Below, in pieces: positions 1-64,000 of a DNA stretch of 64,000 nucleotides. Position numbers and translations under genes: made by a program. Source of the DNA: Phyllobates terribilis (lineage: Eukaryota); contig NW_027362763.1 in NCBI RefSeq assembly GCF_046119375.1, positions 359,538,001 through 359,602,000 of the forward strand. The letters are read 5' to 3'. How positions within the stretch are numbered: the first letter of the stretch is position 1; each line of letters starts with the position of its first letter. The notes beneath the pieces are model-generated. The model was not told the DNA's origin. It did no database searches and worked only from the letters and a program-made list of their open reading frames with translations.

Positions 1-289
1 CGGAGAGGTAAGTTGACGACCCCCTCTCCTCCTGCTGTCTCCTATATGCCGTGATCACTATAGATCACAGCATATAGAAGACAGCTAAGGGTTAACATCA
101 CTGGGACCTGATCTAATCAGGTCCCGATGATGTTCCCTGTCAGAGCTAACGCTCTGCACCGGAATCGCAGCGCTTGCAGGACCCTAGGGGTCCTGAGCGC
201 TGCGAGACCACCCACCGTTTTTAAACGTCGGCGCTGCACAGAGCCCGGCAAGCGCCGACGTTTATCTACAGTGGGCGGTCGGGAACCGG
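1..289. mobile_element. end of a piggyBac-type non-autonomous element (truncated by the window edge)
   Basis: GC-rich segment ending ...GGTCGGGAACCGG followed by TTAA (290-293). Confidence 0.45.
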
Positions 290-687
290 TTAATAACTGT
301 TGAAGTATTAAAGCACTAGTAATTCATTATTATACAGTAATATTAACATGGCAATTGATTACATGACTAACAGAACACTTAAAAAAAGTAATAAATTAGA
401 ATAAATCTTTGCTTAGTATCTTCTTCTTTCTTCTCATATTGCAATATAACTGGGCCTTTGTGTGCTGGGAAAAGTTGTCACCCCAGATGTCTTTACCGAT
501 TTCTAGATCCCAGTTGTGCATTAGATTGATCAATCTATCTTAAAGTTGTCTGAGAGCATCAGATAAAATCTCATAAAAAGTTAATATGATAGTCTATATC
601 TTAATAGTTTTCTAATGAATATTTTATTCTATTATTGCTTCTATTCTCCATTATTCAGTGAATGGTCAGCTTCCTTCTCCTGCACAG

Positions 688-15360
<14,673 letters not shown>

Positions 15361-15500
15361 CATAACCATCTTGGTATCTTTGACATAAAAGCAATGACCA
15401 ATGCAGTCTGCTGCCTGAAACTGAAGACATGCAGACTTACAGGATGACTGATACTAGAATGCATTTACTGTTCTTTGTAGCAAGTCACTTTTGAGCGAAT

Positions 15501-15506
15501 AATAAA
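15501..15506 (+). terminator. VWA5B2 poly(A) signal AATAAA
   Basis: First AATAAA ~140 nt after the stop codon. Confidence 0.6.
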
Positions 15507-15520
15507 CCAGGTTTTCCACA

Positions 15521-15526
15521 TTTATT
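15521..15526 (-). terminator. ALG3 poly(A) signal AATAAA (TTTATT on +)
   Basis: First minus-strand AATAAA ~145 nt after the ALG3 stop. Confidence 0.6.
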
Positions 15527-15669
15527 AGTTTAAAAAAAAGTAGCGTATAAAGACAACACTTCTATCCCCCATTCAGTTTCAGGAAAACCCAGCATTCCTC
15601 AGCCACAGTATTTTATAACTCTCCAGCTAGGAGAACTAAGATTTGTCTCTTGTGGTGAGCATGAAGGAA

Positions 15670-15853
15670 TTAGTCCTTCTTCTTAGGAGTCCGGGAGGGG
15701 GGTGCATAGTCTTTAGATGACTTCTCATCTGGTGGCACACCAAACCATAGGTGAAGAAGAATGGCCACATGACACAAATGGAGGGCACCTGAGCTCATAG
15801 CAGTAGAAGGGAACGTGTTCCATGACAGCTCAATAAGGCCCAAGATAAGTATC
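15670..15853 (-). CDS. ALG3: ALG3 exon 9 (coding part)
   Basis: Acceptor cccctccttcag; [17 protein letters not shown]...PKKKD*. Confidence 0.95.
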
Positions 15854-18800
15854 CTGAAGGAGGGGAAAAAAAGTGATTTAATAAGACATTAATGACCAGA
15901 AACAATAGCCACCACTGAATTGAGTTCTGAATACATACCTGGCAAGTCCTGGCAGGACGCTGGTATCTGTGCACCACAAAAGATATGGCAACATGTGAAA
16001 GTACCAGACATAGAACTGATAATGTAGAGAGCGGCTGAATGTAACACCCAGGAAGTTACTAGAGAACAAGACAAAAATGATCTCTGATAGAGTCAAGGTT
16101 GGTGTAGGTTTTAATTGACAACTTTAGATCTAAAACGTGAATTCTTAATCTTTGCTAAATTATTACTCCATCTTTTTTTCTACAAGTTAATGCAGGTCTA
16201 CTAAAGGAAAACTCAGCATTGTGATATGATTATAGATCAATATTCTACTGTTTGAGCTGATTCATATTATAATAAACGTATTATTAAACAAAATGCAGAG
16301 ATGTAGCTTGTAACTTCTTCACCTGCTGTTAAGATTCAGCTGTTTCTCAACTCCCATAGAAGAGAATAGAGAAAGTTACACATACACAGCGAACGAGGGG
16401 AACCCCATTTTGTAGAGAAGTGTTGCTTTCACTTCTGTGATCTGCACCTACATGTCTACTATAAGCATAACCCTTTATGTATTTAAAGACGACAAACTTG
16501 AGTTATGGGAGAAATTATTAAATGGGGTTTCCATAGGCAAGAATGGTGCTTGTCCTGAAAACCTTCAAATAACGACTCCATCTTGACAGTCCTAGCCTGT
16601 AATAAAGCTACATGTGTATAATTCTTACATGTCGTATAACCAGTGCCTATTAGGCCAGACATGCTGTAAGCTAATCTAATTCTTTACTCTTGCAATGTGT
16701 TATGTTCTGATCTTTTTCTTGCCTGTAATATGCAGTCAGAAAGCACTTGCAGCTCTTTGTCTATTTAAAATAGAAATTTCTGACACGTTCCAGTCAAGGA
16801 AGAATGTACCCAACTGCTAGACCTTGCTTCCATAATTGAAAAAAAAGCCCAGTTCAGCTAGGTAGCCACACACAAGTCAACATAAATTACAATCATAAAA
16901 TTTCTGTAAGCTACTGAAATAATTGCTTTATTTTCAGTAAGGATACTATTTGCTGAAAGTCTGCGGGATTGGGGTTTCCTCTGTGCTGGATCCTTTAAGA
17001 GTGAAAGAAAGCTCTGCCCGGACCTGTATTAAATAGAAAAAAAAAAGTTCTTGTATTCAGTAGTCATCCCTTTTTAGAATACGGACCACACCTTCTATAG
17101 TACATACCTGTGCCATCGGTAGAAACAAAAGAGCAGTAGTCCAGCGAGGTGAGCTGAAAGTAATGCTAAGTGGAAAGCCCGATGCTGAAACACAGACTCT
17201 GGGAGGAAGCGCCAATTTACTGTCCATTGGAATAGGAACTGCCTACCAAAATCAAAGGATCGCAGGAGATATCCAGCCGGGTTTTCTAGTAAAAAGGGGA
17301 GGGCCAAGATAACCTGTGGCAGAAACAGTGTGTCAGAATGGGGAAGTAAGGAGACCCGTGTACAGTGATAATGTATATATATATACACACACACACATAC
17401 AGCATTCAAACTAAGGCAGCCCGTGGATCCAGCGCAGGCAACTCTGGAAGTGATGTCTACACTATCTGGCTGGTGGCTAGGGGAGCTGCAGGCAATCATA
17501 GGCTTCAGTGGTCCTGGGCCAGCAGAGTAGCCGGAGTTGAATCCACAGGGTGATACAGTAGCAGCATGCCTCAGTTTAGTTTAAAAATATCCTTGCTTAG
17601 GGAAAAAAAAATAAAAAATCAGGGTCAGTTAGAGGGAACCTATCACCAGTTTTTTCCCATATAACCTACAGCCACCACCTTTCAGCCCTGTGTTACAGCA
17701 TTCTAGAATGCTATACTGTATATATTTACTATGTCTCCAAGTCACCCTGCAAAACAAAAAAAGACCTTTTATTATACTCACCTATGGGGTGGTCCGGTCC
17801 AGTCGGAGTCTCTGGTCTTCATCCTGCGCCTCCTCTCTTCTTGCGATCGCCGTCCTTCTTTGCTTGGTATGGAGGATGCATCCTACGTCATCCACACAGT
17901 ATTCCACATCGTGCTTCTGTGCAGGTGTATTTCTCTCTGCCCTGCCGAGGACAGAGCAAAGTACTGTTCTGCACATGCGTAGGGAAAGGGCGCATGCACT
18001 ACAGTACTTTCCTCTGCCCTCGGCAGGGCAGAGAGAAATACACCTGCACAGAAGCACGATGTGGAATACTGTGTGGATGACGTAGGATGTGTTGTCCACA
18101 CAAAGCAGAGAAGAAAGGAGACGCCGGACCTAGACCAGCAACGCCCATCGGACCGGACCGTCCTGTAGGGGAATATAATAAAAGGTCTTTTTGTTTTGCA
18201 GGGCGGCTTATATACAGCATTCCTGAATGATGTAACAAGGCAGAAAGATGATGGCCGTAGGTTATATGGGAAAAAAGTGGTCACAGGTTCCCTTGAAGCG
18301 GTTGTGTAAAGTCCTTATCAGAACATAGCCCTATTTCTCGGATCAGCCTGGTGCGCTTGTATATTTAGGAATAGCCTACGTAGATTAATTGCAGATTTAG
18401 AGGGCATGAAGCCTGCCTGATCCGAATGTATTAACGAGGTTATTACAGTGTTAAGTCTTGTTGCAAAGATTTTGGATACAACCTTGACATCTGATTGTAG
18501 TTTTACAATCACTGCCTCATATAGGAGACAGAAACACACTATTAATCATTTCTGAGTAATGCTGCAGTAGTTCTCCCTCAAAAAGCCTATACATTTCCAC
18601 TGAAAGGCCATCTGATCCAGGGGCCTTATCATTTGACTGACTACACCGCTTGTTGGATGGATTTCAGTGAGATTGACAAATCCAGAAAATCTTTATCCTT
18701 AACTGCCAGTGAAGGGGAACCAATCCCTACAAAGTACTCAGATAATCCTGAGTATAATTTACTCTGGAGGAATATAGACTAGAATAAAATCCATGTAGAA

Positions 18801-21800
18801 TCTGCAAAATTTTAGGAGTTTGAGCAATGACGTTTCTCTGTGTATCCCTTAGTTGATAAAGGCATTCTCCCTCTGTGCCTGCACTAGTTTAGATAGTAGT
18901 CAGCCAGTAGTTTCTCCTTCCTCATAATATTGTTGCTTCAAAAAACATACATTTATTATCTGCTTGGTCCAACAAGAATGACTAAAGTGTTTTTGGGCCT
19001 CCTTCTATCGCAATGAGTTTTCAGGGCATTTATTTTGAATATAGGCCAGTTCTGTCACCCGTACTTTGACCTCCATCTCCACCCCTTTTTACGCAAATTA
19101 GCCTTTACTATCTTTATTTTGTTAATTATCACCCCCCTCAAAAAAGCCTTCATGACATCTCATTCTACATTACTGGGCTTGGACCCCAAATTAGCATAAG
19201 AATTCCACTAATTTCTCCTTGATGTTAGTACAGTTAAAGGGGTACTCCAGGGAGATAAAAAAAATATTGTAATGGCCATACCTTCATAAACTATTAAGAT
19301 AACATGAATATTGCCGTTTTCCACCCTCACGCTATCTGTAATTCTATATGACACTGCAGCTGCTCCTCAATGCTCCCCTCTCACTTATGGGACGTCACAA
19401 ATCAGGGTGTGCGGCTGGCTCCCTGCTAGTAGCAGCAGCCAGCCCTCTGATACTACTTGCTTGTATGCAGTCCAATATTGGGAGTGTGGTGTGGATTGCT
19501 CCCTGGTAGTAACTGTCTGCCCCTGATACTATTTGCTTGTATATGGTCCGATATTGGGGGCATGACGTGAATGTGGCTTGCTCCGGGCTGGTAATAGCAG
19601 CAGTCAGCCCACTGCTAATTTCGGACCACATACAAGCAGAAAGTTGGAGCAGCCAGCCCCTGATACTAGTAGCTGGGAGCAGGCTACGCCCACATCTCGC
19701 CCCCAATATTGAACCACATACAATATCGGACCACATAAGGGGGCTGGCTGCTGCTTCTGATATGTGATGTAATGTCCCATAAGTGAGGGGGAGCACCAAT
19801 GAGCAGCTGTAGCGTCACATAGAATTACAGTTAGTGAGAAGGTGGAAAACCGCACTAGCCATGTTATTCTAATTGTTTATAAAGGTATGGCCATTACAAT
19901 TTTTTTTTTATCTCCCTCAAGTACCCATTTAATAAGCTTAAGCAAACATGGGTTAAGTTTCCATCCCAAAGAGTGCTCAGCCCTAAATAAGCCTACTTAT
20001 ACCTGGAATAATAGAGGAGAGTGATCCGATAAGGATTTGGGGGGCGTACTTAATATTTAACATAAAGGGGCCATAGGAGGATTGCAAAGAACCAAGTCAA
20101 TTCTTGAGAGGGAGTGGAATGTCGCAGAGGCACACGAAAATATCCTTGATGATCGGAACTTTTCCCTCCATATATCTATTAAGCCCAGTTAATTAATAAG
20201 CCGGCCAAAGGGAGATAAAGTGTTAGAACCCCCAAGGAACCTATCTTTACCAGGGTTCTAAATATTGTTAAAGTCACCCATAACTATTAGAGGTATATCT
20301 GGCCAATTAGAAAGTTTTACCTAGAATTCTCTTGAGGGATGTTAGAATACAGAGGAGGAATATAAATTACTACAATAATACATTAAAAATGAGATATTGT
20401 ACAACGAACTCCAACAAACCTGCCCTCATCTTTAAAAGGAGTCTAATGTATTTAAAGGGGATAGACTGTACAGAATGCAGGCTATATGCAATCCAAGACC
20501 TATAAAATATTAACGGAGTCATTTGTCATATGTATGTCTTGCAGGCCTATGAGCGCAGGATTAGCTTTCCTAATATACTCAAAGATTGCTTACTTTTTTA
20601 GAATTATCTCTCAGGACTTGAATGTTCCAAGAAATGAACTGACCGTTAAACCCATTTTTTTTTTTAAAAAACACAGTATATGCAAATATTCACATTGTGA
20701 TAATTACCATATTAACTGCTCTTAAGGTTAACCAGAAACTAGAACAAATTGTACACCAGGAGAACCTTCTCCCCCAAAATACCTCAAAACAACACTCCAT
20801 TTGCGAAAAGTGATGTAATCCTACCCTTAAACATAAGGGATGGGGCATAGGAAAAAAAAAAAACCTAACCATTCGGTACACTCTTATTGTAGGACTCAGG
20901 TACCAGTATCTCAAAGACAGAGCTCTACAAATTGCTGGGAGAACAGTCGTTCTGAGACCCAAAAAAGTCTAGGCTACTAGCGGGGTCAGAGTTACAAACC
21001 GGATAGCACATCAGCCCATTATGTCAAGAGTTCCATCTCCATGACCCATGTTTAATTCAGGCACACTCAGCCCTTGCAGCCTGCTGGTTTTGACGTTCGT
21101 GGGTGTCCAGCCATCTCAAGGCATCCTTGGGAAACTCTAAAAGTTAATGAAGTTGAATCAAGCGCCACCACTCTCACTTTAGTGGGATAAATCAGAGTAT
21201 TGTACTCCCAGTGCCCTCATTCTCCATTTAATGTCCAGGAACATAGAAGTGTGCAGTGGATTTCCACAGAATAATCCAGAAAGATTGAAATCTTATGCCC
21301 ACCAAGCTGAATATCTTGCTTTTCCCTTGCCTTCCTCAAGATATGTCGCGGTCTTTATAATGTAGAATTTTAATTAGGATAGGTCTAGGGAGGCCTTGTA
21401 GGGACCCTATGTGCCCTCTCCACAGCAAACAAAGGAGTGAGGGTCTCTTTGCCAAAAATATCCAGTAGCCATTTTTCAAAAAAGCTGTCTTGACCCCCCC
21501 CCCTTCCACATTTCCGGCACCCTAACTAGCCTAATGTTATTACGTCTCATGCAATTCTCCAGATCATCTGCCAACGCTGCCACAGCTTGAGTATGATTCC
21601 GAACATCTCTGCGGACAGGGGGGAGAGAATCCGCTAGCTCGTCGACTCTGCCCTCAACCGCCATGGTTCATTCCTTTCTGTACATCATGATGGATTATGG
21701 AGATGGTTTCCTAGATCTAGCCCACCTGGCCTGCCAGTGTAGTAAGAGCGGCATTACATTTATTGACCCCAGTGAGGAAATCCACCAATGAAGGGGATTT

Positions 21801-24800
21801 CCCTGTGGATACACCATCAGAAGCCCCCGTATTTCCTATAGGGAATTTTGACACCCCAGGGGTACCCAATGTAGGAATGGCCATGTCGGAGGATCCCTTC
21901 TCTTCCTCATCTTGTGCTAAGCCTGAGTATCGGTATCCTGTTGTGCACATTCTCTAAGACCCCTGCAGATTTGTTCCCGACTTCTGGGGATTGTAGTATG
22001 TGCTCTATGAGAATACTTCTCCCGCCTGGCTGCAACATCTCCACCAACGTCCCTGTGCCCCTTCCCACAGGATGTGCCATCTTGGGAGCTCATCTGCTGC
22101 TCACCATCTTCCTTTCCTTTCATGGCCACTCAGCAGTCCGGAACCCAACCACCAGGTGACAGCCAGACGCTTCCAACCACTTCCGACGCAGCCCTGTATA
22201 TTCACAGGTGCTGACTGCAGGCACGAACACCCGGCAGCTCTACGGTCCAAGGACGACAGCACTCCTCCTCCCGCCAAAACCCAAGACTCCCTTCCGCGCC
22301 GGGAAAGCCAACAGAAGAACATTCCGATCCGGCGGCCCCCCGGCACTGGAGGTATGTATAAATGCCGCCGAGCATCCTCCTGGTTTTCTGGGTACGCCAC
22401 ACAGCACTGTGGTAGGGTGCAAAAACGGCTACCACCACCTCCACCACATGCTACAGGCCTGGAGACTCAAGACCTCACCAGGGCTGTGTTCAAGAGTCCA
22501 CAGCGCTTTCACACAGCACCAGCACAGTCCCTCACCCTCAGGGTTGGTCTATAGAGGTAAATTTTGGCCCAAAGATCACTGGAAACAAGCAGGATAATGT
22601 CAGGATACTAGAAGTTCTGCTCAGTCCAAGAACATGACCATGCCCTCATAATTAGCATGTTTGACTAGACTTCAGGTTTGCAGAATGGAGGCAGCAAATA
22701 GAACATAAAATGAAAAGTGCAATTTTTTTTGGAGGGGGCTATATTCCCTACAAAAATAAGGCCCCGATTCAGTAGGACTTGTGTTTCGCATTTCAGTCTT
22801 AATGACGGGTGTGCAGGAAAAAGAAGCACGGAATTAATTAAAAGGTGCACGCCACTTAATTAATACTGCACATCTTATCAGTGTTTATTCACTGTGCCAA
22901 AAAGGTTACTCCTAGACTGGACTAACAGTTTTGGGGGACATACTGACTCCACCCATGTTGATAGAGGTGCCCAAAATTTTCTGCGCAATTTAGAGTTGGA
23001 CAAGATTTTGTGACATTTCAGTGTGTTGTAGGCAAAGTTTTCTGTCGTAAACACTTAAATTATGGCCTAGGTTCTTAGTATAAATTGTCAATTTGGGTGG
23101 AAAGACTCCCTTTTAAAAATAATAGCAAAAAAAAGCCAAAGCCAGAGATGGATCAGGATAGAGAACTGTAATGGTAGATTACAATTAGATTTAGTGTCGA
23201 TTTCTGTGACTGAAAAATCAATCCACCACCAGCTTTGCCAGGAAATCGGTAGTAGAAATCTGGGGTGAACACATGGATTTCTGCTCTGGATATGTAGTTA
23301 GATCAGTTGCGGGTTTGCAGGAGGACTACCTCTGTTCAACAGGGCTAATCCTATTACCATGCGGTGGCTTGCAGTCAGTTTTGACAGATTTCTGTGTAAA
23401 AGCCCACCATAATCCATGGCAAGTACTTGAGTCGTAAACATATTCTAACTTCTTCCTGTCAATTTTGATTTCTTTTAAACTCTGCTGCTTTTGGCTGCAA
23501 CAATGTATGCATTAGGTCTTTATGTCAATTTGAAACAAACATATAAACAGAAGAATTGGTCCCAGGTCAAAGGGCACTCACCTGAAGCATGGCACAGATA
23601 CAGAGTTTTGGTATAGTGCGCAGGAGTCCAAACTGGCACAAAAGGAGATACAGAAGTCCAGGAGCTAGTAGCAGAATGTTCATTTTGACAGATACAGCCA
23701 AGCTGCAGGAAAATTGGGATCAAATAGGATAATACATTCACTTATCCAATTATGTACACACACTAGTATTATTGCATTCTACTGGTTAAGAGGTTGGACA
23801 TGACTGTTAATGCAATTGTTTTCCTTGTTCTTGGAATGTGCACACTGTAAATGTGAACTGAATGCAGCAAAACCACAAGATAACATCTATGGAGACAAGG
23901 ATTAAAGAAACTAATGTGAAACAGACCTTAGATTACTCAAAGTATCCCCCCTTTTATTCTGATGATAGCAGCTTCCGATGAACAGTTACATCTGATCAAG
24001 AGTTCATTTGTTGAGTCACTGGCCTTTTATTTATCTCACTTATATAGCGCCATTAATTCCACAGCACTTAACAGACATTATGGGCACCGTTCCCATTCCC
24101 TATCAGTATGTCTTTGGGATGTGGGAGGAAACCAGAGAACCTGGAGGAAACCCACACAGACACGGGGAGAGAATACAAACTCCTTGCAGATGTTGTCCCT
24201 GGTGGGATTTGAACCGAGGACCCCAGCGCTGCAGTGCTAACCACTGCGCCACCGTGCTTCTTTTACCTTCTGCAAGTTTGCGACCATCAGATGTGTTTTG
24301 CAGAGTTCCTTATTGGGCCGAATCATATTCTAGAACTGTTGTAAACCAGAATATGGCAAAAATCACTCAACTAAAAATAAGGAAATGACAGTACAGCATC
24401 ACTTTAAGACACGAAGGTCAGTAAAAAAAAAAAAAAAAAAAAAAGATAAAACTTAGGTATATCAACATGCAGTCATGAAAACCATGAATCGCTATGATGA
24501 AACTAGCTTTCATGAAGACTGCCCCAGAAAAAGAAAGACCAAGGATGACCTCTGCTGCAGGTGATAAGTTCCTCACTTACCAGCCTCACAAAACACAGAT
24601 TAACTGCACTTCAGATAACAGCCCTCATAAATGATGCAAAAACATGAAGAAGGAAACACATCTCAACAGCATCTGTTGAGCTGTGACTGGGAGAAGCAGT
24701 CCTTTTTGGTCAAATTGCTGAAAAGAAGCCACTACTGAAGACCACAAAACAAGAAGAGACTTGTTTGGGCCCAGTAGCACAAGACTTGGGCATTAGATCA

Positions 24801-27800
24801 GAGGAAATTTGTACAGTGTCTGACAAATCAAAATTTGAGATTTTTGGTACCATTTGGCCTTTGTGAGACACAAGAGGTGAGCGGATGGTTTTTGAACGTG
24901 TGGTCCCCAATGTGAAGAATGGAGACGGGGGGAGTGTGATTGCATGGGGGTGCTTGCTGGTAACACTTGATAATTTATTCTAAATTCAAGGTAGACTTAC
25001 TCAGCATGGTGTCACGCTGTCTCTGTATACTGGAGGTAGGGGGCCTAAGCTGACCCTAAGCTGGGGCCCTGACTAATCCCTCAACCTGGAGGTACTGTTA
25101 AAGGTACAGAGGTCCAGGCCGCCAGCGTAACCCCTACCTCCTGAAGATCCCTGCACCTCAGTAATCTAGTCCTGAGAAGGACCCCGATCACAACCAAAGG
25201 GAACAAGAAATAATATGCCCAAACACAGTATTTAAACGAACGAGACAGTACAAGGGAAAAACCAAAACCACCTTGCATACAAACAACTTCTCAACTACAA
25301 CAGAGGGAAAACCAACGGGAAAGGAGATAAATGATAAAGCGAGGAAAGGGAAAAAACACTTCCAAATACACTTATCTCAGCAACTCCAAACACCACGATC
25401 CGCTCTGTCAGTCTGAATGAAATGCTTTCACCGACACCTCCCAAACAGACCAGCAGGTATATGAAGGAGTCTCACTACAGAAGTATTGATTGCAGCTGGG
25501 CGAGGCTGGACCTCATCTAGCCCAGAGAGAGAGAGAGAATTAACTCCCTCACTGCCGAGAAACACAAAGCACCAACAAGTCAGCTGCGAGAAGTCAGGCT
25601 GTGTACTCGTGACGATCTTCGTGGCAACACACCCGTGACAGTACCCCCCCTTCTACGAGGGGCCTCCGGACCCTCAGGGCCAGGTTTATCCGGATGAGTC
25701 GTGTGGAAGGCCCGAACTAATCGGTCTGCGTTAATATCCGACGCAGGAACCCACATCCTCTCCTCAGGACCATACCCCTTCCAATGAACCAGGTACTGAA
25801 GGGACCGGCGATTAAAGCGTGAATCAATGACCCTCGATACCTGGAACTCCAAGTTACCATTGACAACCACTGGAGGGGGAGGTAAAAGTGACGGTACCAC
25901 CGGCGCCACATACCTCTTAAGCAATGATCTGTGAAACACGTTGTGAATTTTAAACGTAGGGGGGAGGTCAAGACGGAATGCCACCGGATTAATAATAGAA
26001 CTGATTCTGTACGGCCCGATGAACCTGGGACCCAGTTTCCAGGAGGGAACCTTAAGTTTTATATTCCTGGTAGACAACCATACCCGATCGTTCACACTTA
26101 GGTCCGGACCAGACACTCTCCTCCTATCAGCCATACGTTTGTATCGGTTCCCCATAGTATTCAGATTCTTCAGCACCCCTCTCCATACTGAAGCGAGTGA
26201 TGAGGAAAATCGTTCCTCCTCAGGAACCCCCGAAGAGCCCCCCCCACTGAAAGTACAAAACTGGGGTGAAAACCATATGCCCCAAAAAACGGGGACTTAC
26301 CAGTGGACTCGCTCCGCCTATTATTAAGAGCAAACTCTGCCAGAGGTAAGAAAGAAGCCCAGTCCTCCTGGTTCTCTGACACAAAACACCGGAGATATGT
26401 CTCCAAGCTCTGGTTCATACGTTCCGTCTGACCATTGGTCTGAGGATGAAAAGCCGATGAGAATGACAACTGCATCCCCCGCCGAGCACAAAACGCCTTC
26501 CAGAACTTAGACACAAACTGAGACCCCCGATCAGACACCACCTCGGAGGGTACCCCGTGAAGCCTCACAATCTCCCCAATGAACACCTGCGCAAGAGTTT
26601 TAGCATTAGGGAGAGCCGGAAGAGCGATAAAATGTGCCATCTTGCTGAACCTGTCCACTACAACGAGTATGACCGTTTTACCCGAAGACGGAGGGAGGTC
26701 CGTAATAAAGTCCATAGACAGATGAGTCCAAGGACGCTCCGGGATCTTCAAAGGTAAGAGGGCCCCAGACGGACGGGTATGTGAGGTCTTAGAGCGCGCA
26801 CAAACCCCACAGGACGCGACAAAAGTTACCACCTCCTTATGTAAATTAGGCCACCAAAACCGACGCGAGAGGAGATCCACAGTAGCTTTACTCCCCGGGT
26901 GTCCTGCAAAAACTGAGTTATGGTGTGCCTCGATCACCTTTTGTCGCAACTGATCTGGAACAAACAATCTCCCTGGAGGTCCAACAGGGGCGTCCCCCTG
27001 AGCCTCCAATACCTCCTCCTCCAGCTCAGAGCATACTGCCGAAACCACCACCCCCTCCTGAAGGATAGGAATCGGGTCGTCCGTATTCCCGGCCCCCGGG
27101 AAACTACGAGATAAGGCATCCGCCTTTACATTTTTTGACCCAGGACGATATGTAACGACAAAATTAAACCTGGTAAAAAACAATGACCACCTAGCTTGTC
27201 TGGGATTCAGACGTTTCGCGGACTCCAGATATAGCAGGTTCTTGTGATCGGTGATGACGGTGACCGGATGAACAGCCCCCTCCAGAAAATGGCGCCACTC
27301 CTCAAAAGCTAACTTAATGGCCAAGAGTTCCCTATTGCCGACATCGTAATTCCTCTCAGCGGACGACAATTTTTTAGAGAAAAAGGCGCACGGATGCCAC
27401 TTACCAGGGGACGAACCCTGTGACAATACTGCTCCCACCCCTACCTCGGAAGCGTCTACCTCTACAATGAATGGCTGAGACGCATCAGGTTGAATGAGTA
27501 TGGGCGCCGAGGCAAAACATTTTTTCAAAGAGGAGAATGCTTGACAAGCCTTGTCAGACCACCTAGAAAAATCCGTCCCCTTTTTAGTCATGTCAGTGAG
27601 AGGCTTAACCATGGACGAGAAATTACGAATGAACTTCCGGTAATAATTAGCAAACCCCAGGAAACGTTGTAGTGCCTTAAGATTCTCTGGCCGATCCCAC
27701 TCAAGAACTGCCCGCACTTTCCCAGGGTCCATACGAAAACCGGACGCTGAAACCAGGAAGCCTAAAAACTGGAGTTCCTGTACGGCGAACACACACTTTT

Positions 27801-30800
27801 CCCACTTGGCATACAGTTTATTATCCCGCAAGATCTGTAACACCTGCCTAACGTGCTCCTGATGAGACACCAGATCCGGCGAGTAAATTAGGATATCATC
27901 CAGATATATGACAACAAACTGTCCCACCAAGCGGCGAAAAATGTCATTAACAAAGTGTTGGAACACCGCCGGGGCATTAGTCAGACCGAATGGCATGACA
28001 AGGTTCTCATAATGCCCCTCCGGAGTGTTAAACGCCGTCTTCCACTCATCCCCCTCCTTCATCCTAATCAGATTGTACGCCCCCCTGAGATCCAACTTAG
28101 AAAACCATTTGGCGCCCACGATCTGATTAAAGAGATCGGGAATAAGTGGGAGCGGATACGGATCTCGGACCGTAATCCGATTAAGTTCACGGAAATCCAG
28201 GCAAGGGCGTAGGCCTCCATCTTTCTTCTTAACAAAGAAGAACCCCGCAGCCACCGGTGAAGATGAAGGTCTAATATGCCCCTTAGCCAGACTTTCTGAG
28301 ATATAATCCTTCATGGCCTGCCTCTCAGGACCAGAAAGGTTATACAACCTAGCTTTAGGTAACTTGGCCTCAGGGAGCAGTTTTACAGAACAGTCATACA
28401 CGCGATGAGGAGGTAGTTCCTGACACCCTTTCTCCGAGAATACATCCTCAAAGTCCGCCAGAAATGGAGGTAAGACCCAAGGAGTAACCGCACCAATGAC
28501 CGTGTTCATGCAGTTTTTATTACAGAATTTACTCCATTGGCTTATCTCCCTGGTTTGCCAATTAATAACCGGGTTATGCTTAGCTAACCAAGGAAGGCCC
28601 AACACAATAGGAGTGGGAAGACCCTCCAACACGTAGCAAGACAACAGTTCTTTATGTATAGCCCCCACTTGAAGTTTTACGTCATGCACAACTTGCAAAA
28701 AACTTCCCTGCCCGAGAGGCCTGGCATCGATCGAGAATATGGGGATGGGTTTAGCCAACTCACTCAACCGCATACCTTGAACCCGGGCAAACCGAGCATC
28801 AACCAGATTAGCCCCGGCCCCACTATCCAGAAGAACAGATATCCTCTCAGTTCTCGTACCCACCACCACCTCCGCCGGTACGAGAAACTGAGACGAACCT
28901 AGGGACGAAATACCTACTCCCAGATTGCCGTCCACCACACAACCTGGGATCAACAGTTTTCCGACGACTCTTCACTCTGCAAGGGACGGGATGGACACCC
29001 CCCAATAAAATGTCCCTTTCTCCCGCAGAAGAAACACCTTCCTGCCTTATGGCGCACCACCGGTCCCCTCCCCCGAAATGATGTCCCTCCTAATTGCATA
29101 GGCTCCTCAGGACTGACCAGGGGAACCACCATATGAGGGGACCTTGTAGGAGGTGGAGTCATCACAGGGGGTAGAGTTATCCCGCACCTCTCCCGAAGCC
29201 GTCTGTCCACGCGAATAGCGAGGGCCATAGCGGCTTCCAGAGACACGGGAGAGTCATACTGTGCCAACACATCCTGTAATTTGTCGGATAAACCATGACA
29301 AAACTGGCTCCTAAGAGCCGGGTCATTCCACTGGGTGTCCGTGGCCCACCTACGGAACTCCGAACAGAATTCCTCCGCCGGACGATCTCCCTGCTGGATC
29401 CTACGTAACTTAGACTCAGCAAGGGAGATCCGATCTGGGTCATCATATACGAGTCCCAGGGCAGCGAAAAACCTATCCACTGACTGGAGAGCCGGGGAAC
29501 CCGGGGGAAGAGAGAACGCCCAAGATTGTGGGTCCCCTTGTAGGAGCGAGATGACAATTCCCACCCTTTGTTCTTCACTCCCCGATGACCGAGGCCGCAG
29601 CCGAAAGTACAATTTACATGCCTCCCGGAAAACAAAAAACTTGTCCCGCCCCCCAGTGAACCTATCAGGGAGAGCTACTTTAGGTTCTGGTCCGGCTTGC
29701 TCCTGAGGATGCCAAACCTTGGACCTAACGTCCGCCAGCTCCATGGACAAACTCTGCAATTGCCGAGCTAGACCGGCTACTGGATCCATAGTAGCTGGAG
29801 AAAAACTAAGTGGGTCGGTGAAAATGTCACGCTGTCTCTGTATACTGGAGGTAGGGGGCCTAAGCTGACCCTAAGCTGGGGCCCTGACTAATCCCTCAAC
29901 CTGGAGGTACTGTTAAAGGTACAGAGGTCCAGGCCGCCAGCGTAACCCCTACCTCCTGAAGATCCCTGCACCTCAGTAATCTAGTCCTGAGAAGGACCCC
30001 GATCACAACCAAAGGGAACAAGAAATAATATGCCCAAACACAGTATTTAGACGAACGAGACAGTACAAGGGAAAAACCAAAACCACCTTGCATACAAACA
30101 ACTTCTCAACTACAACAGAGGGAAAACCAACGGGAAAGGAGATAAATGATAAAGCGAGGAAAGGGAAAAAACACTTCCAAATACACTTATCTCAGCAACT
30201 CCAAACACCACGATCCGCTCTGTCAGTCTGAATGAAATGCTTTCACCGACACCTCCCAAACAGACCAGCAGGTATATGAAGGAGTCTCACTACAGAAGTA
30301 TTGATTGCAGCTGGGCGAGGCTGGACCTCATCTAGCCCAGAGAGAGAGAGAGAATTAACTCCCTCACTGCCGAGAAACACAAAGCACCAACAAGTCAGCT
30401 GCGAGAAGTCAGGCTGTGTACTCGTGACGATCTTCGTGGCAACACACCCGTGACACATGGCTACCATAAAATTCTGCAACATGCCATCCCATTTTAGTAG
30501 GACCATTATTTGTGTTGAAACAGGAAAATGACCCAAAACAGAACTCCAGGCTATGTAAGGGCTATGTGACTAGGAAGGAGAGGGACGGAGTGCAGTGTCA
30601 GATGACATGACCTCCAAAAATCACCAGACCTCAGCCGAAATGAGATAGTTTGGGATAAGTTGGACAGTAGAGTGAAGGCAAAGCAACCAACAGGCACTCA
30701 GCACCTCTAGGAACTCCTTAAAGATTGTTGGAAGCCATTCCAGGTGACTACCCTTAAGCTGCTTGAGAGAATGCCAAGGGGTATAAATCTGTTATCAGAG

Positions 30801-33800
30801 TGAAAAGGGGAACTTTGAGAAATCTAAGGTTTCATTGCTGCCTTCAATCTGAATCTACAATGTGCACATTTCAATAGTAGTCAGTTAGCTTACCGTCACA
30901 CACAGGACAGTGAGAAAAAGGGGACAGGGACACAAGATTTCCCTACATAGCTTTTACTTATAATTTTGACATAAGACTAAATGTGATCAAAGCATAAGAA
31001 GAGTTGAAGCGAGGCATTGCTAGAATAATTTGTTTAATGCATTCTTGTTTTCCTTTAAGACTTCAATCATGCTGTTAAAGAAAAACCATGAAAAAAATTG
31101 AAGCAAATCAGTTTAACGATTGGAAACTGCAGTTTTCTGCTCAAACAAAACCAGTCAACCATTAACAAATAAAACTGTTTTTAGCTGTAATCACATCTCT
31201 TGGCATGTGTAAGGATATCTGAAAAGGATTCAGCCGTGGTCAGCACTACTTAAAGGGAACTTGTCAGGTGATTCATGTAGCCCAAACTGTGGGCAGCATG
31301 AATAGCAGCCTGGCTTTATGATTGCAGTCAGGTATATTATAATAGTGCGCCATTTCTTAGCACAGCACCAGCGCCTTGTTCCATTTGCGGATTGTTCACA
31401 GCACAACCCACTTCCCTGGTCACACGCTCCTATCTATTACTGACGTGCTGCTGAACTATAGACTGTTCTGAAGAAGGCCAGAATAGGCCAAAACGTTAAT
31501 CAATGCAAACCGAGGAAATGCTGTACAATAAAAACTTTATTTCTTGCATCTACTTTAAGTGCCAAATTCATTTTATCATTTGGATTGGCGTGGAACCCTA
31601 TTTGGGCACCCATTACAGGAGTGCCGCATAGCCTCTACTTTTATTATTGGACCATAGCCAGAAATCAGATTAGTCCAGCGCCGCCCCCGGCCGGCTCTTC
31701 CCAGCGCTGCTGTAGGTGACTCACGGGTCTTTCCCGCTTGTATACATAGGGAGAAACCTGGCAATCATCTTAGGCCGTTGGGAAGAGCCGGACGAATCTG
31801 GTCTCTGCAACACAACCTACGTCCGACACAGTTTAGGGAATATTTTTTTCATCTACATAAACTTTTCACAGGAACAGGAAATAAAGTTAATTTCCATATG
31901 TTTTGCACTACTGCTTTACACAATATAAAAATCCTGGTTGATCCTGGCAGTAGTATATATTTGTCTCTAACATTAAACCATGCACGTGTAAGTACATGCG
32001 GACACTACAGTTAAACTGCAAATGGTTCATTAAAATCAGTTAAAACATACTAAAGTATATTTCACGATGATTGCAACAACATTTGGATATTTGATTAGGA
32101 CAATGAAAATATTCCATAATTACCTGTAGAAAAAGCAGCCCCAGCTCCAGTGATCCTGTAATATCAGGTTGATGGCAAAGAATAAAATGACCATAGCCAC
32201 TGGATCATTGAAGAGGCGTAGAAGAAAGATGGAGTGCACGCGATATGAAGCACAACACATGAAGAAGAAAACATAGGGAGGTACCTAAGAAGTGAAGATC
32301 ACAAAACAGTAAGGTTGCTTCACATGCTGCGCTAATATTTTTTCATACATATATAAAAATATGCTACAAAGTAAGAATTCTTTAAAAAAATAGAAGTGTT
32401 AATACTTTATCAGTTAACAAAATGCAAAGTATATGGATAAAATCAAGTCAATATTTGGTGTGACCATCTTTTGTCTTCAAAACTGCATCACTTCTGCACA
32501 ATGTCAGGGAATCAGTAGGATTATAGTCAGGTGTAAACAGCTGTGTAGGAAGTTAAAAGATGACCTTTCACCATTTTTTTCATGCAGAACAGGGCACAGT
32601 TATTTTTTTTTTGTCTATTTTTCATTTTGCCTGTCTATTGCCTGTCTATAGCAATCAAATATTTTGGCACCTAATGAGTTAATTGTTTTTATGTTTAAGT
32701 GGGCATTACCAGAGAGGTTTCACTGGGGGCGTGTACTTCTTCCTTTGCATAACACTGACCAATCATAAGCAGGGAGCAACACACTGTAGAAAGAGGAACA
32801 CGAGCCCCACACCTTAAAACTGGCTCAGTGTAAGACATAATGACAGTCTGCTTTCCTGACTGCAGATTGATGACGTGCTGTAGAACCACAGACCTGAGTT
32901 TGATTGACTAACAGTATTCAGTTCTCATCTCTGGCAGTCAGTGTGGGGGGACAGTGCAGCATAGTTGAGTTATTACAAACACTTCTAGTAGCTCTCCCCT
33001 CATTAGTGCTGCCTGATCTGCCAATCATAAACTGACATCCACATACAAGGGGAAAAGAACAAACCACTACTGTAGCTTAGAACAGGCTCTGCTTGAGACA
33101 TAATCACACAATCTGCTCTCCTCATTGCAATGACTACACATGCCAGAGCACAGCAGACCCGAGTGTGATTAAAAGCTTTCATCTGCAGCTGTCAGTATGG
33201 GGGAGGGGCAGTACAGCAAAGCACTAATTGCAGTGCTAATGTGTATTTGGTCCAGCCACTAAAGCTCATTTGAATTTGAGATTAGAGCTATTAGAAGTGT
33301 TTGTAATGAGGCTCAACTTCTGCAGCACTGCCCCATCCCCAACACAGACTTCCAGAGATAAGAGCTGAAAGCTGTCAGTTACTCACTCAGGTCTGCTGTA
33401 TTCCAGCAGGTCATCACTCTGCCATGAAGAGAGCAGACTTATTATGTCTGACATTGAACTTGATCTAAGCTATTGTGGCGCGTGTTTTTCTTGCAACAAT
33501 GTGTTGCTACCTGCTTATGATTGGTCAGTGACAGAAAGAGAAAGAAGTACATGCGCCCAGTGAAGTCTCTCTGCTAATGCCGACTTGGACAAGAAAAAAA
33601 AAAAAAAAAGAAGGCTACAAGGATGAGGCTGTGGAACATATGTCACAGGTCAAACACCAGAGCAAATCTGAGCACAGCAAAAAGACAAGGTAGTTGTAGT
33701 AGGTATACTGCAATGATTTCAAATCAGACTGTGCTTTTTCAAAAGAGCTTGAATCCCACATCTCAAAACCCCAAAGAAATTGGTACCATTGAGGACCATA

Positions 33801-36800
33801 GACATAGCAGTCGGTCAAGGAAACTTAGTGCAGCAGATGGGACGCATCATGCTTACTTTCCTTGGTAACTGAAAGCTGTCCAGCAGTGCCATCAGCTCAC
33901 TACTGGTTACAACCAGTTGGACCAGCTACACCCTTCTATTTGAGAAGTTGCCTTCATGTAAGAATTGCGGCCAAAAGCCATACCTTCATAATGAAAACAA
34001 GACCAATTGACTCAACTAAGCATGAAAATACAGGAACTGGGGTGCAGAAAAATGGCAGCGGGTTCTCTGGACTCAATGAAATATTTGGCTGTAACAGAAA
34101 GCAGCTTGTTTGCTTAAAGGCTGGAGAGCAGTACAATAATGAGTGTCTCCAGGTAACAGTGAAGCATGGTGGAGGGTCCTTGCAAGTTTGAGGCTGCAAT
34201 TTAACAAATGGAATTGGAAAATTGGACAGGATTAATGGTGTCCTCAATGCTGAGAAATACACGTAGATACTTATCAGTGATGCAGTACCATCAGGGAAGT
34301 GTCTTGGTTCCAAATTTATTCTGCAGTAGCACAACCACCCTAAACATGCAGCCAATGGCATTAAGGCATTTTTCCTTCCGTGTGAAGAAGAAAAAGGAGT
34401 CCTGGAAGTGTTATGGCCTCCTCAGAACCCTGATCTCAACATCATGTCTGTCTTGGATTCTGAAGGATTTACACAAGCCTACATCCACATAAGATCTGTG
34501 GTTATTTCTCTAAGACGTTTGGAACAAGCTACCTGCCAAGTTTCTTCAAAAACTGTGTACCTAGAATAGATACTTTGTGTAGTGCCGGCGTCCCTGCCCT
34601 CTGCTAGGCAGGGACGCTGCTCCCCTCACCGCTCTGCTCCGTGCCCGGCTTCCTCTCCCCGCTCTGCTGTCAGCGCGCGCTCCGTCCCGGCGTCCTCCTC
34701 CTGCTCTGCTCTCAGCGCGCGCTCCTTCCCGGCCCCTGTGCTTAGGGCGCGCGCTCCCCTCCTCTTAAAGGGGCCGCGCGCGCCGCCCTAAAGAGTCCCC
34801 GGCCAATGGCCGGAGGACTTCATCATATATAAGGCACCTCCTCCAAAATGGAGGTGCCCGAGCAATGTTGTTTGCACCTGTGTCTCACCTGTGCTTCAGC
34901 CCTCAGGTCCCGTTGCCAGTTACCTGCCAGTTTCCTGCTAGTTTCCTGCTAGTTACCTGCCAGTTACCTGCCTGATTCCTGCCTGAGTACTTGTTACCTG
35001 TCTGCCAGTCTGAGGTCCGACGGTCTGCCTTACTACTCCTGTCAGTCTGTCTAAAGGACCAGCCTGCCCGCTCACCTGGGAGCGCATATCAGCTACCTGC
35101 CTGCTTGCCTGAGGTCCGACGGTCTGCCTTACTACTCCGGTCAGTCTGTCTATGGACCAGCTTGCCCGCTCACCTGGGAGCGCTTCTCCGTTATCTGCCT
35201 GCTTGCCAGCCCGGAGGCTCCGTTGTCACGTGCTGTGACCACCAGCTATCTCAGAGACTCTTGCCCGCTCACCTGGGAGCGCATCTCCGTTACCTGCCTG
35301 CTTGCCAGCCCGGAGGTCCCGTTGTCACGTGCGGTGACCACCAGCTATTCCAGAGACTCTTGCCCGCTCACCTGGGAGCGCTTCTCCGTTACCTACCTGC
35401 CTGCCAGCCCGGAGGTTCCGCCGTCACGTGCCGTGACCACCTGCTATTCCAGAGACTCTCGCTTGCTCACCTGGGAGCACACATCTACCATCTGCCTGCT
35501 AGCCTACCCGGAGGCTCTGCCATCACAGGTCGTACCTACCCCTTACCCAGAGACTGCCCTGATCACTTGCCGTAACTCCCTGTCCGTTCACCCAGAGACT
35601 GCCACCCGCTCCCTTACAAGGGCCGCCCCCTTGTATAGTAGCTCAGAGGTTCCGCCTCCCGGACCCGTTACAGTCCGCCTCCCGGACCCGTTACAGTTTG
35701 CTCGGGCCATGGAACCCGGTGGCACCCAAGCTCCCTCGCTCTCGGACCTCTGTCTTGAACTGTCCCGTCAGAGGTCCCAACAGGAGGCCATCCTGGGTCA
35801 CCTGCGGAATGTTAATACTCGCCTGAACACTCTGTCTGATCCACCAACAACCTCCGCCAGTGCCATATCTTGCAATCCGGCAGCTCCGCTGCCCACTAAT
35901 ACTATGGTATCCTACCCCGGACCCCGGCTTTCTGCACCTCCTCGCTTCGGAGGCGACCCCGTCCAGGCTCGGGGCTTCTTAAATCAGTGCACCCTGCATT
36001 TTGAACTTTTGTCCTACCAGTTTAACTCCGACCGGGCCAAAATTGCCTTCATCATGTCCCATCTCACCGGGGAGGCCCTGGCCTGGCTGAATCCTCTATG
36101 GGAGAGAGGAGACCCCCTGGTGTCCAACTTGCCTGCTTTTCTCACGGCTTTCCGGAAAGTCTTCGACGAACCCGGACGGAAGACCTCATCTGCATCATCG
36201 TTGCTACGCCTCCGTCAGGGGAGTCTCACCGTGGGCCAATATGCCATACGGTTCCGTACCCTTGCCTCGGAGCTGGCCTGGGATAACGACGCTCTGGTTT
36301 CCGTCTTCTGGGAGGGTCTGTCCGGCCGTATTAAAGATGAACTTGCCGGTCGGGACATTCCTACCACTCTCGATGACTTAATAACTCTTGCCACCCGGAT
36401 TGACCTACGGTTCCAGGAGCGTGCCAAAGAGGTCACCCGTGAGAGAAGGATTCCACATTTAGCTCCTACTTTCCAGAAACCCGTCATTCCCTCCATCTCT
36501 CCCCAGGTACACTCTCCTGAGCCTATGCAGGTCGACCAGACCAAGATGGTCAAAACCCGTCAGGACTCACGCCGTGCCGAGGGGAGCTGCTTCTACTGTG
36601 GCAGTAAGGAGCACCGGATCCGTGCCTGCCCGGAGAGGTCGGGAAACGCCTGTGTCTAGGTTCGCTCAGAGAGGTCCACCTAGACAAGAATAAATCCTCT
36701 CCATCCCTGCTGTTGTCAGTTTCGATCATCTACGGGGAGAACCGTTATTTCGAACTAGCCCAACTTGACTCTGGAGCAGCCGGGAACCTTATTTCACAGT

Positions 36801-39800
36801 CCCTGGTTGAGAAATACCGCATCCCCACCAAACCTCTGGCTGTACCCTTGTCTGTCGCTGCCGTGGATGGGGGCCTCTTACCTCGCCCCATTCAACTCAT
36901 CACCGAATCCATTACCCTGCAGGTGGGAATGCTGCATTCTGAAAGTATCTCCTTTCATGTTCTGCCTGGACTCTCTCACGCCCTCTTGCTAGGTCTGCCC
37001 TGGCTCCAGAGACATGCACCCGTGCTAGACTGGCAAACCGGAGAGGTCCTTCGCTGGGGACAAGACTGTCATAAAACCTGTCTGGTTCCCGTCCATCCCG
37101 TCTGTCCCTCTCCTACCCCAGCTAATCTACCTGGACTTCCGATTCCTTATTGGTCTTATGCAGATGTCTTTAATAAAAAGGAGGCAGAGACATTACCTCC
37201 ACATAGACCATACGACTGTCCCATCGATCTGCTACCCGGTACTACTCCTCCCCGTGGGCGTATCTATCCTTTATCCGCTGCTGAGACCCGGTCAATGTCC
37301 GAATATATTGAGGAGAATCTGGCCAGAGGATTCATCCGGAAATCTACCTCCCCGGCGGGAGCAGGCTTCTTTTTCGTCAAAAAGAAGGACGGCTCTCTCC
37401 GTCCCTGTATAGACTATAGAGGCCTAAACCTGATCACGGTGAAGAATAAGTACCCCCTTCCGCTCATTCCAGAATTATTTGATCGTCTGAGGGGGGCTAG
37501 GATCTTCACCAAACTGGACCTTCGTGGGGCGTACAACCTGGTTCGTATTCGTCAGGGGGATGAATGGAAGACGGCATTCAACACCCGGGACGGCCACTAT
37601 GAATACCTGGTAATGCCCTTTGGTCTCTGTAACGCTCCTGCCGTCTTTCAAGAGTTGGTCAATGACATCTTCCGGGACCTTCTCTACTCCTGCGTAGTGG
37701 TGTACCTGGACGACATCTTGGTCTTCTCTCCGGATCTCCAGACTCACCGGAGGGATGTTCGTCAGGTCCTGCTCAGGCTAAGGCAGAACCATCTCTACGC
37801 TAAATTTGAGAAGTGCCTCTTTGAGCAGACCTCGCTTCCGTTTCTGGGCTACATTATCTCTCAGACCGGCCTACAAATGGATCCTGAGAAACTGTCTGCC
37901 ATCGAGAAATGGCCCCGACCGGAGGGGTTGAAGGCCATTCAGCGATTCCTGGGCTTCGCCAACTACTACCGCCTCTTCATACCACACTTCTCTTCCCGGA
38001 CGGCCCCAATTTCTGCGCTCACCCGTAAAGGTACTAATCCCAAAGAGTGGCCACCCGAAGCAGAGGAGGCCTTTCTTTCCCTTAAACAGGCCTTCTCTTC
38101 CGCCCCGGTGCTGCATCGCCCAGATGGCAACAAGCAGTTCTTCCTGGAAGTTGACGCCTCCTCCTCTGGAGCCGGAGCGGTACTTACTCAAAAATCATCT
38201 TCCGGGAGGATGGTAACTTGTGGCTTCTTCTCTAAACTCTTCTCCTCCTCTGAGCGCAACTATTCCATAGGAGACCGAGAGTTATTGGCCATCAAACTGG
38301 CATTGGAGGAGTGGCGTTACCTGCTCGAGGGGGCTCTTCACCCGGTAATAATTTACACTGACCACAAGAACTTGGCTTACCTCCAGCATGCCCAGAGACT
38401 TAACCCGCGCCAAGCCCGGTGGTCCTTGTTTTTTGCTCGTTTTGATTTTGTCCTTCATTTTCGCCCGGCTGACAAAAACGTCAAGGCGGACGCCTTGTCT
38501 CGATCCTTTCTGGTGTCTGATCTCGAGGAGGATCCGAAACATATCATCGATCCCACCAGAGTAATGCAGGTGGCTCCCGTGAGTCTAAATCGTCTTCCTC
38601 CTGGTAAGACGTTCGTACCAGTACCTGATCGGGAGAAGATCCTACACTGGGGTCATTCGTCTAAACTAGCTGGCCACGCCGGTCAGAAAAAGACCCTCCA
38701 GCTTATTACCCGGCACTACTGGTGGCCTAACCTGCACAAGGATGTAATAGACTTTGTTTCTGCCTGTGTGTCCTGCGCCCGCAACAAAGTTCCGAGACAC
38801 CTGCCGGCCGGCCGCCTCCTACCTCTGCCAGTACCTGCTGCCCCCTGGCAGCATATAGCGATGGACTTCATTACTGATCTGCCCGTCTCTGCCGGTTGTA
38901 CGGTCATTTGGGTGGTCGCTGACCGCTTCTCCAAGATGGCTCACTTCATTCCACTGCCAGGTCTTCCGTCTGCACCCGAGCTGGCTAAAGACTTTATCCG
39001 CCACATCTTCCGTCTTCATGGCCTGCCCCGTCACATCGTGTCGGATCGTGGGGTACAGTTCACTTCCCGTTTCTGGAGAGCCACTTGTAAATTGCTGGAC
39101 GTCACCCTGGACTTCTCCTCCGCTTACCACCCACAGTCTAATGGTCAAGTGGAGCGGATCAATCAGAACCTGACCAGTTACCTTCGGCACTTCGTTAATG
39201 CCCACCATTCTGACTGGGTGGATCTCCTGCCATGGGCCGAATTCTCGTACAACAATCACGAGAGCGAGTCTTCCTCCAAATCCCCGTTTTTTGTAGTCTA
39301 CGGTCAGCATCCTCGGATCCCGTTTCCCGTCTCCACCTCGGCGGACAATCCGGCTGCGGAATCTCTTGTTAACAAATTTTCCTCCATATGGGAGAGTACC
39401 CGGTCCGCACTCCTTCTGTCATCCGAGCGTATGAAAAGACACGCTGACAAAAAACGTCTGGACCCTCCTCAATTCCGCCCTGGGGATAAAGTCTGGCTCT
39501 CGTCCAAATATGTCCGGCTCAAGATCCCTTCCTATAAGTTAGGGCCTCGGTTCATCGGCCCACTGGAGGTCATCAGTCAGATCAACCCGGTGGCCTATAA
39601 ATTGAAACTCCCGGCCAACTTACGGATCCCTAACTCCTTCCATGTGTCTCTCCTCAAACCTGTGGTGCTTAACTCTTTTTCCAAGTCTACAGGTACGCCT
39701 CCTGCTCCGGTTTCTGCTGAGGACGAGTTTGAGGTAGAGAACATTCTTGCCACCAAAAGGGTAAGAGGAAAGACCTTTTTCCTGGTAGATTGGAAGGGGT

Positions 39801-42800
39801 TTGGTCCTGAGGAGAGAACGTGGGAGCCCCGGGAGAACATCCATGCCCCTCTCATCCTAGCTAAATTTCTGTCTGGCCTAAAAAAGGGGGGGCCTAAAGG
39901 GGGGGGTACTGTAGTGCCGGCGTCCCTGCCCTCTGCTAGGCAGGGACGCTGCTCCCCTCACCGCTCTGCTCCGTGCCCGGCTTCCTCTCCCCGCTCTGCT
40001 GTCAGCGCGCGCTCCGTCCCAGCGTCCTCCTCCTGCTCTGCTCTCAGCGCGCGCTCCTTCCCGGCCCCTGTGCTTAGGGCGCGCGTGCGCGCTCCCCTCC
40101 TCTTAAAGGGGCCGCGCGCGCCGCCCTAAAGAGTCCCCGGCCAATGGCCGGAGGACTTCATCATATATAAGGCACCTCCTCCAAAATGGAGGTGCCCGAG
40201 CAATGTTGTTTGCACCTGTGTCTCACCTGTGCTTCAGCCCTCAGGTCCCGTTGCCAGTTACCTGCCAGTTTCCTGCTAGTTACCTGCCAGTTACCTGCCT
40301 GATTCCTGCCTGAGTACTTGTTACCTGTCTGCCAGTCTGAGGTCCGACGGTCTGCCTTACTACTCCTGTCAGTCTGTCTAAAGGACCAGCCTGCCCGCTC
40401 ACCTGGGAGCGCATATCAGCTACCTGCCTGCTTGCCTGAGGTCCGACGGTCTGCCTTACTACTCCGGTCAGTCTGTCTATGGACCAGCTTGCCCGCTCAC
40501 CTGGGAGCGCTTCTCCGTTATCTGCCTGCTTGCCAGCCCGGAGGCTCCGTTGTCACGTGCTGTGACCACCAGCTATCTCAGAGACTCTTGCCCGCTCACC
40601 TGGGAGCGCATCTCCGTTACCTGCCTGCTTGCCAGCCCGGAGGTCCCGTTGTCACGTGCGGTGACCACCAGCTATTCCAGAGACTCTTGCCCGCTCACCT
40701 GGGAGCGCTTCTCCGTTACCTACCTGCCTGCCAGCCCGGAGGTTCCGCCGTCACGTGCCGTGACCACCTGCTATTCCAGAGACTCTCGCTTGCTCACCTG
40801 GGAGCACACATCTACCATCTGCCTGCTAGCCTACCCGGAGGCTCTGCCATCACAGGTCGTACCTACCCCTTACCCAGAGACTGCCCTGATCACTTGCCGT
40901 AACTCCCTGTCCGTTCACCCAGAGACTGCCACCCGCTCCCTTACAAGGGCCGCCCCCTTGTATAGTAGCTCAGAGGTTCCGCCTCCCGGACCCGTTACAG
41001 TCCGCCTCCCGGACCCGTTACACTTTGTTACTATATTGAAGGCAAAAGGATGGTCACAACAAATATTGATTATATTTACGTATAATTCTATTTTGTTTAT
41101 GAACTAAGTCATCATCAGTACAGTGGCTCAGTGGTTAGCATTGCAACCGTGCAGTGCTGGGGTCCTGGGTTCAAATCCCACCAAGGACAACATCGGCAAG
41201 GAGTTTGTATGCTCTCCCCGTGTCTGTTTGGATTTCCTCCGGGTTCTCCGGTTTCCTCCCACACTCCAAACACATACTGATAGGGAATTTAGATGGTGAG
41301 CTCCAATGGGGACAGTGCCCATAATGTATGTAAAGTGCTGCAGAATTAATGGTGCTAGGTAAGTAAGCATAAATAATAACTATTAACACTTCTACTTTTG
41401 AAAGTATTCCTATACTGCAGCATTTTTCCACATCTGCCTAAAACTGTTGCACAGTATTAGAATAACTAAAAATTAGGCAGCACATCCAATATGGTGGAAA
41501 AAAAAAGGGTAAGGCTCCTTTATTCACCCACATCCGCTATGTTTCAGCGCTCTCTATGGAAACTTTCTCAGGCAATGTTACCTGCTCACATAGTGAGGTA
41601 TACATACCTGCTGCCATTACATGGAGTCATTAGCATCATCATGCAGATATAGATGGTAATAGTTTCTATCCTGTATCACAACGCATTCATATAGAAAAGT
41701 ACGATTACATGTGATATAACAAAGTGCCAAATTCAGATATTATTAATAGCTCGGCTGTTTCAATCAAGTGAAATAATTACCCCATAAGGGTCAGTCCTGT
41801 ATCAATAAAACAAACAGTTTTCTTGAGAACTCCCTAACTGTGGACTTGTAGTACTGCAAGTTTCAGCATACCACTACCCAGACATGCGTCCGATAATCAT
41901 GTCGGCACTACGCCAGTGAACTAGTGCATTAGAGACAGTGCACGAACAATGGCCGATGGGGAGGTGCATGTGCACTTCAAAACTGTCAACACCGGAGCTG
42001 CTGCAACCTCCACCTACTGTCTCCTTCCCCGTACCTGTAGAATGTAAGCCCGCAAGGGCAGGGTCCTCTTCCCTCTGTACCAGTCTATCATTGTTCATTT
42101 GTTACTGTAAGTGATATCGGTATTCTGTATGTAACCCCTTCTCATGTACAGCACCATGGAATCAATGGCGCTATATAAATAATAATAATAACTGTCACGG
42201 TAACGATCATTTTGACTAAAGGAATACTGGTAGAAGAGCATTACTTAGAAATTAACACTAGAGGGAGCCCAATGCGCATGCCTTCAAATGACAAGTCACT
42301 CCACAATAGGGAAGAGCGAAATTAAAGGGAACCTGTCGGAACATTCGACCTGCCGAAACTGAGGGCAACATGAATCATAGCGTGGACAGGGACGAGACTA
42401 GTCCAGCATTTCTAGAGGCGATAGACAGATCTCTCCCATGTGCGTATATAGGGAGCGACCTGTCAATCACTTGCAGCAACACTGAGAAGAGCCTAGTAGG
42501 GGTGAAGCTGGACTAGTCTCGTTTCCAGCTATGGTCCCCGGACAGATGTTTTAACTTTTTTTTTCTCTGAAACAAAACGGAACGTTTAAGAGAATATAGC
42601 TAGCTACAGTTATACAGCTAGGCTCGTGTTCCATGCTGCCTGAGTATGGGCATCATGAATCAGATGATAGGTTACTTTTAAAGGGAATTTGTCACAAGAT
42701 TTTTGTTACCACATTTGTGAGGATCATGATGTGGGCTAGAGACCCTGAATCCAGTGATGGATCACCTACTGGGCTGCTTGCGGTCGTATTTATTAAATCA

Positions 42801-45800
42801 CTGTTTTACCTGCTGCAGTTTTCTGAATGCTGAGCTCTGTATAATTCCACACACACCACTGATTGGCCGCTTTCTGCCTATGCACAGTGTATACAGACTG
42901 CTGCCAATGAGTGGTGGAGGCAGGGTTCTACAGATCTCATTAATATGGAGTGCTACATGGAAGCAAGTTTACTAGCCCTCTACAGATAGAATCAATGTTT
43001 TATCAGCAGGAGATTATCAGAACAACCCTGAGCAGCCCAGGAAGTGACACATCACTAGAATCAAAGTCTCTACATTGTGCTGCTCTCAGATTATACCCAA
43101 GATAAAAACAAAATGAGCAAATACCCTGCAGTAAATAAATAGCAATAGTGCTTGAAAATAACATAGGGTACTTTGTCAACGTAATTTTGATTAATAAAAA
43201 ACATAAAAGCCATCCCACCATATAGTTTTCCATGGTTGGGTGTCCAATAGTCGGGGCCCTCGGTCCTGGTCAGCCCTTATTCACATTTACGTAATTTATT
43301 GCATAATACTAGAGGTTAGCACCTTCCCCAACAGGGTCACCTAGACGTGGTGGGATAACATAATTTTGCTAAAAAAATAAAAGCTAACTAAGAACCCTAT
43401 GTTGATTGTATACACTATTGCTATTTATTTACTGCAGGGTATTTGCACATTAGGTTTTTATCTTAGGTTTTGTCTGCTTAGTGGCCAGTGTGAACATTCG
43501 CCTACACGCTGCATGCACACCAATTTATATTCCAGTTCATCTCTTTAGGTTTTTGCTCTCAGATTATGTAGCAAAAACCTGGTGACAGATTTCCTTTAAT
43601 ACATAGTAATGAAAACGCTCGTGTAAATCAATCCATCTAACTTGACATAGAAGTCCGAATTAAAAATAATAAAGTAGTATGATTTAATACAAACAGAATA
43701 AGTGAACTGGGGCAGGCACATCAGGTTATGATCAGTGACTGGTAAGACTGGGAAGTCCCCTGTATGGTCTAGTAGCCAAAGAGGGATTAGTGTACTAGGA
43801 ATTCCCAGGACATCGCACCATAGGCAACAACTACGGCAGATAATCCGCTACAGTCAGTTTAATCTCAACCGTCAGCCCATGCCACACCCACGACCATAGG
43901 GGGACAACAGGATGACCCAAATGTAGGTCACTCCCAAACCTAAATATCATTCATGCCATTTAAACGTCCATATGATAAACAGGTAAAATCAGACAAAAAA
44001 CTCACAATAAAGCAGCATTAGAAATAAACCACATAGAATAATAGACCAGTCCATGTATCCCAGGTGGCGAGTCCACAGGAAAATTGAAGGTTTTGTTTTA
44101 TTGACACAGAACTGGCACTTATGGGGTTATTATTTCACATGACCGATACAGCTGAGTGCTTATTAATTATTCATGAAATTTTGTCAGTGTGTTAATCATA
44201 TGTAATCATACATTTCTCTATATGAATGCATTGTGATACGATTGTAATTGTTTCATATATCTACACTAGAATTACACCTAAATTGAATAACGATGATAAT
44301 CACCATGTAATAAATACCGCCTCATTCTGATGTTTTTTCACACAAGTGTTCTTCGTTTTTCTCCGATAGAACACGCATCCATTATAATGTATGGAGCTTT
44401 TCATATGGTCGTCTTTTTTTAGTGGACAGTGTGTCTGTAAAAATAAAAAAAATCAGAGATGCATCTTCGTTCTTGATCCAGTAGTGTCCAATGTCTTATG
44501 ACATTGGTTGTATGCTTGGCGTTGTTCTCCCGCTGCAGAATAAATTTGGAACCAGACGCCTTCCTGATAATATTGCATGGATGGATAAGTATCTGCCTGT
44601 ATTTCTCACCATTGAAGACACCATTAATCCTGTGAAATACCCAATTCCATTTGCTGAAATACAGCCCCAAGCTCGCAAGGACCCTCTTGCATGCTTCACT
44701 GTTGCCTGCAGACACTCATCATTGTACTGCACTCCTGCCATTCGGTGACAAACTGCCTTCTGTTACAGGCAAATATTTCACATCAGTACAAGAGCAGCTG
44801 TTTTCATTTCTTTGCACCTCAAGTCCTATGTTTTCATGCACGGCTGAGTCTCTTGGACTTGTTTCCATGTCAAAGGTCTGGTTTTTTGGCCGCAATTCTT
44901 CCATAAAGATCACTTATGGCCAGATGTATCCAAACAGCAGATGGATGTAGCTGGGTCTCACTGGTTGCTGTCAGTTCTGAGCTGATGGCATTGCTGGACA
45001 TTGTATGATTTCAAAGGAAAGTAAACATGACGTGTCTCATCTGCTGCACTAAGTTTCATTGGCCGACCACTGCGTTTATGGCCCTCAAACTTGCCCGTTT
45101 TTTGGTGTTCCAATGCTGATTAATATAGGCAGATAAACATACATCACTCAATACCATCAAGGAGCCATCTAATGGTCTTCAAAACTTATTCTACAGCAGG
45201 AAAACGACCCCAAACATACAGCCAATGTCATAATGAACTTTCTCAATACGCCTTCCACGACAGCATTTGAGGATGTTGTCCACGCCCTATCCGGGGTCAG
45301 GAACATAGAGAGGTTAAAAGCCCCTTCCCACCGTCAATCCCCAGTGTTTTCTTGTCCCCCTTGGGGCAAAAAGAGGTCCTGCAGTGCTGTCGTGCTGTCA
45401 GGGCAGCACTGTGTTTGTCATACTTGCTGGGCAGTGGTCGGTCGGGGCGCTCCCTCTTCCCTCCCCATTGGGACCATCCTTGCTTCCCGCACCCCACAGA
45501 GGGTAAAGCAAGCTCAGTGATATTTTTCATGCCGGAAGCAGTTTCCAACTCTCCGGCATCTCCTACTTCCTGGCGGCCTGGCCGCGCGCACGCACCGGAG
45601 ATGATGTCATCACAGGTCCTGTCTCTTCCGGCCTGTGCGTTCCACGCTGGAACGCATGGTATGGAGCGCGTCCCAGAGCCGGCAGGCGCGGGCTGGGTGC
45701 GCGCGCACCGGAAGGGACGTCCCCGCCGGTCCTGTCGCTTCCAGTCTGTGCGTTCCACTCTGGGACGCAGGATGTTTGACCGCGTCCAAGGGCCGGCAAG

Positions 45801-48800
45801 GCCCATATCGATCCGGATTGGCCCTCAAGTGACCCGAAGGGGGAGGGGACTGAGGTTCCTTGCTGTGAGGAATTGTTTTCTACCCGCCTGAAGACGCCAA
45901 AGGTAAGGCTAAGGCTATCTCCACCATGGAAGGTGGCAGATCCAGTATCCCTGCATCTGCAGAGCCCAGCACGCCCTAGGCTACAGTGAGTAGTACCTGG
46001 GTGGTCATTAAGGAGTTCTCAGCCTCTCTTTTCAATGACACTAGATCTCCCCTCTTTCTAGTTACATGGGTCCCCTTCTCTTCCCCTTTCTTAGGAAGAC
46101 AAGGCCCCCGCTTCTAAGAAGGATAAAGACCAGCCCCGTAGATGTGGCATCTGTGCTAAAAAATTGTCCTCATCCTATAAGAAGAAGTTGTGCCAACCCT
46201 GTATGGATAAAATAATTAAAGAAGAAAACCCCTCGCTAATCGAGGAGCTAAGATCACTTGTTAAACAGGAGGTTCAGGTAATTATACAGGAGGTCCAAGC
46301 TCATTTTGCTGCCCTGCCTGTCTACTCCTCCTCCAGGCCCTCTCCACTTAAGAAGAGGAAGATTCAAGAGTTAGGCTATGTGCCCACGATGCAGAAATGC
46401 TCAGGATTTTTTCCTGAGCGCTTCTGCATCTCCCTGGCAGAAAAAAACGCATGCGGATTGTACATGCGTTTTCCTGCCAGGGACATGCGGATGTGAAGCG
46501 TTCTTCACTTGCATTTCCGCATGCGGGTTGACAAGCGCTTTCCAAGCGATTTTAGCATCACTTGGAAAGTGCTTGACAACTTGGTCACATTATATAAATC
46601 CATGCAACCGGCATAGATTTATATAGTGTGACCTGAGAGAATGTCAAAAAATAAATGTATACTTACCCTCCGATGGCCCCCGGTGTCCTGCTTCACTCCG
46701 TTCTCCCTTGCCGGCAGCGGTAACTGAAGGACCTGCCGACGTCAGCATCGCTTGACCCGTCACACGACTGACGTCAGCGCAGGTCCTTCATTCCATCGCG
46801 AAGTGCCGGGAAGCAAGGGCGCGGGCCGCCGGAAGGTAAATATATATTTTTTATTTTATTCTTTCTTTTACAGATTTTTTAATGGTACCTGGGTGTGGAT
46901 GAGACTCTCCTCTCCTCTACACCCGGGTACCATTCGCACATTAGAACGCGCCAATTACGCAAGTACAGATGCAGTCTTGCGGAATTGGCGCGTTCTAATG
47001 CAAGTCAATGGCGACGAAAACGCAGCACTTCCGCAAAATAATTGGTAGTGCTGCGTTTTTTTCCGCAATGATAATCCGCAGCGGAAATTTCCGCAGCATG
47101 TGCACAGCACATGCGGATTATCATTGGGGGACATGGCAGGCCTTCTACCATGCGTTTCTTAAGCGTTTCTGCAGCGTTTTTCAGCCTTAGACTCAGATGT
47201 GGTCTCTATTGACGCTAGTAGCTCCGCCTCTGATGATTTTGATGAAATAGCATCCTTAGGGCCTGCCAAAAAATGTAGAAATTGGAAGATATTATTTTTC
47301 CTCAGACAACTTAGAGGAATTACTGGACGCAGTTAGAGGCACTATGGGGCTGGAGGAAGTTGAGGTGCCCTGTTCTGTTCAGGATGAGATGTTTAGGGGC
47401 CTTAGATCATAAAAGCAGACGAGTTTTCCAGTTCATGAGGTCATTAGAGATCTCATCCGACAGGAATGGGAATCCCCGGAAAACCGTCTCACCACCCCTT
47501 CGGAATTAAAGCATAGATTTCCGCTGGAAGGTGAAGAATTTGAGTGGGACGTCCCTAAGGTGGACATCCAGGTGGCAAGGGTAGTGAGGAAAAGCTCACT
47601 TTCCTTTGAGGACTCATCCCAATTGAAGGATCCATTGGACTGGAAAATGGAAAGCGTCCTTAAAAAAATCATGGGAAACCTCCTTTGCCTCTCAAAAGGT
47701 CAATATTGCATCGACTTGTGTGGCCAGATACCTCTTCAAATGGCTCGCCCAACTAGAGGAACATCTGTCTTCTTTTCCAGGGCAGACCTGCTAGACTCCA
47801 TCCCTCTCATTCAAAAAGCAACGGGCTTCTTAGCGGACGCCTCGGCTGAGTCAGTCCGGATCGCGGCCAGAGCAGCTGTCTTACCCAATACTGCTCGCCG
47901 TGCATTGTGGCTCAAAACATGGAGTGGGGATGTCACCTCTAAGGTTAAACTCTGTTCCATTCCATTTCAAGGGAAATATGTATTCGGGCCAGCCCTTGAT
48001 GATATCCTGGAAAAGGCCTCGGACAGGAAGAAAACCCTTCCTGAACAGAAAAACTAAGAAACGTTCCTTTAGACCTTCCCAGAGTCACCCCGCACAATAT
48101 AGGGGAAAGGGAAAATTTGGGCGCTGGAGCTATCCTAAAGGCGGCAAGGGCCGTAACATCCTTGTACCCCAGCAACAACACGAGCAGCAGGACAAGCAAT
48201 GACTTGGTCTGTGCAGGGGGGCGCCTCTTGGATTTCTTTCCCCAGTGGTAGGCAATATCTTCCTGCCAGTGGATCCTCAATACCATCGAGGAGGGTCTTC
48301 TATTGGAATTCAAGAGTCGCCCCCCCCTCAGGTCCTGAGGATCACGTCCCTTCCTTCTCGGGAGCTCAGGAACTGCTTATCAGTTGGTCTGCAAAACCTT
48401 CTGAGATCCAGAGTAGTATCTCCAGTCCCCCCTGGCCGGGAGGGGACGGGTCACTACTCAAAAATATTCCTAATACAGAAACAGTCAGGGACCTCACGCA
48501 TCTTAATCAACCTGAAGTCCCTAAACCATCACATCAAATACAGACGATTCAAGATGGAGTCTATAAAATCAACTATTCCCTTAATAGGGAAAGATTACAT
48601 CATGGCAACCATAGACTTAAAAGATGCATACTACCATGTGCCGATTCATCAGTCCCACAGGAAGTTCCTGCGCTTTGCAATCTTCAGGGACAACATAACA
48701 GAACACTACCAGTAAAATGTACTGCCCTTCGACATCTCTTCAGCACCCCGGGTGTTTACGAAGATTATGGCAGAACTCATTGCACTCATCCAAAAACAAG

Positions 48801-51800
48801 GTGCCTGCATAATTCCATACCTGGACGACATGTTGATTGTCGCCCCTTCGGTGGTGACTCTCAATCTTCATGTTTTTATAACCTTAAAAACTCTTCACTC
48901 ATTAGGTTGGGTTCCGAACCTAAAAAAGTCGAAACTCCTTCCTTCGTCGAGGAGGAAATTCCTTGGTGTCTTGCTGGACTCCAACAAACAAACATCCTTT
49001 CTTCCGTTGGAGAATCAAACAGCTCTCAGAACCAAGATCTCAATTTTCAGACACCAGGAGAATCCAACATTGAGAGCGACAATGTCTGTATTGGGGTCAA
49101 TGACGGCCTGTATCCAGTCGGTATCGTGGGCCCAGACCCACTCAAGGCTCCTCCAGGATCATATCATATGATCTTGGAACAGACACAGGGACTCACTAAA
49201 CAAACAGACCAGGACCCCCGGTCGGGTAAAGCTTCTCTTTCTTGGTGGCTAAGCTCCCAAAATCTTCAAAGGGGGATTTCTTGGACCCAGGACCCTCTAA
49301 TTACAGTGACTACCAACGCCAGTATATGAGGCTGGGGAGCCATGGTGGCCCAGACTCCTTTTAAAAACAGATGGAGTCCCGAGATCAGTGCCAGATCCTC
49401 CAACTTCAGGGAGCTAAAGGCAGTAGAAAAAACGCTCAGAGCAGCAGTCGACCTAATCCAGTGTACTCACATCAAGATACTCTCGGACAATGTGACTACA
49501 GTTGCCTTCCTTGGTCATCAAGGAGGAACGAGGGTAGACAGCCTGAAACAGATCGCAGGTCGAATATTTTCTTGGGCAGAACATCTCCTATCACTTTCGG
49601 CAATTCACCTGAAAGGCTCAAACAACATTCAAGCAGACTTTTTAAGCAGGAAAGACATCCAGCCGGGAGAATGGAGCCTGGATCTTAAAATATTTCAGTC
49701 ACTGGTAGCAAAATGGGGTCTCCCCGAAGTAGCTCTCTTTGCCAGTTGCTTAAACGCAAAGCTTCCCCTCTTCTTTTCATTGGACAGAAGAGACAATGCC
49801 ATGAATTTGGACGCATTAGCCCATCCCTGGCATTTAAACTGGTCTATGCGTTTCCTCCAATTCCACGGATAGTTCTTGCTATCCAGAAAGTCAGGTTAGA
49901 GATAGTGGCAACAATTCTGGTAGCCCCTCTGTGGCCCAAAAGGCCTTGGTTCGGGGCCATCACAGAACTTTGCCTGGATGGCCTGGTGATACTTCCACAG
50001 GTCAACAACTTTCTCTCACAAAGCCCCCTATTCCACCCAAATCCTCAGTGGCTAAACCTTGCAGCCTGGTTACTGAAGCCGAGATCTTAAGCTCCAAAGG
50101 TCTCTCGGAAGAAGTTGTAATAACTCTTCAACAGAGTAGGAAACCAGTAACCAATGCTATCTATATACGGCAAAATATGGAAAAAATTCCTATCATGGTA
50201 CGCCCAGGATATTCCTGATACCGCACAGCCCAACATTGCTCGGATCCTTGATTTTTTTTACAGAGTGGATTGGAGTTGGGTCTCAAACCCAGTACTCTCA
50301 AGGTGCAGATTTCATCCCTAAGTTCCATATTCGACCAAGATTTGGCCTCTCACAGACGGATCAAGAGATACATGACTTCGGCTCTCAGACTTCACCCAAG
50401 AATTCAGTCTCATGTCCCATTCTGGGATCTTAATGTGGTGCTCAGGGGTCTAACCCTCTCTCCCTTCGAGCCTCTATCCTCCAGTACAATACAGACTCTC
50501 TCTCATAAGACTGCCGTTTTAGTAACCATCACTTCAGCACGGAGAGTAGGAGAACTGCAGGCTCTATCCATCAGAGAACCTTACATGAATGTGACTGAGG
50601 ATAGAATTACGCTTCGCCTGGACCCTTCCTTTCTCCCAAAGGAGGTTACGGATTTCCATCGTTCCCAGGACGTCATCCTTCCCTCCTTCTGCCAGAAACC
50701 TTCTAATTCAAAGGGAGCAGAGTTCCATCTCCTAGATGTCCGCAGAGTTGTCCTTTATTATCTTCAACAAACTGAGTCTTTGAGATTGGATGAAAATCTA
50801 TTTATACAACACTCAGGGCATAACAGAGGAAGGAAGGCAGCTAAATCCATTATAGCAAACTGGATTAAAAATGCAATTGGGGAAGCCTACATCAACCAAC
50901 AGATGGATCCACCGATTGCCTTAAAAGCTCATTCTACCAGATCTACATCAACTTCATGGGCCGAAAGAGCGGGCGCTTCTACAGAGCAGATTTGCAGGGC
51001 AGCTACATGGTCTTCCCTTCACACATTTTCCAAACATTATAGATTAGACTTATCCATTAGGGATTTAGCCTTTGGTAGGAAAGTACTACAAGCTATTGCC
51101 CCTCCCTAATAAAATATCGTTGGTATTCCTCCAATGCTGTCGTGGAAGGCGTATTGAGAAAATAGAATTAGTCCTTACCAGTAATTCGGTTTCTAGAAGC
51201 CTTCCACGACAGCATGAATTTCCCTCCCTATGGATTCCATATAACTGTCAGGTAACCATTTTTTTCCAGGTGATCTTGGTAAACACTGAGGACTGACGGT
51301 GGGGATGGGCTTTTAACCTCTCTATGTTCCTGTCCCCCAATAGGGCGTGGACAACATCCTCCAATGCTGTCGTGGAAGGCTTTTAGAAACCGAATTACTG
51401 GTAAGGACTAATTCTATTATCTTCTCTGTCAAGAACAACAAGGGGTAACAGAAGTGATGATATGGCCCCAGAGACTTCTGGTCGTATCATCGAGTCTGTC
51501 AGGGATTACAGTAAGAGACAGAAGGATTTGCAGAAGCAGATCTGTGGTTAGTACTCCAAGATGTCTGGAACAACCTCCCTGCTGAATTCCTTGAAAACAT
51601 TGTGGAACTGTACCTTGAAGAATTGATGTGGTTTCAAAGACACACCAAATACTGAATTGATTTAGATTTCACTAATGTTCATTAACTTTGTTAATAAAAA
51701 TTAACTTTTATTTTTTTAAAGCATTCTGTATTTGGACAAAAAAATTTCTTTCTACACATCTGCTTAAAACTTTTACACAGTACTGTGTGTCTCCAAAAAA

Positions 51801-54800
51801 TAGCAGAGTTTTTTCAAAAACAGTGTGTAAGAATACCTAGAAGAACTGATGTGGTTTTTGAAAGTAAAGAGTTATCACACCAAATATTTAATTTAGATTT
51901 CTCTTTTGTTCATTCAGTTTGCATTTTGTAATGATAAAATTAAACTCATAACATTTATATTGTTGATAGTATTCTAAGGGTATGTGCACACTACTCCTTT
52001 TTTCAGGCAGAATCTGCTTGGAATCTGCCTAAAAAGCAATGTAAAAAATGAATATAGTGCACAGCAGTGTCATATCTACATTGCTGTGCCCATCTTCAGT
52101 CTTATGCCACTTCTTTTAACCTCTTCAGGGTTCAGAAACCATGAAGCAGTTAAAATAAGTAATATGCTAATTTTTCTCTATATACTTGAACATATAGGAC
52201 AAAGATGCCGGCAGCCAGAACCATTGAAAAAACGACTGAAAAGATGCCGGTAAAGACGATTAGGAAAATGTCTGCTGGTATTTTCCTGACGCGTTTTCAG
52301 CTTATAAAACTCTGCGCTTCTGCTATACAGTAGAGACCAAAAGTGTTGCTTTTTTTTTTTTATTTTTTATGCGTTTTAGGTTAAAAAAATATGTCAAAGT
52401 GGCATCCTAAATTACTAAAAGTGATGGCTCTGAGACATAGAAACTACGTTGCTACTATAGAATATTATGAAAAGCACTACAAAATGTATACCTGAAATAT
52501 TTCAAAAAATGTTTCTGTAATATGAAAATTGCAGTAAAGGAAAGTACTTAGTGCATAGATTGGCCAATATATGTGTGCCCAACAGCCAGCGTCAAGGCGT
52601 CCTTCATTGTTGGGTCCCTGTCCTACTTTGTCACCCCTTTCCTGGGCTGAAAGCCTACAATTTATGGGTCAGGACTGAACTATCCCACAGAGTCCACAAG
52701 GATCCGACGCGCGTTTCGCCGATGGCTTTCACATCCTCGTGAAAGCCATCGGCGAAACGCGCGTCGGATCCTTGTGGACTCTGTGGGATTGACAGGTACT
52801 TTATGGCAGCATTACTTTTCCATGATGACACATGTAGCCACACACGTGGGCCCATAGGTACCACTGTAATCTCTTTCTAATAATTGGGCTCGATATATAT
52901 ACATAATTATGTGCTTCACTGTGTTTACATAGATAGCTTAGAACTATAACTCAGAGAAATCACTCTTAGTAATTTAGGATGCAACTCTGGACGTTTTTTC
53001 ATAGTTTGTATTTTTTAAAAGTAGGCTCTTGTTCACACTGGATGTGCTTGTCATTTTCGCTATTTGTTTTAGGTTAAAAACATGGAAAAGACAAAGACAA
53101 ACTTATCTCCAGGAGTCAGGAAGCTTATTATTCTGAGAGTGAAGTCAGGCAAAAGCCAAAAAGAGGTAGCGATGGAATTCAACTGTTCTCAGAGTCAAGT
53201 GTCACGTATATTAAAGAAAGAAAAAGAAGTTTATGGATCAGCTGACAAACCTAAAAGTGGACGACCACAGAAAACTTCCTCCAGAGTTGATCACATTATT
53301 AAGAAAAAGTCAGTATCTGCTGTTCATAAAAGTGCTGTACAGATTTCACACGAAGAATATGGAGTCAAAGTGAGTGGCCAAACTGTGGTGCGACAGTTAA
53401 GAGCAGTATGGTTGAATATATGAGTTCCAGTCAAGAAGCCTTTCATCTCTGCAAAGAACCGGAAAGTCCGACTAGAGTTTGCCAAAGAACACAGCCAATG
53501 GAAAGAGACAGATTGGTCTAAGGTGTTGTGGTCGGATGAATCCAAGTTCAATCTGTTTGGTAGTGATGGCAAGCACTATATATACCACCCAATTGGAAAA
53601 CGTAATGATGTAAGGTACCAAACACCTACAGTGAAACATGGTGGTGGCAATGTCATGGTTTGGGGCTGCTTTTCTACATCTGCCATTGGCCCTTTGCATA
53701 GAATTGATGGAAATATGAATGCTACCATGTATGAGGATATACTGGAGAATGTAATGCTGTCACATGGCAAAAGCAAAGTAGGCAGCGGATGGAAATTCCA
53801 GCAAGACAATGACCCTAAGCAAACATGCAATTTAGTCAAAAATTGGTTAGGAAAGAAAAATGTTTGCCTGTTGCAATGGCCAAAACAATCACCTGATTTA
53901 AACCCTATAGAGCATCTTTGGGATGAGTTAGGGCCCGTACCCATAGCAATATAGGTGAATTATTTGCAGATTTGCAAATAGCATGGAGCAAGATCCCTGA
54001 AGATGTCTTGAATACCCTAGTGGCTTCAATGCCTCATTGGTGTGATGCAGTAATTAAAGCAAGAGGTTATGCTACAAAATACTAAGTTATGGCATTGTAA
54101 ACAATGAATTACTCTCTATGTTATGATCAATAAATAGTATATGTAAAACTTTTGGCAGTCAGTTTTCTTTAAATGACCATACCTATATTCAAAAGCATTT
54201 TGGTTAAAATTAAGGTCTTGCGTGATGACAACTTCATGCACTTTCAATTCACCAGGGAAATGGCATCACAAAACCCAGACAGAAGTAATCACACTTATAA
54301 AAAAATGCAAAACTTTAGGTCACCGCTGTCTTAAGCCTTACTTTGCTTTTTTTTTTCCCACACGAGCCTAAGACTGTTGCACAGTTCTGTGTGTGCACAT
54401 ATAAATATATATGTGTATATGTGTGTACTGTTCTGTCCAGTACTGAGGACATCCTGTGCTTGTTGGTTACTTACCTTTTTTGTGACAATGTAGATACGGA
54501 ACACAAGAAACAGTGTCAGCAGGTAGAGCACAGCAAAGATATACTGAGCCAGCCGGATGTTGGTCCCATGCTCAGTTAGGTAGTAAAATGCACCAAAAAT
54601 GTAGACAAATCCAGCAGGATACCTATTAAAAAATACAAAATGCCATATATTATAGTCAGCTTTCTTTAGTATAAAATTGTCTTTTCCAAGTAAAAGTTGC
54701 TGGGTCATATCAAGGACATCTCTACCAGCACTTTCACCAACTACTGTGTCATAACACTGGCGCAAGACCGCTTCATATACTCGGGTGGGGAGAGCGCGGC

Positions 54801-57800
54801 TAGTCTGCGCATCGCGGTCCATGATGACCCTTAGGCCTCATTCAGATGTTTGTGAATCATATGTGATCTGTACATGCTGTGCCGAGTCAGGACTAGACCG
54901 TTTGTATACTCAGCCTGAGGTATGTAGACGTCTGAATTCATAGCAACACCAATGTACATGTATAGGGAGAGACCTGTCACTCCAGGGTAGGGGGCAGGGA
55001 GAAGATGCAGAGGACCCGCTTGTCTGACTAGTCCACAGCGCGGTATTGGTCCCCGGCGGCTATTAAATTATGTTTTTATCTAAAACAGTGTTTCTGAGTC
55101 AAACATGCCTGTGTGTGTGGTACATTTTGCCGGCAGATCGCCCATCATGTGTCAGCTGTCAGGTTCCCTTTATAAAGTGGATCTACCAGAGATCACTATA
55201 CAGGCTGCACACATTACTAATTAGATCTCTGCATCATTGTCGTGTAAATATGAATGTTCTGCCGACAATCAGCTTCTACATCTGTATCAGTGGGCCTTAA
55301 AGTGGATCTGTCGCCAGATTGTAAAATATGAACTGTATACATTTTTAAATAGATCTCCCAGACCTGGTGAGGCTGGTGTACAGTCATGGCCAAAAGTATT
55401 GAGAATGAGACAAATAGTAATTTTTCCAAAGTTTACTGCTTCATTTTTTGTAATGGCAATTTGCATATACTCCTGAATGTCAAAGAGTGATCAGCTTAAC
55501 AGCAATTACTGTACTTGCAAAGTCAATATTTGCCCAGAAAATGAACTTTAACCCCCAAAACACATTTCAACATCATTGCAGTCCTGCCTTAAAAGGAGCA
55601 GCTAACATCGTTTTAGTGATTAATCCATTAACACAGGTGTGGGTGTTGATGAGGACAGGGCTGGCGATAAATCAGTCATGATTAAGTAAGAATGACATCA
55701 CTGGACACTTTAAAAGGAGGCTGGTTCTTGGTATCATTGTTTCTCTTCAGTTAACTATGGTTATCTCTAAAGAAACACGTGCAGCCATCATTGCACTGCA
55801 CAAAAATGGCCTAACAGGGAAGAGTATCGCAGCTACAAAGATTGCACCTCAGTCAACAATCTATCGCATCATCAAGAACTTCAAGGAGAGAGCTTCCATT
55901 GTTGTCAAAAAGGTTCCAGGGCGCCCAAGAAAGACCAGCAAGCGCCAGGACCGTATCTTAAAACGGTTTCAGCTGTGGGATCGGACTACCAGCAGTGCCG
56001 AGCTTGCTCAGGAATGGCAGCAGGCTGGTGTGAGTGCTTCTGCATGCACTGTGAGGCGGAGACTCTTTGAGCAAGGGCTGGTTTCAAGGAGGGCAGCAAA
56101 GAAGCCACTTCTCTCCAGAAAAAACATCAGGGACCGACTGATATTCTGCAAAAGGTACAGGGAGTGGACTGCTGAGGACTGGGGCAAAGTCATTTTCTCT
56201 GATGAATCCCCTTTTCGATTGTTTGGGACATCTGGAAAACAGCTTATTTGGAGAAGAAGAGGTGAGCGCTACCACCAGTCTTGTCTCATGCCAACTGTAA
56301 AGCATCCTGAAACCAGGGTGGATAAAAATCAATGTTTTTTTTTAAAAAATCAAAAAAATTGGATTTTTTTGATTTAAATCGGATTTTTTTCAATAAACTG
56401 CTTTTTGAGGAAAATATTTTACCATCCAAAGGTTCTTCCATCATGAGATAAAGCTGAGTTGTTTAACTCAGTAGAATAAAGGCTGTATATGTGTAACATT
56501 CACAATGCCATGCTCTTCCAGAGGTTTCTGTAGGATTAGTGGGCAGTTTCTCTCCTATATTATCACAGACGCTCGCTTTACTTACGCAGTTCTCAAAACT
56601 GAATTTGACTCCGCAGAGGTCCCAGCCTCTTCTTCACGGCAAAAATGTTACAACATGAACAGAGTTGAGAAAAGGACCTTAATCCTATTGTTCTACAAAC
56701 CTATGAATACAGAATCAACCCCTTCAGTGCCAAGTCCAAGAAGTTAGACAATATGTTTCTGATTGTTTGGAGTGGAATAGATCTGCACAACACAAGAAGA
56801 CTGTGAATCTAAGTGTGAGGAAGAGGAAGGGCAAGCAGACAAGAAAATGAAAGTGAAACTTTGAGCACAATACTGCAGCATAGCCACAGACAGACAAGTC
56901 TGGATCTGTTTGTGTGTACGATCTGAGGTTTATTACATTCTTTCCTTATAATGGCAGCAGGCCGTAAAAGAGACCCAGTTTGGGAATATTTTAATGAAGC
57001 TCCTTCGCCTATCGGTAAGGCAGGCATGCGTGCAAAATGCAAACGATGCAACAAAGAGATGCAAGGCCTGGTGGCGCGAATGAGGCAACATCATGAGAAG
57101 TGCGGTGATGAAGATGACCAAAGAAACACTACTGAACAGGCAGGATCTGTTGGTAAACATTTTTATTGAATCCTATTTCTAAAGACTGAACTGTCATGTG
57201 TGAGAAAAATTATATTTCTTATTATTACTGCATGTTACTGTCATTTGGTACAGTTATGAAGAAAAACAAATATTCCTTTTGGGGCAGGGGCAGTGATGTG
57301 TTGTGTACAATAAGCAGAAATTGTATAAACAATAAAATAACAGCATTGACTTTTTTTGTTAAGGGGAATTCATGGATTCTGGAAACTATCCACCTCCAAG
57401 ATCACCATCATCCTGTTCTACAGTTTCAGAGTTATCCATCCAGGATAGTGCTTCATTAGCAGCAGCATCATCATCAGACACCCACAGCCACATATCACCA
57501 TCACCCAAAAGGAAGAAAAAACCTTTACCTCCTGGAACCACCATAGATAGGTTTGTGATAAGAACTAGCAGATTAGAAAAAGAGTTGATTGATGAAAAAA
57601 TTGCCCAGTTTATTTATGCAACGAACTCTTCTTTCCGTCTGACTGAGAACCCACATTTCATTAATATGGTTCAGTCACTGAGACCAGGATACAGTCCACC
57701 CAGCAGAGCTGATGTTGCAGGGAAACTGCTGGATCAAGTGTATGACAGAGAAATGGAGCAATGTGCAACAGCTCTGGAGGGTAAAATTGTTAACCTAAGT

Positions 57801-60800
57801 ATTGATGGGTGGAGTAATGTCCACAATGATCCTATTGTATGTGCTTGTATAACAACAGAAGAAGGTAAAGTCTTCCTTGCACAAACAACTGATACGTCAG
57901 GAAATGCACACACAGCAGAATACTTACAAGAAGTGGCAGTAAAAGCTATAACATGTGAACAAAAATTCAAATGTCTAGTACGCAGTTTGGTCACTGACAA
58001 TGCTGCAAACGTATCCAAGATGAGAAGAAATTTAGAAGAGCAGGGAGGGAATACAAAGCTGCTAATAACATATGGTTGCAGTGCTCATTTGCTGCACCTC
58101 TTAGCCAAAGACTTAAGTGTTCCAAAAATAAAGGCTAATGTTGTTGAAATTGCTACATACTTCCGTAATAATCATTTTGCTGCAGCAGCTCTGAAAAGGA
58201 TGGGTGGAACCAAGCTAACGCTCCCACAAGATGTTAGATGGAATTCTGTGGTGGACTGTTTTGAGCAGTATATCAAAAACTGGCCTATTCTGATGACACT
58301 TTGTGAAGAAAATCGAGATAAAATAGATGGCACTGTCACGGCCAAAATCCTCAACATTGGGCTTAAGAGAAATGTTGAACATATGCTGAGCTTCCTGAAA
58401 CCCATCTCTCAAGCTTTAAACAAAATACAGAAAAATAGCTGTTTTATTGCGGATGCTGTTCAAATATGGAAGGAACTGAGTGAACACTTAAAAACAGAAC
58501 TACACATGGACAGAATTAAATTACATGCAGTAAACAAATGAATGGGACAAGCACTGACTCCAGCTCATTTTTTGGCAAATATTGTCAATATCCAACATTG
58601 CTGCCCTTCTACCATGCGTTTTTCATGCGTTTCCGCGGCGTTTACGCAACTGCAAAAACGACGCGGAAACGCATGAAAAATGCATCGTGTGAACTCAGCC
58701 TTAAGGTCAGGATTATTTTTCTCCTTCCTAAGTACAACAAAACAGTGGTGTCCAAATATGAATGATTAACCCATTAAACTGGGGAGAAAAAAGTAATATA
58801 AAAAGTGATTCTAAAAATCTTCATCTACTTGCATGTTAAAGTAGCAAGAACTAGTTAGGTAGAAACTTTGATTTAAATCACTGATTTAAATCAAGCCTTA
58901 CTGACTAGTGATTTAAATCGTGATTTAAATCAGTTAGATTTAAATCAAATCCACCCTGCCTGAAACCATTCATGTGTGGGGTTGCTTCTCAGCCAAGGGA
59001 ATCGGCTCACTCACAGTCTTGCCTAAAAACACAGCCATGAATAAAGAATGGTACCAGAATGTCCTCCAAGAGCAACTTCTCCCAACCGTCCAAGAGCAGT
59101 TTGGCGCCCAACAATGCCTTTTCCAGCATGATGGAGCACCTTGCCATAAAGCAAAGGTGATAACTAAATGGCTCATGGAACAAAACATAGAGATTTTGGG
59201 TCCATGGCCTGGGAACTCCCCAGATCTTAATCCCATTGAGAACTTGTGGTCAATCATCAAGAGACGGGTGGACAAACAAAAAACAACAAATTCTGGCAAA
59301 ATGCAAGCATTGATTATGCAAGAATGGACTGCTATCAGTCAGGATTTGGTCCAAAAGTTGATTGAGAGCATGCCAGGGAGAATTACAGAGGTCTTGAAGA
59401 AGAAGGGGCAAAACTGCAAATATTGACTTGCTGCATTAACTCATTCTAACTGTCAATATAACATATTGGTACTCATAATATGATTGCAATTATATTTCTG
59501 TATGTGATATAAACATCAGACAAACACTAATAAAAACCAGAGGCCAGCAGATCATGTGAAAAAATAATTTTGGTGTCATTCTCAAAACTTTTGGCCATGA
59601 CTGTACTTACAAAATTCATGTCAGAGCAGCCGTATATTCTTTTTTTTAGGGAACATGCACAAGTTGTGGATTTTAAAGCAGACTTTCTGTTCCGTATCTG
59701 CAGCATTTCAAAATCCACAACATAAGTGCAGATTTTATTGAGAACTTCACCCCATGCAGCGCAGGAGAGAAGACCACAAAGAGTTATATAGATAAAACAG
59801 AATCTGATCTGGAGCAGCACAGATGTGAACTCCGACCAAGATGCCCAGGGATAGGGGGACTTGGGAAAAAGTCAGCGACAGGCCTGTGGAGTCGGTAAGC
59901 CAAACCAACGACTCTGAAATTCCCTTGACTCTGGCTCCATAGCACTGTCTCACTACTGAGCAAGTACATAAAGTGCAGCACAGATTCATCTCCACTAAAA
60001 GCAGAGATCCTTAGATCAGGAACAGAACAGACATTTATAGGACATTTCATAACTTTCCCAAATTCTTATGAAAACATTTACAGCACATCCTGCATTGTAC
60101 TAATGAACCCGATGTATTATATACAGGTGCATCTCACTAAATTAGAATATCAAAGAGTTTATTTATTTTAGTTCTTCAATACAAAAAGTGAAACTCATTA
60201 TTTAGAGTCATTACAAACAGAGTGATCTATTTCAAGTGTTTATTTCTGTTAATGTTGATGATTATGGCTTACAGTCAATGAAAACACAAAAGTCATTATC
60301 TCAGTGAATTAGAATACTTTATAACAACAGCTTGAAAAATACTTTTAAAATCTGAAATGTTGGCCTACTGAAATGTATGTTCAGTAAATGCACTCAGTAC
60401 TTGGTCGTGGCTCCTTTTGCATCAATTACTGCATCAATACAGCATGGCATGGAGGCGATCAGCCTGTGACACTGCTGAGGTGTTATGGAAGCCCAGGTTG
60501 CTTTGATAGCAGCCTTCAGCTCGTCTGCATTGTTGGGTCTGGTGTCTCTCATCTTCCTCTTGACAATACTCCATAGAGTCTCTATGGGGTTAAGGTCAGG
60601 CGAGTTTGCTAGCCAATCAAGCACAGTGATACTGTTGTTTTTAAACCAGGTATTGGTACTTTTGGTAGTGTGGACAGGTGCCAAGTCCTGCTGGAGAACG
60701 AAATTTCCATCTCCAAAAAGATTGTCGGCAGAGGGAAGCATGAAATGCTCTAAAATTTCCTGGTAGACGGCTGCACTGACTTTGGTCTTGATAAAACACA

Positions 60801-63528
60801 GTGGACCTACACCAGCAGATGACATGGCTCCCCAAACCATCACTGATTGTGGAAACTTCACACTAGACCTCAAGCAGCTTGGATTGTGTACCTCTCCACT
60901 CTTCCTCCAAACTCTGGGACCTTATGGAGTATGTCAATGACTGCCTTCTGGACATCTGTCAAGTCAACAGTCTTCCCCATGATTGTGGGGCCTACTTAAA
61001 CAGACTAAGGGACCTTTTTAAACGCTTAAGAAACCTTTGCAGGTGTTTTCTGTTAATTATTCTAATTTACTGAGATAATGACTGTTGTGTTTTCATTGGC
61101 TGTAAGCCATAATCATCCACATTAACAGAAATGAACACTTGAAATTGATCACTGTTTGTAATGACTATATAGTATGAGTTTCACTTTTCGTATTGAACAA
61201 CTGAAAAATTAACTTTTTGATGATAGTCTAATTTAGTAAGCAGGGCCGGCTCCAGGTTTTTGTGGGCCCTGGGCGAAAGAGTCTCAGCGGCCCCTTTAAC
61301 ACATACCACGATTCATGATGCACAGATACCGCAGAGAAATATATATATATAGTACAATGCCAAAGATTTCACTTCTTACATTACATGAGTGATATCTATT
61401 GTAAATTCTACAATAGCTCAGAAACCGGCGAATCGCTCCATACAGGACACTGGCCCCCATATAACGCTGCATGCTGGCTGCTCCACCCACCCCCCAAATA
61501 ATGCCTCATGCAGAACATCCCCTCCCCCCACATAATGCCCCATGCAGTATGTCACCTCTCCTCCCCATATAATGCCCCATGCAGGATGTCACACACCCCC
61601 TCCCTTATAATGCCCCATGCAGGATGTCACACACCCCCTCCCTTATAATGCCCCAAGCCGGATGTCACCTCCCCCTCCTTTATAATGCCCCAAGCAGGAT
61701 GTCACTTGTCGCCCCCCCCATATAATGCCCCATGCAGGATGTCACCTCACCCCCCCCATATAATGCCCCATGCAGGATGTCACTTGTTCGCCCCCATATA
61801 ATACCTCATGCAGGATGTCATTCCCCCCCCCATATAATGCCCCATGCCTCCATACATTAAAAAAAAAAAAAAATCAAATACTCACCTCACTTCTCACCTG
61901 CTGCCGCTGCTCTGGACTCCAGCATCTCCGGCGTCTTCCCGCTCCGCGTTGTGACGGCTCAGAAGAGAGCGCGGTGAAAAGACGTCACCGTGTCCTCTGA
62001 CCTGAGACGTCACAGTACAGCAGCCGCGGAAGAGACCGGAGCTGCTGCGGAGGCACGGGGAGAGCTCAAGTATTGTGCTGCCGGCTGTCGGGGCCCTGAG
62101 CAAGCGGGGGGTGGCGGGCGCTGACACCGCTCTCCTCTGCTCACGGGTCCCATAGCACGGCGGGGTGCCCGACTGTAAGTGGGCCCCGACACTTGCCTGG
62201 GTGTTGACGCCGGCCCTGTTAGTGAGCTGCACCTGTATTTTATACCAACTCCACCAAAATGGACTCCGACTCCACAGCCCAGGTCAGCGCCCACGTGGAA
62301 GAATACCATCGCACCCATATGTGGTGTCTTTCCTACTGATCCTATGATGTGTACTGAGCCTTGGCTTCTGAACATAAGGGGAAGTTCACAGCTGCTTATC
62401 CCCTGACATATTTATGGAGGATCTGGGCTGTATCGCTGACTATGAGTCTATCCCTGGTATAACTGGATCTACGCATCTATGATGTCCCATACAGGCCCCA
62501 GGATACTCACACCAGCGGCCCAGTGTCCCCTTGCAGCTTGATGTAGTCGTAGGTCCCGTTCAGCACACCCTCCACCTCGTCCATGTAGGCTCTCCAGTCT
62601 ATCTCTGTGTCTATGGAGAGAGGGCAGGCGGTGACTGAATGGATCACACCAGGGTTGCGCCCCAGCAAACCACACCCCAGTAGACCAGCCCACACCGGGG
62701 TCACACCCAAACAGATCGTGCCCCAGTATATCGCTCCGGGGTCACACCCCAGCAGATCACACCAGCTGGCGCCCCAGTATATCGCACCAGGGTCAAGCCC
62801 CAGCAGATCACACCAGGTGGCACCCCAGTATATCGCACCGGGGTCACACCCCAGCAGATCACACCAGGTGGCGCCCCAGTATATCGCACCAGGGTCACGC
62901 CCCAGCAGATCACACCAGCTGGCGCCCCAGTATATCGCACCGGGGTCACGCCCCAGCAGATCACACCAGCTGGCGCCCCAGTATATCGCACCGGGGTCAC
63001 GCCCCAGCAGATCACACCGGGGTCACACCCCAGCAGATCACACCAGCTGGCGCCCCAGTATATTGCACCGGGGTCACACCCCAGCAGATCACACCAGGTG
63101 GCGCCCCAGTATATCGCACCGGGGTCACACCCCAGTAGATCACACAAGGTGGCGCCCCAGTATATCGCACCAGGGTCACGCCCCAGCAGATCACACAAGG
63201 TGGCGCCCCAGTATATCGCACCGGGGTCATGCCCCAGCAGATCACACAAGGTGGCGCCCCAGTATATCGCACCGGGTTGCTCCCCAGCAGATCACACCAG
63301 GGACGCCCCAGTATAGCGCACCGGCTCACACTCACATGGGACTCTCTGGATGACCCAGTGTGTGACCACCAGCTCGGCCAGGCACAGGCACACCCCCAGT
63401 AGCGCCGTGTACCGGGGGTCGATCAGAACCTGGAACTTGTTGTCCCATCCCCGGCGCAGACTGTCCATAAGGTTGGAGCGCCCCCCGGCAGGAGCCCCCC
63501 TCCTCCGGGCAGTCACAACCGGAGCCAT
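15670..63528 (-). CDS. ALG3: ALG3 Dol-P-Man:Man5GlcNAc2-PP-Dol alpha-1,3-mannosyltransferase, complete, 9 exons, 1335 nt / 444 aa
   Basis: Exons of 193,100,148,161,121,206,77,145,184 nt splice into one open frame carrying ALG3 motifs ([44 protein letters not shown]) and a C-terminal KKKD ER-retrieval signal. Confidence 0.97.
15939..16083 (-). CDS. ALG3: ALG3 exon 8
   Basis: [29 protein letters not shown]; donor AG|gtatgt. Confidence 0.95.
16084..16946 (-). other. ALG3 intron 7, U12-type (minor spliceosome) GT-AG intron
   Basis: 5' site GTATCCTTAC; branch CCTTGAC (16098-16092) with the branch A 10 nt before the AG. Confidence 0.85.
16947..17023 (-). CDS. ALG3: ALG3 exon 7
   Basis: [16 protein letters not shown]; 77 nt; acceptor tttaatacag. 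Confidence 0.93.
17108..17313 (-). CDS. ALG3: ALG3 exon 6
   Basis: [39 protein letters not shown]. Confidence 0.96.
17633..18293. mobile_element. T2/Kolobok-type fold-back MITE
   Basis: AGGGAACC...GGTTCCCT ends with decayed TTAA flanks; ~320-bp inverted arms, which explain the mirrored ORFs in the track. Confidence 0.8.
18297..22600 (-). mobile_element. decayed L1-clade LINE (ORF1 plus the 5' part of ORF2), approximate bounds
   Basis: RT remnant [22 protein letters not shown] (18318-18539); ORF1 remnant [19 protein letters not shown] (21476-21664); interrupted by the MITE at 19238. Confidence 0.75.
19238..19928. mobile_element. T2/Kolobok-type fold-back MITE inside the L1
   Basis: TTAA on both sides; ~45-bp recognisable TIR and further internal inverted arms. 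Confidence 0.8.
23582..23702 (-). CDS. ALG3: ALG3 exon 5
   Basis: [17 protein letters not shown]; cag acceptor, gtgagt donor. Confidence 0.95.
24035..24257 (-). mobile_element. tRNA-derived SINE (V-SINE-like)
   Basis: Reverse-complement homologue of the copy at 41121, with pol III box A/B and an A/T-rich tail. Confidence 0.8.
25580..28962 (-). CDS. Pol of element A (PR, RT, RNase H, integrase, chromodomain), with one 1-nt frameshift near 26240-26266
   Basis: LDSG protease, YLDD RT, HHCC/DDE integrase, chromodomain EFQV..IDSR...YLVHWKGY; in the -1 frame relative to gag at G GAA AAC (28962-28956). Confidence 0.92.
28950..29789 (-). CDS. Gag of element A (279 aa)
   Basis: LPDRFTG...FREACKLYF retrotransposon-gag region; CCHC knuckle [14 protein letters not shown]. 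Confidence 0.92.
   Translation of the reverse strand: MDPVAGLARQLQSLSMELADVRSKVWHPQEQAGPEPKVALPDRFTGGRDKFFVFREACKLYFRLRPRSSGSEEQRVGIVISLLQGDPQSWAFSLPPGSPALQSVDRFFAALGLVYDDPDRISLAESKLRRIQQGDRPAEEFCSEFRRWATDTQWNDPALRSQFCHGLSDKLQDVLAQYDSPVSLEAAMALAIRVDRRLRERCGITLPPVMTPPPTRSPHMVVPLVSPEEPMQLGGTSFRGRGPVVRHKAGRCFFCGRKGHFIGGCPSRPLQSEESSENC
31455..31580 (+). mobile_element. Penelope-like LTR fragment with a degenerate hammerhead core
   Basis: CTGAAGA-AGGCC-agaata-GGCC-AAAAC (31468-31494; GAAA mutated to AAAA), followed by AATAAA and a CTACTT.AAGTGCC tail. Confidence 0.45.
31931..32042 (+). pseudogene. 18S rRNA 5'-end fragment (pseudogene)
   Basis: Aligns by eye to nt ~1-110 of vertebrate 18S (CCTGGTTGATCCTG.CAGTAG...CCATGCACGTGTAAGTAC...TACAGT.AAACTGC.AATGG.TCATTAAA.TCAGTTA), roughly 80-85% identity. 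Confidence 0.85.
32124..32284 (-). CDS. ALG3: ALG3 exon 4
   Basis: [31 protein letters not shown]. Confidence 0.96.
32696..33586. mobile_element. non-autonomous element with ~35-bp terminal inverted repeats (approximate bounds)
   Basis: AAGTGGGCATTACCAGAGAGG..CACTGGG.GCG versus GCGCCCAGTGAAGTCTCTCTGCTAATGCCGACTT. Confidence 0.5.
34801..34865 (+). promoter_or_regulatory. LTR-B core promoter
   Basis: CCAAT (34803), TATATAAG (34826), predicted +1 G at 34856, 30 nt downstream of the TATA start. Confidence 0.7.
35709..36659 (+). CDS. Gag of element B (316 aa from the ATG after the PBS)
   Basis: MEPGG...[16 protein letters not shown] gag region; CCHC knuckle [14 protein letters not shown]. Confidence 0.92.
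   Translation: MEPGGTQAPSLSDLCLELSRQRSQQEAILGHLRNVNTRLNTLSDPPTTSASAISCNPAAPLPTNTMVSYPGPRLSAPPRFGGDPVQARGFLNQCTLHFELLSYQFNSDRAKIAFIMSHLTGEALAWLNPLWERGDPLVSNLPAFLTAFRKVFDEPGRKTSSASSLLRLRQGSLTVGQYAIRFRTLASELAWDNDALVSVFWEGLSGRIKDELAGRDIPTTLDDLITLATRIDLRFQERAKEVTRERRIPHLAPTFQKPVIPSISPQVHSPEPMQVDQTKMVKTRQDSRRAEGSCFYCGSKEHRIRACPERSGNACV
36641..40129 (+). CDS. Pol of element B, uninterrupted; expressed by a predicted -1 frameshift
   Basis: Slippery G GGA AAC at 36641-36647; LDSG, YLDD, RNase H, HHCC/DDE integrase, GPY/F-like module, chromodomain; no internal stop; reads ~73 codons into the 3' LTR. Confidence 0.95.
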   Translation, partial: GKRLCLGSLREVHLDKNKSSPSLLLSVSIIYGENRYFELAQLDSGAAGNLISQSLVEKYRIPTKPLAVPLSVAAVDGGLLPRPIQLITESITLQVGMLHSESISFHVLPGLSHALLLGLPWLQRHAPVLDWQTGEVLRWGQDCHKTCLVPVHPVCPSPTPANLPGLPIPYWSYADVFNKKEAETLPPHRPYDCPIDLLPGTTPPRGRIYPLSAAETRSMSEYIEENLARGFIRKSTSPAGAGFFFVKKKDGSLRPCIDYRGLNLITVKNKYPLPLIPELFDRLRGARIFTKLDLRGAYNLVRIRQGDEWKTAFNTRDGHYEYLVMPFGLCNAPAVFQELVNDIFRDLLYSCVVVYLDDILVFSPDLQTHRRDVRQVLLRLRQNHLYAKFEKCLFEQTSLPFLGYIISQTGLQMDPEKLSAIEKWPRPEGLKAIQRFLGFANYYRLFIPHFSSRTAPISALTRKGTNPKEWPPEAEEAFLSLKQAFSSAPVLHRPDGNKQFFLEVDASSSGAGAVLTQKSSSGRMVTCGFFSKLFSSSERNYSIGDRELLAIKLALEEWRYLLEGALHPVIIYTDHKNLAYLQHAQRLNPRQARWSLFFARFDFVLHFRPADKNVKADALSRSFLVSDLEEDPKHIIDPTRVMQVAPVSLNRLPPGKTFVPVPDREKILHWGHSSKLAGHAGQKKTLQLITRHYWWPNLHKDVIDFVSACVSCARNKVPRHLPAGRLLPLPVPAAPWQHIAMDFITDLPVSAGCTVIWVVADRFSKMAHFIPLPGLPSAPELAKDFIRHIFRLHGLPRHIVSDRGVQFTSRFWRATCKLLDVTLDFSSAYHPQSNGQVERINQNLTSYLRHFVNAHHSDWVDLLPWAEFSYNNHESESSSKSPFFVVYGQHPRIPFPVSTSADNPAAESLVNKFSSIWESTRSALLLSSERMKRHADKKRLDPPQFRPGDKVWLSSKYVRLKIPSYKLGPRFIGPLEVISQINPVAYKLKLPANLRIPNSFHVSLLKPVVLNSFSKSTGTPPAPVSAEDEFEVENILATKRVRGKTFFLVDWKGFGPEERTWEPRENIHAPLILAKFLSGLKKGGPKGGGTVVPASLPSARQGRCSPHRSAPCPASSPRSAVSARSVPASSSCSALSARSFPAPVLRARVRAPLLLKGPRAPP
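41121..41370 (+). mobile_element. tRNA-derived SINE (V-SINE-like)
   Basis: Box A TGGCTCAGTGG (41124-41134), box B GGTTCAAATCC (41168-41178), AT-rich tail. Confidence 0.82.
42020..42192 (+). mobile_element. 3' tail of an L2/CR1-type LINE
   Basis: Ends ATGGCGCTATATAAATAATAATAATA, a tail related to the SINE 3' ends. Confidence 0.5.
44460..45110 (-). mobile_element. Tc1 transposase fragment (same family as the one at 33940)
   Basis: [28 protein letters not shown] remnant. Confidence 0.7.
45926..48202 (+). pseudogene. DIRS ORF1 (Gag-like; N-terminal C-x2-C...C-x2-C finger), apparently spliced, disrupted
   Basis: Kozak CCACCATGG; intron 45986-46094; CGIC...LCQPC finger; MITE insertion at 46374; stops and frameshifts. 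Confidence 0.8.
46374..47186. mobile_element. PIF/Harbinger-type non-autonomous element inserted in DIRS ORF1
   Basis: TTA TSD (46371-46373, 47187-47189); GGCT...AGCC ends; removing it restores the frame [13 protein letters not shown]. Confidence 0.75.
48199..50090 (+). pseudogene. DIRS ORF2: reverse transcriptase, RNase H and DAM-like methyltransferase
   Basis: ATG overlaps the ORF1 TGA (ATGA); RFKMES, PYLDD, SSNFREL, SDN, ADFLSR and YAFPP motifs; several stops and frameshifts. Confidence 0.88.
50088..51109 (+). pseudogene. DIRS tyrosine recombinase
   Basis: Catalytic R (TSARRVGEL), HSTR and C-terminal Y (TFSKHY) in the 279-aa ORF 50270-51109; the N-terminal part is frameshifted. Confidence 0.9.
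51128..51215. other. DIRS internal complementary region (ICR)
   Basis: Reverse complement of the right end joined to the left end, with 1 mismatch on each side. Confidence 0.93.
52682..52789. repeat. perfect 51-bp inverted repeat with a 6-nt loop
   Basis: Arms 52682-52732 and 52739-52789 pair without mismatch; contains GCC-ATC-GGC-GAAACGCGCG. Confidence 0.95.
52900..54329 (+). mobile_element. decayed DD34E Tc1 element (bounds approximate)
   Basis: ORFs 53082-53423 (paired-like HTH) and 53523-53954 ([14 protein letters not shown], 34 residues, PDLNPIE). Confidence 0.8.
54475..54622 (-). CDS. ALG3: ALG3 exon 3
   Basis: [29 protein letters not shown]; donor AAG|gtaagt. Confidence 0.96.
56314..58958 (+). 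mobile_element. hAT element (DUF659-type), internally deleted
   Basis: TIR CAGGGTGGAT; exact 8-bp TSD CCTGAAAC (56306-56313, 58959-58966); subterminal GATTTAAATC repeats. Confidence 0.93.
56951..58541 (+). pseudogene. two-exon hAT transposase (56951-57152 + 57364-58541), C-terminally truncated
   Basis: BED finger in exon 1; in-frame intron 57153-57363; [21 protein letters not shown] and VRWNS motifs; TGA at 58539 and the final catalytic E region is missing. Confidence 0.85.
60124..62235 (-). mobile_element. internally deleted DD34E Tc1 element with a MITE in one TIR
   Basis: TA-flanked CAGGTGCA...TGCACCTG ends; C-terminal transposase ORF 60394-60873. Confidence 0.85.
61241..62218. mobile_element. 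hAT-type MITE with an internal ~38-bp tandem repeat
   Basis: TIR CAGGGCCGGC; 8-bp TSD TTAGTAAG/TTAGTGAG; TATAATGCCCCATGCAGGATGTCAC units at ~61495-61850. Confidence 0.85.
62511..62610 (-). CDS. ALG3: ALG3 exon 2
   Basis: [33 protein letters not shown]. Confidence 0.96.
62641..63324. repeat. GC-rich 51-bp minisatellite (~11-12 units) occupying ALG3 intron 1
   Basis: Unit ~CAGCAGATCACACCAG(C/G)TGGCGCCCCAGTATATCGCACCGGGGTCACACCC; one shortened unit near 63010; degenerate toward 62641. Confidence 0.95.
63336..63528 (-). CDS. ALG3: ALG3 exon 1 (coding part)
   Basis: ATG at 63528; [28 protein letters not shown]; donor gtgagt. Confidence 0.93.
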
Positions 63529-63729
63529 CAGAGTAAGTGTGACAGCTGCACCGGACCAGCCGGAAACAGGAAGTTGCAGTGCGAGGCCGGGAAGGGTCGG
63601 CTACATACACACAGGACCGGGGACGTGAGAGCAGGACACGTGGATCTAGTGAGAGACAGAGCGACGCCGCTGATAGGCTGCACACAAGCCCCGCCCCCGG
63701 TGATGACGTCACTCATTCCAGAGCTCCAC
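63529..63729. promoter_or_regulatory. bidirectional promoter between ALG3 and EEF1AKMT4
   Basis: Divergent ATGs 201 bp apart; GC/CpG-rich; tandem ETS-like CCGGAAAC/CAGGAAGT (63560-63574), GC box GCCCCGCCCC (63688-63697), full CRE TGACGTCA (63704-63711). Confidence 0.8.
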
Positions 63730-63886
63730 ATGTCGGGCAGGTACAAGGAGTTAGAGTACTGGGACTCCCGGTACGAGGAGGAGGAGCGGCTCCTCACCGG
63801 GGGACATGAGTGGTTTGGGGCGTACCGTGACTTTGCACACCTGGTGAGGAGAGAGCTGCGGCCCCGGACTACAGGACTTGTACTCG
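63730..63886 (+). CDS. EEF1AKMT4: EEF1A lysine methyltransferase 4, exon 1 (the locus also gives the EEF1AKMT4-ECE2 read-through in mammals)
   Basis: MSGRYKELEYWDSRY...EWFGAYRDF..LVRRELRP...LVLG resembles the recalled human YREVEYWDQRY...DWFGDF...ELRPEDRILVLG; head-to-head with ALG3 as in human. The donor gtatcc is weak. Confidence 0.85.
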
Positions 63887-64000
63887 GTATCCAAGCTTAC
63901 TACTAGTCTACACAAATGGCAATACTCTGCATACAGCTGAGGGGGATCCCTATTCTATTCCAGCAGCAGGACCTCGGACGATCCCGGCATGAGTGGAGCT

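Follow-up and report, generated by a model that had tools for sequence, protein, structure and literature searches.

Two related chromoviruses in one window

The window, by which we mean the whole 64,000-nucleotide stretch of Phyllobates terribilis DNA that was analysed, holds two young Ty3/gypsy chromoviruses, here called element A and element B (Table 1). Each encodes a gag with a CCHC knuckle followed by protease, reverse transcriptase (RT), RNase H, integrase, an SH3 Tf2-1-like domain and a chromodomain, and in each the pol frame is -1 relative to gag, with the letters GGAAAAC (A) and GGGAAAC (B) at a junction where frameshifting is predicted. The features that define the Ty3/gypsy chromoviruses are thus all present, namely gag, the order PR-RT-RNase H-IN, LTRs of the form TG...CA, a target duplication and a C-terminal chromodomain (PF00385, E 6e-13 in A, where it stands in the frame that follows the pol break, and 4e-11 in B). 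Among solved structures the best matches are those of the Ty3 RT (4ol8, 7q5b). The two pol products share 54% identity; the nearest named proteins to both come from frogs and fishes, followed by fungi and an alga, and for part of its length the pol of B shares 98% identity with a protein named as coming from P. terribilis.

Table 1. Positions of the principal features of elements A and B in the window
Feature	Position	Strand	Remarks
Element A	25010-30455	-	Ty3/gypsy chromovirus
A 5' LTR, 631 nt	29825..30455	-	TGTCACG...CGTGACA; direct repeat with 25010-25640
A 3' LTR, 631 nt	25010..25640	-	repeat pair; CCATG on both flanks
A TATA-like box CATATA	30273..30278	-	from sequence; putative function
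A predicted self-primer GTCGGTGAAA(G)	30240..30250	-	predicted RNA 5' end G30250, at a T-G step
A LTR stretch pairing with 29803-29791, just 3' of PBS	30102..30113	-	candidate side helix, predicted
A LTR stretch pairing with 29838-29832, near LTR end	30057..30063	-	candidate side helix, predicted
A primer-binding site (PBS) TTTTCACCGAC, no TGG	29814..29824	-	from sequence; directly after 5' LTR end 29825
A gag, CCHC knuckle	28950..29789	-	Pfam Retrotrans_gag; pol follows in -1 frame
A pol: protease, RT, RNase H, integrase core	26170..28971	-	Pfam; frame stops inside integrase region
A integrase tail: SH3 Tf2-1-like and chromodomain	25641..26296	-	other frame; polypurine tract after
Element B	34578-41022	+	Ty3/gypsy chromovirus, LTR to LTR
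B 5' LTR, 1118 nt	34578..35695	+	repeat with 39910-41022
B predicted self-primer GCCCGAGCAA	34856..34865	+	TATA at -30
B PBS GTTTGCTCGGGC	35696..35707	+	from sequence; gag ATG at 35709
B pol with chromodomain	36608..40129	+	Pfam

Element A is a recent insertion; its two LTRs differ solely at 30050 and its target duplication of 5 bp is preserved on both flanks. Its pol is nevertheless broken in the integrase region (26296-26170, minus strand), despite LTRs with just this one difference. The LTRs of B (34578-35695 and 39910-41022) are separated by one substitution and two indels, and its target duplication is CTTTG. These LTRs contain 99-bp tandem repeats (34995-35555 and 40322-40882), and a stop-free frame (35055-36659) extends from the repeats through the PBS into gag; the final 23 nt of the LTR, including the att end, form a tandem duplicate in both copies (35650-35695 in the window). 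AATAAA or ATTAAA is absent from the LTRs of both elements; 31 of 40 relatives have one in the terminal 90 nt of theirs. Elsewhere in the window Pfam recognizes pieces of a Tc1/Sleeping Beauty-like transposase, a DUF659 frame and a LAP2alpha-domain frame (9711-10499, 55682-56377, 57363-58541 and 47413-48057), while the frames 48157-49329, 49330-49872 and 50252-51109 have no Pfam match; two tandem repeat arrays, with periods of 38 bp and 51 bp, lie at 61454-61848 and 62567-63378.

Complementarity between the leader and the PBS

The PBS of A adjoins the LTR end and lacks TGG, as a first-pass annotation of the sequence had proposed. That annotation had also recognized within the LTR a stretch, here termed the leader, that is complementary to the PBS, and had placed its start correctly in relation to CATATA, 28 nt from the C of the box and 26 nt from its first T. 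Ten Watson-Crick pairs join 30250-30241 to 29814-29823. The G.U that had been counted in addition to these ten (30240 with 29824) is possible but doubtful, as G30240 prefers 30098 in the ensemble fold (p 0.71). The same fold has leader positions 1-8 on the PBS with p 0.96-1.0 and positions 9 and 10 with p 0.66 and 0.45; compared with shuffles, the 471-nt fold of the predicted A RNA has a modest stability (z -1.93). In B the leader pairs with TTGCTCGGGC at 35698-35707. The duplexes of each leader with its own PBS reach -16.1 and -19.5 kcal/mol, against -4.3 and -1.3 kcal/mol when the partners are swapped.

A match of this length arose in 13 of 5000 dinucleotide shuffles of the LTR of A when the first 14 nt after the LTR were considered, and in 36 of 5000 when the first 20 nt were; for B the respective counts were 31 and 56 of 5000. 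With internal 14-mers of the elements as an empirical null, 22 of 4170 matched in A, at five places including the PBS, and 8 of 4200 in B, at two places.

The leaders of A and B had been described as completely different 10-mers. This is not the case: they have 6 of 10 letters in common in register, GGAGGT stands before both, and they are homologous. At each of the four positions that differ the PBS has changed too, which bears out the observation that the two pairs differ and yet stay complementary. A and B, which had been described as divergent families, are sisters in an RT tree of 19 rows that was built without named references (SH-aLRT 98); taken alone, the window therefore provides one contrast with four covarying columns. 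We also considered GGAGGT as a functional motif upstream of the leader and rejected it, since other letters occupy this place in close relatives of A.

Collection of related loci

Relatives were gathered by scanning metagenome contigs with an RT alignment, which gave 79 loci, 57 of them including the gag start; the families used have 55-64% RT identity to A or B. Guided by the att motif and the gag start, we assigned LTR ends manually to 43 of these 57 and left 14 without an end. Such curated ends were adopted because a strict automatic rule missed many loci and chose wrong ends in some, and they were not placed blind, the list of best matches having been seen beforehand. An LTR was classed as complete by a rule independent of the pairing, namely that the sequence from the polypurine tract to the LTR end be contiguous or that the pieces overlap; 15 loci qualified, representing 12 families at 90% RT identity.

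No relatives were found in the viral contigs searched, and a gag-based scan of genome contigs returned one weak match of 25 residues, which was set aside. Bacterial genome records gave 36 RT loci that are distant and mostly without LTRs. Chromovirus RTs in records titled as bacterial genomes (L001-L039) most likely represent eukaryotic contamination; among these loci, L038 contains long repeats in two pairs. The outcome of scanning 25 distant loci was noisy and was left uncounted.

Pairing is retained while the letters change

A TGG at 0-5 nt from the LTR end is absent from A, B and all 43 related loci. At least ten contiguous Watson-Crick pairs were found in 14 of the 15 loci with complete LTRs, and nine pairs in the other one; ten pairs were reached in 9 of the 28 loci with incomplete LTRs. 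When A and B are combined with the 12 families, 139 of 140 cells are paired across 13 different leaders, compared with 70 paired cells on average and at most 107 in 20000 partner swaps, these counts not being independent since the families are related. Eight disjoint pairs of related families differ in 20 columns, 19 of which remain Watson-Crick. The 19 families with a visible helix have 16 different leaders and display at least two pair types in all ten columns; as this set was chosen for at least nine pairs, its complete pairing (10/10) comes partly from selection, and the statement that position -1 never pairs would be circular in it, so that the complete-LTR set was used instead. The leader-PBS pairing is not due to chance, and the proposed self-priming architecture draws far more support from these relatives than from the two elements of the window.

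A few loci depart from this pattern. L108 has eight Watson-Crick pairs and one G.U, and its LTR is seemingly present though classed as incomplete; L059, with two LTR pieces between which there is no overlap, shows by eye a stretch resembling a leader, as far from TATA as expected and containing G.U pairs and a bulge; and L043, with an incomplete LTR, has eight pairs. Contigs of four coded sequencing runs were also compared. On one contig from organism D a letter is missing at 29815, inside the PBS (734 of a depth of 2210). Loose ends of contigs show the same leader in organism B with different letters upstream, and in organism C a relative whose leader, seen on its own, has a C at position 2. 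None of 40 listed substitution rows, to which 123 further rows belong, lies in the leader or PBS, and we draw no inference from this. All 19 families have a C directly after the PBS helix, where several distant loci have T; the idea that this C pairs with or copies the RNA cap is unsupported, given the T in the latter.

The helix begins at a predicted start site

A pyrimidine-purine step and a TATA box near -30 mark the starts of RNA polymerase II. We examined both in 18 families, L045 being left out since it repeats the leader of its sister; neither had been used in placing the helix, and the families are related. The helix begins at a pyrimidine-purine step in 18 of 18 families, against a mean of 4.1 and a maximum of 11 for random LTR positions (5000 draws). 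The best match to TATAWAWR between -26 and -32 averages 6.6 of 8 letters, against 4.1 +/- 0.2; in A it is 6 of 8, at -30. The position of the helix with respect to TATA and initiator-like letters, in both the spacing and the step, fits a self-primer that would be the 5' end of the RNA. As a separate observation, an inverted repeat, GCACCTCC...GGAGGTGC, lies at 34834-34857 between the TATA box and the predicted start of B; a comparably clear hairpin is absent from this interval in A.

Predicted side helices

Tf1 needs two further duplexes beside the PBS, in a three-duplex arrangement called the 'pretzel' (bioRxiv 10.1101/2022.12.06.519325). With the primer and PBS of A held unpaired, two candidate duplexes are predicted: 30113-30102 with 29803-29791, with pairs mostly at p 0.83-0.92, and 30063-30057 with 29838-29832 at p 0.76-0.77. 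In most related families (L040-L111), U5 is predicted to form a helix, starting 14-23 nt ahead of the LTR end, with the region of the gag start codon; the family's own pair is top-ranked among 18 for 6 of the 18 families. No such helix occurs in A up to 70 nt from the LTR end (rank 6 of 18, -8.8 kcal/mol), and the predicted side helices of B are weak or shifted. The U5 of A is also predicted to form a long stem-loop (29959-29847, minus strand), in which 29956-29949 pair with 29847-29854 (p 0.98-1.0) and which encloses 29939-29919, a stretch that could pair with the gag start.

A probable self-priming mechanism and its place in the Tf1/sushi group

These observations lead us to regard A as a chromovirus whose PBS matches its own LTR and which very probably primes reverse transcription with the 5' end of its own RNA, in the manner of Tf1. 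Transcription by RNA polymerase II would begin at G30250 or an adjacent letter, some 30 nt past the TATA-like box, and the first 10-11 nt of the RNA would fold onto the PBS 426 nt downstream. The subsequent steps are taken from the Tf1 literature: by analogy, the RNase H of the element would cut the RNA just past the paired stretch, and the freed 3' end would then prime minus-strand DNA. The primer of Tf1 is 11 nt long and is cut out by RNase H between bases 11 and 12 (PMC7175516).

Self-priming is an already described mechanism of the whole Tf1/sushi group, vertebrates included, a point that the first-pass annotation had left unmentioned. Self-primers have been described in this group from yeast and vertebrates (PMC6317226), the subject is also covered for Tf1/sushi elements elsewhere (PMC4600332), and self-priming has been called a common feature of the group (bioRxiv 10.1101/2022.12.06.519325). 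On its sequence features A would belong to this group: it has a chromodomain integrase, a CCHC gag, a -1 gag-pol frame and a 5-bp target duplication, it has a PBS complementary to its LTR in place of a tRNA PBS, and its LTR ends are close to the att motifs reported for Sushi (TGTYANR/CNTNACA; PMC3601003). It differs from the known members in family and letters, the comparison with sushi-ichi and Amn being one with their descriptions. There are also differences in spacing, since the helix of A ends 11 nt after the LTR rather than 12 nt as in most relatives, and its gag ATG lies 24 nt past the PBS as against 1-12 nt in 13 of 17 related families.

Tf1 and Tf2 of Schizosaccharomyces pombe, Tj1 and Tosmo1-3 are described as having an RNA 5' end complementary to a PBS adjacent to the LTR, and the same is predicted for A. 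The gags of these fission-yeast elements lack the CCHC knuckle and are encoded in one ORF or with an in-frame stop (bioRxiv 10.1101/2022.12.06.519325), whereas A combines CCHC with a -1 frame; unlike Tf1, moreover, A has ten Watson-Crick pairs plus the doubtful G.U, and its side helices are predicted ones. A further parallel is offered by the Tcn1 chromoviruses of plants, in which self-priming was predicted for 83% of 1500 elements by a rule that asks for 10 bp or more, beginning 0-5 bp past the LTR (PMC6317226). Both A (10 bp from offset 1) and B (10 bp from offset 2) conform to this rule, but they group with frog and fish proteins, unlike Tcn1 with its moss and club-moss hosts. The feature of A is real, correctly located by the first-pass annotation, slightly misdescribed there, and expected for the Tf1/sushi group. 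In a search that was thin on the subscription literature we found no papers on amphibian self-priming or its covariation. Covariation in vertebrate elements may already have been reported by Butler 2001.

Alternative explanations

The first-pass annotation had taken the covariation as a sign of selection on pairing rather than chance. Chance is indeed excluded, but selection was overstated: covariation does not by itself prove compensatory selection, since the primer can be copied into the PBS in the course of reverse transcription. In the strongest of the alternatives self-priming is accepted, and the covariation results largely from such copying, with the plus strand copying the retained primer and thereby carrying a change in the leader into the PBS of the daughter. 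We consider this a substantial possibility, though we incline against it. The scarcity of G.U pairs fits it, since they occupy 1 of 158 paired cells in the central helix and 18 of 274 in the predicted helix between U5 and the gag start of related families (Fisher p 0.003, for non-independent cells); RNase H cleavage and priming could, however, demand perfect pairs and remove G.U equally well, and the pairs of the side helix are RNAduplex predictions, biased towards G.U. Precedents exist on both sides. A copy of the PBS is reported to be kept at the 3' end of the Tf1 cDNA in about half of the molecules (PMC11042837), and HIV and MLV are described as inheriting the primer copy on one strand, while Ty1 and Ty3 strictly inherit the parental PBS (PMC7472051). 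Unpaired states, which argue against copying, are seen in L108 and L059, though these probably arose after decay. A stricter version, in which each round of copying in self-priming vertebrate chromoviruses rewrites the PBS from the primer of the element itself, so that leader and PBS change together and never go through G.U or mismatched states, we offer tentatively and as rather unlikely.

That the PBS instead binds a fragment of a host tRNA or another small RNA, with the match to the leader serving as a structural helix (in packaging, dimerisation or translation control), is improbable: priming by half-tRNAs is known in copia lineages (PMC6317226), but the letters of the PBS track the element's own leader (16 leaders in 19 families), which is impossible with a fixed host RNA, and the helix starts at the predicted start site. 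A chance match in either element, or in both, is of negligible probability, for although the single-element shuffle rates of 0.3-1.1% would matter in a genome-wide scan, the match has a fixed position in A, B and 15 of 15 complete relatives at nine pairs or more, and partner swaps never attain the observed total.

Implications for the evolution of probable self-priming elements

Self-priming by the element's own RNA thus remains our preferred reading for A, and its analysis extends a mechanism shown in Tf1 and predicted for vertebrate sushi-type elements by two frog families and 17 related ones, and supplies a clean table of covariation and a testable predicted start site. If the lock-step changes are the result of primer copying, covariation in these elements would have to be read differently, and they would stand apart from Ty1 and Ty3. 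Were the PBS rewritten in each round, the near-perfect covariation would be the footprint of copying, and each family would drift to a private primer.

Follow-up and report, generated by a model that had tools for sequence, protein, structure and literature searches.

A frog chromodomain retrotransposon that probably primes reverse transcription with its own RNA

Element B, a chromodomain Ty3/gypsy retrotransposon of the frog Phyllobates terribilis, very likely primes reverse transcription from its own RNA, as judged by sequence comparison. The element resides in a 64,000-nucleotide stretch of contig NW_027362763.1 (positions 359,538,001–359,602,000 of the forward strand), which was analysed as a whole and is referred to below as the window. 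The putative primer-binding site (PBS) following its 5' LTR, TTGCTCGGGC, is the exact reverse complement of GCCCGAGCAA, a 10-mer located within the same LTR at the predicted start of the transcript. The form of priming that appears probable for element B is that of the fission-yeast element Tf1, in which the 5' end of an RNA pairs in cis with its own PBS. Self-priming is well supported because six different primer/PBS letter pairs retain one geometry and because the clade is known for the mechanism. The original prediction that element B self-primes is thereby upheld on comparative rather than biochemical grounds: the geometry covaries across families and the clade fits. Coordinates of the features are collected in Table 1.

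Table 1. Features of elements B and A in the window
Feature	Positions	Strand	Remarks
Element B	34578–41022	+	chromodomain Ty3/gypsy element, Phyllobates terribilis
Target-site duplication CTTTG, B	34573–34577 (left), 41023–41027 (right)	+	
5' LTR, B	34578–35695	+	1118 nt, TG...CA
CCAAT box, B	34803–34807	+	23 nt 5' of TATA box; putative role, from sequence
TATA box TATATAAG, B	34826–34833	+	
Inverted repeat, B	34833–34841 with 34850–34858	+	perfect, 9 bp; spans predicted U3/R border, covers primer +1 to +3
Predicted self-primer GCCCGAGCAA, B	34856–34865	+	predicted +1 to +10; the base before it is T (pyrimidine-purine start)
Loop between primer and PBS, B	34866–35697	+	832 nt, 640 nt in tandem arrays
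11-nt-unit array, B loop	34914–34983	+	
99-nt-unit array, B loop	34995–35517	+	
23-nt-unit array, B loop	35651–35697	+	
U5 stretch, B	35648–35654	+	7-bp pairing potential with 35710–35716 at gag start; candidate second 'pretzel' duplex
Spacer GT, B	35696–35697	+	2 nt, between 5' LTR and PBS
Putative PBS TTGCTCGGGC, B	35698–35707	+	starts 2 nt after 5' LTR, ends 1 nt before gag ATG
gag, B	35709–36659	+	316 aa, CCHC-type motif near end, open frame
Slippery heptamer GGGAAAC, B	36641–36647	+	in gag
pol, B	36608–40129	+	-1 frame; protease, RT (YLDD), RNase H, integrase, SH3_Tf2-1, chromodomain; extends into 3' LTR
Polypurine tract, B	39896–39906	+	
3' LTR, B	39910–41022	+	second primer-sequence copy at 40194–40203, behind same hairpin as in 5' LTR
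Element A	25010–30455	-	chromodomain element, target-site duplication CCATG, 631-nt LTRs
Predicted self-primer GTCGGTGAAA, A	30241–30250	-	28 nt after CATATA
Putative PBS TTTCACCGAC, A	29814–29823	-	complements GTCGGTGAAA; loop 417 nt

Element B belongs to the Ty3/gypsy chromoviruses, as is evident from its LTRs, target-site duplication, domain order and chromodomain. The borders of the 5' LTR are set by the 3' LTR and the 5-bp duplication. The pol frame is open and its Pfam domains follow the order PR-RT-RH-IN-chromodomain, with the chromodomain (PF00385, E 4.3e-11) at the end of the integrase. The gag and pol frames overlap by 52 nt, with pol in the -1 frame and the slippery heptamer present, a layout from which -1 frameshifting is predicted. 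The two LTRs differ by only one substitution and two indels, and the insertion is therefore young. The best match of the RT-RNase H region is a named Phyllobates terribilis protein (98% identical), and among the 120 homologues listed for this region the named hosts are mostly frogs and fish. The open gag and pol, the domain order, the nearly identical LTRs and this nearest protein all agree with the original description of an intact frog element. In some sequencing runs, thousands of contig pieces align with the element's 5' end at 80–100% identity, numbers that are consistent with an abundant family. The GT spacer mirrors the AC that separates the polypurine tract from the 3' LTR, giving the arrangement AC/TG...CA/GT (slashes mark the LTR borders). 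Two tandem G-runs precede the 3' LTR (39885–39909, + strand), into the U3 of which pol continues for ~73 codons (39910–40129, + strand).

The CCA end of a mature tRNA needs TGG at the PBS. In element B the sequence directly 3' of the 5' LTR is GTTTGCTCGGGC, and the first TGG is encountered 15 nt past the LTR, within the gag start codon. With no TGG adjoining the LTR, the CCA end of a mature tRNA cannot pair there, in agreement with the original statement that a tRNA PBS is lacking. When the first 18 post-LTR bases were compared with the 1118-nt LTR, the primer match proved to be their sole complement of at least 7 nt. Counted from the first T of TATATAAG, GCCCGAGCAA begins 30 nt downstream, that is, 22 nt past the end of the TATA box; the coordinates first reported for the two complementary segments, and their distance from the TATA box, all hold. 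Chance complementarity is an extremely improbable explanation. It draws some support from the finding that, when the LTR was shuffled with its dinucleotides preserved, 230 of 20,000 versions (~1 in 90) contain a 10-nt match somewhere, and from the many elements that a scan covers; a match at TATA+22 to +38, a range picked with knowledge of the result, arose in 3 of 20,000. Against chance, the pattern is repeated in element A and in four of six relatives with other letters and fixed spacing, and the cross table of PBSs and LTRs presented below contradicts a chance origin.

The transcription start of element B is predicted, from its sequence context, to be position 34856. Of 18 sequencing runs, none is listed as an RNA data set; five of them, all in the form of contigs and hence uninformative about transcription starts, were mapped to the element. 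Contigs from four runs, representing four organisms, match it from approximately the TATA box to 34870–34872, and the loose contig ends listed for these runs start behind 34870–34877, mostly 34870–34872. No variant at a frequency of at least 3% is listed in the block from the TATA box to the primer, where variants close to the end of a short contig would be concealed. Copies thus seem to keep this block and to diverge just after it, a pattern that could reflect promoter conservation instead. None of 13 AATAAA-type hexamers is present in the 5' LTR of element B or element A, which leaves R and the strand transfer unplaced. Rfam searches across 34500–36000 gave no match at E values up to 1, and no tRNA genes were found within the 64-kb window. 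The motif GGAGGTG ends at the predicted +1 in both frog elements (B, 34850–34856, + strand; A, 30256–30250, - strand), despite their different primers. The leader of element B also contains two upstream ATGs (34865–34975 and 35152, + strand), which open frames of 36 and 28 codons out of the gag frame; the first of them straddles the predicted cut site between +10 and +11.

A second chromodomain element of the window, element A, displays an equivalent pair of sequences in other letters, GTCGGTGAAA and TTTCACCGAC. Its RT-RH is 62% identical to that of element B. The match of element A was reproduced anywhere in the LTR in 91 of 20,000 shuffles and near the TATA box in 1 of 20,000, and in folding the pair probability of primer and PBS was 0.43–1.0 at all four end points considered. 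Element A is young; its pol is divided into two frames near position 26200, late in the integrase.

In order to extend the comparison, eight related loci (L001–L008) were retrieved; two of them, L006 and L007, lack an LTR/PBS junction and were excluded. Four of the six readable relatives (L001, L002, L004 and L008) carry a self-complement of 9–11 nt located 1–2 nt past the LTR end, and their predicted primers start at a pyrimidine-purine step, 30–44 nt after a TATA-like motif. When elements A and B are included, all six primers have such a start, 28–44 nt past a TATA-like motif, and the six elements represent six different primer/PBS letter pairs with the same geometry. Per 5000 shuffles, matches numbered 24 for L001, 48 for L002, 45 for L004 and 2 for L008, the LTR end of the latter being deduced from one LTR only. 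In a 7x7 cross table, the PBS matches its own LTR over 9–10 nt in five of the seven rows and foreign LTRs over 4–8 nt in 41 of the 42 cells; the lone exception is L003 against L001, which have their PBS in common. L003 itself possesses no complement to this PBS within 305 nt (best 6 nt, reached in 3976 of 5000 shuffles). Only the last 78 of the 305 nt align to the LTR of L001, and L003 may be truncated, yet it is counted as a miss. The remaining relative, L005, whose branch is the longest in the tree and the most distant, carries a site of the TGG type and lacks a self-complement.

The tree comprises 24 rows: elements B and A, seven of the eight loci and 15 of the 120 listed homologues. Elements B and A fall inside a 16-row fish/amphibian clade (support 100/99) beside fungal rows. 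Assignment of element B to the vertebrate Tf1/sushi clade (V-clade) is suggested by hosts, domains and layout, the tree itself being without named Sushi-ichi, Amn or Tf1 rows. L004 and L008 are probably fungal, and no relatives were found among viral contigs. The eukaryotic chromovirus-like pol of L006, L007 and L008 occurs in three bacterial MAG records, probably as a result of contamination or of chimeric contigs.

These data bear on the possibility that a host tRNA fragment or another small RNA primes synthesis, the LTR complement serving leader circularisation, control of gag translation or strand transfer. Priming by half-tRNAs exists, reported only for plant Ty1/copia lineages in the accessible parts of PMC6317226, and an effect on translation is possible because a single nucleotide separates the primer/PBS duplex from the gag ATG. 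We nevertheless find a host primer quite improbable: without TGG beside the LTR a mature CCA end is unable to pair, and six elements have six distinct sites, each with its complement in the LTR of that same element. A translational role is not general either, since the gag ATG lies 24 nt from the site in element A and 53 nt in L004.

The loop of element B is the longest among the six elements compared, the others measuring 144–417 nt (240 nt in L001 and 144 nt in L002, both of the fish clade; 159 nt in L004 and 276 nt in L008, outside it). RNAs beginning at 34856 were folded with ViennaRNA; predictions for RNAs of 900 nt are unreliable and take neither pseudoknots nor Gag into account. The pair probability of primer and PBS was 0.73–1.0 at three of five 3' end points, and 0.41–1.0 and 0.52–0.71 at the remaining two. 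Folding of the 5' leader, a check proposed together with the original prediction, hence favours the duplex at most end points but not in the minimum-energy fold at 35760, where forcing the duplex costs 0.9 kcal/mol. The loop's first three bases could pair with the three that end the LTR. As the duplex forms across 832 nt, loop length is no barrier in the model. With shuffled loops, 16 of 30 reached the native value of 0.71 at 35760 (the lowest native end point) and 6 of 30 reached 0.99. Randomised loops pair about as well as the native one, so the repeats carry no sign of adaptation and a special role for them was rejected; judging from the model, they are most likely a tolerated expansion outside the mechanism. 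What had been called an unusually long, ~830-nt, repeat-filled loop is thus indeed the longest of six and largely made up of tandem arrays, but it is not special in its pairing. We found no published range of loop lengths for self-priming elements; Additional file 1 of PMC6317226 may contain longer loops. An intron within the loop was rejected by reasoning, since the loop is retained in both LTRs and no splicing is required for the primer match. Contig joints that skip 75–557 nt inside the loop hint at length variants, these being single contigs with fewer than 30 letters per side. The 99-nt repeats leave the gag frame stop-free for 218 codons 5' of the gag ATG (35055–35708, + strand), without an ATG of their own.

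Loop length would be irrelevant if priming occurred in trans, with the 5' end of one RNA of a packaged dimer pairing with the PBS of the other. Such priming fits every sequence result equally well, including loop lengths of 144–832 nt across six elements and a native loop no better than shuffled ones, and cis and trans pairing are inseparable by sequence. We regard priming in trans as decidedly unlikely, because cis pairing is already favourable in the folding model and the 5' UTR of Tf1 is described, in the accessible parts of PMC10085805, as folding singly into a three-duplex structure.

The beginning of the predicted cis primer is embedded in a hairpin (34833–34858) of -19.7 kcal/mol, equalled in none of 5000 shuffles and possible only in RNA carrying U3. 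The cost of opening the 10-mer is 9.5 kcal/mol when U3 is present and 1.6 kcal/mol when it is not, and for RNAs starting at 34833 or 34800 the probability of pairing with the PBS is at most 0.36. The model predicts that the hairpin would hide the primer copy of the 3' LTR and stop it from competing for the PBS; the hairpin could equally be a promoter feature acting at the DNA level. In element A the difference in opening cost is smaller (5.7 versus 3.2 kcal/mol) and pairing is kept with an upstream start, and the effect is absent in L001, L002 and L004, so that it is not general among relatives. Literature searches, beyond the reach of which key papers lie, returned no masking hairpin in print. 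The hairpin weighs against a primer taken from the 3'-LTR copy or from an upstream-started RNA cut internally. In favour of such a primer, an identical 10-mer is present in the 3' LTR and the 3' end of the RNA is not fixed by any poly(A) signal. It is very improbable, however, given the difference in opening cost, the poor pairing of upstream-started RNAs (element A being unaffected by an upstream start) and the position of the match, which begins at TATA+30 on a pyrimidine-purine step, like that in five other elements. Taken together, a self-derived primer acting in trans or supplied by the 3' copy is rather unlikely.

A helix between U5 and the gag start, 7–10 bp long and with its U5 part 33–48 nt before the LTR end, can be drawn in element B, L001, L002 and L003. 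Against 1000 shuffles, the best U5 helix passes in L001 (23) and L003 (28) and does not in element B (253), L002 (192) or L004 (392); element A (736) has no such flanking helix. The candidate helix of element B is thus not significant alone, and on present sequences flanking duplexes of the Tf1 type are not established in this element.

From the observed complementarity, its position, the missing TGG-type site, the open RT and RNase H and the geometry shared with relatives, the following course of cis priming can be proposed by analogy. The RNA would start at 34856, and its first 10 nt would fold onto the PBS in vivo. The RNase H of the element would then cut after nucleotide 10 to produce the primer, as in Tf1, the RNA of which is cut between nucleotides 11 and 12. 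Extension would pass through the GT spacer into the LTR, yielding a strong-stop cDNA of ~830 nt that starts with the 2-nt spacer. The integrase would trim the terminal dinucleotide, as is established for retroviruses, which fits the symmetric ends of the element. The U3/R hairpin would keep both the 3'-LTR copy and upstream-started RNAs off the PBS.

Element B adds no new mechanism, since self-priming has already been described for Tf1/sushi elements including those of vertebrates. In the accessible parts of the papers cited, self-priming is called a common feature of Tf1/sushi elements (PMC10085805) and is implicated from fungi to vertebrates (PMC4600332; PMC6317226), so that these three sources bear out the earlier remark that the Tf1 mechanism had been proposed for vertebrate sushi-group elements. 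According to the same portions of text, priming without a tRNA has been demonstrated in fission-yeast Tf1, and for vertebrates it is only 'implicated' or predicted. In Tf1 and Tf2 of Schizosaccharomyces pombe (with Tj1, Tosmo1-3 and Tcry1), as in element B, the first RNA bases complement a PBS just past the 5' LTR, and the Tf1 primer is released by an RNase H cut (PMC7175516, PMC4600332, in part), the release predicted here for the frog element. The primer measures 10 nt in element B and 11 nt in Tf1, where the first 11 bases pair and the cut falls between bases 11 and 12 (PMC7175516, in part). Tf1, for which self-priming has been shown by experiment whereas element B is known from sequence alone, requires two further duplexes flanking the primer duplex (PMC10085805, in part). 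Tf1 and Tf2 each possess one ORF and no CCHC motif, in contrast to the gag, pol and CCHC-type motif of element B (PMC10085805, in part). The start of Tf2 was mapped by RACE and CAGE (PMC5341516, in part).

With the vertebrate Tf1/sushi clade, element B shares the chromodomain integrase, the gag/pol -1 overlap with its heptamer, the CCHC-type Gag motif and a 5-bp target-site duplication, as well as a PBS complementary to the LTR and not to a tRNA; its nearest relatives are of fish and amphibian origin (PMC6317226, PMC10085805 and PMC4600332, accessible parts). It differs from the two fish-clade relatives measured in its 832-nt loop with three arrays (144–240 nt in the relatives) and in its U3/R hairpin, absent from both. 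Self-priming has likewise been predicted from sequence for plant Tcn1 chromoviruses (83% of 1500 elements) and TAR copia elements (89% of 203; PMC6317226 Additional file 5), which, unlike element B, inhabit other hosts, TAR moreover belonging to another superfamily (PMC6317226). No frog case of self-priming was found in print by literature searches, outside the reach of which key papers lie, and the accessible parts of PMC7472051, PMC4340606, PMC3601003 and PMC2864245 contain nothing further on frogs.

Element B is a young, intact and apparently abundant frog element whose primer and PBS form an unambiguous pair, adjoined by a second family with other letters. The exact ends predicted in frog RNA are a cap at 34856, a cut at 34865/34866 and a strong-stop cDNA of ~830 nt. 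The element suggests that the mechanism can cope with a long loop full of repeats, and self-priming elements might escape silencing by tRNA 3' fragments. A more speculative scheme, which we put forward as doubtful, is that sushi-type elements of poison frogs run a primer switch: the hairpin would lock the primer except at the correct 5' end, and the primer duplex and U5 helix would close over the gag start and turn translation into reverse transcription, enabling self-priming across a freely expanding 832-nt loop. If true, this would be the first vertebrate example of regulated self-priming to be worked out, as far as our literature searches could find.

Other parts of the window contain further mobile sequences. 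ORFs with a LAP2alpha match and a YLDD-type motif (47413–51109, + strand) we take to be, probably, a broken DIRS-like element, and an ORF with DUF659 (57363–58541, + strand) is presumably a piece of a hAT-type transposase. An inverted repeat with perfect arms of 51 bp and a loop of 6 nt occupies positions 52682–52789.
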